NCBI GenBank assembly: GCA_965213675.1
Contig: CBDCAF010000016.1
Location: 8,871-72,870, forward strand
Direction: 5' to 3'
Length of the DNA: 64,000 nt
DNA from: an uncultured Candidatus Binatia bacterium
GTDB taxonomy: Bacteria > Desulfobacterota > Binatia > UBA9968 > JAJDTQ01
Numbering within the stretch: position 1 is the first letter of the stretch; the number at the start of each line of letters is the position of its first letter. A program made the position numbers and the translations under genes. Under the pieces are notes generated by a model. The model saw only the letters and a program-made list of their open reading frames with translations, ran no database searches and was not told where the DNA came from. This document shows, one piece after another, positions 1 to 64,000 of this stretch.

Positions 1-63
1 GGCGATCCATATTCTCAAAGCGGCAGGCCCAAAGACTCGTCTGCCCGGCGCCGGGACACGACG

Positions 64-882
64 CTAGCGCTCGCCCCTCCCCAGTGCTTCCGAACGTTCC
101 GTGGCCTGCACCACCGCCTCCATCACGGTGGCGCGAAAAGCGCCCTGCTCCAGGGCGAAAAGGCCGGCGGCGGTGGTCCCGGCCGGCGAGGTGACGGCGT
201 CGCGAAGTTCCGCGAGATGCTGGTTGGACTGTCTCGCCATGACGGCGGAGCCGTAGACCGTTTGCAGCGCCAGCTTCAGGGCCACGTCCCGGCCGAGCCC
301 CATCTGCACGCCGGCGGCGGTGAGGGCCTCGATGAACAGGAAGACATACGCCGGGCCGCTCCCGCTCAAGGCGGTCACGGCGTCGAGATGGTGCTCCTCC
401 ACGGTGACCGCGAGGCCCACGCTTGCCAGGATCCGTCCCACGCGATCAAGATCTTCCTTCCGCGCCCAGCGGCCCCCGGCGTACGCCGAGGCCGCCTCGC
501 CCACGAGACAGGGCGTGTTGGGCATGACCCGGACCACGCGCGCGCCCTCGGGCAGAAGCCCCTCCAGCCGCGCGAGCGGCACCCCGGCGGCGATGGACAC
601 CACAAGCTTGTCATCCAGCGGGGTCCCGGCGAGTTCCCGCAACACCGCGTCGATGACCTGGGGCTTGACCGCGAGCACGACGATGTCCGAGGACTTCACC
701 AACTCGACGTTGTCGTGCACGAACCGGACGCCGGTCTCGTCCACCAGAGCCTTGCCCAGCGCTTCCACGGGATCGCTCGCGGCCAACCGGCTCCGGTCCA
801 CCAGACCCGCGCCCAGCATTCCCTTGATGATGGCGCTGCCCATCTTGCCGGCGCCGATGAAACCTATCCTGTCCTGGAGCAT
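64..882 (-). CDS. proC: Pyrroline-5-carboxylate reductase
   Basis: 272-aa ORF. N-terminal Rossmann motif IGFIGAGKMGSAI and family-typical C-terminal TSPAGTT motif. Confidence 0.9.
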   Translation of the reverse strand: MLQDRIGFIGAGKMGSAIIKGMLGAGLVDRSRLAASDPVEALGKALVDETGVRFVHDNVELVKSSDIVVLAVKPQVIDAVLRELAGTPLDDKLVVSIAAGVPLARLEGLLPEGARVVRVMPNTPCLVGEAASAYAGGRWARKEDLDRVGRILASVGLAVTVEEHHLDAVTALSGSGPAYVFLFIEALTAAGVQMGLGRDVALKLALQTVYGSAVMARQSNQHLAELRDAVTSPAGTTAAGLFALEQGAFRATVMEAVVQATERSEALGRGER

Positions 883-978
883 GAGGCCTCCTCGCGGTGA
901 CCCGCGCGCGTCACCGCAACGTTCCGTGTTCCTGATCCCGCGTCAACCAGAAAACTCATCAGGCGGCGGAAACAGAAC

Positions 979-1009
979 GGCGGCGGCATTCACCAGAAAC
1001 GCCGCCGCC
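979..1009 (-). terminator. Hairpin downstream of the cupin gene (9-bp GC stem GGCGGCGGC/GCCGCCGCC)
   Basis: Perfect 9-bp inverted repeat with a 13-nt loop. On the minus strand it is followed by GTTCTGTTTCC. The loop is long, so this is weak. Confidence 0.35.
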
Positions 1010-1032
1010 CGGGAAGACATCTGTGAACGGGC

Positions 1033-1431
1033 CTATACGGTCTTGAGTTGCACCGTGCCCTGGGCCACGCCGCGGATATAGCCCTCGAAACCTTGGGGCG
1101 AGAACGTCCACGTGATCCACAGCGGTTCGTCGTGGTCGTTGACGAAGCCATGGTTGGTGCGGGGCGGAATGAATACGACCGAGCCCGGAACGATATCCGT
1201 GGTCTCGTCGCCCACGGTCGCGGTGGCCCGACCGCCGAACACGAACAATATTTCTTCGGCGTCATCGTGGGAGTGCAGCGGAATCTCGCTGTGAGGATCG
1301 ACCTGCTGCAGGCCCATGGAGAAGTGGCGCGTCCCGGTCGTGCGGGGTTCGACGCAGGGATACAGGGTGCGCGGCGCCTCCCCTTCGATGCGCACGACCT
1401 CGGCGTCCTCTCTGGAAAAGAAATACTTCAT
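1033..1431 (-). CDS. Cupin domain protein
   Basis: 132 aa. Two-His cupin motifs: HSHDDAEEILFVFGG ... PPRTNHGFVN. Confidence 0.75.
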   Translation of the reverse strand: MKYFFSREDAEVVRIEGEAPRTLYPCVEPRTTGTRHFSMGLQQVDPHSEIPLHSHDDAEEILFVFGGRATATVGDETTDIVPGSVVFIPPRTNHGFVNDHDEPLWITWTFSPQGFEGYIRGVAQGTVQLKTV

Positions 1432-1434
1432 GAC

Positions 1435-1860
1435 CTAGTAACTCTCTTCCTCCGCATCGTTCGTGGCAAGGCGACGGAGCGTGCGGTCGTCGTCGAAGTT
1501 CTTCGTCATCCGGGATTCCCGTTCCACCTCTTCCTGACAGCGCACACACAGCCGCGTGAAGGGCATCACCTTGAGCCGCCCCACTCCAATGTCCTCGCCG
1601 CATTCCTCGCACTCCCCGTAGGAGCCCTCGCCCAGCCGGGCCAACGCGTCTTCGATGGCCATCAGCTTCGTGCGCTCGCGGTCGTTGAGGATCATGTTGA
1701 TCTCGCGGTCCCGCTCGTCACTGGCCAGATCGTAAGTGTCGCGCCCTTCGTCCTTGGTGCTTTCCACCTCCTGCTTGAACCGGTCCGGAAGGTCCTGCAG
1801 AAGCTGACTCTTCATGTCGAGCAGCGTCTCCCGGAACTTCTTCAGTGCGTCTTTTCTCAT
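1435..1860 (-). CDS. DksA/TraR family C4-type zinc-finger transcriptional regulator
   Basis: CEECGEDI...CVRCQ four-Cys finger after a coiled-coil region. Start moved to MRKDAL (ATG 1860), which is preceded by an AGGAG RBS. Confidence 0.85.
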   Translation of the reverse strand: MRKDALKKFRETLLDMKSQLLQDLPDRFKQEVESTKDEGRDTYDLASDERDREINMILNDRERTKLMAIEDALARLGEGSYGECEECGEDIGVGRLKVMPFTRLCVRCQEEVERESRMTKNFDDDRTLRRLATNDAEEESY

Positions 1861-2013
1861 GGTTGTATCTCCTGGCAAGAGGTCCAATTGACCACTATTT
1901 CAGGGCGGAGTCAACCAGAGAAACAGGCCCCGGGGACGGCGGTTGGCCGCGCGGGCGCGCTGCCCCGGCCGCCTCCGGGCGCGTGTCGCCACCCCTCCCG
2001 GAAACCCCGCGGG

Positions 2014-2688
2014 TCAGGACCCGAACTCAACGATATCGACGCCTTGGGGCACATTCAATCGAAATACCGAGGGGTCCAGGCCGTGCCCGCGCTGGATGTT
2101 CCGGAAACCGAAGGTCCACAGGTTGCCGCCACCGTCCTCGATGCGCACGCCGCGGATGTCGTAGCGCTCACCGTCGACGGTGAGGACGATCTCCCGGAGG
2201 CCGCTATTGGTCTTTCTGGGGATCAGTTTGAGTTGGTGACTGTCGGCGGTGCTTTCGAGCAACTCCGAACGGAAGTCCCGTTCCAGTTTGCCGATGCCCA
2301 GCAGAAAGGACAGCGGCAAATCCGAGCGAAACGCCGCGCGCAGGGCGGTCTTGACAACCTGGCGTTCCGCGGGCTGGTAGAAATAGAGGTGGCGCCCGTC
2401 GGAAAGCACGAACTGCCCCGCGGGCTCTTCGTAGCGCCACAGCATCTTGCCGGGCCGGCTGAAGTAGAATCGGCCCCTGCCCGCGATGCTCCGGTTCAGC
2501 GTGCGGTACTCGGTGGTCTGGCGAAACTCCGCGCTGTACTCGCGCGTCTCGTCGTAGCGCCGCTGCACTTCCCGCACCACGTCCGCCGCGGTCCGTGCCC
2601 GGGCTTCCTGTGTCAGCGCCGCCAGCAGCAGCGCGCATGCGACGGCGAAAACAACCCGAAGACAGTCAGATCGACGGTGTGCGTTCAT
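2014..2688 (-). CDS. lolA: Outer-membrane lipoprotein carrier protein LolA
   Basis: 224 aa. Signal peptide (VVFAVACALLLAALTQEARA) followed by a LolA-like sequence (FxQ...LWRYEEP...YFYQP). Confidence 0.8.
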   Translation of the reverse strand: MNAHRRSDCLRVVFAVACALLLAALTQEARARTAADVVREVQRRYDETREYSAEFRQTTEYRTLNRSIAGRGRFYFSRPGKMLWRYEEPAGQFVLSDGRHLYFYQPAERQVVKTALRAAFRSDLPLSFLLGIGKLERDFRSELLESTADSHQLKLIPRKTNSGLREIVLTVDGERYDIRGVRIEDGGGNLWTFGFRNIQRGHGLDPSVFRLNVPQGVDIVEFGS

Positions 2689-2704
2689 TGCGAATAGGCC
2701 CTCG

Positions 2705-4972
2705 TCATTCTTCGATCCTTGGCGCCAGAACCTCGCGCGGCTTGGCGCCGTCGGCCGGCCCCACCACGCCCTCCCGTTCCATCTTCTCGATCATGCGCGC
2801 GGCGCGGTTGTAGCCCACTCGCAGGCGGCGCTGGATCATGGAGATGGACGCCTGCCGGGTCTCGGTGACCACCGCCACCGCCTGATCGTACATTTCGTCG
2901 TAATCCTCGTCCAGGCCGTCGACACCGCTGCCCGCCTCCGCGGCCGCCTCCAGAATTTCCGGCCGGTACTCGGGCCGCCCTTGCTTCTTGATGAAGTCCG
3001 TGACCTTGCCGATTTCCCGGTTGGACACGTAGGGCCCGTGGAGCCGGATCAACCGGGCGGTGCCGGGGGGCAGGAAGAGCAGATCGCCGTTGCCCAGGAG
3101 ATTTTCGGCGCCCTGGCCGTCGAGGATCGTGCGCGAGTCGATGCGCGAGGTCACCTGAAAGGAAACCCTGGCGGGAAAGTTCGCCTTGATGAGTCCGGTG
3201 ATCACGTCCACCGATGGCCGCTGGGTGGCCAGCACCATGTGGATTCCCGCTGCCCGGGCCTTCTGGGCCAGTCGCGTGATATGCTCTTCGATGTCCCGGC
3301 CCACGGACATCATCAAGTCCGCCAGCTCGTCGATGAGGATCACCACCCGCGGCAGGTGGGAATGTTCCAGCTCCTCGCTTCCGTCCAGGCGTCCGCCCAC
3401 CTCCCCCTCGTTCTCCTCGGAGGGGTCCGCGGACGCCGGGCGGGGCGGCGGCTCCTTTTCCAGGATGCGATTGTAGTTGTCGATGTTGCGCGCGCCCTTG
3501 TCGCGCATCAGGCGGTAGCGCCGGTCCATCTCCTGCACGGCCCAGAACAGGGCGGCGCGGGCCTCCTTGGGGTCGGTCACCACCGGCGTCAGGAGGTGGG
3601 GCAGGCCCTCGTACGGCGTCAGCTCCAGCATCTTGGGGTCGATCATGATGAAGCGCACGTCGTCCGGCTTGGACCGGTAGAGGATGCTCAGGATCATCGA
3701 GTTGAGCGACACGGACTTGCCCGTGCCGGTGGCGCCGGCCACCAGCAAGTGCGGCATGCGCGCGAGGTCGGTGGCGAACGGAGCGCCGGCCACGTCTTTG
3801 CCCAGGGCCAGCGGCAGGCTCGCGCCCGACTCGGCGTAGGCCGCGTCCTCCAGCATCTCCCGCAGAAAAACCTTCTCCCGCCGGGTGTTGGGCACTTCGA
3901 TTCCGACCACGGACTCCCCCGGGATGGGCGCCAGTATGCGAATGCTCACCGCGCTCAGGGCCATGGCGAGGTCGTCCGCCACGCCCACGATGCGGCGCAC
4001 CATGACGCCGGGAGCGGGGCGGAACTCATACACCGTTATGACCGGTCCCGGACGCGCCGCCAGCACCTCGCCCTCGATGCCGAAGTCCTGAAGCTTGCGC
4101 TGCAGCACGAGACAATTGGCTTCCAGCGAGGCCTTGTCCACGCTCGCTTCTTCCTGGGGCGGCGCATCGAGGAAAGCCAGGGACGGCAGCGTGTACCCGT
4201 TGCCGAGTTCCGGCAAGACGAACTGTTCGGGTTCCGGTCTGGCCCCGGGTCTGGCCTTTGCCCTGGCCTTCGGCTTCTTCCTGCGTGCGCTGGGCGCCAC
4301 CGGCGCCTCCTGCTCGATCACCTCGTCAAGGATGATCGGCGGCGGCTTGAAGTCCCGTTGCTCCTTCTTGACGTTGGCGGGGGCCTCCCCTCCCGGCTTG
4401 AGCCAGCGCGCGGAAGCTACGGCCGCCCCCATGGAAGAGCGGAACTGGCCGCGCGCTTCGACGAGACCGCCCCACCAGTTCAGCATGGACGTCTGGGTCA
4501 GCCACATGCCCGCCAGCAAGAGCAGAAACAGCGCGATCGCGCAGGTCCCGGCGTAGCCGAACATCTCCGTGAGCAACACCAGCGAAAAGCCACCCAGAAC
4601 GCCGCCGCCGTCCCGCGCCAGTTCCACGTCGTGCACGAGGCTGATGAGGATCGCCAGCACCCACAGCAGCACGCCGCTGCCCAGGAGTTGAAGGAACCGC
4701 AAGCGGCGCGGTTCGCGGCGGAACAGGCGCAGCGCCATCCACGCCAGCAGCAGCGGCACCAGGTAGGCCGCGAGCCCCAGCGCCTGCAACAGCGCATCGG
4801 CCATGTAAGCGCCCACCACGCCGCCGAGGTTCAGGGGGTCCCGCGGGCCGGCGGGGACGTTGAAGGAACGGTCCAGGGGGCTGTAGGAAAGCAGGCTAAG
4901 AATCGCAAAGCAGGCGCCGAGCAGCGTCACCGAGCCCCACAGTTCACGGTTGATCCGAGTGCCTTTCTCCAT
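2705..4972 (-). CDS. ftsK: DNA translocase FtsK/SpoIIIE
   Basis: N-terminal TM helices, Pro/Lys-rich linker, Walker A GATGTGKSV and a C-terminal gamma wHTH (SISMIQRRLRVGYNRAARMIE). Start set at MEKGTRIN (ATG 4972). The 5' ORF extension overlaps rnj and is an artefact. Confidence 0.9.
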   Translation of the reverse strand: MEKGTRINRELWGSVTLLGACFAILSLLSYSPLDRSFNVPAGPRDPLNLGGVVGAYMADALLQALGLAAYLVPLLLAWMALRLFRREPRRLRFLQLLGSGVLLWVLAILISLVHDVELARDGGGVLGGFSLVLLTEMFGYAGTCAIALFLLLLAGMWLTQTSMLNWWGGLVEARGQFRSSMGAAVASARWLKPGGEAPANVKKEQRDFKPPPIILDEVIEQEAPVAPSARRKKPKARAKARPGARPEPEQFVLPELGNGYTLPSLAFLDAPPQEEASVDKASLEANCLVLQRKLQDFGIEGEVLAARPGPVITVYEFRPAPGVMVRRIVGVADDLAMALSAVSIRILAPIPGESVVGIEVPNTRREKVFLREMLEDAAYAESGASLPLALGKDVAGAPFATDLARMPHLLVAGATGTGKSVSLNSMILSILYRSKPDDVRFIMIDPKMLELTPYEGLPHLLTPVVTDPKEARAALFWAVQEMDRRYRLMRDKGARNIDNYNRILEKEPPPRPASADPSEENEGEVGGRLDGSEELEHSHLPRVVILIDELADLMMSVGRDIEEHITRLAQKARAAGIHMVLATQRPSVDVITGLIKANFPARVSFQVTSRIDSRTILDGQGAENLLGNGDLLFLPPGTARLIRLHGPYVSNREIGKVTDFIKKQGRPEYRPEILEAAAEAGSGVDGLDEDYDEMYDQAVAVVTETRQASISMIQRRLRVGYNRAARMIEKMEREGVVGPADGAKPREVLAPRIEE

Positions 4973-4983
4973 GCGCGCCTCGC

Positions 4984-6639
4984 CTACATCTCCATGATAT
5001 AGGATACGATCACCGGCCGGCGGTGGAGCCGCTTCTCGAAGAACCGCCGCAGCGACCGGCGGATGCCTTCCTTCAACTCCACGGAGTCCGTACGCGTCTC
5101 GGCGCCACAGCCGTCGAGGTATGCCCACAGCACCTCCTTCGCCGTGCCGAGGACGTCGTCTTCCTCCTCCGAACGCATGAAGCCGCGCGCCAGCAGGTCC
5201 GGCCCCGCGGTCACCTCGCCGGTGCGCGGGTGCACCGCCATGGCCACCACCACGAGCCCGTCCTCGCTCAAGTGGCGGCGGTCGCGGATGACGATGTCCT
5301 CCACGTCGCCGACGCCCTTGCCGTCCACGAAGACCTTGCCGGTGGACACCGGCTCCACGCGCCAGGCGTCCTGTCCGTCCAGCTCCAGTGCGTCGCCGTT
5401 CTCCAGCAGAAAGCAATTGTCCGCGGGGATGCCCACGGTGCGGGCCAGCTCCACATGCTTGCAGAGCTGCCGGTACTCCCCGTGCAGCGGCACGAAGTAG
5501 CGCGGCCGGGTGAGTTGGAGCATGGTCTTCAACTCCTCCTGGCTCGCGTGCCCCGAGACGTGGATCTCCGACGTGCGCTCGTAGTGAACCTCGGCGCCGC
5601 GCCGGTAGAGATGGTTGATGAGATTGCTGATGACCTTCTCGTTCCCCGGAATGAACCGTGCCGACAGCACCACCGTATCGCTGGGCCGCAGCCGGATGGA
5701 GCGGTGCTCGCCAAAGGCGATCCGATGAAGCACGGAGAACGGCTCCCCCTGGCTCCCGGTGGTGACGAAACAGAGGCGGTCGTCGGCCACGTCCTGCCAA
5801 CTCCGGCCGTCCGTCATCACGTCATGAGGAAGGCGCAGGTAGCCCAGGTCCGACGCGATGCCGGTGTTGTGGATGAGGCTCCTTCCGCTGAGCACCAGCT
5901 TGCGGCCGAAATCCGCAGCCACCTCGGCCACCTGCTGGATGCGCGGGATGTGCGAGGCGAAGGTGGCGATGAAGACGCGGCCCGGGCTGGAGGCGAAGAT
6001 GCCCCGGAGCCCCTGCCCGACGCTGCGCTCCGACGGCGTGGTCCCCCGGTTCTCCACGTTGGTGGAGTCCGAAAGCAGCAACAGGACGCCGCGGTCGCCG
6101 TAGGCCGCGAAGCGGTGGAAATCGAAGTTCTCTCCCGCCACGGGCGTGTTGTCGATCTTGAAATCGCCGCTGTGGAGGACGATGCCCACGGGCGTCTCGA
6201 TGGCCAGGGCGACGCAGTCCACGAGACTGTGGGTGACCGGAATTCCCTCGATGGTAAAGGGACCCACCGAGAAGCGCTCACCCGGCACCATCTCCACCAG
6301 GTCCGTGGCCTCTTCGAGCCGGTGCTCGCGCAGCTTGTGGCGCACGAAGCCCAGGGTCAGGGGCGTGCCGTAAACCGGCGTCTGGCAGCGCCGGAGGAAG
6401 TAGGGCAAGGCGCCGATGTGATCCTCGTGGGCGTGGGTGAGGATGATCGCCCGGGGCGTCTTGCCCTGCTCCACGAGGTAGCTGATGTCGGGAATGACTA
6501 GATCGATGCCCAGTTGCTCGGGGCTCGGGAACATGACGCCGCAATCCACCACCACGACGTCGTCACCCCATTCGAGCGCCAGCATGTTGCCGCCGAATTC
6601 GCCCAGTCCCCCCAAGGGTATGATTCTCAAGGAATCCAT
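4984..6639 (-). CDS. rnj: Ribonuclease J (metallo-beta-lactamase/beta-CASP)
   Basis: 551 aa. Contains the HAHEDHIGALPY motif, and the length and architecture are typical of RNase J. Confidence 0.9.
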   Translation of the reverse strand: MDSLRIIPLGGLGEFGGNMLALEWGDDVVVVDCGVMFPSPEQLGIDLVIPDISYLVEQGKTPRAIILTHAHEDHIGALPYFLRRCQTPVYGTPLTLGFVRHKLREHRLEEATDLVEMVPGERFSVGPFTIEGIPVTHSLVDCVALAIETPVGIVLHSGDFKIDNTPVAGENFDFHRFAAYGDRGVLLLLSDSTNVENRGTTPSERSVGQGLRGIFASSPGRVFIATFASHIPRIQQVAEVAADFGRKLVLSGRSLIHNTGIASDLGYLRLPHDVMTDGRSWQDVADDRLCFVTTGSQGEPFSVLHRIAFGEHRSIRLRPSDTVVLSARFIPGNEKVISNLINHLYRRGAEVHYERTSEIHVSGHASQEELKTMLQLTRPRYFVPLHGEYRQLCKHVELARTVGIPADNCFLLENGDALELDGQDAWRVEPVSTGKVFVDGKGVGDVEDIVIRDRRHLSEDGLVVVAMAVHPRTGEVTAGPDLLARGFMRSEEEDDVLGTAKEVLWAYLDGCGAETRTDSVELKEGIRRSLRRFFEKRLHRRPVIVSYIMEM

Positions 6640-7383
6640 CTATGGCGCCTGCCCGGTCCGGCCGCTCTCCGCCGGTTCCGGGTCCTGCACCGGCGACAAG
6701 CGCACGGCGATGGCTTCGCGGACGCGCGCCATTTGTCGGCGCGAATGGTCGTCATGGTCCTCGGCTGCAATCGCCTTGCCGATGTGGACCACCACCTCGC
6801 CGGACCGAAGGCGCCAATCGCCCGGCGGCATCAGGGTGCCCGACCCCACCAGCGTAATGGGCACGATGGACACGCCCGCCTTCCCGGCCATGTGGAAGCC
6901 GCCGCGCTTGAAGGGCAACAACCGGCCGTCCGTGCTGCGCGTGCCCTCCGGGAACACCACCATGGAGATTCCCCGTTCGAGCTTGTCACAGGCGCCGTCC
7001 ATGGCCGCCATCATGTCCTTCGAACGGGTGCGCTTGACCAGGACGTGCCTGGACGCCCACAGCGCCCAGCCGAAGAACGGAACGCGCAACAACTCGCGTT
7101 TCGCCATCCAGCGCAACTGAAACGGCGCCAGCGCCCGCACCAGCACCGGAATGTCGATATTGCTCTGGTGGTTGGCCATGAAGACGTAAGCCCGCGCCGG
7201 GTCCAGCTCCCCGGTCCAGCGCACCCGCACTGCCACGCCGCCGGTCTTGAGAACGCACCAGGACCAGAAACGAAAGAACGGGTAGACGCGCCTGCCATGG
7301 GGATCGGCAAGTCCAAGAACAATGATGGGAATGCTCTCCAGAAGGCTTATGCCGAGGACCAGGGCCAGCTTGAGCGTGTACAT
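6640..7383 (-). CDS. plsC: 1-acyl-sn-glycerol-3-phosphate acyltransferase
   Basis: NHQSNIDI (HX4D) and FPEGTRS motifs. The start is uncertain: MYTLKL at 7383 or upstream at 7446. Confidence 0.8.
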   Translation of the reverse strand: MYTLKLALVLGISLLESIPIIVLGLADPHGRRVYPFFRFWSWCVLKTGGVAVRVRWTGELDPARAYVFMANHQSNIDIPVLVRALAPFQLRWMAKRELLRVPFFGWALWASRHVLVKRTRSKDMMAAMDGACDKLERGISMVVFPEGTRSTDGRLLPFKRGGFHMAGKAGVSIVPITLVGSGTLMPPGDWRLRSGEVVVHIGKAIAAEDHDDHSRRQMARVREAIAVRLSPVQDPEPAESGRTGQAP

Positions 7384-7515
7384 GCGGTGAAGGCGTGTCC
7401 GGCGGGCCTGCGTGCGGCCCGCCGCCCGAAGGGAGACACCGATCAAGCCTTTATTCTAGGGGATACCGCGAGTGAATGCAATTTTGCCGGACCGTTCGGG
7501 CGGTTCCGCCGGCTT

Positions 7516-8520
7516 CTAAAGCTCGATCTTCTCCGCGTAGAGTCCCTTGACGAAGCCGCCCTTGTCCAGCCCCTTCAGCGTGTCCAGCTCCATATAGCGC
7601 TGCGGATCAAGTTGGCGCGCGCGCGCATCCGTCACGGCCACCGCGTCGATCAGCGCCTGCACTCCTTCGATGCGCGGGAGCGGCAACGGTTCCAGGCGCT
7701 GGGCGAGCGCGCTGTACGTGCCCGGGAGGGTCGCGCCCTGGGCCAGGGTCACGTACTTGTCGATGATGCGCATGGTGTCGGCGCGTTCCGCCAGGAAGTG
7801 CTGGATGCCGTTGAGGTAGGCCATGAGGAAGCGCCGCAGCTCGTTGGGACGGCGCTCGGCGAAGGAACGGCTGGTCACCAGCAGGTCCGTGGTGAGGTGA
7901 ACCTGCCCGAGGTCGAGCACCTTGATGCCCCAGTGTTGCACCTGTGCCGCCACGTCCGGCACCAGCGGCGCGGCCTGAACCACGTTGCGGAACAGCGCCG
8001 CGGCTCGCTGGGGCGAAAACCCGATGGGCACCATCTCCACGTCTTCCACCGGATTCAGTCCTGCGCGTCTCAGCAGGACCCGCGCGATCAAATCGGACTT
8101 GCGCCCCAGACGCGACACCCCGACCCTCTTGCCCCTGAGCTGCGCGAGGTCGTCGACGTAGGAGGCCACGCCGAAGCGGTAGTGCTCGGGATTCGCGTGG
8201 CCGCCGATGAACACCAGGTCGGCGCCGCCGCTGATGGCCTCCAGCGGCGGCATCACGTCCTCGGAGGCGACGAAGATGTCCATCCCCAAAAGGCTTTGCA
8301 CGCCGCCCGCGGCGGCGCCGTCAATGTACACCGGATCGATATCGAGGCCGTACCTGGCGAAGAGCTCGGTGTCCCTGGCGATCCAGGTGACCACGGTGCC
8401 GGCCCCGAAACCCGCGAACGCAACCCGGACCCTCCTGGAGTCGTCCGCGAAAGAGACGGCAACGCAGGTCAGCGCCGCAACCACCGCTGCCGCAAATACA
8501 TTCAGGAATCGGCAGAACAT
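7516..8520 (-). CDS. ABC transporter substrate-binding protein, NMT1/SsuA-TauA-like
   Basis: Signal peptide MFCRFLNVFAAAVVAALTCVAVSFA and an NMT1-like periplasmic-binding fold sequence. A GGAGGG RBS lies before ATG 8520. Confidence 0.7.
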   Translation of the reverse strand: MFCRFLNVFAAAVVAALTCVAVSFADDSRRVRVAFAGFGAGTVVTWIARDTELFARYGLDIDPVYIDGAAAGGVQSLLGMDIFVASEDVMPPLEAISGGADLVFIGGHANPEHYRFGVASYVDDLAQLRGKRVGVSRLGRKSDLIARVLLRRAGLNPVEDVEMVPIGFSPQRAAALFRNVVQAAPLVPDVAAQVQHWGIKVLDLGQVHLTTDLLVTSRSFAERRPNELRRFLMAYLNGIQHFLAERADTMRIIDKYVTLAQGATLPGTYSALAQRLEPLPLPRIEGVQALIDAVAVTDARARQLDPQRYMELDTLKGLDKGGFVKGLYAEKIEL

Positions 8521-8631
8521 GATCCCCTCCCCGCGGCCGCACACCAGCGGCACACCAGCGCCGACCGCAACGCCATCCTATAGGCAGGAACAGGCACGGT
8601 CAATGCGGGGCGGCGGTCCGGCGTCCAGCCT

Positions 8632-9585
8632 CTATGGTTCGGGCTCCTCCACCAGATCCGCAAGCATTTCGATGAACAGCCGGTGGTCGTTCACCGCGGG
8701 CGCCCGGTGATAAGCCATTCCCAGATCGAGAGCCCGCCCGCGGGCTTCGACGTCGAGGTCGTACAGCACCTCGACGTGATCGCAGACGAAACCGATGGGA
8801 ACCAGGACCACCGCGGTCTCGCCGGCGCGGGCGAGTTCCTCGATCACCACGCACACGTCGGGACCGAGCCAAGGGTCCCTGGGGTTGCCGCTGCGGCTCT
8901 GGTACGCCAACTCCCAACGCGCGCAGCCTGCCTCCTCGGCTACACGCCGTGCGGCTCGGGCGAACTGCTCCGCGTAGGGCGAGACGTCGGCCATGGACCG
9001 GGGAATGCTGTGGGCGGTGAAAATCAATGGCGCGCTCCGAGACGCGGGCGGGAGCGTTTCCAGGGTGGCCGCGACGCAGTCGGCCACCGCGCGGATGAAC
9101 AGGGGATGGTCGGCCCACGGTTCGGCGTACTCCACCACGGGAGCCCGTTCCCCCAATGCCGCGCGCGCGGCCTCCACGCTGTCGATATAGCGGCCCCAGG
9201 ATGCCTCCGTCTGAAAGGCGGACAGAACGATGCCGCGCACGCGCCGGCAGCCGCCGGCCGCGAGCGTCTCCAGTGCTTCGTCCAGGAACGGGCGCCAGTT
9301 GCGCATGCCGACGTGGACGGGCGTGGCGCGGCCGTCCCGCCGGAGCCGTTCGCGCAACCCTCGAGCCTGCCGGCGCGTCAACTCGTTGAGCGGCGAGCGA
9401 CCGCCGATCAGCTCGTAGTGGTGCGCGACCGCTTCAAGGCGCGCCCGCGGAATACCCCGCCCCTCGGTCACACGCTCAAGGAACGGACGTATTTCGCCGG
9501 GATTCTCGGGTCCGCCAAAAGCGATCAGCAGGATCGCATCGAATCGCGTCATGTCGTCGTGGAGAAAAGGTACGAGACGGTGCAC
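8632..9585 (-). CDS. hemH: Ferrochelatase
   Basis: 317 aa. Family-typical N-terminus (AILLIAFGGPE...) and conserved His/Glu-containing regions. Confidence 0.88.
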   Translation of the reverse strand: MHRLVPFLHDDMTRFDAILLIAFGGPENPGEIRPFLERVTEGRGIPRARLEAVAHHYELIGGRSPLNELTRRQARGLRERLRRDGRATPVHVGMRNWRPFLDEALETLAAGGCRRVRGIVLSAFQTEASWGRYIDSVEAARAALGERAPVVEYAEPWADHPLFIRAVADCVAATLETLPPASRSAPLIFTAHSIPRSMADVSPYAEQFARAARRVAEEAGCARWELAYQSRSGNPRDPWLGPDVCVVIEELARAGETAVVLVPIGFVCDHVEVLYDLDVEARGRALDLGMAYHRAPAVNDHRLFIEMLADLVEEPEP

Positions 9586-9775
9586 CGGATTCGGCAGGGA
9601 GCCGATGACCCCGGCATCAAGCTACCCATGTACCAATGCGCCTTACCAATGCGGTTCACCTGAGCGCTTCCACAACAGGCTGTGCGCTTGTGGCGACCGG
9701 ACTTGCCGGTCTTGCCGCATCAACGGGATCACTTGCTACGACGTTATCTTCGAATCGACCGGCTAACACTTTCCG

Positions 9776-10093
9776 CTACCACTCGATGCGGATGCAGAGT
9801 TCCTCTCCGCGTTTCTCCACCGGCAGCACGGTCAGCGGATCGCCGCCCTTGGGCAGCACACACTCCCCGGAGTCGAGGTCGAAACAATAGCCATGGTTGT
9901 CGCAGCGGACCTTGCCCGCGAGGATGGGGCCGTTCATCAGGTCCGCGCTCTCGTGTGGACAGTAGCGCGAAAACGCGAAGTAGTCGTTGTCCAGCCGCGT
10001 CACCACGAGGGCACGCCCGTTCAACTCCACCGCCTTGCGCTCGCCCGGCTCCAGTTCGTCCGCGCGCGCCACCGGTATGTAGGTCACTCCCAC
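9776..10093 (-). CDS. Rieske [2Fe-2S] domain protein
   Basis: CPH...(16)...CxxH (CPHESADL ... CDNHGYCF). GTG start at 10093, 6 nt after a GGAGG RBS. 105 aa. Confidence 0.75.
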   Translation of the reverse strand: MGVTYIPVARADELEPGERKAVELNGRALVVTRLDNDYFAFSRYCPHESADLMNGPILAGKVRCDNHGYCFDLDSGECVLPKGGDPLTVLPVEKRGEELCIRIEW

Positions 10094-10279
10094 GCTCTTC
10101 CTCCGATTTGATTCCCTGCCATGGAGCGCGCAAGGGCGACCGGCCGGCCGCCCTGCACGAGATCCGAACTGCATCAGGAACCGGGTCAGGGAACGGCCCT
10201 GCCGGAGCTTTTCCCGTTCGTCCTGCGCGTGGCTCCGCACCAACGGAGCGACGCGCAGGACGCGCACTCCCCAAAGCCC

Positions 10280-11986
10280 CTAAGCCGCCGCGGCCGAGCT
10301 GGGCGCGTAGCCGGAGCCGCGCAGCACCTGGCCCGGCAGGTCGCCGCTCAGGCGGCCATCCTCGTAGATCACGCCGCCGTTGACGATGGTGTAGTGGATG
10401 CCGTCGGAACGCTGGATCAGGCGCTTGGTGCCGGCCGGGTAGTCCTCCGCCCATTCGGGCTCGTAGGCGCGCACCGTGTCGGGATCGAACAGGGTGAGGT
10501 CCGCGGCGTAGCCCGGCCGGATGAGTCCCCGGCCTTCCAGGCCGTAGACCGAGGCCACGTGGAAAGTGAGCTTGTGCACGGCCTCCTCCAGCGTCATCAG
10601 GCCACGCTCCCGCACCCACAGGCCCAGCAGCGTGGTGCCGTAGCCGAAGTCGGCGCCGTACATCACATGGGCTCCGGCGTCCGAGGTGCCCACCAGCACG
10701 TAGGGGCTGCGCAGGATCTCGCCCATGGCCTGCGCATCGCCGCCGGTGTTGGCGTTCTGAAAGGTGGTGAGCAGCCCCTCGTCCAGCGACAGGTCCAGGA
10801 ACGCATCCACGGGATCCTGATTGCGCATGGCCGCCATGTCCGCCACGCTCTTGCCCTCGTAGCGTTTGTTCTCTTCCTTGACGACCTTCTCCACCTGCAC
10901 GATGTCCCAGCGCCGGTGGAAGTTGGTCATGCGCGTGGTGTTCAGGTCCTCGCGCAGCTTCACGCGGGTGGCCGGATCGGCAAAGGCCTGCTGGCGCACC
11001 TCCACCGGCAGGAACATGATGTTCTTCCAGGTGGGAAACTCGTCGAAGAGCTGCGCGTTCTGCAGGTTGAAATGCCTTACCAGCGGCACGGTCTGGGTCA
11101 AGCCGTAGGCGCGGTAGCCGTCCTGGAAGATGCGCGACACCGCGTCCAGTTGCTCCTGCCACAGCGTGGGCTCGGCCCAGCGGTGATGCACGCTCTGCCA
11201 GATGATGGGCCGCTGGGTCCGGCTGGCCAGGTCGTGATAGATGTCGAAGTGCTCCAGCTTGTTGCGGCCGAGAATGGTCTCGATGATGCCGCTGTTCATC
11301 TCGCCGAGCACGTCGCACAGGGCGTAGAGTTCTTCGTTGTCCGCCAGCCGGCTGGCCACGGGCTTGCCGTCCTCGCGCATGTGGCGCTCGTTGCGGTTGG
11401 TGGAGAACCCCAGCGCGCCCGCGTCCATGGCGCCCCGCACGAGGCGCTTCATGGTCTGCACCTCGGCGGCGGTGGCCTTGCGTTCCACCGACTCCTCGCC
11501 CATGACGTTCTGGCGCACCGCGATGTGCCCCACCAGACCACCGGCGTTGATGCCGAGCCGGCCCTCCAGGGCATCCAGGTACTCGCCGTAGCTGTGCCAG
11601 CCCCAGGTCACGCCCTTCTCCAGGGCGGAACGCGGGATCGCCTCGACCCGCACGAAGCTCTTCACCAGGGCGTCCTCGCCGCCGTCGCTCACCGGCGCCA
11701 GCGCCAGCCCGCAGTTGCCCATGACGATGGAGGTGATGCCGTGCTGCGGCTCGGAGGTGCCGTAGGGGTCCCACAGGATCTGCGCGTCCATGTGGGTGTG
11801 GTGGTCGATGAACCCCGGCGACACCACCAGCCCGGCCGCATCGATGGTGCGGCTGGCCGAACCGTTGAGGCGCCCCACCGCTGCGATCTTGCCATCCTTC
11901 ACGCCCACGTCCGCCGTATGGGACGGCAGCCCCGAACCATCGGCCACGCGCCCGCCGCGTACCAGCAGATCATATTCCATGGACAA
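10280..11986 (-). CDS. Amidohydrolase, N-acyl-D-amino-acid deacylase (D-aminoacylase) family
   Basis: 568 aa. N-terminal YDLLVRGGRVADGSG...SPGFIDHHTHMD metal-binding motif typical of the family. Confidence 0.8.
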   Translation of the reverse strand: MSMEYDLLVRGGRVADGSGLPSHTADVGVKDGKIAAVGRLNGSASRTIDAAGLVVSPGFIDHHTHMDAQILWDPYGTSEPQHGITSIVMGNCGLALAPVSDGGEDALVKSFVRVEAIPRSALEKGVTWGWHSYGEYLDALEGRLGINAGGLVGHIAVRQNVMGEESVERKATAAEVQTMKRLVRGAMDAGALGFSTNRNERHMREDGKPVASRLADNEELYALCDVLGEMNSGIIETILGRNKLEHFDIYHDLASRTQRPIIWQSVHHRWAEPTLWQEQLDAVSRIFQDGYRAYGLTQTVPLVRHFNLQNAQLFDEFPTWKNIMFLPVEVRQQAFADPATRVKLREDLNTTRMTNFHRRWDIVQVEKVVKEENKRYEGKSVADMAAMRNQDPVDAFLDLSLDEGLLTTFQNANTGGDAQAMGEILRSPYVLVGTSDAGAHVMYGADFGYGTTLLGLWVRERGLMTLEEAVHKLTFHVASVYGLEGRGLIRPGYAADLTLFDPDTVRAYEPEWAEDYPAGTKRLIQRSDGIHYTIVNGGVIYEDGRLSGDLPGQVLRGSGYAPSSAAAA

Positions 11987-12132
11987 ATCCTCCTGCGTCC
12001 GAACACCTTGATGTCAGCAGGCCGGGCAATGCCCGGCCCGCGTCATTGCGTCGATGTCTCCAAGCCCGCCCAAGGGCGAACCATGATGGCTTCAGGCCAG
12101 CTCGTCGATGAACAAAGGCGGGGCATCCCGGC

Positions 12133-12294
12133 TCAGGCGACCATCGGCCACGGGATCTCCGCACCCGCCATCATCGGCCACGGGATCTCGGCGCCAGCAA
12201 CCTGCGGCCAAAGCACTTCGGAGCCGGAAAGGCTCCCGGCCAAGGCCACCACTCCCAAAGCGATAGCGAACAGCATCCATCGGGCTTCCTTCAT
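12133..12294 (-). CDS. 53-aa secreted peptide with three WP(M/Q) repeats (hypothetical)
   Basis: ATG 12294 lies 6 nt after a perfect GGAGG. Signal-like MKEARWMLFAIALGVVALAGSLSG, then EVLWPQVAGAE-IPWPMMAGAE-IPWPMVA, which is encoded by a tandem DNA repeat. Confidence 0.4.
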   Translation of the reverse strand: MKEARWMLFAIALGVVALAGSLSGSEVLWPQVAGAEIPWPMMAGAEIPWPMVA

Positions 12295-12396
12295 TGGGAC
12301 CCTCCTTTCTTCAGGAAACAACTCTACAACTGCCGGCCGTGACCGGCAAGCACGAGTTCGCTGCAACTCAGGATCTTGCGGAAACGGGACGAGAGC

Positions 12397-12436
12397 TTGA
12401 CAACAGTTTATAATATGATAAAGCTAAATCATTATC
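12397..12436 (+). promoter_or_regulatory. AT-rich promoter region with a Fur-family (Fur/Zur-like) box
   Basis: TTGACA at 12397-12402 and TATAAT at 12409-12414 (non-canonical spacing). GATAAAGCTAAATCATTATC at 12417-12436 resembles the Fur consensus GATAATGATAATCATTATC, and the 3' half AATCATTATC is identical. Confidence 0.4.
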
Positions 12437-12468
12437 GGCAATTCTACTCGAAAGGAACACACGCACCC

Positions 12469-13818
12469 ATGCGAATCCGCAACTGGAATCCCCTTGTCAT
12501 CCTGTTTGTTGCAGTAGCCCTGTTGCTTGCCGCGAACCCGGCCACAGCGGCTCCGGAACCGGGTCTGTCCTCTTCCGCCGCTGCGCCCACGGAGCGCTCC
12601 GTGACCGTCGCCAGCACCGCGGTTGCGGCGACCCAGGCCACCCCTGCCGCGAAGCGGACCCCCATCTCGGGCCGGCTGCTCGTGGGCGACGGCGAGAGCA
12701 GCAAGATGTCGGTCATCGACCTGAAGGCCGGCGGCGTGGAACAGGACGCCTTCGACATGGGCTCCCGGGCCGGGCGCATCTACCCCACCAAGAACGGGCG
12801 CTTCGCCGTCGCGGTGTCCAGCGATGCCAACAACGTGCATGTCTTCGACGGCGGCATCTACCTGGAAAAGCACGGTGACCACTACGACCTGGTGGCCGGG
12901 CCGCTCAAGCGCCTGGACCTGGACCTGAGCGGCGACCGCCCGGTGCACCTGTATGTCGCCGGCAAGTGGGCCGCCATCTATTACGACGGCTCCGGTGACG
13001 TCGTGCTACTCAACGAGCAAGAACTGGAAAAGAACGGCGCTCGGCACAAGCCGCCCAAGCTCAACGCCGGGGCCCACCACGGTGCGGCGGTGCCGCTGGC
13101 CCATGACCTGTTCGCGCTCAGCATCCAACACCCCGACTTTGCCGCCAACCCCAAGGACTACCGTCTGCCCATCGGCGCCAAGATCGTGGATCTGTCGGGC
13201 AAGGTGCTGCATAGCCAGGAAGGCTGCAAGGATCTGCACGGCGACGCAGGGAACGGCCATGTCGCGGCCTTCGGTTGCCGCGGCGGTATCCTGGTCGTGA
13301 AGGCGGACCACGGGAAGTACGAAGGGGCGTTCATCTCCGCGCCGGAAGGCGAACCCGAAGACTTTCGTTTGACCACGGTCTGGGGTTATCCCGGCATGGA
13401 CCGCTTCTTCGCTCTCGGCTCCGCGGTGGGCCTGTACGTCGTGGACCCCAAGGCAAGCGCCATGAAGCAGTTGATCCCCGCCTCGGACGCCATGAAACCC
13501 ATCAACGCCGCGGTGAGTCACGACGGCAAGGCGCTGCTGGTGGTGATGAGCGATGGCGAGCTACGCATGTACGATGCCCACAAGCTCGACCTGCTGGCGT
13601 CCGCGCGCGACTTCCTGACCACTCCGGTGGAGGCAGGTTTCTGGGCGCGCCCCCACGTCGTGACCATTCCCGGAGCCGTCTTCATCACCGACTCCGTGGG
13701 CGGCAAGGTTCTGCAACTGAACAGCCAGAACCTCAAGGTCGTCGAAAGCTGGAACGTCGCCGGCAAACCCACCAAGGTGGCCTTCGTCGGCGTCTCCACC
13801 AAGACCAAGGGCCACTAG
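12469..13818 (+). CDS. Secreted beta-propeller-like protein, possibly an AztD-like periplasmic metallochaperone
   Basis: Signal peptide MRIRNWNPLVILFVAVALLLAANPATAAPEP. HGDHYD motif and repeated strand-rich segments. The CDS is well supported; the function is tentative. Confidence 0.6.
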   Translation: MRIRNWNPLVILFVAVALLLAANPATAAPEPGLSSSAAAPTERSVTVASTAVAATQATPAAKRTPISGRLLVGDGESSKMSVIDLKAGGVEQDAFDMGSRAGRIYPTKNGRFAVAVSSDANNVHVFDGGIYLEKHGDHYDLVAGPLKRLDLDLSGDRPVHLYVAGKWAAIYYDGSGDVVLLNEQELEKNGARHKPPKLNAGAHHGAAVPLAHDLFALSIQHPDFAANPKDYRLPIGAKIVDLSGKVLHSQEGCKDLHGDAGNGHVAAFGCRGGILVVKADHGKYEGAFISAPEGEPEDFRLTTVWGYPGMDRFFALGSAVGLYVVDPKASAMKQLIPASDAMKPINAAVSHDGKALLVVMSDGELRMYDAHKLDLLASARDFLTTPVEAGFWARPHVVTIPGAVFITDSVGGKVLQLNSQNLKVVESWNVAGKPTKVAFVGVSTKTKGH

Positions 13819-14109
13819 ACTTCCAGCCCTCCCGAACAAACCTCCCGGACCCGGCGCGGCGCACTGTCTCCATTCGCTCGCACACCCGTGTGATGCCCGC
13901 GCCGGGTCCAGGCCCCGCCTGACTGTCCGCAAGCCGGGGCACATCAAGCCCCGATCTCCCCAAAACGCCGGTTCAGCTCCCTCTCCTCGGAAAACTCGGG
14001 TCCTTGCCTTCTCCTGGACGAACGGCGAAACTACAGCTTCGTGGCAGGGCAAGAGGGTTGTCAGCAAAATGTGTCCAAGGAAAGGAGATCCACTACTGGA
14101 GGTGCGATC

Positions 14110-14364
14110 ATGGCGCTGGAAATGGAAATGGCAAGATATCGGAAGCTTATGGCGGATCACGACCGCGTTCAGGAACACCATGGACAGTACACCTTGATTC
14201 AGAAGGAGGATGTCGTCGGCTTCTTCTCAAGTTTCGACGACGCTCTCCGGGAAGGCTATCGGCGATTCAAACCCGGGTCCTTTCTCGTAAAACAGGTCAG
14301 CGCCATCGACGAAGTACACTTCGTCTCCAGATTCGCTCCATGCCTTACTTCAGCCGTCGAATAG
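14110..14364 (+). CDS. Small DUF5678-like hypothetical protein (84 aa)
   Basis: ATG 14110 lies 8 nt after GGAGG. The HGQYTLIQKEDVVGFFSSFDDALREGYRRF pattern resembles DUF5678-type small proteins. It overlaps the next gene by 25 nt. Confidence 0.5.
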   Translation: MALEMEMARYRKLMADHDRVQEHHGQYTLIQKEDVVGFFSSFDDALREGYRRFKPGSFLVKQVSAIDEVHFVSRFAPCLTSAVE

Positions 14365-14783
14365 AGTCCGTCGGCCTTCTCCTGAACGTACGGTTGGGCG
14401 TGAGCGTTGGCTACCAGGAGGCCCTGGAAAGATCGCAGAGTCCTGTTCCTCAGCCACTGTCCGTACAGGGCATCGTCGATACAGGTGCCAGTTGCACCTG
14501 TATCGACCCCGGAATCGTCCAGCGGCTTGGTCTGATTCCGGTAGGGAAGCAGAGCATCAGCACACCATCGACGGGTCCGAACCCCATAGAGGTCGACCTC
14601 TATGACGTCAGCTTGGCCATCTTCTCGACAACGCAGGAAGTCCCGTGCTGGATTCCCAATCTGCCTGTCGCCGAATCGCAACTTGATCATCAAGGATTCC
14701 AGGTCCTCATAGGCCGGGATGTCTTATCTCGCTGCATGTTGCTCTACGACGGCAAGAACAGCGTCTATACGCTTTGCTTTTGA
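14340..14783 (+). CDS. Retropepsin-like (clan AA) aspartic protease, stand-alone 147 aa
   Basis: Catalytic IVDTGASCTCID and second signature VLIGRDVL. No signal peptide or TM segment. The size fits a homodimeric retropepsin fold. Confidence 0.7.
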   Translation: MPYFSRRIESVGLLLNVRLGVSVGYQEALERSQSPVPQPLSVQGIVDTGASCTCIDPGIVQRLGLIPVGKQSISTPSTGPNPIEVDLYDVSLAIFSTTQEVPCWIPNLPVAESQLDHQGFQVLIGRDVLSRCMLLYDGKNSVYTLCF

Positions 14784-14847
14784 AGGGTCGCCCTCGCGTC
14801 CAAGCCCGAGAACGTCTCTTTCCGAACTTGAGCGACGGTTGAAAATC

Positions 14848-17265
14848 ATGGACAAGCGGAGCCTCTCGGAACGAGACATCTGCACGAAGTTCATCACACC
14901 TGCCCTGCGTCGAGCCGGGTGGGATGAGATGCTTCAAATCCGCGAAGAGGTGAGCTTCACCAAGGGTCGCATCATCGTCCGCGGCAAGCTGGTGTCACGC
15001 GGGAAAGCCAAGCGCGCCGACTACGTTCTATATTACAAACCCAACCTTCCCCTTGCGGTCATCGAAGCCAAGGACAACTCCCACAGCGTCGGCGGCGGCA
15101 TACAGCAGGCGCTGGACTACGCCGAAACACTGAACGTTCCCTTCGTGTTCTCATCCAACGGCGACGGTTTCCTGTTTCACGACTGCACCGGCAACGCCAA
15201 CCCGCGAGAGACGCACCTCTCGCTGGACGATTTCCCGTCGCCTGACAAGCTGTGGACGCGCTACCGCGCCTGGAAGGCCCTGGGTCCGGAAGCCGAAGGC
15301 CTCGTCCTTCAGGACTACCATGAGGACGGCGGCGACAAGGCGCCTCGGTACTACCAAGTCATCGCAATAAACGCGGCCATTGAGGCCGCTGCCAAGGGGC
15401 TGGATCGCATCCTCTTGGTCATGGCCACCGGCACCGGCAAGACCTACACGGCGTTCCAGATCATCTGGCGCTTGTGGAAGGCCGGACACAGGAAGCGCAT
15501 CCTTTTCCTCGCCGACCGCAACGTGCTCGTCGATCAGACCATGGTGAACGATTTTCGGCCCTTCGGCAGAGCGATGACGAAGCTTTCTACTCAAGCGAAA
15601 ACCATATGGTGCGATGACCACGGCGTGCACCGAGTCGATACGTCCTACGAGATCTATCTGGGTCTTTATCAGGCAATCACCGGGCCGGACGAAAATCAGA
15701 AAATATATCGTGAGTTCTCTCCCGGATTCTTCGACCTGATTGTCATCGACGAATGCCACCGGGGCAGCGCCGACGAGGACTCGGCTTGGCGCGAGATTCT
15801 TGAGTACTTCTCTTCCGCCACCCAGATCGGACTCACCGCGACGCCGAAAGAGACGCGATACGCTTCCAATATCGCGTATTTCGGAGAGCCGGTGTTCTCC
15901 TACTCGTTGAAACAAGGCATCCACGACGGCTTTCTCGCGCCCTACAAGGTGGTCAAGGTTCATATCGACCGCGACGTCGAAGGCTACCGGCCGGAAAAGG
16001 GGAAGCTCGACCGGTATGGCGAGGAAGTCGACGACCACATCTACAACACCAAGGACTTTGACCACACGCTTGTCATCGACGGGCGCACCAACTTGGTGGC
16101 GCGGAAGGTTACGCAGTTCCTGAAGGAGAGCGGAGACCGATTCCAGAAGGCCATGATCTTTTGCGTCGATCAGGAACACGCGGCGCGCATGCGCCAAGGG
16201 CTGATCAACGAGAACGCCGACCTCATGGACGAGAACCCCCGGTACGTCATGCGTATCACCGGCAGCGATGCTGAGGGACAGGCCGAGTTGGGCAACTTCA
16301 TCGATCCGGAATCGAAACACCCCGTTCTTGTCACCACGTCCCGCCTGCTGTCCACGGGCGTGGACGTGCAGACATGTCGGCTCATCGTGCTCGACCGTGA
16401 AGTCGGCTCGATGACCGAATTCAAGCAGATCGTCGGCCGTGGCACCCGCGTGCACGAGGATACCGGCAAGCTTTACTTCACTCTGATCGACTTCCGCGGC
16501 GCGACCAGTCATTTCGCCGATCCGGAGTTCGATGACGAGCCGGTGCAGGTCTACGAGCCCGGGAAGGGCGAGCCCGTCGATCCGCCCGAAGCCACGTTGG
16601 TCCAGTACGATGATACGTTTTCCGAGTCTCCTAAAAACGACCGCGGTGGCACGACGGTCGTAGTTGATGCCAACTTTCCACCCATTGGAGACGGCTCGCG
16701 CAAGAAGATCTATGTCGACGACGTGAGCGCGACCATCGTCGCCGAACGGGTGGAGTATCTTGACGAGCACGGCGGCCTGGTCACCGAGTCGCTTCGCGAT
16801 TTTACCCGGAAGGCACTACGCAAGCGTTTCGCAAGCCTTGACGACTTCCTGAGGCGATGGAACGGTGCCGAGCGCAAACAGGCGATCATCGATGAGATGG
16901 CGGCCGGGGGGTTGCCACTGGCCGTCATCGCCGAGGAGTTGGGCAAGGACCTCGACCCCTTCGACCTCATCTGTCATGTTGCGTTCGATGCGAGACCGCT
17001 GACTCGCCGAGAGCGCGCTGACAACGTCAGGAAACGCGACGTGTTCAGGAAGTACGGAGAACAGGCCCGCACCGTGCTCGATGCGCTGCTCGACAAGTAC
17101 GCCGACGAAGGCGTGTTGGAACTCGACGACACCAACGTGCTCAGAATCCCGCCGATCAACACGCTTGGCACCCCGGTGGAATTGATCGGAGCCTTTGGCG
17201 ACAGGCCCGGGTACCTGCGCGCCGTCCACGACCTGCAGTCATCACTCTACAGGGAGACCGCATAG
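14848..17265 (+). CDS. hsdR: Type I restriction enzyme R subunit (EcoEI/type IB-like C-terminus)
   Basis: N-terminal nuclease motif (ADYVLY...VIEAKD), helicase motifs ATGTGKT and DECHRGS, and an EcoEI_R_C-like tail. Start at MDKRSL (ATG 14848). Confidence 0.92.
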   Translation: MDKRSLSERDICTKFITPALRRAGWDEMLQIREEVSFTKGRIIVRGKLVSRGKAKRADYVLYYKPNLPLAVIEAKDNSHSVGGGIQQALDYAETLNVPFVFSSNGDGFLFHDCTGNANPRETHLSLDDFPSPDKLWTRYRAWKALGPEAEGLVLQDYHEDGGDKAPRYYQVIAINAAIEAAAKGLDRILLVMATGTGKTYTAFQIIWRLWKAGHRKRILFLADRNVLVDQTMVNDFRPFGRAMTKLSTQAKTIWCDDHGVHRVDTSYEIYLGLYQAITGPDENQKIYREFSPGFFDLIVIDECHRGSADEDSAWREILEYFSSATQIGLTATPKETRYASNIAYFGEPVFSYSLKQGIHDGFLAPYKVVKVHIDRDVEGYRPEKGKLDRYGEEVDDHIYNTKDFDHTLVIDGRTNLVARKVTQFLKESGDRFQKAMIFCVDQEHAARMRQGLINENADLMDENPRYVMRITGSDAEGQAELGNFIDPESKHPVLVTTSRLLSTGVDVQTCRLIVLDREVGSMTEFKQIVGRGTRVHEDTGKLYFTLIDFRGATSHFADPEFDDEPVQVYEPGKGEPVDPPEATLVQYDDTFSESPKNDRGGTTVVVDANFPPIGDGSRKKIYVDDVSATIVAERVEYLDEHGGLVTESLRDFTRKALRKRFASLDDFLRRWNGAERKQAIIDEMAAGGLPLAVIAEELGKDLDPFDLICHVAFDARPLTRRERADNVRKRDVFRKYGEQARTVLDALLDKYADEGVLELDDTNVLRIPPINTLGTPVELIGAFGDRPGYLRAVHDLQSSLYRETA

Positions 17266-17268
17266 GAA

Positions 17269-18720
17269 ATGGCCGTCAGCACTCTTGTCAAGACGATTCA
17301 GGACATCATGCGTCAGGACGTGGGTGTCGATGGCGATGCGCAACGCATCAGCCAGTTATGTTGGATGTTCTTCCTCAAGATCATCGACGATCAGGACCGG
17401 GAGCTTGAATTACTGAAGGAATGCTACCGTTCACCTGTTCCCGACCGGGTGCGATGGCGCAACTGGGCCGCCGATCCGGAAGGGATCACCGGGGACGAGT
17501 TGGCGACCTTCATCAACGCGAACCTCTTTCCGGCACTGAAGGAGCTTCCGGCAGGGAACGACCCGCGCGCAAGGGTTGTAAGGGATGTCTTCGAGGACGC
17601 TTTCAACTACATGAAATCCGGCCAGTTGATCCGGCAGGTGGTCAACAAGATCAACGACATCGACTTCAACAATTTCGCCGAGCGTCAGCACTTCGGCGAC
17701 ATCTACGAGCAAATCCTCAACGACCTGCAATCCGCGGGCAATGCCGGGGAGTACTACACCCCGCGCGCGGTCACATCTTTCATGGTGGAGATGGTCGACC
17801 CCAAACCGGGCGAGACGCTGTTCGACCCCGCCTGCGGTACTGGCGGCTTCCTCACTTGCGCCATCCGCCACATGCGCGACCGCTACATCAAGCGACCGGA
17901 AGACGAGGCGCGGATGCATGCATCCCTTCGCGCTATGGAGAAGAAACCGCTGCCGCACATGCTCGCCGTCACCAACATGCTTCTGCACCACATCGAGGAG
18001 CCCTCTTTCCTGCGTCACGACAACACCCTGGCGCGACCCTACGTCTCCTGGGGCCAAGCCCAGCGCGTGGATATCGTGCTGACCAATCCGCCGTTCGGCG
18101 GCAAGGAGGAACCGGGCATCGAGTCCAACTTCCCAACACACTTCCAGACCCGCGAAACGGCCGATCTGTTTCTCGCGCTGATCATCCGCCTTCTCAAGCC
18201 CGGCGGACGGGCCGCGGTGGTGCTGCCCGATGGCTCGCTCTTCGGCGAAGGCGTCAAGACCCGGCTCAAGGAGCATCTGATGGAAGAGTGCAACCTTCAC
18301 ACCATCGTCCGCCTGCCGAACTCGGTGTTCCGCCCCTACGCTTCCATCGGTACAAACCTGTTGTTTTTCGAAAAGGGCGGACCTACGAGGAATGTCTGGT
18401 TCTGGGAGCACCGCGTCCCCGAAGGACAAAAGCACTACTCGATGACCCGGCCCATCCGGCTGGAGCATCTGGCCGACTGTGCCGCGTGGTGGGGCGGAGC
18501 GAAACGCAAGGGCCGCAAGGAAGGCGGCCGTGCATGGAAGGTCACAGCCAAGGAGGTGAATGAGCGCGGCTACAATCTCGACATCAAGAATCCTCAAACC
18601 GAGGGCCCAGACTACGAAGATCCCGAGACACTTCTCGCAGAACTGGAATCCGCAGAGGCCGATGTGACATCGATACGAAACCAGTTGAAGGAAGCCTTGG
18701 CGGAGGCGTTGCTACGATGA
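17269..18720 (+). CDS. hsdM: Type I R-M N6-adenine DNA methyltransferase subunit
   Basis: HsdM N-terminal domain, SAM motif DPACGTGGFL and catalytic NPPFGG. Confidence 0.95.
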   Translation: MAVSTLVKTIQDIMRQDVGVDGDAQRISQLCWMFFLKIIDDQDRELELLKECYRSPVPDRVRWRNWAADPEGITGDELATFINANLFPALKELPAGNDPRARVVRDVFEDAFNYMKSGQLIRQVVNKINDIDFNNFAERQHFGDIYEQILNDLQSAGNAGEYYTPRAVTSFMVEMVDPKPGETLFDPACGTGGFLTCAIRHMRDRYIKRPEDEARMHASLRAMEKKPLPHMLAVTNMLLHHIEEPSFLRHDNTLARPYVSWGQAQRVDIVLTNPPFGGKEEPGIESNFPTHFQTRETADLFLALIIRLLKPGGRAAVVLPDGSLFGEGVKTRLKEHLMEECNLHTIVRLPNSVFRPYASIGTNLLFFEKGGPTRNVWFWEHRVPEGQKHYSMTRPIRLEHLADCAAWWGGAKRKGRKEGGRAWKVTAKEVNERGYNLDIKNPQTEGPDYEDPETLLAELESAEADVTSIRNQLKEALAEALLR

Positions 18721-18765
18721 AATCAAAGAAGGACCACCATCGCCTTCAGCCTGGAAAAGTTGGTC

Positions 18766-19077
18766 ATGCACGCCGCCATCGCTGACAAGAAGGAAAAGTT
18801 GGCGGAACTCTGCCGTCGCCACGGGGTAGCGCGCCTCGAAGTCTTCGGATCCGCCGCGCGCGGCGCTTACTTCGATCTACAGACCAGCGACGTCGACTTC
18901 CTTGTGGAGTTCAACCCCGACGGAGACCTGCGGCCCTTCCACCAATTCTTCGACCTCGCCGACGCCTTGCGCCACACCTTGGGCCGCTCCGTCGATCTCG
19001 TCGAGTCGGGCATCGTCCGCAACCCGTATCTGCGCGCCGCCATAGACCGGTCGCGCGAGGTTGTCTATGAGTCCTGA
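18766..19077 (+). CDS. Nucleotidyltransferase (MNT) antitoxin of a HEPN/MNT module
   Basis: GSAARG...DVDFLV minimal nucleotidyltransferase motifs. Confidence 0.85.
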   Translation: MHAAIADKKEKLAELCRRHGVARLEVFGSAARGAYFDLQTSDVDFLVEFNPDGDLRPFHQFFDLADALRHTLGRSVDLVESGIVRNPYLRAAIDRSREVVYES

Positions 19078-19423
19078 CCGTCGCGTTCTGCTGACGGACA
19101 TCGACCAGGCGGGCGCGGAAATCCAACGCTTCACGCACGGTCTGGACAGCGTTTCCTACGCCGGCGACGCGCTGACTCAAGCCGCGGTCGAACGGAAGTT
19201 CGAGATCATTGGCGAAGCGTTAAACCGCCTTCACAGGGCCCGCCCAGACATCGCCGGTCAGATTCCCTGGTACCGCCGGATGATCGACTTCCGCAACTTG
19301 TTGATCCACGGCTACGCCAGCGTGCTGCCCGAGCGCGTCTGGGACTATACCGACAACCACCTTCCCGACCTGCGTCGGATCGTGCTGGAGATGCTCGCCG
19401 AGTTGGGACCGCCGATGCCATGA
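19067..19423 (+). CDS. HEPN domain (DUF86) toxin
   Basis: RNLLIHGY (Rx4H) HEPN RNase motif. Overlaps the MNT gene by 11 nt and hsdS by ATGA. Confidence 0.85.
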   Translation: MSPDRRVLLTDIDQAGAEIQRFTHGLDSVSYAGDALTQAAVERKFEIIGEALNRLHRARPDIAGQIPWYRRMIDFRNLLIHGYASVLPERVWDYTDNHLPDLRRIVLEMLAELGPPMP

Positions 19424-21153
19424 ACGCCGAACGCTTGCTAGCCCTGTATGATCGGGTGGCGGAAGCGCCCGACGCCATTCCCCGCCTGCGTCGTTTCGTG
19501 CTCGACCTCGCTGTGCGAGGAAGACTGTTGGCGCAGGATCTGGCGGATGAACCGGCAGCGGAGTTGCTCAAGAGAATAGCGGAGGAAAAAGCACGACTGA
19601 GAGTTCGGCACCATGTCAAACCGCTCGCCGCGCAGGAAATCCCGTTTGTTCTTCCTGCGGGTTGGCTTTGGAACCGGCTCGGGGAGCTTTGCACCAAAAC
19701 CGGTTCTGGTAGTACCCCACGCGGTGGCAAAAGCGTATACAAGGACAATGGAATTCTGTTTCTTCGTTCTCAAAATGTGTATGACGACTGCCTGCGACTC
19801 GACGAAGTAGCCCGAATTGAACCTGGCGTTCACGCTCGTATGGCGGGGACCGCTGTCCAACCGAGAGACCTTCTCCTGAACATAACTGGTGGTTCCATGG
19901 GTCGGTGCTGTCGCGTACCTGACGAGTTTGGGAAGGCCAACCTTAACCAGCACGTCGCCATAATCCGCCCAGCAGTTCTCGAAATGGCCGACTTTCTTCA
20001 TAAACTCGTGCTGTCACCCTACTTCCAGTCCTTCATCGTCGATGAACAGACCGGCGCGGGACGCGGTGGCCTCCCGAAGAACAAAATGGATCGGATAGCT
20101 GTCGCGGTCCCACCCCTCGCCGAACAGCATCGCATCGTCGCCAAGGTCGATGAACTCATGACCCTCTGCGACGAATTGGAAGAAGCCCGTGCCACACGCG
20201 CGGAGACCCGCGACCGGCTGACCAAATCTAGTCTTGGCCGCTTGAGTGCACCTGAAGCGGATGATGAGACTCTTCGCTCCCACGCTCGTTTCGCCATCGA
20301 TGCCTTCCCCGCACATACAGCGCGTATCAACCAAATCAAACACCTTCGCCAAGTCATCTTCGACCTCGCCGTGCGAGGCAAACTAGTAGAGCAGGATCCG
20401 GCGGACGAACCGGCGGCGGAGTTGCTGGAACGGATAGCGGTGGAGAAGGCGAGACTGGTGAAGGCGTGCACGACTGGAATGCCGAAAGCTTCGGTACAGG
20501 CTGACTGCGATGATTTGCCGTTTTTTCTTCCCAGAGGTTGGACTTGGACGCAGATCGCAGAACTTGGCTTGATTAGTCCGCGCAATGATTTTGCCGACGA
20601 TCATGTGGCGTCCTTCGTTCCGATGCCTTTGATTCCGCGAGATTGGCGTGCTTCCAATACTCATCAGACTCGCCCGTGGGGCGAGATAAAGAGGGGTTAC
20701 ACTCATTTCGCTGACGGAGACGTTGCGCTGGCGAAGATCACGCCATGCTTTGAGAATGGCAAGTCCGTCGTTTTCCGCGATCTGACAGGTGGCGTCGGGA
20801 GCGGCACGACCGAGCTTCATGTTGTCCGCCCCATCTGTATGGACGCGGACTACATCCTGCTGTTTCTAAAGACCCCATTTTTCATTGAGACTGGCGTCAC
20901 GAGAATGACTGGTACAGCGGGCCAAAAACGCGTGCCAAGAGATCACTTCGCAAACTCACCGTTTCCCCTCCCACCCCTAGCCGAACAGCATCGCATCGTC
21001 GCCAAGGTCGATGAACTCATGACCCTCTGCGACCGTCTGGATACACGTCTTGCTGCAACAGCCTCCGCTCACCAGCGCCTCCTCGAATCTCTGCTTCGGG
21101 AATCACTGGCGCCCACCGCAAATTTACTTGAGGCACTTGAGGAAGCCAAATAA
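19420..21153 (+). CDS. hsdS: Type I R-M specificity subunit
   Basis: Two target-recognition domains, each followed by the identical conserved helix PPLAEQHRIVAKVDELMTLCD. Duplicated N-terminal/central helical regions. Confidence 0.9.
   Translation: MNAERLLALYDRVAEAPDAIPRLRRFVLDLAVRGRLLAQDLADEPAAELLKRIAEEKARLRVRHHVKPLAAQEIPFVLPAGWLWNRLGELCTKTGSGSTPRGGKSVYKDNGILFLRSQNVYDDCLRLDEVARIEPGVHARMAGTAVQPRDLLLNITGGSMGRCCRVPDEFGKANLNQHVAIIRPAVLEMADFLHKLVLSPYFQSFIVDEQTGAGRGGLPKNKMDRIAVAVPPLAEQHRIVAKVDELMTLCDELEEARATRAETRDRLTKSSLGRLSAPEADDETLRSHARFAIDAFPAHTARINQIKHLRQVIFDLAVRGKLVEQDPADEPAAELLERIAVEKARLVKACTTGMPKASVQADCDDLPFFLPRGWTWTQIAELGLISPRNDFADDHVASFVPMPLIPRDWRASNTHQTRPWGEIKRGYTHFADGDVALAKITPCFENGKSVVFRDLTGGVGSGTTELHVVRPICMDADYILLFLKTPFFIETGVTRMTGTAGQKRVPRDHFANSPFPLPPLAEQHRIVAKVDELMTLCDRLDTRLAATASAHQRLLESLLRESLAPTANLLEALEEAK
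20109..20172 (+). repeat. hsdS internal direct repeat, copy 1
   Basis: 64 nt, identical to 20970-21033 except for one mismatch. The last 54 nt are perfect. Confidence 0.95.
20970..21033 (+). repeat. hsdS internal direct repeat, copy 2
   Basis: See copy 1. Encodes the second PPLAEQHRIVAKVDELMTLCD helix. Confidence 0.95.
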
Positions 21154-21460
21154 GCCGTTGCTTCAGATCCTCAACGAGGTGGGTACGTTAACATGCCTCT
21201 GTCGGGTTGACGGCGATGGACGGACGTTCGGTGACCCCCCAAAGGGAACGAGGCATCCGGTACGCGTCGAGGACACGCATGCCACAGAGACTGGAGAGAC
21301 TCCCAAGGGAAGTGTAGCGGACAACTGTAAATGTCCCATTTGTGTCAATCGAAAATGTCCCACATAGAAGATTGCGAGGAGGTGTACGTCGGGCCAGTCT
21401 GTTGGCAAAAGCCAACAGGAATGGCGCGGCGAACCGATGCACGGATGGGAGACAAGGATG

Positions 21461-22642
21461 TTAGGGAAGATCTAAACAAGAGACCTTTCACATGTCATTA
21501 TGGCGAAAACGGCAGGGCATGGAGGGGGAACGATGAGACAGGCGAGCTTCGCGGAGCTGGAACATGATGGGAAGAAGCGTCGGACGCGGCGGGAGGAGTT
21601 TTTGGAGAAGATGGAGGGGCTGATACCGTGGAGGCGTCTGGAGAAGCGGATAGAGGCATTTTAGCCGAAGGCGGGACGTGGACGGCGGCCGGACCCGTTG
21701 GGGGTGATGCTGCGGGTGCACTGTGTGCAGTTGTTCTACAACCTGAGCGACCCTGGGATGGAAGACCTTTTATACGAGGTGGAGTCGGTGCGGCGCTTTG
21801 TGGGGCTGCGGCTTTCGGGACCATTGCCGGACGAGACAACGATCCTGAATTTTCGTCACCTGCTGGAGGAGCACGGACTGGGGGAGAAGCTGTTCGAGGA
21901 GATCAACGCGCACTTGGCCTCGTTGGGGCGGCGGTTGAAGACGGGGACGATCGTGGACGCGAGCATCATCGCGGCGCCGTCATCGACGAAGAACCTCAAG
22001 GGGGAGCGGGACCCTGAGATGCACCAGACGAAGAAGGGGAAGCAGTGGTACTTCGGGATGAAGGCGCATATCGGAGTGGACGCGGAGTCGGGGTTGACAC
22101 ACAGCCTGGAGACGACGCCGGCCAACGTGTCGGACGTGGCGACGGCGCACGCGCTACGGCACGGGGACGAGGAGCAGGTGTGGGGACACGGGCTACCAGG
22201 GGGTGGGCAAGCGTGAGGAGAACCGGGACGCGCAGGTGGACTGGCAGGTGGCGATGAAGCCGGGCCAGCGCCGGAAGCTGGAGAAGATCGGACCGGAAGA
22301 AGCGGCGGAGAAGCGCAAGGCGTCGGTGCGGGCCAAGGTGGAGCATCCCTTTCTGTACGTGAAGCGCCACTTCGGCTACGCCAAGGTGCGCTACCGCGGG
22401 CTGTGGAAGAACACCCAGCGCATCGCCGTACTGCTCGGGTTCACCAATCTGCTCATCGCAGGGCGCTACGCTTGAGGTCCTGAGGCGGGACCGGTCCGCC
22501 CGCTGCGGCAAGGGAGGGCGAAATACCTGCGGTTTGGTCATAAAACGAGGCCCCGGAACCCTTATCCCCGGTCCCGGGGGTTGAACTGTTCGGACGTTTT
22601 CCCCGCGCCCACCAAAATCGAGGTTGTTAAGACTTTCCCTAA
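21461..22642 (+). mobile_element. Decayed IS5-family insertion sequence (about 1.18 kb)
   Basis: Imperfect terminal inverted repeats: TTAGGGAAGATCTAAACAAG (21461-21480) against the reverse complement of 22623-22642, TTAGGGAAAGTCTTAACAAC (16/20). They enclose an IS5-type DDE transposase reading frame. Confidence 0.7.
21533..22475 (+). pseudogene. IS5-family transposase pseudogene
   Basis: In-frame TAG at 21662-21664, where homologues have Tyr (..[13 protein letters not shown]..). A +1 frameshift near 22170-22190 lies just before GDTGYQGV. The C-terminal AKVEHPF...KVRYRGL is typical of IS5. Confidence 0.8.
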
Positions 22643-22667
22643 AGCAGTGGAAAGCCGTGCATAATCG

Positions 22668-22757
22668 GCGTTCCCCGCACACGCGGGGATGAACCGCGGA
22701 AACCGTGTCGCTGAATGAGCCCCGTCCCGTGATCGCCGAACACTCAGGGTGACCCGC
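22668..22757 (+). CRISPR. Vestigial type I-E-like CRISPR: one intact repeat, one 32-nt spacer, one degenerate repeat
   Basis: GCGTTCCCCGCACACGCGGGGATGAACCG (22668-22696) matches the E. coli I-E repeat GAGTTCCCCGCGCCAGCGGGGATAAACCG at 24/29, with the stem conserved. Exactly 32 nt later, 22729-22757 matches the first repeat at 16/29. No cas genes in the window. Confidence 0.55.
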
Positions 22758-22956
22758 CGAAAATGCTGTTAGACACTGATGCCGTTGACAGACACTGTTT
22801 ATTGAGGCGGTCCTGGATGGCAGACGCGGATCGATCAAGCGCTTCAGGAATGGGTCGCGACACATCGCCGCGCGTGATCCTCTGGATCGGCCACCCACTT
22901 CAGCCGGACTCGCCTGCCCGTTTCCGGCGCCATAGACACCAGGCACAGGAGCAATC

Positions 22957-25173
22957 ATGGATCTCAAGGTCGTAGGGCAACCGGTAGGGCGCGTAGAGGG
23001 TCCGGACAAGGTTTCCGGGCGGATGGTGTACACGGCGGACGTGGACGTGCCGGAAGCGCTGTGGGGCAAGTGCTTGCGCAGCACGCTGGCGCATGCACGG
23101 CTAGTGCGGGTGGACGCATCGCGGGCGCGGCAGGTGCCGGGGGTGCGGGCGGTGCTGACGGGGGCGGACGTGCCGGATTTCCGCGTGGGCGTGAGCCTGC
23201 AGGATCTGCCGGTGCTGGCGCGGGACAAAGTACGCTTCATCGGCGACAAGATCGCGGCGGTGGCCGCGGACACCCTCGACGCGGCGGAGGAAGCGCTGGG
23301 GCTCATCAAGGTGGAATACGAAGAGTTGCCCGCGGCGGCGGACATTGAGGAGGCTCTCGCCGACGGGGCTCCGGTGATCCACGAGGAGCTGGCGGACTAT
23401 GCGGGCGTTCCCGGCCGGCCGGAAGAACGGCCCAACGCGCTTTCTCTCAAAGAGCACACAGCCGGCGATGCGGCGCGGGGGATGGCGGAGGCGGAGGTGG
23501 TCGTGGAGCACACCTTTCGCACGCCGGGGGTGCACCAGGTCTACCTGGAGCCCCACGCCACGGTGGTGTCGGCGGCGGACGACGGGCGCATCGACGTATG
23601 GGCGTCGTGCAAGGCGCCGTTCCGGCTCAAGCAGATGCTGGCGGCGCAACTGGCGTTGGAAGAGGCGAACATCCACGTGCATGGCGTGGCCCTGGGTGGA
23701 GACTTCGGCGGCAAGGGCTCCCAGATGGACGTGCCGGTCTGTTACTACCTCGCCAAGGCCGCGGGGCGCCCGGTGAGGATGGTGATGAACTACACCGAGG
23801 AGTTGATGGCCGGCGACCCGCGCCACGGCTCGGTGATGCGCGTCAAGCTCGGGGCGAAGCGCGACGGCGCCCTGGTGGCCCTGGACAGCGACATCGACTT
23901 CGACAGCGGCGCCTACTCGGGCTTCAAGCCCTCGGAAATCGACGGCACGTTCATCGTCAATGCCTACCGTATCCCCCACTACGCCATCCGCACGCGCAAC
24001 GTCTACACCAACAGCGTGCCCGGCGGCTACATGAAGTCGCCGGGGCAGCCTCAGACCGTGTTCGCCATCGAGTCGCTGCTGGACATGCTGGCGCGGAAAC
24101 TCGACATGGACCCGGTGGCGCTCCGGCTGAAGAACCTGATGCAGGACGGCGACACGTTGCCCAACAAGCGCGGCATGCAGAAGATCCGCTGCCGCGAAAC
24201 CATCGAGGCCGCGCTCGAGGCGGCGGGCTGGAACGACGTTCCCGCCAGCCCGGACACCGGCCGGGGCATGGCCCTCTCCTTTCGCCACACCGGCGGCAGC
24301 GGCACCGTGAACCTGGAGCTGACCTGCGACGCCAGCGGCGGGGTCACGGTGCTCACCGCCATCCCCGACATCGGCACCGGCACGCATACCTTGCTGCGCC
24401 AGATCACCGCGGAGATGCTGACCTTGCCGGCGGACCGGGTGCAGGTGGCGCGCGGCGACACCGATACCTTTGACACCGATGCCGAACCCGGCGGCAGCAA
24501 GATCACCGCCATGGTGGGGCGCGGCCTGGTGGAAGCGGTGGAGGAGCTGCGCCACCGGATGACGGAGGCCGCCGCCCAGGCCCTCGGCTGCCGGCCCGAG
24601 GCGGTGACCCTGGCGGACGGCCGCTTCAGCGCCAGCGGCGCGGCCCTGGCCTTCGCCGACGTGGCCGGAAAACTCATCGCCGAAGACAAGGCGCTGTCGG
24701 TGCACAAGTCCTACCGGCCCGAGCGCTCGCCCGTGCCGGCGTTCTTCGTGCAAGTGGCAGAGGTCGCGGTGGACCGGGAGACCGGCGTCGTGGACGTGAA
24801 GAAAGTGGTGACCGCCCACGACGTCGGCACGATCATCAACCCCCTGGGCCACCAGGGACAGATCGACGGCGGCTTCGTGCAGGGGCTGGGCTACGCGGTC
24901 ATGGAGGAGATGGTCAAGGACGGGCCGCGGGTCACCACCCTCAACCTCGGCGACTACTGCGTGCCGTGCGTGAAGGACCTGCCGCAGCTCGAGACCGTGC
25001 TGGTGGAGGACCAGACCGGCCCCGGTCCCTACAACGCCAAGGCCATTGGGGAAATGAGCATCGTGCCCACGGCCCCGGCCATCGCCAACGCGGTGGAGGC
25101 CGCGGTGGGGATACGCATTCTCGATCTGCCCATCACGGCGGAGAAGGTGTTCAACGCGTTGCGGGACAGGTGA
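22957..25173 (+). CDS. Xanthine dehydrogenase/aldehyde oxidase family molybdopterin-binding large subunit (CoxL-like)
   Basis: 738 aa. The N-terminus VGQPVGRVEGPDKVSGRMVYTADV is typical of the family, with a/b-hammerhead and MoCo-binding domains throughout. Confidence 0.85.
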   Translation: MDLKVVGQPVGRVEGPDKVSGRMVYTADVDVPEALWGKCLRSTLAHARLVRVDASRARQVPGVRAVLTGADVPDFRVGVSLQDLPVLARDKVRFIGDKIAAVAADTLDAAEEALGLIKVEYEELPAAADIEEALADGAPVIHEELADYAGVPGRPEERPNALSLKEHTAGDAARGMAEAEVVVEHTFRTPGVHQVYLEPHATVVSAADDGRIDVWASCKAPFRLKQMLAAQLALEEANIHVHGVALGGDFGGKGSQMDVPVCYYLAKAAGRPVRMVMNYTEELMAGDPRHGSVMRVKLGAKRDGALVALDSDIDFDSGAYSGFKPSEIDGTFIVNAYRIPHYAIRTRNVYTNSVPGGYMKSPGQPQTVFAIESLLDMLARKLDMDPVALRLKNLMQDGDTLPNKRGMQKIRCRETIEAALEAAGWNDVPASPDTGRGMALSFRHTGGSGTVNLELTCDASGGVTVLTAIPDIGTGTHTLLRQITAEMLTLPADRVQVARGDTDTFDTDAEPGGSKITAMVGRGLVEAVEELRHRMTEAAAQALGCRPEAVTLADGRFSASGAALAFADVAGKLIAEDKALSVHKSYRPERSPVPAFFVQVAEVAVDRETGVVDVKKVVTAHDVGTIINPLGHQGQIDGGFVQGLGYAVMEEMVKDGPRVTTLNLGDYCVPCVKDLPQLETVLVEDQTGPGPYNAKAIGEMSIVPTAPAIANAVEAAVGIRILDLPITAEKVFNALRDR

Positions 25174-25328
25174 ACGGGCGCCCAACGTACGCCGATTCCC
25201 GCTTTCGCGAGAATGACGATTCCGGGGGTCGCTCCCTCTTCCGGATGGTGTTTTGACACAGCCTGTTTCGCCGGAGTGACGGAAAGGGCGCGGGAACGAT
25301 GATCCGAAGGGTTCGTCGCGGTAACGTC

Positions 25329-25976
25329 CTACGACTTGGGCCAGGACGTGATCTGCGATTCAGGGCGCAGCTTGCTCCGGTCGTAGGTTTCCCAGTGGAC
25401 GAAGTCGTCGACCTTGCGGCGCGGCTTGGGCTTGGGCCAGGCGCGCGGCCGCCCCACGGGCATCACCCAGAGCAGGCGCAGCGGACGCGGCACCTCGAAC
25501 AGCGCGCGCAGTTCCGGCTCCACCTCCTTGCGCACCGAGACCCACACCGTGCCGAAGCCCATGGTCGCGGCGGCCAGCATCATGTGTTCCACCGCGTTGG
25601 CCACGTTGGCCTGGAAGAGCTTCTCCCGATCCGACGGCTGACGCGTGGTGAGATAGACCCGCCGGGTGCGGGCGTCGCCGCACACCAGGACCAAGGCGTT
25701 CACGTCGCCCACGTAATCCTTCTTGAGACCCTTGTAGTTCACCGGGTCCTCGCGCTTGCGCTGATTCCACTCGGCGGAATAGATGGCCCGCACCTTGCGC
25801 ATCCTGGCCCGGTCGCGGGTCACGATGAACTCCCATGGCTGGCTGTTGGCCCCGGACGGTGCAAGCCGGGCCGCCTCGAACATGAACGCAAGCTGCTCGT
25901 CGGTGATCCGCCCGCTCCGGTAGACGCGCACACTTCGCCGCGCCGCCATCACTTCCAGCAGTTCCTGTATTTCCAT
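25329..25976 (-). CDS. Nitroreductase family protein
   Basis: RRSVRVY N-terminal motif and a nitroreductase fold sequence. Start at MEIQELL (ATG 25976). Confidence 0.8.
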   Translation of the reverse strand: MEIQELLEVMAARRSVRVYRSGRITDEQLAFMFEAARLAPSGANSQPWEFIVTRDRARMRKVRAIYSAEWNQRKREDPVNYKGLKKDYVGDVNALVLVCGDARTRRVYLTTRQPSDREKLFQANVANAVEHMMLAAATMGFGTVWVSVRKEVEPELRALFEVPRPLRLLWVMPVGRPRAWPKPKPRRKVDDFVHWETYDRSKLRPESQITSWPKS

Positions 25977-26097
25977 CGCGGTGTCCCTTCTCTCCAACCC
26001 TGAAAACATCCTGCGAACGATTCAAGCGGGCTTCCATTCCACCTTCAAACACAAGATGGCATCCTTGGCCACCCTGTGATACTTCTGCCGCAAGACC

Positions 26098-26949
26098 ATG
26101 ATCCACGTTGTCGGAATCGTCGCGAAGTACGGAGAGGAGAAGGCCGAGACGATCATGCGCGGGACCATACCGTGGCTGGAGGGCCGCGGCATGGAGGTGC
26201 TCGTCGAGGCGGAGTACGGCGCCGTGGGCGGAAACGTCGCGCGCAAGGGGGAGATGGCCGAACGCGCCGACCTGATCGTCGTCCTGGGCGGAGATGGCAC
26301 GCTCCTGAGCATTGCCCGGCTGGTGGAACGGCCCGAGGTGCCCGTGGTGGGCGTGAACCTCGGGGGCCTCGGCTTCATTACCGAAATCGCGCTGGACGAA
26401 CTCGAAGAAGTCCTCACGAGCACCATCGCTGAGAACTACACCATCGAGAAACGCATGACCTTGCAGGTCAGCATCGAAGGCCAGGACGGCGTCCAGCACC
26501 TCCGTATCCTCAACGACGCGGTCATCACCAAGGGCGCCCGTTCCAAGATCATCAATCTGGAAACCTACGTCGGCAGCGATTACCTGTGCACCTACCGGGC
26601 CGACGGACTCATCATCTCCACGCCCACGGGATCGACGGCGTATTCGCTGGCCGCGGGAGGCCCGATTCTTCATCCGGCCATGAGCGCCATCATCCTCTGT
26701 CCCATCTGCCCGCACACGCTGACCACCAACCGGCCCATCGTCATCGCCAGCGACGCGCGCATCCGATCCACCCTGAGATCGTCCGGAGACACCGTCATCC
26801 TGATCCCCGACGGTCAGGAGGGAATCCTGTTGAACAACGGCGACCGCGTAGAGGTGCGCCGGCACAAGTCGCCGGTGTCGCTCGTGCGTATTCCCACGCG
26901 GTCGTATTTCGACGTACTCCGCAACAAACTCAAGTGGGGAGAGCGCTAG
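26098..26949 (+). CDS. nadK: NAD(+) kinase
   Basis: GGDGTLL motif and the NadK C-terminal domain (STPTGSTAYSLAAGGPI). The stop codon TAG lies inside the CTAG that bounds the adjacent MITE. Confidence 0.9.
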   Translation: MIHVVGIVAKYGEEKAETIMRGTIPWLEGRGMEVLVEAEYGAVGGNVARKGEMAERADLIVVLGGDGTLLSIARLVERPEVPVVGVNLGGLGFITEIALDELEEVLTSTIAENYTIEKRMTLQVSIEGQDGVQHLRILNDAVITKGARSKIINLETYVGSDYLCTYRADGLIISTPTGSTAYSLAAGGPILHPAMSAIILCPICPHTLTTNRPIVIASDARIRSTLRSSGDTVILIPDGQEGILLNNGDRVEVRRHKSPVSLVRIPTRSYFDVLRNKLKWGER

Positions 26950-27109
26950 TGTGGTGTCTGGTTAATTCGCGTCATAATCTGCGGAGGATTTTTTGTTGTC
27001 GGCAAGGCGCGATGACGAGCAGTGGCGGGTACCACGCGAGGAAGAGCAACGCAGCCGACGGCGAATAAGACCCGCAGATTATGCGCGAATTAACCAGACA
27101 CCACACTAG
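26946..27109. mobile_element. 164-bp MITE with 38/39-bp terminal inverted repeats, bounded by CTAG
   Basis: CTAGTGTGGTGTCTGGTTAATTCGCGTCATAATCTGCGG (26946-26984) against the inverted copy at 27072-27109 (one 1-nt indel). No coding capacity. Confidence 0.8.
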
Positions 27110-27245
27110 CCGTGACCGCCTCGCGTGACGCCGGGCACGTCAGGGGAGACAACAAGGCCGCCCTGCTGGTGCGCTACAGCCGCAGGTTCTGAGGCGGGCG
27201 TGGATCGCGCCCGGACCGGGAACTCGGGCTCGGACGGTGAAAAGG

Positions 27246-29561
27246 TCAGAATTCGAACCCCACCCGCACTCCCGCAAGAGTCTCCGTCCGGCCGAACCCG
27301 TCCTGCACCGCCATCACGCCCAGTGCGACGGACGCGCTCGATTCGTCGGCCAGGCGGACGGTCAGCGCAGCCTTGTTGAGGGACAGGAGGTCCCGGCCGC
27401 GCAGCACGACATCCCGATAGGCGATCCGGCCGCTCTCGTCCACACCGGTAGCCGCTCGAATGCGGCCCGCGACCGAAGAGACCGGCCGCTCGGCGCCCAG
27501 CCGCGCCCCGACCGTGACGAAACGGTGGAGCCGGAAGGAGACATCGAGGTCCACCGAAGCAAGCTGTGCATCGTCGAAGCGCAACAGCGGCCCGCCCCGA
27601 ACCGCAAGATGCGCCAGACGGTTCGTGACGTCGATACGAACCGTCTGGCGGGCCATGACATTGCGTCTCCACGCAAGCTCGACGCTGTCGCCCTTGAGGC
27701 CGAAGGCGCCCGAACCTTGCCAGCCCATGGGCCGGTGCAGTTCCTGTGCAAAGGCCACGCCAAACGTGTCAACTCCGGCGGCTTCTCCTGAACGGTTCGA
27801 GGAGAACGACGCCGCCAGCACCGTCTGCGGGTTCCACCCCGAAATCCCGACACCCCCGGCCTCCCGTTCCCGAACGCCCCTCGCCGCCACGGCCTGCCAG
27901 CGGCCAAGCTCGCCGCTGAAACCCAAGGCGATCCCGGCCGCCTCTCCTGACATCCGGTAGCCGCTTACCGGAAGCCCGGGTCCGCCCAGATGCGCCAGAC
28001 TCTGCACAACGCCCCGTCCCTGGCCGATTCCGACGAACGAGCGCTGGCCCACGAGACCACCCGCCCGGCTGCCGTAACCGTCGGCAGCAACCGTACCCAG
28101 GCCGTTCCGCTCACTGTAGTGTTGGCGCTGCGGCACCAGGTCGAGGTCGTCCATGGAGAGATACGGACCGCGCGCCTCGGCCAAGACGTCCAGTCCGACT
28201 TCGAACGGCGCACGCTGGAAACCGTCCAGAACCACGATGGTCCGGCCGCCCAGGTACCGCTCGATCGCGTCGCGCGGCAGCACGACTTGCGCCCCGTCGG
28301 TCGGCACGACCGCTCCCTCGTCCATGGCGCCCACCGCGAAGTTCGTGCCGCCCATCGGCCGCGAAGCGGCGTCCAGGTCGAGCCGTCCCTGTCCGTAGAT
28401 CTCCCTTTGGCCGTAGTGGGAGGATTTGTCGGCCGTTGCGAGAATGCGCGCGCGCACGTCGTGGTAGCTCAGGTTCGGGAACATGCTCTTCAACGCCGCC
28501 AGACCGGCCGTGACATAGGGTGCCGCCACCGAGGTGCCTCCAGCGAAATCCCAAAGTCCGCTGCGCCGGGTCGTGAGGAGCAATCCCGGCGCGGCAATGC
28601 ACCAGTCGGCCGCAACCCCGCACAGCGACGAATACCCCGCTATGCGGCCTTCCGAGCCGATGCCCACCACCGCCAGCCATCCCTTCTCCAGGTCCGGAAA
28701 GTGCCTGGGCAGCACCGCCTCCATGTGCGGGTTGACACTTCTGCTGTTCCCGGCCGCCCACACGACGACACCGCCCGCCTCCACATAGGCCCGGAACGCC
28801 GGCAGCGACTTCGGCATGATGCGGCCGACGTAGTCGTCCGTCAGGTTAAGGTCCAAGCTCCACGACTTGGTTCGGAACCAGCTCATGTTCGTGGCGCCGA
28901 CCCCGAGCGACCGCATCCAGTCAATTCCCCGAGCGGTCTGCCGGTCGAAGACTCCGCCCCACAAATGCTGGAGTGCACCGAGCCCGCAGTCGGAGCATGT
29001 CCCGTCGTCCCAGGGAACCGGAGCCGAGTTCCCGTAGGATGCAATCCGGGCCTCGTAGGCCACGCCGTACACCCCCGCCCCGTTTCTGCTGGCCGCGACA
29101 ACCCCGAGCACGTTCGTGCCGTGACCGTCGGTGTCGTACAGCGGACTATGGTCGGCCCTGTCGAGTTCGGTACGCCGGTCGTCGTCGCTGCCCATCGCGC
29201 CGCTGCACAGACCCATGGAGCAACTGGCGGCATACTGCCCGCGCAAGTCGACATGGTCGGAGTTCACCCCGGAGTCGAACACCCCGACCGTTTCGCCCGC
29301 CCCGGTCCCCCCTCGGCCGTGCATCGCCGTGACCCTCGCCGCTTCCTCCCTCGCTACCCTGCGCTCCTGGCCGGAGCCGCCGTGCCACGTCGCCGGGAAA
29401 CCCACCGGATGTTCACGGTCCGGCGTGAAACCTCCGGTGTCCGGGGGTGGTGGTGGAGGCGGCGGCGCTGACCTATCGCCGCCGCAGCCGGACAAGGCCA
29501 TGAGTGCCGCGGCCAGAATCAACGCCCGGAGCAGACGACCTGGACTCCGTGCCAATCTCAT
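27246..29561 (-). CDS. Subtilisin-like (S8) serine protease autotransporter, lipoprotein (NalP/SphB1-like)
   Basis: Lipobox LMALSGC after MRLARSPGRLLRAL. D/H/S triad motifs FDSGVNSDH, HGTNVLGV and GGTSVAAPYV. C-terminal beta-barrel ends in GVRVGFEF. A GGGAGG RBS precedes ATG 29561. Confidence 0.85.
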   Translation of the reverse strand: MRLARSPGRLLRALILAAALMALSGCGGDRSAPPPPPPPPDTGGFTPDREHPVGFPATWHGGSGQERRVAREEAARVTAMHGRGGTGAGETVGVFDSGVNSDHVDLRGQYAASCSMGLCSGAMGSDDDRRTELDRADHSPLYDTDGHGTNVLGVVAASRNGAGVYGVAYEARIASYGNSAPVPWDDGTCSDCGLGALQHLWGGVFDRQTARGIDWMRSLGVGATNMSWFRTKSWSLDLNLTDDYVGRIMPKSLPAFRAYVEAGGVVVWAAGNSRSVNPHMEAVLPRHFPDLEKGWLAVVGIGSEGRIAGYSSLCGVAADWCIAAPGLLLTTRRSGLWDFAGGTSVAAPYVTAGLAALKSMFPNLSYHDVRARILATADKSSHYGQREIYGQGRLDLDAASRPMGGTNFAVGAMDEGAVVPTDGAQVVLPRDAIERYLGGRTIVVLDGFQRAPFEVGLDVLAEARGPYLSMDDLDLVPQRQHYSERNGLGTVAADGYGSRAGGLVGQRSFVGIGQGRGVVQSLAHLGGPGLPVSGYRMSGEAAGIALGFSGELGRWQAVAARGVREREAGGVGISGWNPQTVLAASFSSNRSGEAAGVDTFGVAFAQELHRPMGWQGSGAFGLKGDSVELAWRRNVMARQTVRIDVTNRLAHLAVRGGPLLRFDDAQLASVDLDVSFRLHRFVTVGARLGAERPVSSVAGRIRAATGVDESGRIAYRDVVLRGRDLLSLNKAALTVRLADESSASVALGVMAVQDGFGRTETLAGVRVGFEF

Positions 29562-30112
29562 TCGATGCCTCCCTTGTAGCTGATACCGGTTCGAGCACCT
29601 CGGACTACTCTCTCGGATGAGAAACTCTCTCCAAAAGAGTCTCGCCGAATTAATTTGGTCAATTGCGGATGTCTGGGAGCCCCGCTGTAGTGCCGTATAT
29701 CCACTCTCCATGGAATAGGAATACGTCGTGCTTGATGGACAGAGTATATCCGTCTGCTCGTCGCTCACCTTCCGACCGGTCGGACAGTGCCCTTGTTCCA
29801 CTCCGAGCGGATGGCCAAGCCGTCCCTGATGGTCGTGGCGCCGATCAGATTGACCACGCCTCGTGGCCCACCAGGGGGCCGACCCAGGCTCCAGGACGAG
29901 TTGCCTTCGCACGACGGTGAACCGACACAGAACCCTCTCCATGCGTCGAACCTCCAGAAGCCAATAAAACATTGGGGGGTGTCCCGCACCTCAAGTCCGA
30001 CAGGCTGGGCGACCTGTGGAGCGTCTCCGGGGGGCCCTTCGCCGGGCTCGGGCCAGTCCCCTCGGCACGGGATCGGCGGGCGGGCTCACGGGAACGGAAA
30101 CGGGCGGAACTG

Positions 30113-30301
30113 ATGACCGTGCTGGAAACCGACCAGAAGGGGCTGACCTGGCGCGAGATCGCGGTGCTGCTCTGGGGCGCCGAACGAGTCGCGGAAGACT
30201 GGTGGCCGGGGGGCTGGATGCGCGGCCGCGTCAAGCGCCGCATCGCCAAGGCCCGCGCCATGCTGAAGGCATACCGCGATTTCGCCGCGGGGTGGCGATG
30301 A
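30113..30301 (+). CDS. 62-aa putative HTH protein (DUF2285 / sigma-70 region 4-like)
   Basis: LTWREIAVLLWG...RGRVKRRIAKARAMLKAYRDF resembles the C-terminal HTH of DUF2285-type regulators found on mobile elements. This is weak, pattern-based evidence only. Confidence 0.35.
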   Translation: MTVLETDQKGLTWREIAVLLWGAERVAEDWWPGGWMRGRVKRRIAKARAMLKAYRDFAAGWR

Positions 30302-30468
30302 CGGTCGTCGGACCCGCGTTACGCCATGTTCCGGGCTTTGAATTCCGGCGGGATTCGCGATAGGGTCGTGTCCTGAACGTGGCGGGGATCGGAGGTTCGG
30401 AACGAAATGAGAATATCCCTAAAATATTGATAAACAACCCAAAAAAACGATCTCAACACAGAAAAGAC

Positions 30469-30507
30469 CCGCAGATTATGACGCGTATTAACCAGACACC
30501 ACACTAG
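30469..30507. repeat. Solo copy of the MITE terminal repeat, ending in CTAG
   Basis: CCGCAGATTATGACGCGTATTAACCAGACACCACACTAG matches the MITE ends at 38/39. It has the same orientation as the MITE right end and lies about 30 nt before the recN ATG. Confidence 0.8.
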
Positions 30508-30537
30508 ATTGAATGCGTCACCCCGGCGTTGGTATCC

Positions 30538-32244
30538 ATGCTGCAGCAACTCCGCATCCGCAACATCGCCGTCATCGATCAGGCCGAGCTGGAGCTGGGG
30601 CCCGGGCTGAACGTGGTGACGGGCGAGACCGGCGCCGGCAAGACCATGGTCCTTGCCGCGCTGAACCTGATCCTGGGAGGTCGGGCGTCCTCCGACCTGA
30701 TCCGCGCGGGGGAGACCGAGGCCGCGGTGGAGGCCCTGTTCGGCGACCTTCCGGCGCCCACGCGCGGCGCCCTGGAGGCGGCCGGCTGCGACGACGACGA
30801 GCTGGTGCTGCGGCGAGTGGTCACCCGCGGGGGCCGAGGCCGCATCTATCTGAACGGCGGCCTGACCCCGCGTTCGTTCCTTTCCGGGATCGGCGCCGGC
30901 CTGATCCATATCTACGGGCAACACGAGCAGCACACGCTGCTGCGCACCGAGACCCACCTGGCCCTGCTCGACGCCCACGGCGACCTCGCGCCCAAGGCAA
31001 CCGCCATGAAGGAACGTTTCACGGCGTTGGCGGACGCTTGGCAACGGGTATGCGATCTCCGGGAAAAGCTCGCGGACGCGGCGCGGGAAGAAGCGTTGCT
31101 GCGCGCTCAGGCGCGCGAGATCGAAGACAGCGGGCTCGAACCTGGCGAAGAAGAAGCGTTGCTGGACCGGCGGCGGCTGATCGTCCATTCCGAGAGACTC
31201 TACGAGACGTGCAAGGAGGGCCAGGGCCTCCTCTATGACGACGACAACGCGGTGGTGGGAGCGCTGGGACGGTACCTCCCGCGCCTGCGGGAAATGGCGG
31301 CCATCGACGGCGCGTTGTCCGAGGCGGTGACGCTGCTGGAGGGATCAGCGGCACAGATCGATGAAGCCGCGGCCTTGATCCGCCAGTATGCGGATCGGCT
31401 GAACTTCGACCCGCGGGAGTTGGAACGGATCGAGGACCGTCTGGCCGAGATCAACCGGCTGAGACGCAAATACCGCGCGCCGGTGGACGAAATCCTGGCC
31501 TTGGCCGAACGGGCAAGGGAGGAACTCGCGGCCATCGACCGCGGCGAGGAAGATCTGGCCGCGCTGACGCGGGAGTTCGAGAGCGCGCGGGATTCGGCAT
31601 GGACCGCGGCGGAGGAACTGTCTCGCCTGCGCAAGCGCGCCGCCAAGACGCTCCAGCGCCGCATGGAGCAGGAAACCGGCCAGCTCGGCCTGCCGCACAC
31701 GACCTTCGAGGTGCGTTTCCACGCGCGCGGCGCCACGCGCGACGAGCCGCCGTTCGTGATGGGCGGCCGGCGTCTCGGACCGGACGGCGCCGACGATCCC
31801 GAGTTCTTCTTTTCGCCGAACCCCGGCCATGCCGCCCAACCGCTCGCCCGGATCGCCTCGGGCGGCGAGCTATCACGCCTCATGCTGGCGCTCAAGTCCA
31901 TCGTGCTGACCGGGAGCGAGATCCCCACGCTGCTGTTCGACGAGGTGGATGCCGGTATCGGCGGCGGCGTGGCCGAGATGGTGGGCCGGAGGCTCGCCGC
32001 CGTGGCGCGCTCCCACCAGGTGATCTGCGTGACGCACCTGGCCCCCATCGCCGCGCTGGCGCGCTCGCACTACGTGGTGGAGAAGACCGTCGCACAAGGC
32101 CGCACGTTCACCACGGTGCGGAAGCTCGAGGAGGCCGAGCGCGTGCGCGAACTGGCGCGGATGCTGGCGGGCGTGAAGGTGACCGCTCAGGCGGAACGGC
32201 ACGCCGCAGAGATGCTCAAGGTCGGCGAGTCCGGGCGGGCCTGA
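30538..32244 (+). CDS. recN: DNA repair protein RecN
   Basis: [14 protein letters not shown]..., Walker A GETGAGKT, long coiled coils and a C-terminal SMC signature/Walker B ([12 protein letters not shown]...[12 protein letters not shown]). Confidence 0.92.
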
Positions 32245-32374
32245 CTGGCAGCCTGCCGGACTTGCATGCCTGTGCGCCCCGCTTGCTTCCCGCCCCACGT
32301 TTCGGTTATTGTTTTCTATCCATCCGGTGGTTGCGCGTCCTGATGAATCCGCAACCGCCTTTGTTCCCGGGTGT

Positions 32375-32450
<76 letters not shown>

Positions 32451-32478
32451 CTTTTCCAGAAACCTGTGCGGAGGCGGC

Positions 32479-33939
32479 GTGTCGCAGCTTCGAGCAGCGG
32501 GAGACGGGGTTTTTTCGGACTATGACCTGGATGCGGGGTTCTACGATGAGATGTTCCAGGCTCGCGGCAACCCCCGCGAGGCTTCCCGCAGACTGCACGC
32601 GGCGTTGGCGGAACTGACGCCGGACGATCTCGTCAAGCTGCAGGACGGCGTCCACCGGCACTTCCTCCACGAAGGCATCACCTTCACGGTGCTCGACGCC
32701 GACAAGGTCACCGAACAGATCATTCCCATCGACTGCGTCCCGCGGGTGCTGACCGCGGCGGAGTGGGACCACCTCGAGCGTGGCCTCAAGCAACGCTTGG
32801 CGGCCCTCAATCTCTTCCTCAAGGACGTCTATCACGAAGGCCGGTGCCTCAAGGAGGGCATCGTCCCCATCGACCTGGTGCTGGGCTGCCCGCAGTACCG
32901 CATGGAGATGCGCGGCATCAAGGTGCCGCACGACATCTACGTCACCGTGTGCGGCACCGACGTGGTGCGCACCCACGACGGTTTCGCCGTCCTCGAGGAC
33001 AACCTGCGGGTACCTTCCGGCGTTTCGTACATGCTCGCCTGCCGGAACGCCATCAAAGACGCCTTCCCGCGCCTCTATCGCGCCAACCGGGTGCGCGAGG
33101 TGTCCGACTACTCGGAGTTGCTCTACGCCACCCTGGCCTCGCTGCGACCGGCGCGGGACAATCCCAACGTGGCGATCCTGACCCCCGGCATGCACAACGC
33201 GGCATACTACGAGCACGCCTTTCTCGCCGGCGAGATGGGCATCGATCTCGTGGAGGGACAGGATCTGGTCCTGCGCGACAGCGCCATCTACGCCCGCACC
33301 ACCTCCGGTCTCCGGCGCGTGGACGTACTCTACCGAAGGATCGATGACGACTTCCTCGATCCGGTGCGTTTCCGCTCCGACTCGGCCTTGGGCACGGCGG
33401 GGCTGTTCCACGCATTCCGCGCGGGCAATGTGGTGCTTGCCAACGCCCCCGGCACCGGCGTGGCCGACGACAAGGGCGTGTATGCGTACGTGCCGGCGAT
33501 CATTCGCTACTACCTCGGGGAGGAGCCGATCCTCGCGAACGTGGAGACCTATCTGTGCCGTGAACCCGAGAATCTGACCTACACGCTGGAGCACCTCGAG
33601 GAGTTGGTGGTCAAGGAAGTGGGCGGGGCGGGAGGCTACGGCATGCTGGTGGGTCCCCACGCCAGCGCCGACGAACGCGCCCGCTACGCCGAACGGCTGC
33701 GCGCCGATCCTGCCAATTTCATCGCCCAGCCGGTGCTCGCGCTGTCCCGCGCGCCGTGCTTCATCGACGGCGCCATCGAGCCGCGCCATGTCGACCTGCG
33801 TCCGTTCGTGCTGCAGGGTCGGGACCAGCAGCACGTGGTTCCCGGAGGGTTGTGCCGGGTCGCGTTGCGCCGCGGCAGCCTGGTCGTCAACTCCAGCCAG
33901 GGCGGCGGCTGCAAGGATTTGTGGATCGTGGAGGATTGA
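32479..33939 (+). CDS. Circularly permuted type 2 ATP-grasp protein
   Basis: FYDEMF...GITFTV...IPIDCVPRVL..EW..LERGLKQRLAALNLFLKDVY is typical of the family. Start set at GTG 32479, after the tRNA; the ORF-track start overlaps the tRNA. Confidence 0.85.
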   Translation: MSQLRAAGDGVFSDYDLDAGFYDEMFQARGNPREASRRLHAALAELTPDDLVKLQDGVHRHFLHEGITFTVLDADKVTEQIIPIDCVPRVLTAAEWDHLERGLKQRLAALNLFLKDVYHEGRCLKEGIVPIDLVLGCPQYRMEMRGIKVPHDIYVTVCGTDVVRTHDGFAVLEDNLRVPSGVSYMLACRNAIKDAFPRLYRANRVREVSDYSELLYATLASLRPARDNPNVAILTPGMHNAAYYEHAFLAGEMGIDLVEGQDLVLRDSAIYARTTSGLRRVDVLYRRIDDDFLDPVRFRSDSALGTAGLFHAFRAGNVVLANAPGTGVADDKGVYAYVPAIIRYYLGEEPILANVETYLCREPENLTYTLEHLEELVVKEVGGAGGYGMLVGPHASADERARYAERLRADPANFIAQPVLALSRAPCFIDGAIEPRHVDLRPFVLQGRDQQHVVPGGLCRVALRRGSLVVNSSQGGGCKDLWIVED

Positions 33940-33965
33940 GTGCGGCGGGGATCGAGGAACGGATC

Positions 33966-34937
33966 ATGCTCGCGCGCCTAGCAACCGAGTTCTACTGGCT
34001 GGGCCGTCACGCGGAGCGCATCGAGCACACGGCGCGGCTTCTCCGCTTTCAACTCGAGCGACTGCCGGATCGGCGGCCGGACGAGCTGACCTTGGGGTGG
34101 CAGGCGGTCTACCAGATACTCGGGCGACCATCCGCGGGAACCGCGGCCATCGGCGAAGACGCTGAAACGGTGGTCATTCCGGACGCCTACACCCTCGCCG
34201 GCGACCTTGTGGAGGAACGGGCGAATCCGGATTCCCTGTTGTCCTGCTGGGAGTACGCGCGCGAGAACGGACAACGGGTACGGGCGCATTTGCCGCTGCC
34301 GGTCTGGACCTGCCTCAACCAGGGCTACCTGTGGATCCGTGACAGCGACTTCACCGAGGCTTGGGCGCGCGGTCCGTCGAACCTGGTGAGCGAGGCCATT
34401 GATCGACTGAATCTGTTGGCGGGAGTCGTGGAGGCGGTCATGCCCCGGGACGAAGCGTGGCGCTTTCTGGAGTTGGGCCGATTCATCGAACGCGTACAAC
34501 ATCAGGCGGAGCTGCTCGCGGGCTGGGTCGATTTCAACCGCGACGAAGCGGACGCGGGCGCACTGTCGTGGGCCGACCTGCTGCGCGTGTGCGGCGCCTA
34601 CGAGGTTTACTGCCGGCGGCATTCCACCAATGTCGAACGGGCGCAGGCCCTGGGCCTTCTCACACAAGACCCGGAAGTTCCCCGCTCGCTGCGTTTCGCG
34701 ACCCTGCGCATCACGCAAGTGTTGACGGGAATCGATCCGGTGGGCGCGCGCTACCCCATGGCGGCGCCCCACCGTATGGCGTTGCGGCTGGCCGCGTCCA
34801 TCGAAGTGGAACTCACCGACCTTTCCGCCGAGGGCGCGGAATTCTTCCGCTCGGTGGGACAGCACGGGCGCATGCTCCACGACCTCACCATGGCCGCTTA
34901 CGTCACCCATTCGCTGCCGCAGGAGGCCGTGACGTGA
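33966..34937 (+). CDS. Alpha-E domain protein (DUF403)
   Basis: MLARLATEFYWLGRHAERIEHTARLLR is the hallmark N-terminus of alpha-E proteins that follow cpATP-grasp genes. Confidence 0.85.
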   Translation: MLARLATEFYWLGRHAERIEHTARLLRFQLERLPDRRPDELTLGWQAVYQILGRPSAGTAAIGEDAETVVIPDAYTLAGDLVEERANPDSLLSCWEYARENGQRVRAHLPLPVWTCLNQGYLWIRDSDFTEAWARGPSNLVSEAIDRLNLLAGVVEAVMPRDEAWRFLELGRFIERVQHQAELLAGWVDFNRDEADAGALSWADLLRVCGAYEVYCRRHSTNVERAQALGLLTQDPEVPRSLRFATLRITQVLTGIDPVGARYPMAAPHRMALRLAASIEVELTDLSAEGAEFFRSVGQHGRMLHDLTMAAYVTHSLPQEAVT

Positions 34938-35818
34938 CGGTGACCTACCACATCGAGCACCGCATGCGCTTTCGCTATGCCGCGCCGGTGGAGGAGTCGG
35001 TGATGACGCTCTACGTCTGCCCTCTCCGGGACCGCGCGCAGTTGATGCAGGAGTTTCTTGTCGAGACCGAGCCGGACGGCGCCCTGTTCGAGTTTACCGA
35101 TCCCTTCGGCAACACCGGGCATTTCTTCGACCGGCCGCGGGTGCGCGACGAACTCCGCGTCGTCGCCCGTTCCGTGGTGGAGTTGGAACCGCCAGCGCGT
35201 GCCCCGGAACGGTTGGAGCCCGAGGCGTGGACACGTCTTCGTCAGACCGGGCGCCAGGGCGCGCTGTGGCCGATGCTCCACCCCAGCCGCTTCGTGGCGC
35301 CGAGCCCGGCCCTGGAGAAGTTCCTGGCGAAACACGGCATCGCCCCCAGCGACGACCCGCTCCGCACCACCCGGGATCTTTGCGCCACGCTCTACGGCGT
35401 GTTAGAGTACGCGCCAGGCGAAACCACGGCGGACTCGCCCATCGACCGCATTCTCGAGACCGGTCGAGGCGTTTGCCAGGACTACGCGCACGTGATGGCG
35501 GCGATCCTGCGTGGATGGGGAATCCCGTGCCGCTACGTCTCGGGCTACCTGGGCCCCGCCGCGACGGGGGTGGCGGAAGGCGAGAGCCACGCGTGGGTGG
35601 AAGCCTGGTTTCCCGGCCTCGGCTGGATCGGGTTCGACCCGACCAACGACACCGAAGGCGACGCGCGTCACGTCCGGGTCGCCGTTGGACGGGACTACGC
35701 CGACGTTCCGCCCACCCGCGGCACGTTCCGTGGCGCCGGCGGTTCGGTCCTCCACACCGCAGTGGTGATCGAGCGCATCGACGGCGAGGAGTCGGCCGGC
35801 CAAGACCCGTGGACCTGA
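34934..35818 (+). CDS. Transglutaminase-like cysteine protease family protein
   Basis: N-terminal Bact_transglu_N-like region and Cys-His-Asp motifs (GVCQDYAHV, SHAWVEAW, GFDPTN). The GTG start overlaps the upstream stop (GTGA). Confidence 0.85.
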   Translation: MTVTYHIEHRMRFRYAAPVEESVMTLYVCPLRDRAQLMQEFLVETEPDGALFEFTDPFGNTGHFFDRPRVRDELRVVARSVVELEPPARAPERLEPEAWTRLRQTGRQGALWPMLHPSRFVAPSPALEKFLAKHGIAPSDDPLRTTRDLCATLYGVLEYAPGETTADSPIDRILETGRGVCQDYAHVMAAILRGWGIPCRYVSGYLGPAATGVAEGESHAWVEAWFPGLGWIGFDPTNDTEGDARHVRVAVGRDYADVPPTRGTFRGAGGSVLHTAVVIERIDGEESAGQDPWT

Positions 35819-35944
35819 AGGGCGGGGGCCGCGCCTGCACCACGGATCGATGCCTGTCGTTGAGAGCCGGGACTTGTGCTATCGAACGTCAAACAAGGGA
35901 GTTGGATCTGACACGCTGGCGGCGGCGGAAGGTCCTTATACCAG

Positions 35945-35970
35945 CACTACTCCAGCGCTGTGGAGTAGTG
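35945..35970 (+). promoter_or_regulatory. Perfect 10-bp palindrome in the glnA 5' region
   Basis: CACTACTCCA-GCGCTG-TGGAGTAGTG ends 16 nt before ATG 35987. It could be an operator or a 5'-UTR hairpin. Confidence 0.3.
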
Positions 35971-35986
35971 GCATATGGGAGCGATC

Positions 35987-37402
35987 ATGACACTTTCCGA
36001 TGTACAGAAATTGATGGCTGACAACGACGTACGGCGCGTCGACCTGCTTGTCACCGACCTCATCGGCCGCTGGCAGCATTTCTCGATACCCCCTTCCAAG
36101 GTGAAGGAAAGCCTGATCGAACGCGGCCAGGGTTTCGACGGTTCCAGCCTGCGGGGTTTCCAGTCCATCGATCAGTCCGACATGCTGCTGGTTCCGGATC
36201 TGGACTCGGCGCGGATCGATCCGGTGGAGCCGGAACCCTCGCTGAAGCTCATCTGCGACGTGGTCGACCCGGTCACCGGGGAGCGCTACACCCGCGATCC
36301 GCGCTGGGTCGCCACCAAGGCGGAAGCCCACCTTGCCTCCACGGGCATCGCCGACAAGGCGTTCTTCGGCCCGGAGCTTGAGTTCTTCGTTTTCGAAAAC
36401 GTGCGTTTCGGCCTCAAGATCAACTCGTCCTTTCACATCGTCGACTCCGATGAGGCCGACTGGAACTCCGCCCGGGAGGAGGACGACCACAACCTGGGCT
36501 ACAAGATCCCGCCCAAGCAGGGCTATTCACCCATCCCGCCGTTCGACCAACTCGCCGACCTGCGCTGGAAGATGGCGGAAAAGATGGAACAGGTGGGTCT
36601 GGAGTTCGAAGTCCACCACCACGAGGTCGCCACGGGCGGCCAGGGCGAGATCGCCACCCGCTTCCAGACCCTGCGCCGGAAGGCCGACGAGACCCAGTGG
36701 TACAAACACATCGTGCGCAACGTCGCCAGGGCCCATGGCAAGACCGCGACCTTCATGCCCAAGCCCTTGTTCGGCGACAACGGCAGCGGCATGCATGTGC
36801 ATCAGTCGCTGTGGCTCGGCGACACCCCGCTCTTCTACGATGCCAGCGGCTATGCGGAGTTGTCCGAGGTGGCGCGCTTCTACATCGGTGGCCTGCTCCG
36901 GCACAGCCGCTCACTGCTGGCGTTCTGCGCCCCCACGACCAACTCCTACAAGCGGCTGGTGCCGGGCTTCGAAGCGCCCGTCTATTTGGCGTATTCGGCG
37001 CGCAACCGTTCCGCCGCGGTGCGCATTCCCACGTACGAGACCTCGCCCGCCAGCAAGCGCATTGAGTATCGCTCGCCCGACCCCTCGGCCAACACTTATC
37101 TGGCCTTCTCGGCCCTGTTGATGGCCGGACTCGACGGCATCCGCAACCGCATCGACCCGGGTGAGCCCACCGACACGGACATCTACGAACTGTCGCCGGA
37201 GGCGGCGGCGCGGATCCCTTCCGTGCCCACATCCATGGAAGAGGCCGTCGCCGCCTTGGGCGCGGACCACGACTACCTGCTGGAGGGCGGCGTATTCACC
37301 CAGGACGTCATCGACCATTACATCGCGTTCAAGCAACAGGAGTCGAAGGACGTCTTCCAGCATCCGGTGCCGGCGGAGTTCTTCCACTACTTTCACATTT
37401 AG
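35987..37402 (+). CDS. glnA: Glutamine synthetase type I
   Basis: 471 aa. GSI motifs throughout (FDGSS, beta-grasp region, KPLFGDNGSGMHVHQSLW, NSYKRLVPGFEAP). An alternative ATG lies at 35975. Confidence 0.93.
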   Translation: MTLSDVQKLMADNDVRRVDLLVTDLIGRWQHFSIPPSKVKESLIERGQGFDGSSLRGFQSIDQSDMLLVPDLDSARIDPVEPEPSLKLICDVVDPVTGERYTRDPRWVATKAEAHLASTGIADKAFFGPELEFFVFENVRFGLKINSSFHIVDSDEADWNSAREEDDHNLGYKIPPKQGYSPIPPFDQLADLRWKMAEKMEQVGLEFEVHHHEVATGGQGEIATRFQTLRRKADETQWYKHIVRNVARAHGKTATFMPKPLFGDNGSGMHVHQSLWLGDTPLFYDASGYAELSEVARFYIGGLLRHSRSLLAFCAPTTNSYKRLVPGFEAPVYLAYSARNRSAAVRIPTYETSPASKRIEYRSPDPSANTYLAFSALLMAGLDGIRNRIDPGEPTDTDIYELSPEAAARIPSVPTSMEEAVAALGADHDYLLEGGVFTQDVIDHYIAFKQQESKDVFQHPVPAEFFHYFHI

Positions 37403-37460
37403 CGCGACTCCGAAGAATCATTCGTCTTTCCTGAGCCCTGCAAGGGACCTGTCCCGAGCC

Positions 37461-37491
37461 TGCCGCCGGGCGCCATCGGCGCCCGGCGGCA
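37461..37491 (+). terminator. GC hairpin between glnA and amt (possible terminator or attenuator)
   Basis: 14-bp stem TGCCGCCGGGCGCC / GGCGCCCGGCGGCA with a 3-nt loop and no clear U-tract. Confidence 0.4.
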
Positions 37492-37550
37492 ACCAAGCCG
37501 GTTTTCCCAGGGCTGGTGTCCAAATCCACGAAACGGGAGGTGCCGCGAAC

Positions 37551-38966
37551 ATGACGTTGCACGGTTTTCCGATCAAGGCTTCTGGGTTCGGTGGGAATTG
37601 GCGGCGTGTGGCGGCGGCAGGCGGTCTGGTGGCGGTCTTGGGCTTTCTGTGGCTTGCGACCGCCGCGGATGCCGCCGTGGACAAGGAGGTGCAGTTCGTC
37701 CTGAACACCTTCTCATTCCTGATCTGGGGCGCCTTGGTGATGTGGATGTGCGCCGGCTTCACCATGCTGGAAGCGGGAATGGTGCGGACCAAGAACGTCT
37801 CCATGATCTGCCTCAAGAACATCGGCCTCTACTCCATCGCGGGGCTGATGTACTTCTTCATCGGCTACAACGTCATGTACGTGGACGTGGGCAGCGTGAT
37901 CGGCACGTTTACCGGCCTGTACGGACCGACGGCCAGCGAGGTGGCCCTGCTGGCCGGTCAGGAAGAGGCGCTCGACACGGTGCTCAAGAACGACTACTCC
38001 ACCATGTCGGACTGGTTCTTCCAGATGGTATTCGTGGCGACCACGGCGTCCATCGTCTCCGGCACACTGGCAGAACGAGTGCGGCTCTGGATCTTCTTCC
38101 TGTTCATTGCGATCCTCACCGGCCTGGTCTACCCCATCGTGGGGGCATGGACCTGGGGCGGGGGATGGCTTGGGGCCATGGAGTTCAAGGACTTCGCCGG
38201 TTCCACCATCGTCCACTCCACCGGCGGCTGGGCAGCCTTGGCGGGGGCGCTGGTGGTGGGGCCGCGGAGCGGCAAGTTCCGTCCTGACGGCAGCGTCAAG
38301 GACACGCCGCCGTCCAACATCCCCATCGTCACCCTCGGGGTCTTCATCCTCTGGTTCGGATGGTTCGGCTTCAACGGCGGGTCGCAACTCGCCTTGGGCG
38401 GCGCCGCCGACGCCATCGCCATCAGTCATATCCTGGTCAACACCAACCTGGCGGGAGCCGCGGGGTTCATCATCGCCCTGGTGATGGCGCGCCCCATCCT
38501 CGGCCGCATCGACCTGCTTGCCGGTCTCAACGGCGCCTTGGCGGGCTTGGTGTCCATCACCGCCGGACCGGACTTCGCCACGCACATCTGGGCCGTCATC
38601 ATCGGCGCCATCGGCGGTGCCATCTGCGTCTCGGGCATGAAGCTCCTTGATACGCTCAAGGTGGACGACGTGGTGGGAGCGGTGCCGGTGCACCTGTTCG
38701 CGGGCATCTGGGGGACGCTGGCCACGTGCATCGTCGCCGGCGGCAATCTCGGCGTCCAGCTTCTTGGCGTGGCCGCCGTGGGCGTGTTCGCCTTCGGGGT
38801 CTCCTATGCCCTGTGGACCGCCTTGAAGCATCTCATGGGCGCGCGCGTCTCGGTCGCGGTGGAGGAGCTGGGACAGGACGCGGGCGAACTCGGCATCGAG
38901 GCGTATCCGGAGTTCATGCTCATGCCCGATCCGGACGACGTGGCCGCGCTCCGCGACAACCGGTAA
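37551..38966 (+). CDS. amt: Ammonium transporter (Amt family)
   Basis: Signal/TM start and Amt signature regions (FTMLEAGMVRTKN, STIVHSTGGWAAL). A GGGAGG RBS precedes ATG 37551. Confidence 0.9.
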   Translation: MTLHGFPIKASGFGGNWRRVAAAGGLVAVLGFLWLATAADAAVDKEVQFVLNTFSFLIWGALVMWMCAGFTMLEAGMVRTKNVSMICLKNIGLYSIAGLMYFFIGYNVMYVDVGSVIGTFTGLYGPTASEVALLAGQEEALDTVLKNDYSTMSDWFFQMVFVATTASIVSGTLAERVRLWIFFLFIAILTGLVYPIVGAWTWGGGWLGAMEFKDFAGSTIVHSTGGWAALAGALVVGPRSGKFRPDGSVKDTPPSNIPIVTLGVFILWFGWFGFNGGSQLALGGAADAIAISHILVNTNLAGAAGFIIALVMARPILGRIDLLAGLNGALAGLVSITAGPDFATHIWAVIIGAIGGAICVSGMKLLDTLKVDDVVGAVPVHLFAGIWGTLATCIVAGGNLGVQLLGVAAVGVFAFGVSYALWTALKHLMGARVSVAVEELGQDAGELGIEAYPEFMLMPDPDDVAALRDNR

Positions 38967-38972
38967 CCGGTC

Positions 38973-39011
38973 CGGGAAGGGCGCCGCCCATGCCGGGCGG
39001 CGCCCTTCCCG
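38973..39011. terminator. Hairpin between convergent amt and the histidine kinase gene
   Basis: About 17-bp GC-rich inverted repeat CGGGAAGGGCGCCGCCC...GGGCGGCGCCCTTCCCG. No U-tract. Confidence 0.55.
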
Positions 39012-39028
39012 TGAAGCAAGGCGCGTGA

Positions 39029-41194
39029 TCAGCCAGACTGCGCGCCGGCGATGGCGACCGGGGCCGCCGAGGGAATGTCGATCCAGAACTCGGTAAAGGC
39101 CCCCGGCTCCGACTCGACACCCATCCTGCCGCCGTGCTGGGACACGATGTCCTGGGACAGGGACAGACCCAGTCCCGTGCCCTCTCCGGTGGGCTTGGTG
39201 GTGACGAAGGGCTCGAAGATCTTTGTGATCATGTCCCGTGGAATGCCGGGTCCGTTGTCGCGGATGCGAAACTCGACCCGGCCGTCCTGGCGCTTGCTCG
39301 ACAACCGGATGTGCGGCTCGTACTGACTTTGCATCTTGGCGCGCTCGAAAGTCGCCTGACACGCATTGGTGACGAGGTTGAGGAAGACGCGGCTCAGATC
39401 CTGGGGCACCACCTCCACCTCGCCGATCCCGGTATCCAGGTCCTCTTCCCAAGTGACGTTGAAACGCTGGTCCTTGGCGCGCATGGCGTGATAGGCGAGA
39501 TCGGCGTACTGCTTGAGTAGCGCGTTGAGATCCACCGCGCGGCGCTCGCCGGACTGGGCGCGCGAGTGGTCCAGCATGCTGCGCACGATGCCGTCGGCGC
39601 GCTTGCCGTGCTGATTGATCTTCTGGAGATTGGTGGTCAGGTCGTCCAGGATTCCCTCGACCTCGTCGCGCGCCTCCTCGGGCATTTGCTCACGGATCTC
39701 GCCCAACACCTCCCGCACCTCCTCGATGAGCTCGCCGGATACTTCCGAGAAGTTGTTGACGAAATTGAGCGGGTTCTTGATCTCGTGCGCAATGCCGGCG
39801 GTAAGCTGGCCCAGGGAGGCAAGCTTCTCCTGCATGACCACCTGGTGCTGTGCCGTTTTCAAGTCCTGAAGCGTCTGCTCCAACTGCACGTTCTTTCCCT
39901 TCAACTCATCCGCGAGACTCTCCACGAGATTGAGCCGCTGCACTTCCAGGGCATGCCGCCGGAACACCTCCAGCGCTTCCGCCATGTCGGCCACCTCATC
40001 GTTGCTCCCGATCTGGACCGGAACTTCGAGGTTGCCCTCGGCCATGGAACGCATGGACGCGGCCAATCCGGTCAAGCGCCGGATCAGATGGCGGCCGACG
40101 AACATCCACCCGAGCATGATGGCCCCGATGACCATCAACACGCTGAGTACCACCAACACGGTCATGCCGGTGTTCACGGCCGCGGCGGAGGCCTCTCTGG
40201 CTTCGCCGGCCTGTCGGTCCGCGGCCGCCACCACCAGGTCCATGGTGGCCAGCAGCCTCGCCGCGGTGATCCGGTTATCCTCTATGTAGCGGGCCTCGGT
40301 CTCGCCCTGTCTCAGTATGGCTTCCCGGAGGCCGAATATCCCGTCGGCGCCCTGCCCCAGCGACTTGAGCCGCGCGAACTCCGTGTCGAGCGAAGACGCC
40401 GCAGAGGCGCCGGACCCGGAGGAGCGAAAAGCGCGTTCGAAGGAACCGAGAGCGGCGGTGTAGCGCTCTCGAAGCGGCTGTATCAACGCCCGGTCATCCA
40501 ACACCGCGGCCTCCGCAAGCAGTCTCACGGCCAGATTGGCCTGTGTGTGCAACGTCAACAGGTCCCGATAACGCACGAGTTGGGCATAGGACGTGCGCTC
40601 CTCCATGGACACGGGTTGACCCTGGCGTTCGCGCAAGCCGGTGGCCAGAAAAAACTGCTGATCGTCGATGGCGGGTACCAGGACATGATCGATCTGACGG
40701 GCCATGGACGGAACCGTCGCCGCGCGTTCACTCAAGCGCCCCTGAAGTTGCCTCCTTTGCGACGACGACTGCTCGACCTTGTCCAGCGTCTTGCCCAGGG
40801 CGTCGGAAAGCGAGCGCAGTTGTTGCACGCGATCCTGGTTCCGAAACGACCCCAGCACCCGCAACTCTTCGATCAGGTCGTCAAGCTGTTCCTTGTCTTC
40901 GAGGATAGCCAACTTGACGTCATGAAGTTCCGCGTCGGACGTCACCGAAGCGAGGCGAGACGCCGCGTCCACAAGCGCCGAGCTCTGCCGCGCCGCCCGC
41001 ATCGCCGCCACCAGGCTGGGGAAGCTGTTTTCGGCAATGTTGCGCTGCGACCGGCTGACGATGCCGAACGACACCAAGGCAACGGTGCTGGCCGTCAGCA
41101 TCAGTAATACGCCGATGCCGAAAACGGTGTACATCTTGACACCGAGACCGATGCGCCGGGCCGCAAGGTATCGTCCGAGTCCGGCGAAGTTCAC
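39029..41194 (-). CDS. Sensor histidine kinase (periplasmic sensor-HAMP-HisKA-HATPase)
   Basis: Two TM segments flank an approximately 300-aa extracytoplasmic region. HAMP domain, H-box AHEIKNPLNF, N/G boxes and no receiver domain. Confidence 0.88.
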   Translation of the reverse strand: MNFAGLGRYLAARRIGLGVKMYTVFGIGVLLMLTASTVALVSFGIVSRSQRNIAENSFPSLVAAMRAARQSSALVDAASRLASVTSDAELHDVKLAILEDKEQLDDLIEELRVLGSFRNQDRVQQLRSLSDALGKTLDKVEQSSSQRRQLQGRLSERAATVPSMARQIDHVLVPAIDDQQFFLATGLRERQGQPVSMEERTSYAQLVRYRDLLTLHTQANLAVRLLAEAAVLDDRALIQPLRERYTAALGSFERAFRSSGSGASAASSLDTEFARLKSLGQGADGIFGLREAILRQGETEARYIEDNRITAARLLATMDLVVAAADRQAGEAREASAAAVNTGMTVLVVLSVLMVIGAIMLGWMFVGRHLIRRLTGLAASMRSMAEGNLEVPVQIGSNDEVADMAEALEVFRRHALEVQRLNLVESLADELKGKNVQLEQTLQDLKTAQHQVVMQEKLASLGQLTAGIAHEIKNPLNFVNNFSEVSGELIEEVREVLGEIREQMPEEARDEVEGILDDLTTNLQKINQHGKRADGIVRSMLDHSRAQSGERRAVDLNALLKQYADLAYHAMRAKDQRFNVTWEEDLDTGIGEVEVVPQDLSRVFLNLVTNACQATFERAKMQSQYEPHIRLSSKRQDGRVEFRIRDNGPGIPRDMITKIFEPFVTTKPTGEGTGLGLSLSQDIVSQHGGRMGVESEPGAFTEFWIDIPSAAPVAIAGAQSG

Positions 41195-42387
41195 GGTCGC
41201 TCCAAACGCTGGATCGAGCGAAAGCGCGCGCCGTCGTCGATCACGGTCAGGTACACCTGATCAGACCCTTGATTGTCGGCTTCACCGTAAAACAGCGCGA
41301 AGCCCTCGAGATCGATGGAGCCGGCCCCTTGCAGGGCGTCAATGAATCCCGTCCGGGTGAGATCCTTTCCGGCCCGGCGCAAGGCCTCCACCGTCACCCT
41401 TCCTGTCAGGTACCCCTCCAGGGACACGAAGCCGGGCACTGCTTCGGCCGCCACCGCGCGCAACGCTTCATGATACTGTCCGACCACCGGAATCTCCTGG
41501 TCGTGGGGGAAAGGCACGACCTGGGTCACGATCACGTCCTTGCCCGAGGGACCCAGCGCACTGGCCAGCGCCGAGCTGCCGACGAAGGAAATGTTCACGA
41601 AGAGGGGAGTGAACTCCAGGTGGCGCGCCCACTTGATGAACTCCGCCACAGGCTCGTAGGCGCCCACGATGATGACGGCCTCGGGCCGGTCCGCGCGCAG
41701 GTCCAGCACGGCGGTCTTGACCGCCCGCGTGTTGCGCGGGTAGGTGGCTTCGGATACCAGTCGCATGCCGCGCCGCCGGAGTGCCTGAAGCGTACCCGAG
41801 AGCCCGGCGCGCCCGTAGGAATCGTCCTGGTACAAGATGCCGATGCGCTTCACCCCCAGGTCGCGGGTGAGGCGCTCGACCATCTCTTCCGTCTCCTGAT
41901 AATAGGAAGCGCGTACGTTGACCACCGTGGGACGCTGGCGCGCGTCGCGCAGGAATTCCGCGCCCGTAAAGGCGCCAATGTAGGGAATGCCGGCCTCGGT
42001 GGCGATGGGTTCCGCGGCCTTCGACGTCGGAGTGCCCACTGCGCCGATCAACGCGAAGACCTGCTCCTCGTCGATGAGCGCAAACGTATTGCCGATGGCC
42101 GCCTCGGGCTCGTAGCGATCATCCAGGGTTACAAGACGCAGTTTCCGTCCGTGGATGCCGCCGGCGCGATTGGCCTCCTCGAAGGCGGCCGTAATGCCCA
42201 GGCGCATCCCTTCTCCCAGGGCCTTGGCGGAACCACTCAGGGCGCACGATTGCCCGAACACCACCTCATCCGCGGAGACGCCCGTGCTGGCCGCGCGCGC
42301 CGCCGTGGCCATGAGCGCCACGCCGGCCACGGTCGCCAGCAGCAAAGCCCCCAGGAATCGCGCCCACCCTGTAGAATCCACAACCAT
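41191..42387 (-). CDS. Periplasmic binding protein, type 1 (LivJ/LivK-like)
   Basis: Signal peptide followed by a LivK-like sequence (VVFGQSCALSGSAKALGEGM...). The stop overlaps the kinase start (ATGA), implying translational coupling. Confidence 0.85.
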   Translation of the reverse strand: MVVDSTGWARFLGALLLATVAGVALMATAARAASTGVSADEVVFGQSCALSGSAKALGEGMRLGITAAFEEANRAGGIHGRKLRLVTLDDRYEPEAAIGNTFALIDEEQVFALIGAVGTPTSKAAEPIATEAGIPYIGAFTGAEFLRDARQRPTVVNVRASYYQETEEMVERLTRDLGVKRIGILYQDDSYGRAGLSGTLQALRRRGMRLVSEATYPRNTRAVKTAVLDLRADRPEAVIIVGAYEPVAEFIKWARHLEFTPLFVNISFVGSSALASALGPSGKDVIVTQVVPFPHDQEIPVVGQYHEALRAVAAEAVPGFVSLEGYLTGRVTVEALRRAGKDLTRTGFIDALQGAGSIDLEGFALFYGEADNQGSDQVYLTVIDDGARFRSIQRLERP

Positions 42388-42428
42388 GACCTGTGTCCCG
42401 TCCGGTCAGCCAGGAGACGGGCTCCCGA

Positions 42429-42589
42429 GGAGCCTGTCGGGATTATCGAATCGTAGCGAGAGGCAGAGAAATGGAGGCCAGTTTCGGGCGGATTTGAGGA
42501 GAATATTGGTAATATTGGACGAAAATCCAACCGGAAATGGACCCATTTCGCTGCCTCGCAGTAGATTCTTGATAAACCCGACAGGCTCC
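42429..42589. repeat. 161-bp palindromic MITE-like element or long hairpin
   Basis: 13-bp perfect termini GGAGCCTGTCGGG / CCCGACAGGCTCC, extended by imperfect arms of about 50 bp around an AT-richer core (AATATTGGTAATATTGG). Core motifs recur at 52068-52170. Confidence 0.5.
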
Positions 42590-42653
42590 TGGGAATTTGC
42601 GCCGCAGGAATACGGCGTCCTGAGCGTAGCGAAGCGAAGTCGAAGAACGCGGC

Positions 42654-43862
42654 CTAACCCTGAAGATAGCGCAACGCCACACAGGTGATATCGTCCGATT
42701 GCGGGTTCCCGGCGGCGAACTCGCGCACCGTGTCGAGCACCCGGGATGTCACATCGTCGCACGCGGCGGCATCAAGCGTGGCCAGCAACGAGTCGAGCCG
42801 TTTCTCGCCGAGCTCCTCGAACCCGGGCCCCTCGGCTTCAGTGACGCCGTCCGTATAGAAGAACAGCATGTCGCCGGCCTCAAGCTGAAGCGTTTCATGA
42901 TTGAACGCATGGCCGCCAAGCACACCCAGCGCCAAGTCCCTTGTAGTGGGCAGCGCGACCACCTCCCCGCCCTTGTGCACGAGGCGCGGCGGATTGTGGC
43001 CGCCGTTGCAGTATTTGAAGACGCCGCTCCCGGAATCGAAGACGCCGTAGAAAAGGGTGACGAACGTGCAGCTCTTGTTGTCCTCGGCCAGCAGATTGTT
43101 GACGTGGGTCAGGCACTCGTCCGGTTGTCCGCCCTCCAGCGCGTGGCTTCGGAGCAGCGTGCGACAGGCCATCATGAACAGCGCGGCGGGAACGCCCTTG
43201 CCCGACACATCCCCGATGGCGACGCCGATCCTGTTGTCGCCCAGGGGAACGAAGTCATAGAAGTCGCCCCCGACTTCCTTGGCGGGAACCATGAGTCCGT
43301 GCGTTTCGTAGCGGTCGGTGGAAGGAAAGCTGCGCGGTAACACCGACGCCTGCATGTCCCGGGCGACGTCGAGTTCCTTGCTCAGGGCCACCAACTGGTC
43401 CCGGTTGTTCAAGGCCTCGCGCAGCAGCGCCAGGTGCTTGAGGGTCTTGTCGATGGTGATCTCGAGATCGTTGAAGTCGATGGGCTTGGTAACGAAGTCG
43501 AAGGCCCCGCGGTTCATGGCGGTACGGATGTTGTTCATGTCGCCGTAGGCCGACACGATCACGGAGCGAACATTGGGCTTGGTCTCGTTGAGTTGCTTGA
43601 GAAGCGCGAGTCCGTCCATGACCGGCATGTTGATGTCCGAGATGACCATCGAGATCTCGTCGTCGGCGTCGAGCATTTCGATGGCTTCCTTGCCGTTGTG
43701 CGCAAACTCGAACGCCAACTCGTTCCGACGGATGCGCCGGCGAAACTTCTGCAACATCAAGGTCTCGAGATCCACTTCGTCATCCACGACGAGGATCTTG
43801 ACGGGTCCTTCCGAGCCTTCGGACAAGGCTTGGGAGACCGCGCCGTCGAGGTTATCCGGCAT
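42654..43862 (-). CDS. Response-regulator receiver fused to a PP2C (SpoIIE/RsbU-type) phosphatase
   Basis: KILVVDDE...SDINMPVMDG receiver, then PP2C motifs (GGDFYDF, GDVSGKG, FFYTDGVTEA). Start at MPDNLDG (ATG 43862). Confidence 0.88.
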   Translation of the reverse strand: MPDNLDGAVSQALSEGSEGPVKILVVDDEVDLETLMLQKFRRRIRRNELAFEFAHNGKEAIEMLDADDEISMVISDINMPVMDGLALLKQLNETKPNVRSVIVSAYGDMNNIRTAMNRGAFDFVTKPIDFNDLEITIDKTLKHLALLREALNNRDQLVALSKELDVARDMQASVLPRSFPSTDRYETHGLMVPAKEVGGDFYDFVPLGDNRIGVAIGDVSGKGVPAALFMMACRTLLRSHALEGGQPDECLTHVNNLLAEDNKSCTFVTLFYGVFDSGSGVFKYCNGGHNPPRLVHKGGEVVALPTTRDLALGVLGGHAFNHETLQLEAGDMLFFYTDGVTEAEGPGFEELGEKRLDSLLATLDAAACDDVTSRVLDTVREFAAGNPQSDDITCVALRYLQG

Positions 43863-44205
43863 TGATTGCGTCCTGTCGCGTGGGGTGTATGGCGAGGATC
43901 TCGCTGAAACCGCTGATCTTGAAGACCTCCGCAATGTGGGCCCGCATGGTGCAAAGAAAGATCTTGCGACCACCCGCCTGCAACTGCTTCGCTGCCAGGA
44001 GAAGCACCCGGAGCCCGGCGCTGCTGATGTATTCAATATTCTCGAAGTCCACCACGAGCGATCCCTTGCCTTCTTCGATGAGCTGCAGCATGGACTCCTG
44101 GAAAGGGCTGGCCGTGCTGCCATCGATGCGGCCCGAGGGAATGATCACAGTGATATCGCCCTCGGTCTCCGTGGTCAGGTCCAAAACGCTTCCGGTTGCC
44201 ATCAA
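43852..44205 (-). CDS. STAS-domain anti-sigma-factor antagonist (RsbV/SpoIIAA-like)
   Basis: 117 aa. Conserved phosphorylatable YISSAGL motif. Confidence 0.85.
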   Translation of the reverse strand: MMATGSVLDLTTETEGDITVIIPSGRIDGSTASPFQESMLQLIEEGKGSLVVDFENIEYISSAGLRVLLLAAKQLQAGGRKIFLCTMRAHIAEVFKISGFSEILAIHPTRQDAINAG

Positions 44206-44651
44206 CTGTCTCCTTTCAAAGAGGCGCGTAGAGTGATTCGGTTGAGTCCGTCAATGCGTTGGTAGTCGGGATTCGGGAAAAGGGCCTTGGTGAGGAAGAC
44301 CCCCAGGCCGCCAATGGGACGGTCGTCGATGGAGGCATGGAGATCGGGCTCGGCGACCTCCTCGAAGGGGTTGAAGGCGATGCCGCTGTCGTCCAGTTGG
44401 GCTACCACCTCGTCGGCCTCGATGCGCAACTCCACCCGGAGCTCCCTTCGCTCCGTATCCACGAACCCGTACGAGATCGTGTTCGTCGCCAGTTCGTCCA
44501 GGGCGAGGCTCAGGTTGTGAATCTGTGGCTCGGAAAGTCCGTTGGCCGCGCCGAAACTAGCCACCGCCTCGGCCAGATCGTTCAGCGCCGATGAGAGCTC
44601 GGGTTCGAGGTCGATGGAAAGCTGTGGGATCGCTGTCTCCATGACAGTCAT
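44202..44651 (-). CDS. Anti-sigma regulatory factor, Ser/Thr kinase (RsbW/SpoIIAB-like HATPase)
   Basis: 149 aa. N-box-like ALDELATNTISYGF and G-box GGLGVFL. Overlaps the STAS gene start. Confidence 0.8.
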   Translation of the reverse strand: MTVMETAIPQLSIDLEPELSSALNDLAEAVASFGAANGLSEPQIHNLSLALDELATNTISYGFVDTERRELRVELRIEADEVVAQLDDSGIAFNPFEEVAEPDLHASIDDRPIGGLGVFLTKALFPNPDYQRIDGLNRITLRASLKGDS

Positions 44652-44731
44652 TTTGAACGTCGTACGTGGTCTATACGGTCAGGATTCGCTGATTGCGACT
44701 GTGAAAGGGTAATAGATCAAACAATATCGTG

Positions 44732-45232
44732 TCAAGAACTGTTCCGGAGTCCTTCCTTCACCCACCGCGACAGCGCCTTGTCAGGGTCCGCGATCTCCTC
44801 CACGGACGCGTACCACCAAGCCTCCCAGCCGGATTGCGGAAGACCGGTGAAAATCATCAGGTTCAACGGATACGCCTCGCTGTCGGTACAGCGCCTGAAG
44901 TCGTCCCGAAAGAGGAAAACCGGTTTCTCCCAAGCGATGGCCATGCCCAGCTCCACCATCACGCCCTCGTCAGGGGGACAGCCGTTGACCACCGCGAACA
45001 AGCCGTCCGCCTCGCGCACGTCCCGGAGGTCGGCCTGTCCGATGCGGTACGCCCAACCAGCCTCAGCCCTGTCCACCTGGTTGTTGCGCGCGAAGGGCTC
45101 CCACACCTCCACCCCGAGCCCCTCCAGCGCCGCGGTCAGCGCCGCCAGCGGCCCTTGCCGTTGCTGAGCGGAAAAGCCGTAAGGATTCGCGAGATACAGT
45201 GTCCTCGAGGACGGGGTGTGCGCGGCACGCAT
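44732..45232 (-). CDS. Nucleoside 2-deoxyribosyltransferase family protein
   Basis: LYLANPYGF...DEGVMVELGMA motifs. Start set at MRAAHT (ATG 45232). Confidence 0.72.
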   Translation of the reverse strand: MRAAHTPSSRTLYLANPYGFSAQQRQGPLAALTAALEGLGVEVWEPFARNNQVDRAEAGWAYRIGQADLRDVREADGLFAVVNGCPPDEGVMVELGMAIAWEKPVFLFRDDFRRCTDSEAYPLNLMIFTGLPQSGWEAWWYASVEEIADPDKALSRWVKEGLRNSS

Positions 45233-45340
45233 GGGTTTCGTGTGACATGCCGGCGGCACGAGCGCAAGCGTGCCGTGACGCGGCCGGGCAGCCCCGCCGC
45301 CCGGCATCATGCAAGTCGGCGAAGAGAGGGCCGGCGCGGT

Positions 45341-46669
45341 TCAGGCCATGGCTTTGTCATCCCGGACGCGAGCGGTGACCACGAGCAGGAAGAGCATGAC
45401 CACCAACAGGACGGTGCAGCTCAGCCCCAGGGACCACTGAATCCCCACAACGCCGCCCATGATGCCCACGGTGATGCCGCTGAAGGTGCGCAGCCCGAGG
45501 CCGGACATGATGAACAGGCCGATCAACTGACCGCGCAGGTGCGCCGGCGAGATGAGCTGAACGAGCGTTTGCGACATGGTAAGGAAGGCGAGGTTCAGGA
45601 AACCGGCGGCGAAGAGCAGCGCCACGGCCATGTAGAAGTAGGGCGTGAACGCGAAGATGCCCAGGGCCGTGCACCACAGGATGGCCAAAACCACCGCCGT
45701 GCGCGCCCGCGCCTTCAGGAACCCGCCGCTCTCCAGCAGCACGCCGCTCGCGAAGGCGCCGGCGCCGTTGGCGGCCAGCAGCACGCTGTAGCCCGCCTCA
45801 CCCTGCCCCAGGCTGACGGCGAATCCGGGCATCTGCGCCTGAAAGGCGTTGCCCACGATCAGCGAGGAAAGCCCCACGAGGCACACCATGGACACGATGA
45901 CCGGGTTGGTGCGCGCCTCTCTCAATGCCTCCAGGGAGCGCGCCCAGGTGGCGCGCCGCGCCCGGACCGCCCGCGTATGCTGCCCGTGACCCGTGTACGG
46001 CACCGTGAAGAGCCACAGGGTCAAGGGGATGTAGAACATCGCATTCACCACCAGACCCGCCGAATAGCCCATCGTCCGCATCATCCAGCCGCCCACGGCC
46101 GGACCCGCGAGGATCCCCAACTGCCGGCCGGTGGCGTTGAGGCGAACCGCGCTCTGCAGGTACTCCGGCCCCACCATGTCGTGCAGGATGAGCTGACTTC
46201 CGGGGCTCCACAACACGCCGGCGACGCCGTGCACCACCAGCAGCGCGCATGCGTGCCAGACCGTGAGCGTACCCGTGAAGATGAACCACGCCCAGGCGAT
46301 GGTCAGCACGAAGTACAGCACCATGGCCCACTGAATCACGCGCCGGCAATCGAACCGGTCCGACAGAAGGCCCACGTACCAAGACAACAGCAGGAAGGGC
46401 GACCAGTGGCTGATGACGGCAAACCCCTGCAGCTCCGGCCACTGGAACAACTCGAATATGACCCAGTAACTGATGACGTGCTCGATGTTGTCCGCCATCA
46501 TGGACAACATGGTGAAGCAGAAGTAGGCGCGGAAGTGACGGTGGCGCAATGCCGCGAAGGAAACGGTGGACTGGGCGACGTGTTTGTGCGATCCGTCCGC
46601 ACCCGCGGTGGACGGCGGCGGCCCGGTCCCGGACCGCGGGTCCACCGGTGGTGAGGGAGACTGTGGCAT
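45341..46669 (-). CDS. MFS transporter
   Basis: About 12 predicted TM helices. The start is uncertain; ATG 46669 was chosen and the ORF extends to 46804. Confidence 0.78.
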   Translation of the reverse strand: MPQSPSPPVDPRSGTGPPPSTAGADGSHKHVAQSTVSFAALRHRHFRAYFCFTMLSMMADNIEHVISYWVIFELFQWPELQGFAVISHWSPFLLLSWYVGLLSDRFDCRRVIQWAMVLYFVLTIAWAWFIFTGTLTVWHACALLVVHGVAGVLWSPGSQLILHDMVGPEYLQSAVRLNATGRQLGILAGPAVGGWMMRTMGYSAGLVVNAMFYIPLTLWLFTVPYTGHGQHTRAVRARRATWARSLEALREARTNPVIVSMVCLVGLSSLIVGNAFQAQMPGFAVSLGQGEAGYSVLLAANGAGAFASGVLLESGGFLKARARTAVVLAILWCTALGIFAFTPYFYMAVALLFAAGFLNLAFLTMSQTLVQLISPAHLRGQLIGLFIMSGLGLRTFSGITVGIMGGVVGIQWSLGLSCTVLLVVMLFLLVVTARVRDDKAMA

Positions 46670-46914
46670 GGCGCAGCAGCGAATGTGGCATGATGGAGGT
46701 TGGGAGGCAACTCGTGATATTCTTGACATTCCCCTTCCCGCGCGACTCTTCGAGAGTCGGCGCGCCTTGTTGCGATCCGGTCGGGGGATGTGGTAATGCG
46801 TCATTCAACCTGCTTTGAGCTAGCGTGAGCCTTGGAGATTCTCCCATGGGAAAACCAACCCGGGGAGACTCTCGCAGACTTCCCAAGTAATCCACGTCTA
46901 AAGGAGACCACACG

Positions 46915-47838
46915 ATGAAGAAGTTGGTTCTGGAAAGCACCGCGCCGTTTCAAGGGCTGTGTGAGCTGGTGGCCTACAACGAAGGGCTGTTCGAGAAGGA
47001 AGGCATTCAGGTCGAGTTCGCCGACAGAGGCACCGGCGACATTCAGACCCACACCGACCTCACCAATCCCAAGGACGCCAACCCCCACGCGAGCCACGGC
47101 ATGCTCTTCGAAGAGGGCAAGGCCGACATGTACAATGCGTGTGAATGGGGCAACTACTGCCGGGTGCAGGATTCGGCCGTCGACAGTGGCCGGCAGATCG
47201 GCCGCCGCTCCATCATCGCGTACTCAGGGCTCGTGGTCCGGCCCGACTCGCCGGTGCAGACCGCCCAGCAGCTCGCCAACCGGCTGGTGGGCGTGCCGTT
47301 CTATTTCGGCACCCACTATCTGGCCCTGCACATGCTCGAGGGCTTCCTCACCCGCGACGAGATCAAGCTCTGTCAGGCGCCGCGCGGCTCGCGCTTCCGT
47401 CTGGAGTCGGTGATGAAGGGCGAGATCGAGGCCACGACGCTCACCGAGCCGTACCTGACGCTGGCGGAGAAGAAGGGTTGCCGCATCGTGGCGGCCGCTT
47501 CGCTCCACGGCACCGAGGTCGCGGCGGACACCGTGGACGCCGAGACCTACGCAATGTTCAACCGCGCCGTGTGCGAGGCCGTGCGCCGGGTCAACGCCGA
47601 CAAGAGAAAGTACCTGCAGTACTTCATCGACTACCACAAGGACGATCCGGAGATCGCCGCCCTGACCGTCGACGACCTGCGCGAGAGCCGCCTCGTGGTG
47701 GTGGATCCGGCGCCGATTCCCGCCGACGAACTGGAGCGGACGGCGGCCTGGATCAAGAGCTGGGGTTTGCTCGACGAGGACAAGCCGGCCGTGGAGTTGG
47801 TGAATCCGGAGGTCCAGGAAAGCGGCCACGCTCTGTAG
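46915..47838 (+). CDS. NMT1/THI5-like (SsuA/TauA-fold) binding protein without an obvious signal peptide
   Basis: 307 aa. AAGGAG RBS and periplasmic-binding-fold sequence, but the N-terminus MKKLVLESTAPFQG lacks a hydrophobic leader. Confidence 0.65.
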   Translation: MKKLVLESTAPFQGLCELVAYNEGLFEKEGIQVEFADRGTGDIQTHTDLTNPKDANPHASHGMLFEEGKADMYNACEWGNYCRVQDSAVDSGRQIGRRSIIAYSGLVVRPDSPVQTAQQLANRLVGVPFYFGTHYLALHMLEGFLTRDEIKLCQAPRGSRFRLESVMKGEIEATTLTEPYLTLAEKKGCRIVAAASLHGTEVAADTVDAETYAMFNRAVCEAVRRVNADKRKYLQYFIDYHKDDPEIAALTVDDLRESRLVVVDPAPIPADELERTAAWIKSWGLLDEDKPAVELVNPEVQESGHAL

Positions 47839-47908
47839 GCGGCATCCTGGGAGCTTCAGCGAGCCGCAGAGCGCCGCCGCAGGCAGGCACATCGCGGCAA
47901 ACGGTTCA

Positions 47909-47950
47909 GAAAACGGGAAGGCCCCCATGGGGCTTTCCCGTTTTTTCTTT
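47909..47950. terminator. Bidirectional Rho-independent terminator
   Basis: GAAAACGGGAAGGCCCC-CAT-GGGGCTTTCCCGTTTT followed by TTTTCTTT, with an A-run on the other side. Lies between convergent genes. Confidence 0.8.
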
Positions 47951-48014
47951 CCGCACCGCCATGCCGGCGAGCCCGCGGCGGCGCGCACCCCCGGCGGCCT
48001 CTCACCGGACGCGG

Positions 48015-48686
48015 CTACCGCCCCGCAGGCACGCTGGCCCGAAGGCGCCTGACCCCTTGGGCGGCGCCCCCCGGCGCCTTGTAGACGGAGGAGCCCGCCA
48101 CCAGCAGCCGCGCGCCCCCGGCCACGACCCGCGCGGCGTTGTCCGGGCCGATGCCGCCGTCGATCTCCACCGCGGGATCCAGGCCGCGCTCGTCGAGCAT
48201 GCGCCGGAGGCGGTGCAGCTTGTCCACGCTGCTCTCGATGAAGCTTTGGCCGCCAAAACCCGGGTTCACGCTCATGAGGAGGATCTGATCCAGTTCCGGC
48301 AGGATCTCGTCCAGGGTGGCCAGAGGCGTGGCCGGGTTGAGCACCACGCCGGCCCTCTTGCCCAGGGACTTGATCTGCTGCACGGTGCGGTGCAGGTGCG
48401 CGCAGGCCTCCTGATGCACCAACAGGGTGTCGGCGCCGGCCTTGGCAAAGTCTTCCAGGTAGCGTTCCGGCTCGACGATCATCAAGTGCACGTCCAGGGG
48501 CAACCCGGTGCTGCGCCGCGCCGCCTCGACGATGAGCGGGCCGATGGTGATATTGGGCACGAAGCGGCCGTCCATCACGTCCACGTGGATGCCGTCGGCG
48601 CCGGCCTCCTCCACGTCGGCGATCTGTTGTCCGAGGATTCGGAAGTCCGCGGAGAGGATGGATGGGAGTATCTCGATTGCGCTCAT
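48015..48686 (-). CDS. rpe: Ribulose-phosphate 3-epimerase
   Basis: [15 protein letters not shown]...[12 protein letters not shown]...[10 protein letters not shown]. The start at ATG 48686 is in frame with the listed longer ORF. Confidence 0.92.
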
Positions 48687-48718
48687 GCGGGTTCCGGTCG
48701 TGTTCTCTCCCCGATCAT

Positions 48719-49861
48719 TCAGGACGACGCGCCGCCGCGGTCCGCGGCCTTGCGGCATTCCGCCTCCACCGCCGCGAGCAGTTTGTCGAAGGCGTCGGAG
48801 AATAGTCGCACGCCGTCTTCCAGGAGCTTGTCCGTCACCTCCTTCATGGACACGCCCGCGGCCTCGAGGGCCGCCATCGTCCCTGCCGCGGCCTCGACAT
48901 CTTCCTCCAGGCTGTTCCGCGCCTTGCCGTGATCCCGGAACGCGTCCAGCGTGGCGGGCGGAATGGTGTTGACCGTGTCCGCGCCGATGAGCTCGTCGAC
49001 GTACCGCACGTCGGGATAGTCCGGGTTCTTGGTGCTGGTGCTGGCCCACAGGAGCCGTTGGGGCCGCGCGCCCCTGCCCGCCAGCGCCTGCCAGCCTTCG
49101 CCCTGGAGGATCTCCTTGTAGCGCTTGTACGTCACCTTGGCGTTGGCGATGGCGACCTGGCCCATGAGGGCGCGCAAACGTTCCTTCTCCCCTTCGGCGG
49201 CGGTCTCCATGCGCTTCGCGAGGGTGTCGTCCACCAAAGTGTCGATGCGCGAGATGAAGAAACTCGCGACGCTGGCGATGCGCGCCACGTCGCGCCCGCC
49301 GGCGGCGGCCTGGGCCAGCCCGCGGATGTAGGCCTGCGCCACCTGCTCGTAGGCCTCCCGGGCGAACAGCAGGGTCACGTTGACGCTGATGCCTTCGCCG
49401 ATCAAGCGCTCGATGGCCGGCACTCCCGCGGGCGTGCCCGGTACCTTGATCATCAGGTTGTCCCGCGCCACCGTGTTCCACAGCCGCCGGGCCTCGGCCA
49501 CGGTTCCCTCGGTGTCGTGGGCGAGGTAGGGCGACACCTCCAGGCTGACGTAGCCGTCGCGGCCGTCGGTCTCGTCGTACACGGTCCGCAGCACGTCCGC
49601 CGCCTCCTGGATGTCGCGGGTGGCGATGGCCTCGTAGACCGCCTTGGGGTCCGCCGGCCCGTCTACGCTGCGCGCGAGGAGATCGTCGTAGTCGTCGCTG
49701 TCCGCCACCGCTTTCTCGAAGATGGCCGGATTGGACGTCACCCCCGTGAGGCCGTCCTCGTCCACCAGACGCCGCAACGCGCCGCCGGTGAGCAGCTTCC
49801 GCTGGATGAAGTCCAGCCAGACGGACTGGCCGTGTTCGTTCAGTGTCTTCAAGGGGTTCAT
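48719..49861 (-). CDS. tal: Transaldolase
   Basis: QSVWLDFI...[11 protein letters not shown] motifs. 380 aa. GGAGGA RBS. The start overlaps the tkt stop (ATGA). Confidence 0.9.
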
Positions 49862-51924
49862 GTTCTCCTCCGTGCGAGCTGCTCTCTGGCCGCTGCGACG
49901 ATGTCGGCCGCGGTAAAGCCGAACTTTTCCTGCAGGTCCTTGAGGGGCGCTGACGCGCCAAAGGAGCGCATGCCGATCTGGTGGCCGGTGAGGCCGGTGT
50001 ACTTGCTCCAGCCGAACACCGACGCCTGCTCCACCGACACCCGCGCCGTGACCTCCGGCGGGATCACGCTGTCGCGGTAGTCCGCGTCCTGGTCGTCGAA
50101 CAACTCCCAACACGGCATGCTCACCACCCGCGCCTTGACGCCTTCCGCCGTCAAGGTCTCGTAGGCCTCCACGCACAGGGATACCTCGCTGCCGGTGGCC
50201 AGCAGCAGCACCTCGGGCTTCCCGCCGGGGGCGTCCGCAAGCACGTAGGCGCCCCGGGCCACGCCGTCGGCCGAGCCGTAGCGGGTGCGGTTCAGGGTCG
50301 GCAGCGCCTGCCGCGTGAGGACCAGCACCGCGGGCTCGTGGTGCAGCTTCATGATGACCTTCCACGCCTCGGTGACCTCGTTGGCGTCGGCCGGGCGCAG
50401 CACCATCAGGCCCGGAACGGCCCGCAGCGAGGCCAGATGCTCCACCGGCTGGTGCGTGGGCCCGTCCTCCCCCACTCCGATGGAATCGTGGGTGAAGACG
50501 TGGACCACCGGCAGTTCCATGAGCGCGCTCAGCCGCATGGCGCCGCGGGCGTAGTCGCTGAAGATGAGGAAGCCCGCGCCGAAGGCGCGCACCTTGACCA
50601 GCGCCATGCCGTTCATGACCGAAGCCATGGCGTGCTCCCGGACGCCGAAATGGAGGTTGCGCCCGGCGGGGTTTTCGGCCGAGAAGTCGCCGGCTTCGTC
50701 GAAAGTGAGGCGCGTCTTGGTGGACGGCGCCAGGTCCGCGGCGCCGCCCAGGAGCCACGGCACGTTCCGCGCCAGCGCGTTCAGCACCTGGCCGGAGGCG
50801 TCGCGGCCCGCCAGGCCCTTGGGGTCCACGGGGAACTCCGGCAGGTCCCGGTCCCAGCCGTTGGGAAGCTGGCGGTGCTGCATCCGGTAGAGTTCGCGGG
50901 CATGCTCGGGATACCGCGTCCGGTAGGATTCGATGCGCGCGAACCATGCGTCCCGCAGGGTCTTTCCGCGCTCTCCCATACCCGCCCGAAAGTGCTCCCG
51001 GACTCCCTCGGGAACATGAAACAGCGCATCCTCGGGCCAACCGTAGCGCCTCTTGGTGAGCTTCACCTCGTCCGCCCCCAGGGGCTCGCCGTGGGCGCCG
51101 CTGGTGTCCTGTTTGTTGGGCGAGCCGTAGCCGATGTGGCTGTCCACGATCATCAGGGTGGGCCGGTCCGTGGTGTGGTGAAACGCGCGGAACGCACGCT
51201 CCAGCATCTCCAGGTCGTTGGCGTCACCCACCCGGACCACGTTCCAGCCCAAGCCCAGAAAGCGCGTGGCCACGTCATCGGAGAAGGCCAGGGCGGTGTG
51301 GCCCTCGATGGTGATGCGGTTGTTGTCGTAGATCCAGCACAGCTTGGAGAGCTTCAGGTGCGCGGCCAGGGACGCTGCCTCGCCGCTGACGCCCTCCATC
51401 ATGCAGCCGTCGCCGCACAGGGCATACACGTCGAAGTCGATGAGGTCCTCGAAGCCGCGCTGATTGTAGCGGGCGGCCATCCAGCGCCCGGCGATGGCCA
51501 TGCCCACGCTCGTCGCCACCCCCTGTCCCAAGGGGCCGGTGGTGGTCTCCACTCCCGAGGTCCAGCGGTATTCGGGGTGGCCCGGGCAGCGGCTGTCCAG
51601 TTGCCGGAACTGCTTCAGCGCCTCCAGCCGCACCGATAGTTGGCCGTCGGTCTCGTAGTCCTTGCCCACCGCCTTGACACCGGTGAGATGCAGCAGCGAA
51701 TAGAGCAGCATGGAAGCGTGCCCGGCCGATAGCACGAAGCGGTCCCGGTTGGGCCAGATGGGATCGTCGGGATCGAAGCGCAGAAAGCGCTGCCACAGGC
51801 AGTAGGCCACCGGCGCCATCGCCATGGGTGTGCCCGGATGGCCGGAGTTGGCCTGCTGAACCCCGTCGATGGACAAGGTCCGGATGGTGTTGATGCACAA
51901 TTCGTCCAGCGTCGCGTCATTCAT
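49858..51924 (-). CDS. tkt: Transketolase
   Basis: [12 protein letters not shown], ThDP motif GDGCMMEG and a transketolase C-terminal domain. Start at MNDATLDEL (ATG 51924). Confidence 0.93.
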
Positions 51925-52067
51925 GGATGAAACCCCGCGTGTCGTCACTGACTCCTGTTCGGGCCAGGGTCCAGTGTGCCAGAGGACGAGGGCCGAATAC
52001 AACGCTCCCTGCCCGGCTCACGTGGCTTCCGCAACCGGCAGCGCTTCCGCAACGCCATCCCTTCGGT

Positions 52068-52170
52068 CGGTCGATTGAGGAGAATATCAAGTCAAATTTG
52101 ACGAAATCGAGCGGCCGAAGGAACGGATGAGAGCGGATTTGCAGCCGTGAATTCCTGCGGCGCAGGCTCC
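52068..52170. repeat. Partial copy of the repeat family seen at 42429-42589
   Basis: Shares clustered blocks GATTGAGGAGAATAT, GACGAAATC, GCGGATTTG and ATTCCTGCGGCGCA (the last inverted) with the 42.4-42.6 kb element. Confidence 0.35.
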
Positions 52171-52713
52171 CATGGGCCGTTCGCCCCCTGCCCCGTCGTC
52201 AGCCGTGCTAAGCGGACTCCAGTTGATCGCCGATGGGGAGGGTACGGATACGCTTTCGACCTCGGTCTTCTCGATGCCGAGCGCCTCCGCAACATACTGC
52301 CGGGTCTCGTTGGGTGCCTGGGTGGAGGTCACGACCCTGACAGGCATACGGGTAGCGTCGGCCAAGGCGACCGGCGGCTCCATCGGCGTGTGGACAAGGT
52401 AGGGCACAAAATACTCTGCCTCAACCACCCGGACGGCCGAGCCCAGCGCCTCGTCAACGTTGCCCCGGTCGCGGATTACGTGGCGGCCGGCTGCGCCCAG
52501 TTCGCGCATGACCTCGAAGTGGTGGCGGATGCTGCGCGAACCGTCGGTGTTCTGCTGGTCCTTGCCGGCGGGGTCGAACCTGGTCTCGTCGCCCGGCGCC
52601 TGCCGGATCCTGACCCGTTGCCAATCGGCTTCGAGTTCGTCAGCGAGGATCATGGCGATGCCGGTGCGCACGATCATGGTTCGACCAACGCAACCGGCGC
52701 GGAACCTTGCCAC
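52087..52713 (-). pseudogene. Remnant of a molybdopterin-dependent oxidoreductase beta subunit (IorB-like)
   Basis: Contains family blocks (ILADELEADWQRVRIRQAP; VVEAEYFVPYLVHTPMEPP; VVTSTQAPNETRQYVAEALGI). It lacks the N-terminus, has an internal deletion and ends out of frame. Confidence 0.55.
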
Positions 52714-52818
52714 CGACCGCGCAGAACCCCAGAATAGCGGGCGGTATCATCAGAGGCGCGGCGAGGGGATGCGCGTGGCCGCGGGCGCGTGTCACCGCGT
52801 TTTTCCCTCGTCTCTCGT

Positions 52819-54066
52819 TCATCGCTGCGGCGCGTACCAGCCTGCCAGGCCTTTTTGCAACCGGGCGCCGAGCTCTTCGGCGGTCGCCGTCCCGATGATC
52901 GCTTCCACCGACGCATCCCAGGTCTCCTGTTCCAGATTCGGCGTACCCCGCGACAGGATCCGGGACGTGGAACGGATGGTCGAACGGCAGTCGCTACGCC
53001 AGAACAGAAACGTGCGAGCCAGCGGGTCGTCTATCTTCACGGGATGATCCGACAGCGGGTAGAATCCAGGCAACGCATTGGCGTAGAGCGAAGCGAACTC
53101 GGCCGAGCTGACCCAGTTCAGGAAGGCCCGCGCCGCATGCGCATTGGGACTGGCAGTGTTCAGACCAATGGCGATGTCGATGTGGTCGGAAATATGACAT
53201 TCGTCGCCCGACTCCCGCACGGGCGGCCTGAAAGCGCCAATGCTGAACCCGGCGCGGGAGTGGAAGCCGGCGATCTCCCAACTCCCGGCGGGATAGACAG
53301 CCGCGCGGCCTCGGGCGAAGAGGTCCTGGCTGTCCCGGTAGCGGCGCGTCTCATACCCGTCTCCCAGATAACGGCGCCACCGGGCCAGTGTCCGGTAGGG
53401 GGCAACCCAAGGCTCGTCGGTCAGCTTCTGCCGGCCGGCGACCAGGGCGCGACGGCCTTCCTCCCCCTTCCAATAGGTCGGCCCGATGTTGTTGTAACCC
53501 ATGGTCGCGGCTTCCCAGCGGTCGTGGAGGCCCATCGCCATCGGGACCCAGGAGCCGTCTTCCCGGATTCTTTCAAGGACCGCGAAAAACGCGGCTTCCG
53601 TTTCGGGTGGATCGAGACCGAGTTTACCGAACGCGTCCCGGTTGTAGAGAAACCCGTGGATCACGGATGCCACCGGCACGCAGAAGGTCGCCGAACCGTC
53701 ATCCGTCTGCCAAGCTGATTTTGCCGTACTCGAGAAACTCGCCAAACCAGGCAGGTCGTCGAGTTCGGCGAGGCGCCCGGCTTCGTACAGAGCCAGGGAC
53801 GCGTCGAATGGACGACACGTGATCAGGTCCCCCGCGGCGCCCGCATCAAGCCGGGCGCTCAAGGCCGCATCATAGCCGGCGGGCGCCGTCGGCCTGAACC
53901 GCACCTCTATATCCGGGTGGCCTGCCTCGAAGGCCGGTATCAACTTCTCCTCCCAGATGGCGCGGTCGTCCTCTCTCCAGCTTTCGAGGACGACGCTCGT
54001 CCGGGCGAAGGCCCCGCCTTGCACAAGCAGGATAAGCAGAACGAACAATAGACCAAAAGACTTCAT
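52819..54066 (-). CDS. ABC transporter extracellular solute-binding protein (family 1, sugar-type)
   Basis: Signal peptide MKSFGLLFVLLILLVQGGAFA followed by an SBP_bac_1-like sequence. 415 aa. Confidence 0.85.
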   Translation of the reverse strand: MKSFGLLFVLLILLVQGGAFARTSVVLESWREDDRAIWEEKLIPAFEAGHPDIEVRFRPTAPAGYDAALSARLDAGAAGDLITCRPFDASLALYEAGRLAELDDLPGLASFSSTAKSAWQTDDGSATFCVPVASVIHGFLYNRDAFGKLGLDPPETEAAFFAVLERIREDGSWVPMAMGLHDRWEAATMGYNNIGPTYWKGEEGRRALVAGRQKLTDEPWVAPYRTLARWRRYLGDGYETRRYRDSQDLFARGRAAVYPAGSWEIAGFHSRAGFSIGAFRPPVRESGDECHISDHIDIAIGLNTASPNAHAARAFLNWVSSAEFASLYANALPGFYPLSDHPVKIDDPLARTFLFWRSDCRSTIRSTSRILSRGTPNLEQETWDASVEAIIGTATAEELGARLQKGLAGWYAPQR

Positions 54067-54377
54067 CCCGTTTCCCCTGTTCCGTGCGCCGACGTCCTGA
54101 CGGGAGCCAGCCCCCGAAGGACGCGTGTTCTCCACCCCGGGACTCATGCCACCGGGCGCATGGCCACGGCCGCAGGTACCCAAACTTCGTTCTTCCCCAA
54201 CGGAGGTCCTCCCATCCTCCATGCTTGTGCCGCCGGGGTCGCGGATGACTGCGGCGCCGTGCGTCCGCTACGACGGGCAGTCTTGCACCGTGATCGTCAC
54301 TATGCCAATGCTGGCCGATTCACCGAGGTCACCGGAGAAACTCGACATTCCCGGCTGGAGAAAGGGGGATGTCCTCC

Positions 54378-54749
54378 ATGTGGCGCGTTGCCGTTATGCT
54401 CCTGTTCTTGTTGACTGCCTGTTCGGGGAGCGACAAGAAAACGGCGTTGGAAGTCCTTCGTCATACGGAGGTGGTCGGAGAAATCGCCAAGGTCATCGAT
54501 TTGGCCGAATACAGCGCCACGGCGACGCGGCAGGGAGTCCAATGGACCCCCTCGCAGGACCCGGGCGGCATGATCCATTACACCGGAATACACCCTATCT
54601 CTGCCGCCTTCCTGTCCAACGAACTGGGACCATCTCATAGATCCCTTGTGGTCAACGTCCGGTCCGCGTTGACGGACCACGACGGGCAGGCCGAAATACA
54701 CCTAACGGTGATTCAGGGTATACTTGGACGCAGGGGAGCATCACGATGA
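54378..54749 (+). CDS. Hypothetical lipoprotein
   Basis: MWRVAVMLLFLLTAC lipobox. No recognisable domain. Confidence 0.45.
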   Translation: MWRVAVMLLFLLTACSGSDKKTALEVLRHTEVVGEIAKVIDLAEYSATATRQGVQWTPSQDPGGMIHYTGIHPISAAFLSNELGPSHRSLVVNVRSALTDHDGQAEIHLTVIQGILGRRGASR

Positions 54750-54833
54750 GGCTTCCGGCGCGAGAGATCATTGTCCGGCTTCGTGCGGACCGATGCAGAA
54801 GCCAAACGGTCCTTTGACGACGGGAGGCATGGA

Positions 54834-55055
54834 ATGAACATACGCTTAACCCTAGTTGTGGAACGTGAGGATGACGGCTATGTGGCCCTCTGCCCGGAGG
54901 TCGATGTCGCGAGCCAGGGCGGAACCGTCGCAGAGGCACGCGACAATCTTGCCGAGGCGCTTGCTTTGTTCTTCGAGGCTGCAACCGCCGAGGAAGTCGG
55001 TCGACGCGTTCGCGACGAGATATATGTGACGCAGATTGAGGTTGCGGTTGGCTAG
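54834..55055 (+). CDS. hicB: HicB-family antitoxin (UPF0150)
   Basis: MNIRLTLVVEREDDGYVALCPEVDVASQGGTVAEARDNLAEAL is typical of HicB. GGGAGG RBS. Confidence 0.8.
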   Translation: MNIRLTLVVEREDDGYVALCPEVDVASQGGTVAEARDNLAEALALFFEAATAEEVGRRVRDEIYVTQIEVAVG

Positions 55056-55266
55056 GCTGCGCGTCCTTTCGGTACGGGATGTCTGCCGCTTTCTCGCCGC
55101 GCACGGCTTCGTCGAAGTCCGACTACGCGGCAGTCACATCGCGATGCAGAAGGCCGATGCCGACGGTACGGTCACGGTTCCGGTGCCGGATCACCGAGAA
55201 TTGCGAGCCGGCACACTGCTGTCGTTCGTCCGCCAGTCGGGCGTACCTCGCTCGCAATTCGAGTAA
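55036..55266 (+). CDS. hicA: HicA-family mRNA interferase toxin
   Basis: ...FLAAHGFVEVRLRGSHIAMQK...TVTVPVPDHRELRAGTLLSFVRQSG matches the HicA pattern including the catalytic GSH. Non-ATG start (TTG 55036 or 55048). Confidence 0.8.
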   Translation: MRLRLARLRVLSVRDVCRFLAAHGFVEVRLRGSHIAMQKADADGTVTVPVPDHRELRAGTLLSFVRQSGVPRSQFE

Positions 55267-55520
55267 GGATCGCGAGGGCGACCATCACAGTCACTCATGC
55301 CGGGCAAGCCACGGATCACTGTCGTTCGCGGGATGCATGTCCAGCTTCTTTCCCACGATCGCCCAGGGGTTCTGGGGGAGAGCTTGCCGATCGACTGGTT
55401 GCGGCGGCGTCTCTCGCGGCTCTGCTGGCTCCGTCGCTGTTGCTGGCATCCAGCGTCGGCATCGATCTGATACCGGGGTTCCTCGCACGACCGAAACGAT
55501 TGTTCCGCGCGCGGGACGCG

Positions 55521-56741
55521 TCACGCGCGGGCGTCTTCTTTCCGGACGTATCCCTTCAAGAGATCGGCCGCGATGCTGTCGGAGATGCGGATGGCGGACT
55601 CACGCACCGAGTCCCGGGCCAGATGCGCATACCGCGCGGTGGTTTCCACCCGGGCGTGACCGAGCAGCCTCCGGATCATCGGCAATCCTTCGCCCAAAGC
55701 GAGCGCTCTGGAGGCGAACGAATGCCGGCATTCATGAATCCGTACGCCATGCAGCCCCGCCCGCTCGCGCAGCCGCAGCCAGACCGCGTCGAGGTTCTTG
55801 AGGGTCCCCGGCCTTCTGCCCGGTAATCACCCACGGGTTGCCTTCAATACGCGGGATGCGTTGGAGCACCACTTCCACCGCCGGAGTCAGCGCCACACAG
55901 CGATGCCCCGTCTTGCCGTCGCGGAGGTGCAGTTCTCTGGCGGCCCAATCCACGTCGTCCCACCTGAGCGTCACGATCTCGTTCCTGCGGCAGCCGGTGA
56001 GCAGCAGCAAACGGATCGCCGCGATGGCGGACGGAGACGCGGAACCGTCGGCCTCCGCCTCCTCGAGCACGCCGCCGAGCTTGCGGTACTCCCCAGGCGT
56101 GAGGAACCGCTCGCGGCGGTCCTCCCTGTAGCGCCGCACCGACCGGCACGGATTGCGCCGCGGCGGCGTCATGCCCCAGGCCTCGGCAAGGCGGAACATC
56201 CTGGCAAGCACCGTCACCGCCTGGTTCGCCTGATAGGGCTTGTCGCGCAACTTGTGGTACAGAGCCAGGACCTGTGGGCGGTCCACCACCGAGAGCCGCA
56301 GGTTCCCCAACTCCGGCACGACATACAGCCGCAACAACCGCTCAAAGGCTTCCACCGTCCCCGGGCGGCAGTTCACCCGGACATGGGCCTCCACGGAGCG
56401 CTCGGCGAGTTCGGCAACGGTGGGCTCGGGAGCGGTCTGTGCCGGTTCCGGATCGAGGCCGCGCTTGATGCAGTCAATCACGGTCGCCGCCTTGCGCCGA
56501 GCCTCGTCCGGCGCCATTTCTCCGTAGCGGCCGAGGGCGAAGCGCTTCGGCCCGCCCGCAGGACCGCATGTCTGGACGCACCAGACCTTGCGTCCGGAGG
56601 CGTAGATGCTATGCCGAAGCCAAGCAGGTCGCGGTCCCAAACCACGGGATCGCCGGATTCGACCGACAGTGCATCAAGGGCGCGTTTGGTAAGCTTGTCG
56701 GGCCATGGGCCGTGCTTCACCGGTCTCGGATCCCGGCCCAT
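55521..56741 (-). pseudogene. Tyrosine recombinase (P4-like integrase with DUF4102-type N-terminus), frameshifted
   Basis: Three reading-frame pieces. The N-terminus is ...VWDRDLLGFGI, with a frameshift near 56606-56612. The core carries TGCRRNE, with a frameshift near 55800-55815. The C-terminus carries HECRHSFAS...LGHARVETTARYAH. Confidence 0.8.
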
Positions 56742-56962
56742 GATTTCATTCGGGCAACCGGAGAGGAGCACAGCCGATCCGTCATGGCCACGCAATCGAC
56801 AGTGATCAATTCAGAGGTAGTGGGAGTCAGCGCATGTCGTTGGAATGCAAACCGGCGCACATCGGGACGTGCAATGTAACATATTGAAAAACATGACAAA
56901 AACAGACAACGTGCACAACCACATGCGGTAGGCACACCCAAACGGCAAAGTTGCAGGATATA

Positions 56963-58666
56963 ATGGCCAGCTTCACTTCCGCGGAAATCCAACGCCTCGC
57001 GCCCTTCTTTACCAACCTCGACCGGCCCGTCTTCGGCCTGCGGCTGCCCCAGGAGGTGGCCGGGGCGCTCTTTTCGCGCTACAGCCGCTCGGGGAAAGAC
57101 CTCCGGCGCATGTTCCTGGACGAGTTCCTCGGCGACGCGGATCTGGGCCCCGCGCTCGACGCGCCGCGAACCGCGGGCCCGGACGACCCGGCAGTGCGCC
57201 GCGCCCGCGCCTTCTACCAGCGGGTGCTCGTTGGCTACGGCGACGACTCGGTGGCGCAACTCGGCGGCGCCCATGTCGCCTGTGAGGACATCTCCAACGT
57301 GGCGGCCAAGCACCTGGAGGACGCCCGCGTCGGCATGGCGCCGTTGGAGAAGTCCACGCGCTACGTGCGCTTCGACCGCAAGGACGCCAGCGGCCGCTAC
57401 CTGTTCTGCGTCGAACCGACCCTGGATGCGTCGCCGCACCGGCGCGACTACCTCGACCTCATGGAGATCTTGTTTGATACGTACTCGCGGCAGATGGAGC
57501 CCATGATCGAGCACGTGCGCAGGTCCCTGCCGTTGGAGCAGACCGAGTTGCGCAACCCGCGCACCGGGGCGCCCGTCTCCTATGCCGAGGCGCGCAAGGA
57601 CGAAAAGCTCGCCAAGTGGGCGGAGAGCGCCTACCGCTCCACCGTGCGCGCCCATGCGTGCGACATCCTGCGAGGCTATCTGCCGGCGGCGACTCGCACC
57701 AACGTGGGACTCTTCGGCGTCGGCCAGGCCTTCGAGTACCTTCTGACGAAGTGCTACTCCAGCGACCTCGCGGAATTGCGCGAGCTTGGCGCGGGCATGC
57801 GCCGGGAACTCGACGAACTGATCCCGTCCTTCGTGAAGCGGGCGCAGCCGAGCGCGTACCTGTCGGACACTTTCAGGCGGACACGGGCGCTGGCCCGGGA
57901 GCTCGCGGCCAGTGCGGCGCCAGGGAGCGGTCCCCCGGAGCCGGAGGCTCCCGTGACCCTCGTGGACTACGACGATCAGGCGGAGGAACGGGTCATTGCC
58001 GCCATCCTGTATCCGCACACGCGCCAACCCCTGTTGCGGTTGCGCGAGTTGGCGGCGGACATGTCGGCGGAGCGGCGGCAGGCGGTGCTCGACGCCTACA
58101 TGAAGGACCGCCGGCATCGGCGCGAGAAGCCCGGACGCGCGCTGGAGCAGGTGTTCTACACGTTCGATATCGTCGGAAACCTGGGCATCTACCGGGACAT
58201 GCAGCGGCACCGGCTACTCACCCAGGAACGCCAGGACTTCACCACCGCCCATGGCTACGAAACGCCCGCGGAAATCGTCGAGGCGGGATTCGAAGGAGAG
58301 TACCAGCGCTGCATGGAGCGCGCCGCGGAGGTCCACGACCGCATCCATACGGACTACCCGCGGGAAGCGCAGTACGTCGTGCCGTTCGCCTATCGGGTGC
58401 GCTGGTACATGAAGATGAACTTGCGGGAGGCCGTGCACATCGGCGAGTTGAGGACCCTGCCTCAGGGGCATCCCGATTACCGCCTCATCACTCAGAAGAT
58501 GTGGCGTGAGATCGGCAGGGTGCACCCGACGCTGGCAGGCTGCGCCCGGTTCATCGACTGGGGCACCTACCGCCTGGGCAGACTGGGGTCCGAACTCCGG
58601 TCCGAGTTCAAGGCCGCGGAGCTACCGGCTTCCACGAACCGCCCCGGGGGACCCGGGCGGGATTGA
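56963..58666 (+). CDS. Long-form ThyX-like (Thy1 family) FAD-dependent thymidylate synthase homologue
   Basis: 567 aa. FSRYSRS near the N-terminus and a divergent ThyX motif MQRHRLLTQERQ in the C-terminal half. More than twice the canonical ThyX length. Confidence 0.7.
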   Translation: MASFTSAEIQRLAPFFTNLDRPVFGLRLPQEVAGALFSRYSRSGKDLRRMFLDEFLGDADLGPALDAPRTAGPDDPAVRRARAFYQRVLVGYGDDSVAQLGGAHVACEDISNVAAKHLEDARVGMAPLEKSTRYVRFDRKDASGRYLFCVEPTLDASPHRRDYLDLMEILFDTYSRQMEPMIEHVRRSLPLEQTELRNPRTGAPVSYAEARKDEKLAKWAESAYRSTVRAHACDILRGYLPAATRTNVGLFGVGQAFEYLLTKCYSSDLAELRELGAGMRRELDELIPSFVKRAQPSAYLSDTFRRTRALARELAASAAPGSGPPEPEAPVTLVDYDDQAEERVIAAILYPHTRQPLLRLRELAADMSAERRQAVLDAYMKDRRHRREKPGRALEQVFYTFDIVGNLGIYRDMQRHRLLTQERQDFTTAHGYETPAEIVEAGFEGEYQRCMERAAEVHDRIHTDYPREAQYVVPFAYRVRWYMKMNLREAVHIGELRTLPQGHPDYRLITQKMWREIGRVHPTLAGCARFIDWGTYRLGRLGSELRSEFKAAELPASTNRPGGPGRD

Positions 58667-58716
58667 ACCCGCCCTGAATCACCCGCACAGACTCCGAACA
58701 GGGCCTGAATGGTGCG

Positions 58717-59151
58717 TTACGCGGCCTGGGGCCGCGCGGCGGCGCGTGCGGCCGCTTTCCGCGTCTTCCACTCTCGAAGGCCCCGGCGCAGATAGCTGGG
58801 CTCGATTCCCAGGATGCCGCAAACGGTTTCGAAGGAGACGAAACGGCTGTCATCCACATGGAAGATCCACTCTTCGGCTTCCCTGAAATCCTTTTGCCTC
58901 TTGGCGGTCCGAGCGAAAAGGTACTTTCGATAGCAGGAGAGGGCATCGTCGAGCAGAGCCAGCAGCAGGAGCTTTTCCGGCTCCAGCGGCGTCTTGCGCT
59001 GAAGGGTCTCCGCATACAGGACCGCGTCCACACCGTCGGCATCGAACAGCGTGAGCGCATCAAAAGCCTCCGCCGTCAAGCGTTCCCTGGATTGTTCCCC
59101 GGGTGCCATGGCCTTGGCGGCAACCTCCGTAGTTTTCGTGTCTTCCCTCAT
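58717..59151 (-). CDS. Hypothetical protein (144 aa)
   Basis: ORF with good codon GC3 bias, divergent from the MFS cluster. No motif recognised. Confidence 0.4.
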   Translation of the reverse strand: MREDTKTTEVAAKAMAPGEQSRERLTAEAFDALTLFDADGVDAVLYAETLQRKTPLEPEKLLLLALLDDALSCYRKYLFARTAKRQKDFREAEEWIFHVDDSRFVSFETVCGILGIEPSYLRRGLREWKTRKAAARAAARPQAA

Positions 59152-59424
59152 CGCCGTACCGTCCTTCCCTATTAGACCGCGGCCGGTTCCCTTTTCCAAC
59201 CATTTTATTATTGCTTTCAAATTACGTATCCAACCCGCCCAAGTCAAGATTTTCTTCGCGACTCCGCCGAAACCCACGCATGTTTTTCGTGGACGGCTGA
59301 CCGTCCGGCGCGCCGTGTACGCAAACCGCCGGCGGTGTTCGGGCGCGCCGTTTGCCATTCCCCCGGCGCACCAGTAAAGGGGAACCATCCGCTTCAAGGG
59401 CTTCCAGGAAACAGACCTGACATC

Positions 59425-60675
59425 GTGACGCGCAAGATCTTCCACGGCTGGCACCTCATCGGCGCGGCCGCGCTGACGTTTGGCTTCGTCCGCGGCCTGC
59501 ACACGTCCTTTCCGGTCTTCTTCGTGGCTCTCCTCGATACGTTCCACCGGAGCCGAGGGGTCACCGCCGGGATTCAGTCCGCCAGCCTCGTGATGGATGC
59601 CTTGGTGTCGCCCTTCATAGGACGGCTCACCGACCATCTGGGGCCACGGCGGGTGGTAGCCGCGGGCGGGGTGCTTCTGGCCGCCGGCCTGATGCTATGC
59701 AGCCAGGCGCGCACCGCGTGGGAGCTCTACCTCTACTTCGGTGTGGTGATGTCCCTGGGATTCGCGGCCAGCGGGGTGGTGCCCCACGTGGTGGTGGTGT
59801 CGGAGTGGTTCCCCACGCGCCGGGGGCTGGTGCTGGGCATTGTCTACGGGGCGGTGGGAGTGGGGACCCTCATCCTTTCCCCCCTCTGTCAGTGGCTGAT
59901 CTCGTTGTGGGGCTGGCCGCGGGTGTTCCAGGCGCTGGCGGCGGCCATCGTCATCGCCGTGCTGCCTCTGGTGTGGAGCACCTACCGCCCCAGTCCGGAC
60001 GATGCGCGGCCGCCGGTGAGAAGCGGCGGCGGCACGGACGCCGGCCAGTGGTCGGTTCGTCTGGCGTTGCGAAGCCTCCAGTTCTGGAGCCTGTTCATCT
60101 CGCGGATGCTGGGGTCCATCGGCACGGTGCTGGTCATCACCCATCAGGTGGCCCACGTAGTGGACATCGGCTACGGACACATCTGGGCCGCGGGGGTATT
60201 CGGCGTCATGGCGTTTGTCAGCGCCGCCGGCCGGGTCACCTTCGGCTACATCGCGGACACCCTGACGAAGACCACGGCCTACACTCTCAACGTCCTGTGC
60301 GCGTCCGTCGGGGTCACCGCCCTCATGATGGCTGCGGACACGGCTCACCCGTGGCTGCTTTACGTTTACGTGGGCGGCTTCGGCATCGCCTTCGGCTCGC
60401 GCGCCGTGATCCTCTCCGCCATTACCGCCGACATCTTCGCCGGCAGGGGCTTCGGGACCATCTTCGGCCTCTCCGTCGCCAGCGTGGGCTTTGGCGGAGC
60501 CATGGGCGCCTGGCTGGGGGGCGCGCTGCACGACCTCACGGGGAATTATTTCGCATCCTTCAGCGTGGCCAACGGACTCCTGATCGTCTCGGTCCTGGCG
60601 GTTTGGGTTACGAGCCTCGACTGGATGCGCCGCTTCGACCGGCGGTTGTGGCCGGAAAGCCGGCCCGGGGGATAG
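59425..60675 (+). CDS. MFS transporter (OFA-like), paralogue 1
   Basis: GTG start before RKIFHGWHLIG. 12 TM-like segments. Confidence 0.8.
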   Translation: MTRKIFHGWHLIGAAALTFGFVRGLHTSFPVFFVALLDTFHRSRGVTAGIQSASLVMDALVSPFIGRLTDHLGPRRVVAAGGVLLAAGLMLCSQARTAWELYLYFGVVMSLGFAASGVVPHVVVVSEWFPTRRGLVLGIVYGAVGVGTLILSPLCQWLISLWGWPRVFQALAAAIVIAVLPLVWSTYRPSPDDARPPVRSGGGTDAGQWSVRLALRSLQFWSLFISRMLGSIGTVLVITHQVAHVVDIGYGHIWAAGVFGVMAFVSAAGRVTFGYIADTLTKTTAYTLNVLCASVGVTALMMAADTAHPWLLYVYVGGFGIAFGSRAVILSAITADIFAGRGFGTIFGLSVASVGFGGAMGAWLGGALHDLTGNYFASFSVANGLLIVSVLAVWVTSLDWMRRFDRRLWPESRPGG

Positions 60676-60918
60676 GCGCCTCCCGTCAGACTCCCAAAGA
60701 ACCTCGGATCCATCGCGACAGCGGGCTCCAGCGAGGCCAGGCTTCGTGAAGCGGAATCGAACGGCGCCGGCCCCGCTCCCACGGACGCCCCACCAACGAT
60801 TGACTCCGGGGAGCCGATTGCCTAGTAAATCTGCCTGAGCCGATTGCGGTGGCCCGCCGCAGGGCCGGCCGTTGTCGCACCCGCGGCTTGCCGCGCGCCG
60901 AGGAAAGATACATGCACC

Positions 60919-62238
60919 GTGACCGCTGATTCCACGTATCCCGCCAGGAAACCGCGCCTTTTCCATGGCTGGTACATCGTCGGCGCCGGCTTTCTGACCA
61001 ACATCTCCTGCGCCTTCTTTCTATCCAGCACCCTGAGCGTCTTCCTGAAACCCGTCACCACCGATCTCGGCGTTTCCCGAGGCGTTTTCTCGCTCCTGCG
61101 CTCGGGCGAGCACCTCCTGTACGCCCTCATGGCGCCGTGGATCGGAGCCAAGCTGGACCAATACGGACCGCGGCGCATGATGGTTACCGGCGCGATCCTC
61201 TCGGCCGTCGGATTTCTGCTGCTCGGGCAGGCGGCTTCGTTCTGGGAGTTCGCCTCCGTACGCGTCACCCTGTTGGCCGTGGGCCACGCGCTGGTGTGTT
61301 ACTTCGTGGTGAACGTCACCGTGGCCCGGTGGTTCGTGCGGATGCGGGGGCGCGCCCTGGCCATTTCCCATCTGGGGCACGGCATCGCCAAGATAACCAT
61401 CTCCGCGGTGGTGGGCTGGTTGCTGACGTTCATCGCCTGGCGCCAGGTGTGGACCCTGTTCGGCGGGCTGGTGGTGGTACTGGCGGTCATACCGGTGGCC
61501 ATCTTCATGCGCCGAAGCCCGGAGGACATGGGGCTTCAGCCCGACGGGGGTGGCGACCCTATGGGGCGCCCGGGCGCAGGACAGGAACGGCGAGCCGGCG
61601 ACGGGGGCGCGCAGGAACAGGAAGTCCGCTGGACCCGGCAACAGGTGCGGCGTACGTCCACGTTCTGGTTGATCATCCTCGCCTTCGGCATGGTGGATGT
61701 GGGCATCACCGGCCTGAACCTCCATGTCGTCTCCTACGTATCGGACCTGGGATTCGGCCAGGTCCAGGCCGCTCTGACCATGACCGTGATCGCCGGCACG
61801 CAAGCGACCTCCGGCTTGCTGTGGGGTTTCGTCGGCGAGCGGGTGAGCGTCCGCAAGGTCGTTTCCCTCCTGTTTCTGGTGGAGGCCGCCGGTCTTTACC
61901 TGGCAGCGAACGCACAGGACCTCTCGGCCATCTACCTCGGTTTCTTCTTCTATGGACTGGGGCTTGGCGGCGCCCAGGTGCTAGAGGAAGTCATGTGGGC
62001 CAACTACTTCGGCCGGGTTTCGCTGGGTACCGTCCGTGGCGCCGCGCTTCAGATCGTCCTGCTGTGCGGCGTGTGCGGGCCGCCCTTCTTCGGTTTCGTG
62101 AACGACTACACCGGATCCTACGCGATCTCCTTCTACCTGTTCATCGGCATGCTGCTGGTGTCATCCGTGCTGACGCTGACGATACGGAGACCGCGCCTGC
62201 CGGCGGAGGCCGGAGCCATGGGACAGGGGAAACTCTGA
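60919..62238 (+). CDS. MFS transporter (OFA-like), paralogue 2
   Basis: RLFHGWYIVGAGF N-terminus. Highly similar to paralogue 3. The start is tentative (GTG 60919). Confidence 0.8.
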   Translation: MTADSTYPARKPRLFHGWYIVGAGFLTNISCAFFLSSTLSVFLKPVTTDLGVSRGVFSLLRSGEHLLYALMAPWIGAKLDQYGPRRMMVTGAILSAVGFLLLGQAASFWEFASVRVTLLAVGHALVCYFVVNVTVARWFVRMRGRALAISHLGHGIAKITISAVVGWLLTFIAWRQVWTLFGGLVVVLAVIPVAIFMRRSPEDMGLQPDGGGDPMGRPGAGQERRAGDGGAQEQEVRWTRQQVRRTSTFWLIILAFGMVDVGITGLNLHVVSYVSDLGFGQVQAALTMTVIAGTQATSGLLWGFVGERVSVRKVVSLLFLVEAAGLYLAANAQDLSAIYLGFFFYGLGLGGAQVLEEVMWANYFGRVSLGTVRGAALQIVLLCGVCGPPFFGFVNDYTGSYAISFYLFIGMLLVSSVLTLTIRRPRLPAEAGAMGQGKL

Positions 62239-62515
62239 TCCATGCGAGCAGTGGCGCGCCCTGTGTCAAGTCATGGGCTTGGCCGGAGCCGCCGGGCTGG
62301 GGAAGCTCCGATCAACCGCCGCCCGGAAAGATTGGCGCCCTTCGACAGACACGACACAGGCTTCGCGAAGCACAGTCGAAGAGCGCATGGATCATGGTGT
62401 CCCTGGCCTGAAGCGCGCATTCAGTCCGGACCACGGACCCGTGCGGGCGAGGCAAACCAGGAGCGAATTCGTCGCCCGGCATCACCTGCGGCGGTCCAGC
62501 TCAGGGCAAGAACAA

Positions 62516-63793
62516 ATGCGGACAACGGCAAGACCCAGGGTTTTCTACGGTTGGTATATCGTCGCCACCGGCTTTCTCGTGCAGGTGGCCTGCGCCTTCT
62601 ATCTGTCCAGCACCCTGGGCGTCATGCTCAAGTCCATTACGGCCGAGATGGGGGTTTCGCGGGGCACGTTCTCGCTGATGCGCTCCGCCGAGCTGGTGGC
62701 TTACGCCGGAGTCACACCCTGGATCGGCTCGTTGCTGGACCGTCACGGCGCCCGCCGGCTTATGGTCATCGGTTCGGTGATCTCGGTGGCGGGCTTTCTG
62801 CTGTTGGGCTACGCGCGGACCTTCTGGGAGTTCGCGGCCGTGCGCGTGGCCCTGGTCTCCATCGGCCACGCCTTCGTGTGCTATTTCGTGGTCAACGTCG
62901 CCATCTCCCGCTGGTTCATACGCCAGCGCGGCCGGGCGCTGGCCATCGCCCATCTGGGCCAGGGCGTTTCCAAGACCACCATCGCGCTGGTGGTCGCCTG
63001 GCTCCTGACCGCCATCGGGTGGCGTTCGGTGTGGACCCTGTTCGGCGGGCTGGTGGTGATTCTGGCCCTGATTCCGGCGGCGCTGTGGATGCGCCGGAGC
63101 CCGGAGGACATGGGGTTGCGCCCCGACGGCGATCCGGTCCATGCCGCAACCACGGCTCCGGACAGGCGCGGCCGGGCCGGCTCCCGCCCGGTGGGTCCGG
63201 CCCCCGAGGACGTCACCTGGACGCGCCGGGAAGCCCTGCACACCCCGACCTTCTGGCTCATCACCTTCATCTTCAGCACCGTCGATATCGGTATCGCCGG
63301 CTTCAACCTGCACGTGCTCGCCTACGTCTCGGACCTGGGCCACTCCACGTTGGCCGCGGCGTCCGTGGCCACGGTCATGGCCGCCACCCAGCTCGGCTCC
63401 GGACTCCTGTGGGGCTTCATCAGCGAGCGAGTCAGCGTGCGCCGGGCCACCGCGCTCATGTTCGTGGCTCAGGCCGCAGGCCTGGTGGTGGCCATGAAAA
63501 CCGGCGGCCTGCCGGGCCTGTACGTCGCGTTCTTCCTCTACGGCTCCGGCCTCGGCGGCGCCCATGTGCTACAGGAAGTCATGTGGGCCAACTACTTCGG
63601 CCGGATCTCCCTCGGCACCGTGCGCGGCCTCAGCCTGCCCATCCTCCTCCTCTGCGCCGCCATCGGCGCCCCGTTCTTCGGCTACCTCTACGACTACACC
63701 GGCAGCTACAACCTCTCCCTGGTGCTGTTCATCGGCGTGCAGATCTTGTGCGCCGGGCTGACCCTGCTGGTCAGGAGGCCGGTGAAGGCGTAG
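62516..63793 (+). CDS. MFS transporter (OFA-like), paralogue 3
   Basis: MRTTARPRVFYGWYIVATGF. Collinear similarity to paralogue 2, for example FWEFA(A/S)VRV...RRSPEDMGL(R/Q)PDG. Confidence 0.85.
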   Translation: MRTTARPRVFYGWYIVATGFLVQVACAFYLSSTLGVMLKSITAEMGVSRGTFSLMRSAELVAYAGVTPWIGSLLDRHGARRLMVIGSVISVAGFLLLGYARTFWEFAAVRVALVSIGHAFVCYFVVNVAISRWFIRQRGRALAIAHLGQGVSKTTIALVVAWLLTAIGWRSVWTLFGGLVVILALIPAALWMRRSPEDMGLRPDGDPVHAATTAPDRRGRAGSRPVGPAPEDVTWTRREALHTPTFWLITFIFSTVDIGIAGFNLHVLAYVSDLGHSTLAAASVATVMAATQLGSGLLWGFISERVSVRRATALMFVAQAAGLVVAMKTGGLPGLYVAFFLYGSGLGGAHVLQEVMWANYFGRISLGTVRGLSLPILLLCAAIGAPFFGYLYDYTGSYNLSLVLFIGVQILCAGLTLLVRRPVKA

Positions 63794-64000
63794 CCCGCAG
63801 GGTATTGAATGAACTTTACATATCTATTAAAAGGTTAACGATCGCTTCCGTAAGCCCGACCTTGCCTTGGCTATTGTACTTCTGAGGGCGTTGATAGCCG
63901 CGTTCAGGCGTCACAACAGGAGGATATCGTAAGGAACCGCTTGCCTTGTCCAAGGAGAATCGGGCCGTGTTGACCGCATGGGTCATCGACCCCGACCACG

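Follow-up and report, generated by a model that had tools for sequence, protein, structure and literature searches.

A recurrent gene pair of a DUF5678-like small protein and a soluble retropepsin in environmental bacteria, with a possible toxin-antitoxin-like role

The locus and its two genes

Stand-alone bacterial retropepsins are almost unstudied, and the window considered here (the whole 64,000-nucleotide stretch of DNA that was analysed) holds a gene for such a protein, overlapped by a gene for a small partner and placed directly in front of a type I restriction-modification (R-M) operon. The question that this locus raises is what such a pair does, and whether it belongs with the defence genes beside it: a preliminary description, made from the letters of the DNA, had read the two genes as a candidate toxin-antitoxin (TA) or defence module. 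The features on which our answer draws are the following.

14070 to 14781, + strand: extent of the mobile cassette, i.e., the DNA common with the closest intact relative (locus L128)
14098 to 14102, + strand: Shine-Dalgarno sequence GGAGG, read from the sequence, 7 nt ahead of the ORF1 ATG
14110 to 14364, + strand: ORF1, the small partner gene (ATG 14110 to TAG 14364), 84 aa, acidic, assigned to the DUF5678 superfamily
14326 to 14340, + strand: conserved motif S73-R74-F75-A76-P77 in the C-terminal tail encoded by ORF1 (consensus across the family: [ST]-R-[FL]-[VI]-x-P)
14340 to 14364, + strand: overlap of ORF1 and ORF2, 25 nt, with translational coupling and the protease in the -1 frame
14340 to 14783, + strand: ORF2, the retropepsin-like aspartic protease (ATG 14340 to TGA 14783), 147 aa, soluble
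14478 to 14492, + strand: catalytic motif D47-T48-G49-A50-S51, invariant in the alignment (A2)
14562 to 14576, + strand: T75-P76-S77-T78-G79, nearly invariant columns in A2
14712 to 14720, + strand: second retropepsin signature G125-R126-D127, invariant or nearly invariant in A2
14848 to 21153, + strand: type I R-M operon (context), from Pfam matches
14848 to 17265, + strand: hsdR, within the type I R-M operon
17269 to 18720, + strand: hsdM, within the type I R-M operon
18760 to 19077, + strand: MNT, embedded in the type I R-M operon
19061 to 19423, + strand: HepT, embedded in the type I R-M operon
19420 to 21153, + strand: hsdS, within the type I R-M operon
14385 to 18748, no strand assigned: segment missing in the sister strain L210, comprising most of the protease gene, hsdR and hsdM

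The coordinates of both ORFs and their overlap proved to be as first described, and GGAGG is indeed present ahead of ORF1, with a spacer of 7 nt where 8 nt had been given. As had also been noted, the pair lies on the same strand as hsdR, whose ATG at 14848 is 64 nt 3' of the protease gene, with just a weak terminator-like hairpin between them. The pair is AT-richer, as claimed (GC 0.550 against 0.649 for the window), and is part of a low-GC block from ~14 to 22 kb that also contains hsdM, MNT/HepT, hsdS and IS fragments. From the inventory first drawn up for this segment, MNT/HepT and the IS fragments were recovered, but the CRISPR relic was not, there being no CRISPR-like repeats at 12–27 kb. 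Rfam matches are absent at 13.5–23.5 kb. The gene upstream of the cassette codes for 480 aa.

Since homologues at 38–65% identity from many phyla keep both frames unbroken, we take ORF1 and ORF2 to be genuine genes, with chance ORFs ruled out. Neither consensus scans nor a search for inverted repeats revealed a promoter or operator on the + strand 5' of ORF1, where the DNA is unconserved even among the closest relatives; nothing convincing in the way of flanking repeats, attC sites or a MITE was seen around the cassette. A perfect palindrome of 14 nt that spans the codons of the active site (14475–14507) was discarded as window-specific and unconserved.

The protease is a soluble clan-AA retropepsin

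ORF2 carries both retropepsin signatures previously pointed out in it, namely IVDTGASCTCID (residues 45–56) and VLIGRDVL (residues 122–129). Among the profile searches that had been suggested, the one with Pfam Asp_protease_2 (PF13650) gave 26.9 bits, above the gathering cut-off of 24.3, whereas that with NCBIfam TIGR03698 (clan_AA_DTGF) gave 15.9 bits, below the curated cut-off of 57.35. An AlphaFold2 (AF2) monomer model (pLDDT 96.2) forms a single compact globular domain, for which the top Foldseek matches in the PDB were APRc (5c9f), FIV protease, RSV protease and the RVP domain of Ddi1, each with a probability of 1.00, at TM ~0.6 to the retropepsins. The family profile retrieved HTLV-1 protease among PDB sequences (E = 7e-4), and BLASTP of the window protein against HIV-1 protease was not significant. 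Of 125 family members, 122 retain DTGA and 121 retain GRD. None of these 125 proteins has a transmembrane (TM) segment (for stretches of 19 residues, the median of their highest Kyte-Doolittle scores is 1.34), which, like the globular model, agrees with the original reading of a protein without such a segment. ORF2 is thus a genuine clan-AA retropepsin with intact catalytic motifs. The family appears to be under-annotated because the overlapping protease gene is missed by gene callers.

Beyond the catalytic residues, the nearly invariant T75-P76-S77-T78-G79 may form the flap, and the N-terminal and C-terminal strands (MPHFT... and ...TLAF) are conserved; compared with known retropepsins, the AF2 model has ~20 extra N-terminal residues including a helix. 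In retroviral proteases the terminal strands build the homodimer; those of HIV protease, PQIT... and ...TLNF, make its dimer sheet and are similar to the PHFT... and ...TLAF seen here. The conserved strands would accordingly be consistent with a homodimer.

The small partner is related to DUF5678

The small protein stands for a large family (3,971 clusters at 90% identity and at least 2,626 at 50% identity), which is acidic (median pI 5.5); neither Pfam nor NCBIfam identifies a DNA-binding domain in it. Its AF2 model (pLDDT 70.7) runs helix-helix-strand-strand-helix-strand and then passes, at about residue 63, into a low-confidence tail. The likeness to DUF5678 originally proposed for this protein holds at the level of the family but not for the window protein itself, which has no match to Pfam DUF5678 (PF18929) at E-values up to 10. 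PF18929 is matched by 5 of 10 and by 14 of 85 diverse family members, and hhalign aligned the family with a DUF5678 member above the Pfam cut-off at 96.2% probability (E = 2.5e-9), the gene of this member being itself followed by one for a retropepsin. Foldseek searches of the model against BFVD retrieved predicted Pandoravirus DUF5678 structures at TM ~0.6; searches of the PDB by Foldseek and by sequence profile gave nothing significant. A GYF or elongin-B fold was considered and set aside, the matches being weak (E above 2). By these profile and model comparisons, the small-protein family is a divergent branch of the DUF5678 superfamily.

The two genes form a strict, coupled unit

In genome loci anchored on the protease, the partner gene lies directly upstream in 77 of 80 (77 of 79 assessable); the remaining three comprise one locus split by an IS, one at a contig end and one without a partner. 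Conversely, of 79 assessable metagenome loci anchored on the partner, 77 have the protease gene immediately downstream. The pair is kept in 33 of 34 IMG/VR loci, including those whose proteases are just 26–33% identical to that of the window, and it is also found in a cultured organism, on plasmid pNYY1_5 of Methylobacterium radiotolerans. With paired loci in more than 10 phyla, the expectation that the two genes would be conserved neighbours is borne out in the form of a strict two-gene unit. We conclude, on sequence grounds, that this pair recurs strictly in thousands of environmental bacteria, with a patchy distribution (at least 348 of 185,579 species genomes).

At the 78 loci whose junctions were examined, the two genes overlap by 25, 19, 13 or 1 nt or are separated by 0–16 nt, and a start codon before the PHFT motif is conserved in nearly all of them. 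Because of this start codon, and because the overlap lacks a slippery heptamer, we rejected a programmed -1 frameshift, yielding a Gag-Pro-like fusion, as the normal mode of expression. A single natural in-frame fusion of the small protein and the protease does occur, at L050. Pairwise identities of the partner and the protease correlate across loci (r = 0.51), and the two proteins evolve at similar rates; moreover, identical junctions at the same site point to vertical inheritance in related genomes (L042/L043 and L055/L056). Intact orphan partners are found at L127, L172 and L177, and an intact orphan protease at L089 alone. Orphan partners stand to orphan proteases as 4 to 1, a small excess that is partly biased by locus sampling.

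The strictness of the pairing in both directions would also suit a maturation pair, in which the retropepsin clips the tail of the small protein at or near R-x-x-x-P and the processed product is the functional one, neither protein being toxic. Such a role could explain the tail motif, whose conservation does not depend on the overlap of the genes: of the 59 loci at which the tail lies clear of the protease gene, all 59 have the R and 44 have the P. With its hydrophobic residue ahead of Pro, the motif is reminiscent of a retropepsin cleavage site, and in the L050 fusion the tail runs straight into the N-terminus of the protease, much as at a junction in a retroviral polyprotein. However, the residues past the conserved Pro number just 3–8 and are poorly conserved, so there is no obvious released peptide product; the most conserved part of the small protein is its folded core, and some small genes persist intact as orphans with no protease gene beside them. 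We consider maturation unlikely as the purpose of the pair.

The pair moves independently of its surroundings

When the window was compared by blastn with L128, 80% identity was found that is limited to window positions 14070–14781, and the flanks are unrelated, being Tad/T2SS genes in L128 as against hsdR in the window. The GC content of the cassette is lower than that of its flanks in 47 of 47 loci; the neighbours vary by locus, orientation is random, and the median intergenic gaps are 196 and 128 nt. These comparisons indicate that 14110–14783 is an autonomous, horizontally mobile, low-GC two-gene operon. Its presence also varies between strains: in L210, whose flanks are 97–99% identical to those of the window by blastn and alignment, window position 14384 is joined to 18749, the protease is lost and the small gene is frameshifted. 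In this strain the partner gene has decayed after the loss of the protease.

The deletion in L210 takes the protease, hsdR and hsdM together, and this would fit a protease that is an accessory of the type I R-M system, co-transcribed with hsdR and regulating or backing up restriction (restriction alleviation or a PrrC-like fail-safe). The shared strand, the 64-nt spacing with its weak hairpin, and the remote kin PDC-M08 picked up from BREX, DISARM or type I R-M loci (see below) point the same way. On the other hand, R-M genes do not recur beside the cassette across ~70 other genome loci, the closest intact relative (L128) adjoins Tad/T2SS genes, and its homology stops before hsdR. The hsdR adjacency is peculiar to a variable hotspot of the window strain, and we regard an R-M accessory as highly improbable.

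Neighbouring genes are mostly housekeeping

The 150 proteins encoded nearest to the pair at ~70 genome loci include no Pfam family more than 4 times and no PADLOC family more than twice (E up to 1e-10), these figures being raw counts. IS1 transposase (4), EF-G (3) and metabolic enzymes lead the Pfam counts, and the neighbours are mostly housekeeping genes. With no enrichment near defence or TA genes in this set, the general association with defence islands that had been put up for testing finds no support. When 1,315 neighbouring ORFs were clustered all against all, no third gene emerged that recurs within 10 kb on either side.

The presence of the pair on 34 IMG/VR contigs and the fold that it has in common with retroviral proteases could be taken to mean that the locus is a phage or retroelement relic, or that its ORFs are spurious. 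Against this, there is no PHROG match and no match in 50,697 GenBank phage records, and the surroundings show no recurrent reverse transcriptase or integrase; both ORFs are intact, with catalytic residues preserved, in more than 10 phyla. Conservation has already largely refuted an origin of this kind, and we give it hardly any credence.

The housekeeping neighbours and the missing defence or TA enrichment would favour a role in non-toxic accessory proteolysis, with the small protein as an adaptor or specificity factor (compare ClpS and the shuttle domains of Ddi1) and the pair serving niche-specific housekeeping. The same-site vertical inheritance at L042/L043 and L055/L056 would suit this role, as would an acidic partner without a DNA-binding domain. 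It sits poorly with the patchy distribution, with a GC content always under that of the flanks, with horizontal transfer confined to the cassette, and with strain-variable presence and decay in the sister strain; nor was a conserved substrate gene found nearby. We judge accessory proteolysis to be distinctly unlikely.

A possible TA-like function

We favour the reading that the pair is a TA-like module, with the partner restraining a protease that is cytoplasmic and homodimeric; this reading is plausible, though it falls a little short of probable. The small protein would act as an antitoxin-like inhibitor, or 'prosegment in trans', of the protease and, being translated first, would be present in at least equal amounts. 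Two routes of inhibition can be envisaged: the tail of the small protein may sit in the substrate cleft, or the small protein may intercalate into the terminal beta-sheet and so block the dimer. Were the partner lost, degraded or titrated (through cassette loss, stress or infection), nothing would hold back the protease dimer any longer, and its cleavage of cellular or invader proteins would lead to growth arrest in the manner of addiction or abortive infection. We infer each of these elements, namely partner binding, inhibition, protease dimerisation, toxicity, the trigger and the targets.

What survives of the TA-like reading in the preliminary description is the architecture, which resembles that of a TA module; the DNA-binding domain and operator were not found. 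Several observations count against a TA-like module. The partner is acidic and has no DNA-binding domain, and neither an operator nor a promoter was found upstream, whereas classical type II TA modules have a conserved operator/promoter and are autoregulated. The two proteins evolve at similar rates, whereas antitoxins are usually faster-evolving than toxins. An intact orphan protease exists in L089, and TA or defence neighbours are not enriched.

Taken further, the TA-like reading would make the pair a widespread, unrecognised class of protease-based TA or abortive-infection systems, in which a DUF5678-fold inhibitor opposes an HIV-protease-like homodimeric effector through the tail as pseudo-substrate or through a dimerisation block. 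This extension is tentative and rather doubtful. DUF5678-retropepsin cassettes might also represent the prokaryotic source pool of retroelement proteases. If the pair does join an inhibitor to a toxic protease, it would add a fold to those known for toxins, offer a natural protein that inhibits retropepsins and serve as a prokaryotic model of retroviral-type protease regulation. Whatever its role, the soluble retropepsin with its DUF5678-type partner is among the strictest of gene pairs, with at least 2,600 sequence clusters in more than 10 phyla, and DUF5678 gains a concrete functional context from it.

Comparison with known systems

In the retropepsins proper (HIV, FIV and HTLV-1 proteases, APRc, Ddi1), the fold and the DTGA and GRD/N signatures are the same as in the window protease. 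It differs from the retroviral enzymes as a stand-alone soluble bacterial protein outside any polyprotein, from Rickettsia APRc in not being membrane-anchored, from Ddi1 in lacking UBL/UBA domains, and from all of them in having a dedicated small partner gene. This partner branch in turn departs from DUF5678 (PF18929) by an added N-terminal helix (ALEKELxTY) and the C-terminal tail motif.

Dedicated restraint of a protease is known from staphopain/staphostatin, SpeB/Spi and the pepsinogen prosegments, where a co-expressed protein or segment holds a potentially harmful enzyme inactive in its producer. The likeness is one of concept, by analogy, and the L050 fusion would on the same analogy match the zymogen of pepsinogen-type prosegments. 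Staphopain, SpeB and pepsinogen have other folds and catalytic classes and are secreted enzymes of virulence or digestion, whereas the window protease has no signal peptide.

Type II TA modules such as ParDE, or MNT/HepT from the island itself, likewise have a small first gene tightly coupled to an enzyme gene, and the pair, too, is a compact coupled operon that is inherited or moved as a unit. The first product has a C-terminal tail that is predicted to be disordered, and the cassette is mobile, low in GC, patchy and strain-variable, with persisting orphan first genes. The differences lie in a partner without an RHH, HTH, AbrB or Phd domain, in the operator that was not found, and in an aspartic protease as the putative toxin; to our knowledge, no described toxin uses this fold.

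The initial impression that no described defence system has a retropepsin fold agrees with the literature: searches on DUF5678, PF13650, COG5550 and retropepsin or aspartyl protease in TA, defence or anti-phage contexts left the pair undescribed among searchable papers, and no characterised TA or defence system with an aspartic protease effector was found. This impression needs amending for one candidate catalogued in PADLOC. PDC-M08, a 'phage defence candidate', is a two-gene cassette (FAM_03167>>FAM_00414) defined by its embedding in BREX, DISARM or type I R-M loci (Payne et al. 2024, bioRxiv 10.1101/2024.01.29.577857). Its PDC-M08B models are weakly matched by 28 of 40 protease family members (best E-value 5.7e-5), the window protease itself reaching E = 0.061 over 28 residues around DTGAS, and the small protein has no match at E-values up to 10 to any PADLOC model, including PDC-M08A. 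Both are two-gene cassettes and purely computational candidates, yet PDC-M08 is defence-embedded by definition and the DUF5678-retropepsin family is without defence association. PDC-M08B is best described, from these profile matches, as a remote sister family of the window protease; since PADLOC lists it, the retropepsin fold is not wholly missing from defence catalogues.

Locus organization

The cassette, a putative toxin-antitoxin (TA)-like or protease-inhibitor two-gene module, comprises the following features:

14098-14102, forward strand: Shine-Dalgarno GGAGG of ORF1, 7-nt spacer to the ATG
14110-14364, forward strand: ORF1, small protein, ATG to TAG, 84 aa
14340-14783, forward strand: ORF2, protease, ATG to TGA, 147 aa, overlapping ORF1 by 25 nt

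Both ORFs lie where the preliminary description had placed them, with the same overlap; the GGAGG of ORF1 is also present, but at 7 nt rather than the 8 nt reported. The translation of ORF2 contains both retropepsin signatures attributed to it, IVDTGASCTCID and VLIGRDVL. As described, the pair ends 64 nt upstream of the hsdR start on the same strand. It stands at the head of a low-GC block (approximately 14 to 22 kb; GC of the pair 0.550 versus 0.649 for the window) holding IS fragments and the genes hsdR, hsdM and hsdS, among which an MNT/HepT pair is embedded; the CRISPR relic claimed for this AT-richer segment was searched for in the region and not found. This MNT (NTP_transf_2)/HepT TA pair (18760-19423) separates hsdM from hsdS within the type I R-M operon, an 'embedded defence' arrangement (Payne et al. 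2024).

On the other side, a 480-aa ORF (12376-13818), conserved in the sister strain, has an N-terminal hydrophobic segment and no Pfam match. Located 5' to it, at 12140-12210, is the sole tandem array of the 12-27 kb region: a 30-nt unit present in 2.4 copies and not CRISPR-like. In ORF2, the codons for VDTGASCTCID coincide exactly with a perfect inverted repeat (14475-14507; 14-nt arms, 5-nt spacer); as complementarity centres on 7-9 of 14 positions across 134 homologues, it is a codon-choice coincidence in the window.

Conservation of the pair and its gene junction

Protease-anchored searches gave 80 genome loci spanning more than 10 phyla, and in 77 of them the small gene lies directly 5'. 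Acidobacteriota predominate, alongside Binatia, Proteobacteria, Verrucomicrobiota, Planctomycetota, Nitrospirota, Gemmatimonadota, Bacteroidota, Armatimonadota, Spirochaetota and CPR. Of the remaining three loci, L021 has an IS inserted between the two genes, L081 is cut by a contig end and L089 holds an orphan protease. Reciprocally, the protease lies directly 3' of the small gene in 77 of 79 assessable metagenome loci anchored on the small protein; the pairing is strict from either side. The pair is also kept in 33/34 IMG/VR loci, very remote proteases included, and occurs on a Methylobacterium radiotolerans plasmid. It matches neither PHROG profiles nor GenBank phages, and a phage relic or spurious ORFs would be a most improbable account of it.

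Across loci, the two ORFs overlap by 25, 19, 13 or 1 nt or are separated by a gap of at most 16 nt, and the start codon before the protease PHFT motif is kept. This pattern indicates translational coupling rather than frameshifting as the mode of protease expression. A natural in-frame fusion of the two proteins (221 aa) is found in a Planctomycetota genome (L050, 9776-10441). The exact window protease sequence is absent from a collection of 15 billion proteins that contains the window small protein, and the intact protease gene of the closest intact relative (L128, 426-866) has no gene call. Gene callers apparently overlook the overlapping protease gene or misplace its start, and the family is therefore probably under-annotated.

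The protease

Among the profiles proposed for its recognition, ORF2 passes Pfam Asp_protease_2 (26.9 bits; gathering threshold 24.3), whereas its TIGR03698 score is far below the cut-off. The best PDB matches of its AF2 model (built from 40 homologues; pLDDT 96.2) are the Rickettsia retropepsin APRc, the FIV and RSV proteases and the Ddi1 RVP domains. The family profile reached the HTLV-1 protease from sequence alone (E = 7e-4); direct BLASTP against the HIV-1 protease was not significant. The family alignment shows no variation at D47-T48-G49-A50 and G125-R126, and almost none in a TPSTG motif. Among 125 non-redundant members, 122 have DTGA, 121 have GRD and none has a TM-like segment, in keeping with the soluble protease originally described. 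Both termini are conserved (N-terminal M-P-H/Y-F-T and C-terminal T/S-L-A-F/Y), recalling retroviral proteases, in which the terminal strands form the dimer sheet.

The small protein

The window small protein has no match of its own in Pfam, NCBIfam or PADLOC. A profile of this protein and its syntenic homologues recovers 3,971 clusters at 90% identity, with at least 2,626 representatives at 50% identity; nearly all members are 75-130 aa long. PF18929 is matched by 5/10 and 14/85 members in two samples, and at one locus (L114) a DUF5678 protein above the Pfam cut-off, directly 5' of a remote retropepsin, aligns with the family profile at an hhalign probability of 96%. The earlier 'DUF5678-like' label therefore holds as superfamily-level homology, but not as a Pfam assignment of the window protein. 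Its AF2 model (pLDDT 70.7, moderate confidence) has a helix-helix-strand-strand-helix-strand topology followed by a low-confidence tail, and matches no PDB fold. In BFVD, predicted structures of Pandoravirus DUF5678 proteins (S5WA56, A0A2U7UG46 and A0A2U7UD66) are among its best matches, at a TM of about 0.6. A few family members (P0239, P0278, P0311, P0321) have two tandem copies of the domain.

In loci where the tail does not overlap the protease gene, its motif [ST]-R-[FL]-[VI]-x-P is still kept (R in 59/59, P in 44/59); therefore, the constraint acts on the small protein itself.

Autonomy, mobility and strain variation

The genes flanking the cassette are randomly oriented, with median intergenic distances of 196 nt on the upstream side and 128 nt on the downstream side, and no third gene family is recurrent in the 10 kb to either side (the most frequent occurs in 8/80 loci). 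Cassette GC is lower than flank GC in 47/47 loci, the median difference being 8.7 points. The L128 protease is 85% identical to that of the window; DNA homology between the two is limited to window 14070-14781, and the L128 cassette adjoins Tad/T2SS genes. The adjacency to R-M genes is local to the window strain, and it is highly improbable that the cassette is an accessory of the R-M system.

In the sister-strain contig L210, the flanks match the window at 97-99% identity and the small gene is frameshifted. The protease breaks off after about 15 codons, where sequence similar to the start of the MNT gene follows, so that the protease, hsdR and hsdM are missing. Between the 480-aa gene and the MoCoBD gene (22957-25173), window 14385-22807 corresponds to L210 4533-6710. 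In place of the protease, type I R-M genes, HepT and IS, L210 has an RNase_H_2-like gene, BrnT/BrnA and a chimeric ORF that begins like MNT and ends like BrnT. This marks the site as a strain-variable hotspot and the cassette as dispensable, and the partner gene was not maintained after protease loss. Intact orphan small genes exist elsewhere (L127, L172, L177). That of L127 (1451-1729) is 84% identical to the window's, with the protease deleted precisely at its start codon, and has defence-like neighbours (AAA_15/AAA_21 ATPases, GmrSD_N, ParD and a Peptidase_M78 protein). A repeat of ~165 nt, 3' of the NAD kinase gene in the window (26946-27109), is found at L210 10848-11013 and recurs inverted inside the L210 variable region (4707-4871; 96% identity). 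It is possibly a MITE- or REP-like element that took part in the rearrangements.

Defence association and comparison with known systems

The preliminary description had anticipated enrichment near defence genes. Taken together, the nearest neighbours at about 70 genome loci gave 150 proteins; these matched 163 Pfam families, each by at most four proteins, the commonest being IS1 transposase, EF-G-like proteins and metabolic enzymes, and no PADLOC family had more than two matches (E up to 1e-10). A general defence-island module is therefore not supported.

The best fit, which we advance tentatively, is a protease with a dedicated restraint: either an 'inhibitor and toxic protease' of the TA-like kind, or a zymogen in trans. 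We infer that this would entail partner binding, protease dimerization, toxicity, a trigger and targets. A maturation pair, with the partner's tail processed by the protease, is an unlikely alternative, and a non-toxic adaptor-protease pair is slightly more doubtful still. The cassette differs from classical type II TA systems in that the small partner has no DNA-binding domain and is acidic, no operator was found upstream, and one intact orphan protease exists. No description of a DUF5678-retropepsin pair was found in the searchable literature, and no characterized system with this effector fold was found; the preliminary description, too, knew of no described defence system that uses the fold.

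The nearest catalogued item is PDC-M08, a computational two-gene candidate (FAM_03167>>FAM_00414) in 381 RefSeq genomes, defined by its embedding in BREX, DISARM or type I R-M loci (Payne et al. 2024; bioRxiv 10.1101/2024.01.29.577857). Weak matches to PDC-M08B are given by 28/40 members of the protease family; the window small protein does not match PDC-M08A.

Follow-up and report, generated by a model that had tools for sequence, protein, structure and literature searches.

A single 29-nt sequence of the kind that forms type I-E CRISPR repeats lies beside the debris of insertion sequences (IS) in a stretch of 64,000 nt from an uncultured Candidatus Binatia bacterium (hereafter, the window), and it raises the question of whether such a sequence belongs to an array that still works, to the cargo of a mobile element, to an unrelated family of palindromes, or to a CRISPR-Cas locus that has been lost. 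It appears that the last of these is correct, and we put at approx. 0.87 the probability that the sequence belongs to the trailer end of a former type I-E array, now a stump without function. The window corresponds to positions 8871-72870 of contig C17 in an assembly (G000; 4.53 Mb, 21 contigs) that consists of a closed 3.97-Mb chromosome (C1) and haplotigs of a second strain, with the window among the haplotigs. Contig C17 aligns at 99% identity with C1:3908727-3971147 and 1553-7482, and most of the other small contigs align with parts of C1 at 97-99%. The contamination estimate of 8% is explained by these second-strain haplotigs; because the assembly is a mixture of two strains, any statement below that something is absent from the genome applies to the mixture. 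The stump and its immediate neighbourhood comprise the following features:

21313-21460, plus strand: left end of an IS21-family element, with TG..., two AAATGTCCCA terminal repeats, the 5' UTR, and the istA start codon
21465-22638, plus strand: IS5-family pseudogene, with DUF772 and DDE_Tnp_1 split over three frames
22643-22667, plus strand: 25 nt separating the repeat from the IS5 flank, AGCAGTGGAAAGCCGTGCATAATCG, probably a truncated spacer of which the 3' part (21-25 nt) is left
22668-22696, plus strand: intact type I-E CRISPR repeat, GCGTTCCCCGCACACGCGGGGATGAACCG, 29 nt, single copy in the assembly
22697-22728, plus strand: single complete spacer, CGGAAACCGTGTCGCTGAATGAGCCCCGTCCC, 32 nt, the usual I-E spacer length in congeners
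22729-22757, plus strand: probable degenerate terminal (trailer-end) repeat, GTGATCGCCGAACACTCAGGGTGACCCGC, 16/29, hairpin lost, in exact 61-nt register
22758-22807, plus strand: 50-nt trailer, which extends to the right edge of the strain-specific block
22808-22877, plus strand: 3' end of a brnA antitoxin gene (residues 64-85 and stop; last 22 codons), with the right breakpoint of the block inside the gene

The intact, I-E-like repeat of 29 nt that the original prediction had recognised is present at 22668-22696. When one genome per species was scanned for exact matches, GCGTTCCCCGCACACGCGGGGATGAACCG was found over all 29 positions at 65 loci in other genomes, distributed among Alpha- and Gammaproteobacteria, Acidobacteria, Binatia, and other taxa; most of these loci are long arrays in which up to 124 copies recur every 61 nt. 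Within the genus, four of the 27 other genomes have arrays of GCGTTCCCCGCACACGCGGGGATGAACCG or of a variant with two positions changed, and one such array, which contains the identical 29 nt, adjoins the I-E cas operon of a congener (G006, described below). The form of the sequence is also that of an I-E repeat (28-29 nt, a GC-rich 7-bp stem, a 4-nt loop, and the 3' ...AACCG handle), and its predicted RNA fold has a free energy of -14.3 kcal/mol (z = -3.2). Agreement with the E. coli K-12 I-E repeat is 24/29, as counted by hand against the consensus. None of 100 dinucleotide-preserving shuffles of the window contained a match to GCGTTCCCCGCACACGCGGGGATGAACCG at three or fewer mismatches. An Rfam scan of 22400-23000 at a loose threshold returned noise only, with the CRISPR repeat families unmatched. 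Throughout the 4.53-Mb assembly, GCGTTCCCCGCACACGCGGGGATGAACCG occurs once, even when up to six mismatches are allowed; therefore, it does not belong to a dispersed family of the REP type, with many copies in the genome, which had been named as the alternative that would speak against a CRISPR origin.

The second 29-mer, which was said to start after exactly 32 nt and to match the first at 16 positions, was found at 22729-22757 with the same register and score, so that two repeats with a spacer of approx. 32 nt and a 61-nt period are present, in degenerate form only. In this GC-rich window, a score of 16/29 is reached by 0.19% of positions. The matches between GTGATCGCCGAACACTCAGGGTGACCCGC and GCGTTCCCCGCACACGCGGGGATGAACCG comprise 15/21 positions in the 5' part and 1/8 in the 3' part; this split was set post hoc, after the data had been seen, and 15/21 is reached by 7e-5 (0.007%) of positions. 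Several trailer-end repeats of the same family in other genomes have likewise kept the 5' part and lost the 3' part. The hairpin is absent from GTGATCGCCGAACACTCAGGGTGACCCGC, which folds no better than its shuffles, and an exact 24-mer of it had no match in 185,579 species genomes; a relative sharing this array end was not found. It should be noted that the hairpin at the right end of the IS5-family element (CCTTATCCCCGGTCCCGGGGGTTGAACTG, window 22560-22588, 108 nt upstream) also reaches 16/29 against the CRISPR repeat. The resemblance is due to chance and indicates that GC-rich palindromes readily mimic a degenerate repeat in this DNA. Because of this look-alike inside the IS5 end, we regard the identification of GTGATCGCCGAACACTCAGGGTGACCCGC as the second repeat as well supported but not proven.

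A protospacer, for which the original prediction had suggested searching viromes and plasmids, was not found in phage records or in viral and metagenome contigs. The best blastn match of the 32-nt CGGAAACCGTGTCGCTGAATGAGCCCCGTCCC to phage records was 19/20 nt with E = 3, i.e., at the level of chance, and its central 24-mer had no exact match in either viral or metagenome contigs. When the spacer, the partial spacer, and the trailer were compared by blastn-short with their own genome, the G006 cas operon, and approx. 90 fetched loci, only chance words of 12-14 nt were returned, and self-targeting and anti-cas readings were therefore rejected for the sequences tested. Given the lack of matches to CGGAAACCGTGTCGCTGAATGAGCCCCGTCCC in the phage, viral, metagenome, own-genome, and G006 cas searches, there is no basis for proposing a target or an anti-cas role for it. 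The trailer (22758-22807) was also unmatched in the genus, its own genome, and the fetched loci.

One proposal that fared less well concerns the 25 nt upstream of the intact repeat, which had been interpreted as a leader interrupted by the IS. The leaders of approx. 30 GCGTTCCCCGCACACGCGGGGATGAACCG arrays, including those of four congeners, end in ...AAGA or ...AAGT and have conserved GGTAG and TTTGACA blocks; in comparison with these leaders, AGCAGTGGAAAGCCGTGCATAATCG has neither of the two ends and neither of the two blocks, and its interpretation as a leader was rejected for want of any likeness to the leader ends. The 60 nt upstream of the repeat are thus made up of the IS5 end and 25 nt unlike the known leaders, and no promoter-like site was detected in window 22400-23000. 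Since the upstream sequence has no leader features and no promoter-like site, the repeat at 22668-22696 was internal in its array. It is more likely, as judged by sequence comparison, that AGCAGTGGAAAGCCGTGCATAATCG is a truncated spacer and, hence, that the surviving piece represents the trailer end of the array. The first four nucleotides (AGCA, 22643-46) are the next four of istA that would be expected beyond the IS5 insertion site, and the following 21 nt (22647-22667) were unmatched elsewhere in the genome or in the fetched loci. A continuation of istA across the whole of AGCAGTGGAAAGCCGTGCATAATCG was considered and rejected, as the remainder is only approx. 40% identical; the agreement of the first four nucleotides is a hint for the position of a deletion junction only.

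The absence of cas genes that had been reported for the 64 kb extends, for type I-E, to the whole assembly: searches of the window and of the remaining sequence detected none of the I-E cas genes. A tblastn search of the 4.5-Mb assembly with seven Cas proteins of G006 as queries (Cas2 not included) yielded only a weak Cas3 match at another CRISPR locus. The Pfam profiles for Cse1, Cas7e, and Cas6e also had no match in the assembly; because these profiles were silent in an E. coli control as well, which limits their sensitivity, it is the tblastn search with congener proteins that carries the weight. Matches to Cas1 and Cas3_HD were confined to the locus at C1:1.57 Mb, which is of a III-B/I-G-like type. 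The gene set of a functional I-E system (cas3, cse1, cse2, cas7e, cas5e, cas6e, cas1, and cas2) was thus not found in an assembly that is 97.7% complete and in which the window's strain is represented by haplotigs. As this strain is known only from haplotigs, an unseen I-E operon elsewhere in it is conceivable, and such an operon could have escaped assembly or binning. The resident CRISPR-Cas locus (C1:1555000-1579750) combines a III-B module (cmr2-6) with an I-G-like module (cas3 with a C-terminal HD domain and a cas4-cas1 fusion), and its array has 66 repeats of 36 nt, GATTCCGAGGCGTGATTGCCTCGGCCTCATTGAAGC, which are unrelated to the I-E repeat. The last repeat of this resident array is cut at C1:1579604 by the same IS21 end that is present at window 21313-21460.

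What the locus may once have looked like is indicated by G006 (record OZ243984.1, 'uncultured Candidatus Binatia bacterium'), which belongs to the same genus as the window. Its flanks are collinear with the window on both sides (window 1435-12038 and from 22954 onward; by tblastx, with 40 kb from the start of the window compared with 42 kb of G006), and between them lie a brnA-like gene, an I-E cas operon, a leader, an array, and a higBA-like pair, followed by the ortholog of the CoxL-like gene found at 22957 in the window. The operon comprises cas3 (HD and helicase), cse1, an ORF without a Pfam match at the cse2 position, cas7e, cas5e, cas6e, cas1, and cas2. The array contains 14-15 repeats, 13 of which are identical to GCGTTCCCCGCACACGCGGGGATGAACCG over 29 nt and one of which has a single change, and it has the same orientation toward the CoxL-like gene as the stump. 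Syntenic flanks and shared orientation therefore place a complete I-E locus with an identical repeat in the slot of the stump. The original prediction would be refuted, by its own terms, if the repeat and cas genes were missing from the rest of the genome and relatives also lacked an array at this site; G006 has both the I-E operon and the array there. In G006 itself, the cas2 gene (minus strand, G006:C1:3326900-3327300) has an in-frame TAG, at a position that we take to be a tryptophan in E. coli Cas2, and the array includes a duplicated unit pair with abnormal spacers of 14 and 34 nt. Judging from these lesions, the full I-E locus of G006 may itself be decaying.

Correspondence of position is not the same as common descent. 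The right junction differs between the two loci, with a higBA-like pair in G006 and a truncated brnA in the window, and G006 is not the closest congener: the identity of its CoxL to that of the window is 84%, compared with 91-92% for G012 and G026. These two closer relatives carry the two-base variant of the repeat, whereas G006 has the exact repeat. Moreover, among the congeners with I-E arrays, only G006 has one at the slot between the amidohydrolase and CoxL-like genes; the I-E arrays of G012, G005, and G026 are located elsewhere in the genome or on another contig. Because the right junctions differ and G006 is not the closest congener, the two loci need not share descent at this slot, which may instead be a hotspot that was hit independently in G006 and in the lineage of the window.

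The immediate surroundings of the stump are those of a variable site. The stump lies in a strain-specific block of 8.4 kb (window 14385-22807) that is not present in the sister strain (C1) and that sits in the variable defence slot between the amidohydrolase and CoxL-like genes. The block contains a retropepsin-like gene and a type I restriction-modification (R-M) system with an MNT/HepT pair (hsdR, hsdM, the MNT/HepT pair, and hsdS), together with the IS debris and the stump, so that the R-M genes and the relic share a single block; its GC content is 55-62%, as opposed to 65-70% in the flanks. Relatives of the R-M genes with 75-77% identity occur at other sites in genomes of the order, never next to a stump. 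The corresponding slot of the sister strain (C1:3952240-3954500) is 2.2 kb long and holds a BrnT fragment, a miniature inverted-repeat element (MITE), DnaJ-like and RNase H-like genes, and an intact BrnT-BrnA pair. The brnA remnant to the right of the block is 99% identical to C1 from position 3952309 onward, where the same CoxL-like gene follows a complete BrnT-BrnA pair. The order BrnT-BrnA-CoxL, with all three genes whole, recurs in G012, G022, G020, and G026 and is therefore the common arrangement in the genus. The block with its stump has taken the place of brnT and most of brnA. The R-M island may have replaced the cas operon, as the original prediction suggested, or the block may have arrived with the array already decayed. 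Divergence between the strains, considered as a possible sign of imported DNA, is mildly raised in the left flank (1.2-2.4%, compared with 0.2-0.6%) and not raised in the right. A DUF5678 gene is common to both strains, and its retropepsin-like partner is found only in the strain of the window. The MITE, of approx. 165 bp with ends CTAGTGTGGTGTCTGGTTAA..., is present at window 26946-27109 and 42428-42590 and at C17:74503-74670, and has well over 100 copies in the genome, one of which lies in the sister strain's version of the slot.

The IS debris to the left of the stump bears on how the rest of the array could have been lost. The IS21 left end breaks off after the ATG region of istA; it is 98% identical to C1:1579604-1579751, where the sequence runs into an istA-like frame, and a fuller copy (C1:3373020-3369500) encodes HTH and rve domains (weak Pfam matches, below the curated cut-off) and pieces of IstB_IS21. 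The IS5 pseudogene, the ends of which were set by comparison with copies in C1, lies within this IS21 left end, directly after the istA start codon. Its reading frame is broken by a TAG codon at 21662-64 and a frameshift near 22190, and its flanks read TTAG on the left (21461-64) and CTAA on the right (22639-42). With the IS5 body ending at 22638 and CTAA following it, the gap to the repeat is 25-29 nt, which agrees with the 26 bp given previously. In the assembly, this type of IS5 was encountered only as fragments or deletion derivatives, never as an intact copy. A second composite of an IS21 left end and IS5 is located at C1:216779-216075 (89% identical, with a clean CTAG/CTAG duplication and an internally deleted IS5); relative to this copy, the composite in the window has a 15-nt deletion on the left and CTAA on the right. 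The mismatch between TTAG and CTAA was considered as proof of recombination between two IS5 copies and rejected, since the left flank is explained by the 15-nt deletion and the right CTAA is one base off the expected CTAG. As the left flank of IS5 is an IS21 end and not array sequence, a simple insertion of IS5 does not suffice, and a further deletion is required. In G012, the I-E array (G012:C1:2317472-2319631) is halved by an insert of approx. 2.1 kb inside a spacer, the ends of which are IS21-like (...CAATCGAAAACTGCACAC). Thus, IS21-family elements in or at CRISPR arrays are known from three separate cases in the genus, i.e., the window, the resident array, and G012.

The order of events and the mechanism of deletion that we infer are as follows. 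The cas operon, the leader, and the remainder of the array would have been lost by a deletion that ran from istA, 4 nt past the site where IS5 had long before inserted into an IS21-family element, to a point inside a spacer; this deletion would have removed the rest of the IS21 element and the array up to its last repeat-spacer units. From left to right, the survivors would be the last 21-25 nt of a spacer, the intact repeat, the 32-nt spacer, the decayed terminal repeat, and the 50-nt trailer. The core of the original prediction, namely that a former I-E locus was destroyed and left a fossil array, agrees with these results: the repeat is genuine, its cognate cas genes were not found in the assembly, and a relative has the full locus at the corresponding site. 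In type I-E systems, crRNA maturation requires that Cas6e bind and cut the hairpin of the repeat located 3' of each spacer. A canonical crRNA is not expected from the stump, because Cas6e was not found, a leader and a promoter-like site are absent, and GTGATCGCCGAACACTCAGGGTGACCCGC has no hairpin. The cut spacer is followed by a hairpin and lacks the 5' handle before it.

The same observations weigh against a mini-array that remains at work. The original prediction had allowed for a one-spacer array served in trans, by an I-E cas operon located elsewhere in the strain or transferred from a congener. In favour of this, congeners with full I-E systems have the very repeat that stands intact upstream of the spacer, the strain of the window is only partly assembled, and E. 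coli orphan arrays, according to the summary of Almendros et al. 2016 in PMC8616872, act together with incoming cas genes. Nonetheless, such service is very unlikely here: no I-E cas gene, and hence no Cas6e, was found in 4.5 Mb, the stump has neither a leader nor a promoter-like site, the spacer is unmatched in the G006 cas genes and in everything else searched, and, with no hairpin left in the repeat that follows the spacer, Cas6e would have no site at which to generate the normal crRNA 3' end. A related and highly speculative idea, to which we assign only a slight chance, is that the stump has been kept since it becomes active whenever the cell acquires an I-E cas operon whose repeat is the same; operons with a GCGTTCCCCGCACACGCGGGGATGAACCG-type repeat are carried by several congeners. 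If this were true, the intact repeat and neighbouring spacer could be loaded into the incoming Cas proteins, leading to interference or priming against the carrier or to titration of Cas6e, and the stump would correspond, with its one unit, to the anti-cas orphan arrays known from E. coli. Viruses and plasmids are also known to carry mini-arrays or solitary repeat units in which one spacer lies between a full and a truncated repeat (PMC8616872). The stump has this form, and the strain-specific block around it is lower in GC and contains mobile R-M genes and IS debris, yet it is very improbable that the stump serves as mobile-element cargo that exploits or jams the CRISPR-Cas system of a host. 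Carriage by a virus or plasmid and a targeting spacer were not found: genes of phages or plasmids are absent from the block, the host has no Cas machinery to match, the spacer has no target in phage records, viral contigs, or metagenome contigs, and the R-M block occurs in relatives without the relic. In addition, a truncated spacer before the full repeat suggests a cut array rather than a designed unit.

Two further alternatives question whether the stump is what it seems. GC-rich hairpins are common in this DNA, as illustrated by the look-alike in the IS5 end, and a chance resemblance or a REP-like family of non-CRISPR palindromes could be invoked on these grounds; the probability of this is next to nil, given the identity over 29/29 positions to a repeat that forms long arrays of 61-nt period at 65 loci, its single copy in its own genome, the failure of shuffles to reproduce it, and the full array at the syntenic site of G006. 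A chimera, in which unrelated DNA was joined across repeated IS5 sequence during assembly, is suggested by the presence of IS5 fragments at several places in the genome and by the mixture of two strains. We consider this hardly probable, as the other IS5 copies are short and only 81-97% identical, and the unique sequence at 22643-22807 joins the relic to a brnA/CoxL flank that is 99% identical to the sister strain. Even a misjoin at IS5 would leave the repeat-spacer-repeat unit real. We therefore retain the interpretation of the locus as the non-functional trailer end of a former I-E array.

By itself, such a relic carries little weight, and its value lies in marking the turnover of defence systems at one chromosomal slot. 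The amidohydrolase/CoxL slot has held three gene sets: I-E CRISPR-Cas in G006, BrnTA with further genes in the sister strain, and R-M with MNT/HepT in the window. The sample contains two strains side by side that differ at the slot, and IS elements mark the breakpoints. It is a clean, small example of defence turnover at a hotspot in a little-studied, uncultured phylum.

Compared with the only full I-E locus known at the same slot, that of G006, the window has the identical 29-nt repeat, spacers of the same class (32-33 nt), and the same orientation between the amidohydrolase and CoxL-like genes. It differs in that G006 has eight cas genes, a leader ending in ...AAGA, 14-15 repeats, and a trailer that joins a higBA-like pair, and the terminal repeat and spacers of G006 have nothing in common with those of the window. 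Loci disrupted by IS are documented in Shigella CRISPR-Cas (Chen et al. 2019, as cited in PMC8616872); as in the window, an IS lies at the breakpoint, but the IS5 of the window is flanked on its left by an IS21 end and not by array sequence. The mini-arrays of viruses resemble the stump in form; however, the stump is on no recognisable virus or plasmid, has no matching Cas proteins and no identified target, and is preceded by a cut spacer. Isolated CRISPRs were counted in large numbers in one survey and are regarded as possible remnants (PMC5294841). The closest parallel is provided by E. coli lineages without I-F cas genes, which, as far as the account in PMC8616872 goes, keep a small orphan array (CRISPR4; Almendros et al. 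2010, 2016). Like the stump, this array has genuine repeats of its subtype, very few spacers, and no cognate cas genes, and relatives keep the full locus at the same site. The E. coli arrays, however, have kept the leader, are expressed, and contain anti-cas spacers, whereas the stump has lost its leader, its terminal repeat is decayed, and its spacer matches no cas gene; with the leader gone and the terminal repeat decayed, expression and processing are not expected. The stump is a further case, in Binatia, of the well-documented orphan and decayed arrays, and it is more decayed than the E. coli examples.

Follow-up and report, generated by a model that had tools for sequence, protein, structure and literature searches.

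In the window, i.e., the whole stretch of 64,000 nucleotides from an uncultured Candidatus Binatia bacterium that was analysed here, the conserved nadK-recN gene pair is separated by 3.4 kb that the evidence supports as inserted foreign DNA. The MITE at this locus (M1) is probably older than the cargo genes, and the cargo would have come by way of an integrase-type island. We estimate at roughly 60% the probability of a layered history in which M1 inserted, an island integrated into M1 and the island then decayed, so that the cassette would be a decayed island remnant lodged inside a MITE and not a composite transposon. The features of the locus, with the basis of each assignment, are the following.

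26098..26949, + strand: nadK (NAD kinase); Pfam NAD_kinase and NAD_kinase_C, sequence.
26946..26949: left CTAG, IS630-type target of the original MITE insertion M1; sequence.
26950..27105, + strand: IS630-derived MITE of 156 bp, with A-type end, core, att core and B-type end; inverted repeats.
26966..26985, + strand: terminator-like hairpin and T-run in the MITE end; consensus scan, pattern match only.
27106-27109: middle CTAG; sequence.
27106..27192, + strand: middle CTAG and the last 29 codons (LAVTASRDAGHVRGDNKAALLVRYSRRF, then stop) of an outer-membrane-barrel-type gene; alignment to a 134-aa ORF of contig L091.
27246..29561, - strand: S8 subtilase, 771 aa; Pfam Peptidase_S8, 6e-38.
29972..30301, + strand: DNA-binding protein of 109 aa, RovC_DNA-bd (formerly DUF2285); Pfam PF10074, E = 1e-8, 36 bits (cut-off 26.4).
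30405..30461, - strand: integrase-proximal island arm remnant 'ext1', 57 nt; includes GTTGAGATC and TTTATCAATAT.TTA.
30462..30470: att core AAAAGACCC, 9 bp, putative crossover region joining MITE and island; allele-pair divergence.
30471..30503, - strand: B-type terminal inverted repeat with which M1, the resident MITE, originally ended on the right; flank and repeat match contig L088.
30504..30507: CTAG on the right of the site where M1 inserted; sequence, junction identical in L088.
30538..32244, + strand: recN; Pfam SMC_N and AAA_23, same start called in L088.

All six statements that the original prediction had made on the sequence hold. The nadK gene ends in ...GAG CGC TAG, its stop codon being the TAG of the left CTAG, and removal of 26950-30507 places this stop about 30 nt from the recN ATG, which at 30538 lies 30 nt past the right CTAG. 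The terminus, of about 35-38 bp, is present in three copies, at 26950-26984 (+), at 27072-27105 (-), where it carries a 1-nt deletion, and at 30469-30503 (-); none of 100 shuffled versions of the window contained its 35-nt pattern. Two inverted copies make up a 164-bp unit, 26946-27109 (156 bp and two CTAGs), the third copy is oriented as the MITE right end, and CTAG adjoins every outer terminus (26946-49, 27106-09 and 30504-07). The expectation that nadK and recN are neighbours in many bacteria was confirmed in two more distant relatives (L089 and L090), in which recN directly follows nadK.

The relative age of the parts is indicated by L088, a contig 99.5% identical to the window, which reads nadK-CTAG-MITE-CTAG-recN and is devoid of the 3.4 kb; here, the MITE-only state of the locus is seen directly. 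Among the relatives compared, a MITE-only allele and direct adjacency were both encountered, and an empty site for the whole unit in a near-identical strain was not. The comparison with L089 and L090 yielded no exact empty site for the window MITE because these two sequences are too diverged. Between the window and L088, the flank differs at 20 of 4138 positions (0.48%) and the MITE at 3 of 157, an excess for which a Poisson estimate from the counts gives P ~0.04. The window flank taken together with the distal B-end shows 1 mismatch in 46 relative to L088, and the distal B-end is one base off the B-end of L088 (TAATACGCG as against TAATTCGCG). What had been described as a solo end is the resident MITE's own right end, now 3.4 kb away from the M1 body and joined to 57 nt of island arm. 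The proposal that the left MITE end and the distal end delimit a 3.56-kb element survives in that both ends belong, judging from L088, to the same original MITE insertion; the proposed movement of the whole unit finds no support. The sequential alternative, a MITE inserted beside an older cassette, has the order reversed: the MITE was first, and the distal copy holds 57 nt of island arm.

An affiliation with the IS5 group had been suggested for the CTAG-flanked ends. IS5 ends typically carry GGAAGG/GAG motifs; the MITE ends start with TGTGG, and the only IS that shares them is of the IS630 family, so the IS5 assignment was rejected. Specifically, over their first 20 nt the MITE ends are the same as the right inverted repeat, TGTGGTGTCTGGTTAATTCG, of an IS of ~1155 bp found in L050, L073 and L081, the transposase of which matches the NCBIfam model NF033545 'IS630 family' with 260 bits (cut-off 100) as well as the Pfam DDE_3 and HTH domains. 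The terminus is thereby assigned to the IS630 family, whose members duplicate TA within CTAG, as the right inverted repeat of such an element; a preference of IS630 for TA inside CTAG is mentioned in PMC2170065, which cites it from earlier work. The search for the terminus elsewhere, proposed along with the prediction, returned, in addition to this autonomous IS, other MITEs: a 17-mer scan identified at least 87 loci with a MITE end, mostly in Binatia-like metagenome-assembled genomes, in which this MITE derivative is abundant. The family is small, non-coding and multi-copy, with a modal size of 157 bp (156 bp in the window) and variants of 178 and 216 bp. CTAG adjoins 119/139 family ends; among the complete MITEs (n=43), 42 possess one A-end and one B-end, and 35 have CTAG on both sides, although a 2-bp TA and a 4-bp CTAG duplication look alike in sequence. 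The shared autonomous IS, the CTAG at most ends and the dispersal of the copies identify the repeats as termini of a mobile element and not as regulatory palindromes.

The flanks of the present window MITE are chimeric, with nadK on the left and an unrelated gene fragment on the right. The CTAG at 27106-09 is in frame with this gene stump, reading Leu-Ala, and the stump is homologous to positions 5782-5880 of L091. Since the middle CTAG lies in frame within a truncated gene, the present MITE would be a recombinant of two MITE insertions, M1 having supplied the left portion and a second MITE, M2, the right one, and the stretch 27106-27192 appears to be the junction where M2 inserted into the outer-membrane-barrel-type gene. 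A search for an undeleted island copy at nadK-recN found none.

The evidence for an island comes from the opposite end of the cassette. The segment 30405-30503 is 83-92% identical, over exactly 99 nt, to sequences at 22 loci, where the arm runs on into the gene of a P4-type tyrosine integrase (the integrase gene at such junctions is found in L105, L093, L041, L044, L006, L016, L095 and L097). In the window, the likeness to other islands ends at 30405 and the integrase that is next elsewhere is missing; no integrase, integrase remnant or transposase was detected in 27110-30404. Lacking the integrase, the window copy is a remnant and not an autonomous member. Integrase-proximal junctions of this kind have 18 distinct outer flanks, and in four allele pairs (L092/L087, L094/L065, L095/L009 and window/L088) the flank and the B-end are identical and divergence begins right after CTGCGGGTCTTTT. 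The segment 30405-30507 is identical in kind to this class of island-into-MITE junctions. The complementary class, consisting of an A-end, the core, ...AAAAAGACCC and then a second integrase, is represented in L011, L040, L064 and L083 (the integrase gene itself in L011, L083 and L064), and AAAAGACCC is present in both classes. In OZ220710.1, the two classes are 92 kb apart in the right order and orientation, as one island or a tandem array, and the outer flanks of this split MITE lie ~270 nt apart in a relative, L043. From these junctions, a widespread family of islands with integrases is seen to insert into the MITE at AAAAGACCC at other sites, through what would be integrase-catalysed recombination at the MITE att site, with an attP reconstructed as GATCTCAAC-GCAG-AAAAGACCC-GTATAT...GATCTCAAC. 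Within the window MITE, the att core ATAAGACCC is found at 27065-27073 and, by pattern match, the B-end counterpart of the MITE hairpin and T-run holds the island att core. In L143-L145, intact relatives of the island integrase (86-89% identity) have no MITE arm upstream, so the link to the MITE is limited to a sub-lineage. No canonical left junction (A-end, core and second integrase arm) occurs in the window, where the nadK side carries the complete MITE and the foreign gene stump and only the first-integrase-side junction, 30405-30507, is present; it is, accordingly, the right junction that points to the former presence of an island at nadK-recN.

Mis-assembly of either the window or L088 across the repeated MITE ends might mimic such structures, given that many short-read contigs break there. 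We regard this as very improbable: both junction types recur independently across many samples and genomes, the repeat is only ~160 bp, and the contig names (e.g. ctg113964_19x_l) look long-read, as far as names can tell. A weaker argument in the same direction is that the window's own subtilase (P0121) is listed as a cluster of 5 sequences, the longest contig being 75 kb, although an exact look-up of P0121 matched no contig.

The earlier suggestion of a composite or mobile insertion cassette, 3.56 kb in size, gains no support from the data: in L088, the only near-identical allele, the MITE is kept and only the cargo is missing, and the closest homologue of the subtilase, in L091, lacks the repeats. 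Under such a scenario, an IS630 transposase acting in trans would pair the A-end at 26950 with the B-end at 30503 and move a 3.55-kb unit into the CTAG between nadK and recN, and L088 would have lost the cargo later through homologous recombination of the two B-end direct repeats. Indeed, the outer ends (26950-26984 and 30469-30503) are inverted, 34/35 identical, flanked by CTAG and of the A and B types like those of complete MITEs, and these two IS-type ends enclose passenger genes but neither a transposase nor an integrase; IS630-associated composite transposons, judging by how Tenzen and Ohtsubo titled their 1991 paper, listed among the references of PMC2170065, reportedly transpose to TA in CTAG; and 44-bp direct repeats could drive the deletion that yields L088. 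However, the unit was seen at no second site among the 145 loci examined, and the B-end of L088 (ATGACGCGAATT) is not the hybrid expected of copy 2 (ATG-CGCGAATT, on the left) and copy 3 (ATGACGCGTATT, on the right). Furthermore, a polymorphism of this kind exists at three other sites, where the allele lacking the insert is an intact MITE, which points to recurrent insertion into MITEs, and transposition would leave the assembly of the unit unexplained, the history of island and M2 still being needed at an earlier locus. Taken together, these data make composite transposition improbable.

The emergence of the decayed island remnant within M1 can be envisaged as follows. First, M1 (~157 bp, with one A-type and one B-type end) would have inserted into the TA of the CTAG that overlaps the nadK stop, a state kept between nadK and recN in L088. 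Next, a tyrosine-integrase island would have integrated site-specifically into M1 at AAAAGACCC, a part of the hairpin and T-run immediately internal to the B-type end, splitting M1 such that the A-end and core stayed by nadK and the B-end by recN, joined to the arm 30405-30461. Then, with M2 lying inside the island at the in-frame CTAG of the outer-membrane-barrel gene, M2 would have recombined with the left half of M1 and all intervening DNA would have been deleted, the left part of the island probably being lost in this way, so that a MITE of complete appearance (26950-27105) arose again, next to the gene stump 27106-27192; a further deletion would have taken the integrase beside 30405. The outcome would be an integrase-less 3.4-kb remnant with a NalP-like subtilase and a DUF2285-type regulator between B-end direct repeats of ~44 bp. 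We infer in what order and by what mechanism the deletions took place, and likewise that the island integrated at nadK-recN itself and the whole unit was not imported.

The direct repeats also admit an import. A decayed island with M2, residing elsewhere, could loop out with one B-end as a circular translocatable unit and enter the nadK-recN MITE by a single crossover in the ~44-bp B-end, mediated by RecA or by an integrase in trans. One crossover would give exactly the present layout with full-length B-end direct repeats, unlike the canonical junctions, which duplicate just 9 bp, and the TAATACGCG variant of the distal copy occurs in MITEs of another Binatia genome (L057) but not in L088. Nevertheless, this route takes more steps than decay in place, requiring the history of island and M2 to have run first elsewhere; for a RecA-dependent event, 44 bp is short, and no donor locus was found. 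We consider it unlikely.

More generally, it seems rather probable that the IS630-derived MITE copies serve as a dispersed, multi-copy attachment site for islands with a tyrosine integrase at each end and an attP core AAAAGACCC between GATCTCAAC repeats, with transposition making new landing pads and recombination between MITEs leaving integrase-less cassettes. If so, each MITE copy spread by the transposase would be a new landing pad, MITE-by-MITE recombination would pare islands down to cargo cassettes, and the stripped cassettes, bounded by a functional pair of IS630 ends, might be re-mobilised by the transposase.

In several respects, this system resembles known ones. The RUP element of Streptococcus pneumoniae is short and non-coding, has IS630-type ends, inserts at TA, is multi-copy and presumably relies on mobilisation in trans (PMC2229807, PMC2170065). 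The window MITE shares with RUP, and with IS630-Tc1-mariner MITEs, the IS630-matching ends, non-coding nature, multiple copies, insertion at TA and presumed trans mobilisation, but differs from RUP in its hosts (Binatia-like genomes), in a target that is strongly CTAG, as for IS630 itself, in that the right inverted repeat of the IS gave rise to both ends, and in carrying a site used by an integrase island; we found no such site reported for RUP in the literature. Mobile insertion cassettes (MICs) consist of passenger genes between IS-type ends with no transposase inside. The cassette shares this organization and the CTAG/TA flanks with MICs and IS630 composite transposons; unlike these, it bears no sign of having moved whole, and the series of alleles and the anatomy of the junctions indicate that the passenger entered a resident MITE by an integrase route. 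CIMEs are integrase-less decayed island derivatives flanked by att sites. With P4-like tyrosine-integrase islands (Arm-DNA-binding domain) and CIMEs, the family has in common that sites exist in an occupied and an unoccupied form, that the two junctions share a short core and that intact copies carry an integrase beside att, the window copy being recombinase-less as CIMEs are. In contrast to P4-like islands, attB lies inside a dispersed MITE and not in a tRNA or housekeeping gene, offering many targets per genome, and integrase genes occur at both ends of the MITE-targeting island; in contrast to CIMEs, the window remnant is bounded by MITE-end direct repeats and not by canonical attL and attR. 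Use of a repeated element as a multi-copy target is known for IS1397 and ISKpn1, which target REP/BIME, and for Neisseria filamentous prophages, which target dRS3. These elements use DDE or IS110-type transposases, whereas here tyrosine integrases are involved and the target is an IS630-derived MITE; our literature searches brought up no MITE that serves an integrase island in this way.

As regards the cargo, the 145 loci examined contained no match except an 83%-identical subtilase homologue in L091, in another gene context and with no repeats around it. The label 'autotransporter protease' given earlier to the subtilase is partly borne out, by its S8 domain, its lipoprotein signal and a modelled barrel; no Pfam or NCBIfam HMM match to an autotransporter beta-domain and no PDB sequence match were obtained. 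The start codon is preceded by a ribosome-binding site (AAGGGAGG), and the layout, with a lipoprotein signal (LSGC), a poly-Pro linker and a predicted C-terminal outer-membrane beta-barrel, would be NalP/SphB1-like. The C-terminal 368 aa were modelled as a beta-barrel by AlphaFold2 (pLDDT 79), for which Foldseek retrieved porins and the translocators of NalP, EspP, AIDA and Hbp with TM-scores of 0.3-0.4.

At the nadK-recN junction, the three terminus copies, the CTAG at the outer ends and the position of the nadK stop codon within the left CTAG are all as originally described.

Features at the nadK-recN junction
26098-26949, + strand: nadK (Pfam NAD_kinase), ending ...CGC TAG
26946-49, 27106-09 and 30504-07: CTAG abutting each outer end
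26950-26984, + strand: terminus copy 1
27072-27105, - strand: terminus copy 2, one base missing
27106-27192, + strand: gene stump of 29 codons, between the repeats
27246-29561, - strand: S8 subtilase gene, between the repeats
29972-30301, + strand: 109-aa ORF with a RovC_DNA-bd/DUF2285 domain, between the repeats
up to the third repeat: AT-rich tract of the sequence between the repeats
30469-30503, - strand: terminus copy 3
from 30538 (ATG, 30 nt past the right CTAG), + strand: recN (Pfam SMC_N/AAA_23)

In 100 shuffled versions of the window, the 35-nt terminus pattern never occurred. Read inwards, each MITE end contains by pattern match a short GC hairpin (CGCrnCATAATCTGCG) and then a T-run, resembling an intrinsic terminator, and a pattern scan flagged such a terminator-like element at 26966-26985, directly 3' of the nadK stop. 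A scan of 26900-30600 for sigma-70 promoters found none, so that the suggested recN promoter in the AT-rich tract is without support; this tract is the arm of an integrase island and elsewhere lies upstream of an integrase gene that points away from recN.

A family scan with the first 17 nt of the terminus, using one genome per species, yielded at least 87 loci, which, among the matches listed, belong nearly all to Binatia or to genomes labelled Deltaproteobacteria/Thermodesulfobacteriota. Among these listed matches, CTAG precedes 119 of 139 ends, and 43 MITEs are complete. These come in sizes of 157 bp (19 copies), ~178 bp and ~216 bp; 42 of them combine one A-type end (...GCGGAGGATTTTT) with one B-type end (...GCGGGTCTTTTTCG), and 35 have CTAG on both sides. 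CTAG also flanks both sides of an autonomous insertion sequence of ~1155 bp present at three loci (L050, L073, L081). The MITE ends are identical to the right inverted repeat of this IS, TGTGGTGTCTGGTTAATTCG; the left one is TGTCCTGTCCGATTAATTAG. The 372-aa ORF of the IS hits NCBIfam NF033545 'IS630 family transposase' with 260 bits (cut-off 100), and also Pfam DDE_3 and HTH domains. IS630-family elements duplicate TA, and IS630 prefers TA within CTAG (PMC2170065, in part from the titles by Tenzen and Ohtsubo in its reference list). Because of the matching ends, the NF033545 transposase and this target preference, the MITE at nadK-recN is derived from IS630 and does not belong to the IS5 group, which had been suggested. 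The repeats are thus ends of mobile elements, as predicted; a reading as a regulatory palindrome family is refuted by the parent IS with the same inverted repeat and by the CTAG at 119/139 listed ends. As such, the MITE is an ordinary representative of a known kind, with a relation to its parent analogous to that between RUP and IS630-Spn1 (PMC2229807). In further MITE subfamilies, the ends correspond to the left-hand repeat of the IS (TGTCCTGTCC...); these occur at L081 3760-3960, L043 288-453, L039 and L086. In L081, a MITE in CTAG directly abuts the IS and another MITE, such tandem pile-ups arising because each insertion regenerates CTAG targets.

The history of the junction can be judged from its alleles in relatives. 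An identical nadK protein is encoded by ENA contig ctg113964 (L088), which is 99.5% identical to the window over 4.3 kb ending at the right CTAG of the MITE, with 20 differences in the 4138 nt upstream of the MITE. The order there is nadK-CTAG-MITE(157 bp)-CTAG-ATTGAATG...recN, and the 3.4-kb segment is absent. In L089 and L090 (NadK 91% and 89% identical), recN follows 75-80 nt after nadK, with neither MITE nor protease, and the nadK stop lies in GTAG. Therefore the protease is an insertion, foreign to this junction as had been proposed, and MITE and cargo are separable. Exact-protein look-ups of recN, the 771-aa subtilase and the 692-aa collection version P0121 retrieved no contig with the cargo allele, and the SNP patterns among the three B-end copies do not discriminate between insertion and deletion. 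The window and L088 differ at a second place, where an 8.4-kb type I restriction-modification system (window 14384-22808) stands against 2.2 kb (L088 4532-6711) with BrnT/BrnA toxin-antitoxin genes, an RNase H-like gene and a further MITE copy (4707-4871).

Genes of the restriction-modification system in the window
14719-17265: HsdR
17269-18720: HsdM
19420-21153: HsdS-like, with two internal copies of a 65-nt repeat (20108, 20969)

Judged by comparison with other loci, the third copy (30469-30503) is not a solo MITE end. Exactly 99 nt (window 30405-30503) match L044, L041, L016, L006 and L010, and this stretch comprises 46 nt of MITE B-end and about 57 nt of non-MITE sequence. A metagenome scan with a junction-spanning 21-mer found 17 further loci, all of which read CTAG, B-end, ...CTGCGGGTCTTTT, then CTGCRTTGAGATC...TTTATCAATATGTTA, followed after 150-600 nt by the 5' end of a gene for a tyrosine integrase (Arm-DNA-binding domain), read inwards. 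The outer flanks at these junctions are diverse (18 different ones among 23 loci, including the window). The window holds no integrase remnant, its homology to the junction loci ending at 30405, and a junction 16-mer gave only chance matches in a viral contig collection. The junction-proximal integrases are frameshifted or truncated in several loci (L041, L044, L006, L105). In L093 (= L100, L103), the island next to the junction has two integrase paralogues (355-1215 and 4422-5311, oriented coordinates) with 68% DNA identity and ~4 kb apart; the MITE-derived arm lies ahead of the outer paralogue only.

For three metagenome junctions, an intact MITE is found at the same site in the genome OZ220710.1, with flanks 98.5-100% identical (junction/intact pairs L092/L087, L094/L065, L095/L009); in all three pairs, as in the window and L088, identity extends through CTAG, B-end and CTGCGGGTCTTTT, beyond which the MITE core stands against the island arm. 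The complementary junction class, found in L011, L040, L064 and L083, reads A-end, core, ...GAAAAAGACCC, (G/T/A)TATAT...GATCTCAAC, and, after about 310 nt, a second integrase gene. In OZ220710.1, the L064 junction (near 2.104 Mb) and the L044 junction (near 2.196 Mb) are 92 kb apart, in the order and orientation expected for one split MITE, and their outer flanks, the ends of a transporter-like and of a luciferase-like monooxygenase gene, lie ~270 nt apart in the relative L043. Mis-assembly appears unlikely, since junctions of both classes are seen in many independent assemblies. The sequence AAAAGACCC, which is the T-run of the B-end hairpin, is kept at both classes and thus provides a 9-bp common core, from which the putative attP is reconstructed as GATCTCAAC-GCAG-AAAAGACCC-GTATATCATATGTC-GATCTCAAC, either arm carrying an integrase gene; the junction of an island circle would read GATCTCAAC(G/A)CAG-AAAAGACCC-(G/T/A)TATAT. 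Taken together, these junctions lend good comparative support to a proposed role of the MITE as a multi-copy attB for a family of islands with an integrase gene at each end. A tRNA-type attachment site is ruled out by the lack of a tRNA near any junction, and a structured RNA by the lack of an Rfam match in MITE or island arm. We found no description in the literature of integrase islands using a MITE as attB, and this use would be an unusual variant. When the far end of an intact island was sought through the integrase homologues L143, L144 and L145 (86-89% identical to the island integrase), no MITE arm was present upstream, so that the association with the MITE is specific to a sub-lineage. 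L145 7427-11092 has three adjacent tyrosine integrase genes (two tandem, one divergent), adjoined by toxin-antitoxin and restriction-type genes, and resembles multi-recombinase (GInt-like) islands, without a MITE arm.

In the window, the distal B-end (30471-30503), with its CTAG and the recN flank, is, on alignment, the resident MITE's own right end, with 1 mismatch in 46 to L088, and meets the island arm (30405-30461) at AAAAGACCC (30462-30470). The proposed pairing of this end with the left MITE end thus holds, B-end, CTAG and recN flank all matching L088. The canonical left junction is absent; instead, there is a complete MITE (26950-27105), CTAG and the gene stump. The CTAG at 27106-09 is in frame (CTA GCC, Leu-Ala), and the 29 codons of the stump, LAVTASRDAGHVRGDNKAALLVRYSRRF*, can be aligned to the C-terminal end of a barrel-type ORF of 134 aa in L091 (...HLAAIASRDAGHVRGRNEAVLLIRYSRRF*). 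The B-end at 27105 is thus a genuine junction of IS630-type insertion, made by a second MITE (M2) in the stump's gene, with the A-end at 26950 being at the nadK site of the original MITE (M1). With flanks from two insertion sites, the present MITE must be a recombinant. In keeping with such an origin, it differs from the L088 MITE at 3/157 positions vs 20/4138 in the adjoining flank (P about 0.04, a Poisson estimate from the counts).

The simplest history, for which we infer the deletion steps and draw the remainder from the comparisons, would have five steps. M1 would insert at the nadK/recN CTAG (the L088 state), and an island would integrate at the M1 core, giving, before any deletion, the order nadK, A-end, core, AAAAAGACCC, TATAT...GATCTCAAC, integrase. 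M2, already in the island or inserted later, would then recombine with the left half of M1, with deletion of the left part of the island; a further deletion would take out the integrase next to 30405, leaving a 3.4-kb remnant between ~44-bp direct B-end repeats. Transposition of 26950-30503 as a composite unit is mechanistically possible, given the inverted A/B pair at its ends and the known mobility of IS630 composites, but there is no sign that this unit moved, and the L088 B-end is not the hybrid expected from deletion between the two copies in the window. A circular unit brought in through one crossover within the B-end would directly give the present layout, but would require this same history to have taken place earlier at another locus. 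With the stepwise history preferred, the original cassette model retains its mobile elements, foreign cargo and paired outer ends, and loses its element family, order of events and mechanism. Inspection of the left edge of the cargo (27110) for a second inverted repeat revealed nothing resembling either IS repeat. At L077, considered as a second example, a MITE and a solo end lie 2.7 kb apart, but the genes between them are ordinary housekeeping genes.

The subtilase gene starts at 29561, with the ribosome-binding site AAGGGAGG, and encodes a lipobox (LSGC) and a poly-Pro linker. HMM detection, yielding Peptidase_S8 only, confirms the predicted protease; its autotransporter part is plausible from a predicted barrel. 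Specifically, the C-terminal 368 aa are modelled mainly as long antiparallel beta-strands (36 homologues, pLDDT 79), and the model matches outer-membrane barrels (NalP, EspP, AIDA and Hbp translocators, also porins) with E = 1e-7 to 1e-4 and TM-scores of 0.3-0.4, so that the protein may plausibly be a NalP-like lipoprotein autotransporter. The closest homologue (83% protein, 85% DNA identity), in the sponge-symbiont bin RHO3_bin_65, adjoins island-type genes (TOTE-system primase, methyltransferase), with no IS630 ends around. Regulators of the DUF2285 type are typical of integrative elements.

What looked like a cassette of a MITE plus a solo end thus becomes a readable history of transposition, site-specific integration into the transposon, and decay, in which the MITE family would also serve integrase islands as an integration site present in many copies. 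Should the integrases act on the AAAAGACCC site, island placement in uncultured Binatia-like bacteria would depend on MITEs scattered by a transposase, and island cargo, here a secreted subtilase, would have a route to fixation beside core genes such as recN. For annotation, 'solo' MITE ends can be att junctions.

Elsewhere in the window, a tyrosine integrase gene (55569-56702, - strand), which appears frameshifted (three tblastn segments), shares 77% DNA identity with the second island integrase in L011 and L083. Upstream of it lies TTTTTCAATATGTTAC, similar to the island-arm motif TTTATCAATATGTTA, with no MITE or AAAAGACCC junction evident in this upstream region, and a divergent ORF with a ThyX (Thy1) domain starts at 56951. 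A tRNA-Ala, confirmed by Rfam, is located at 32375-32450, ~130 nt downstream of recN, whereas the 98-nt ARAGORN 'tRNA-Thr' call at 24199-24296 (minus strand), inside the molybdopterin-oxidoreductase ORF 22957-25173, is probably a false positive. A 300-nt direct repeat (61007-61306 / 62589-62888, 69% identity, 1582 nt apart) probably stems from tandem paralogous genes.
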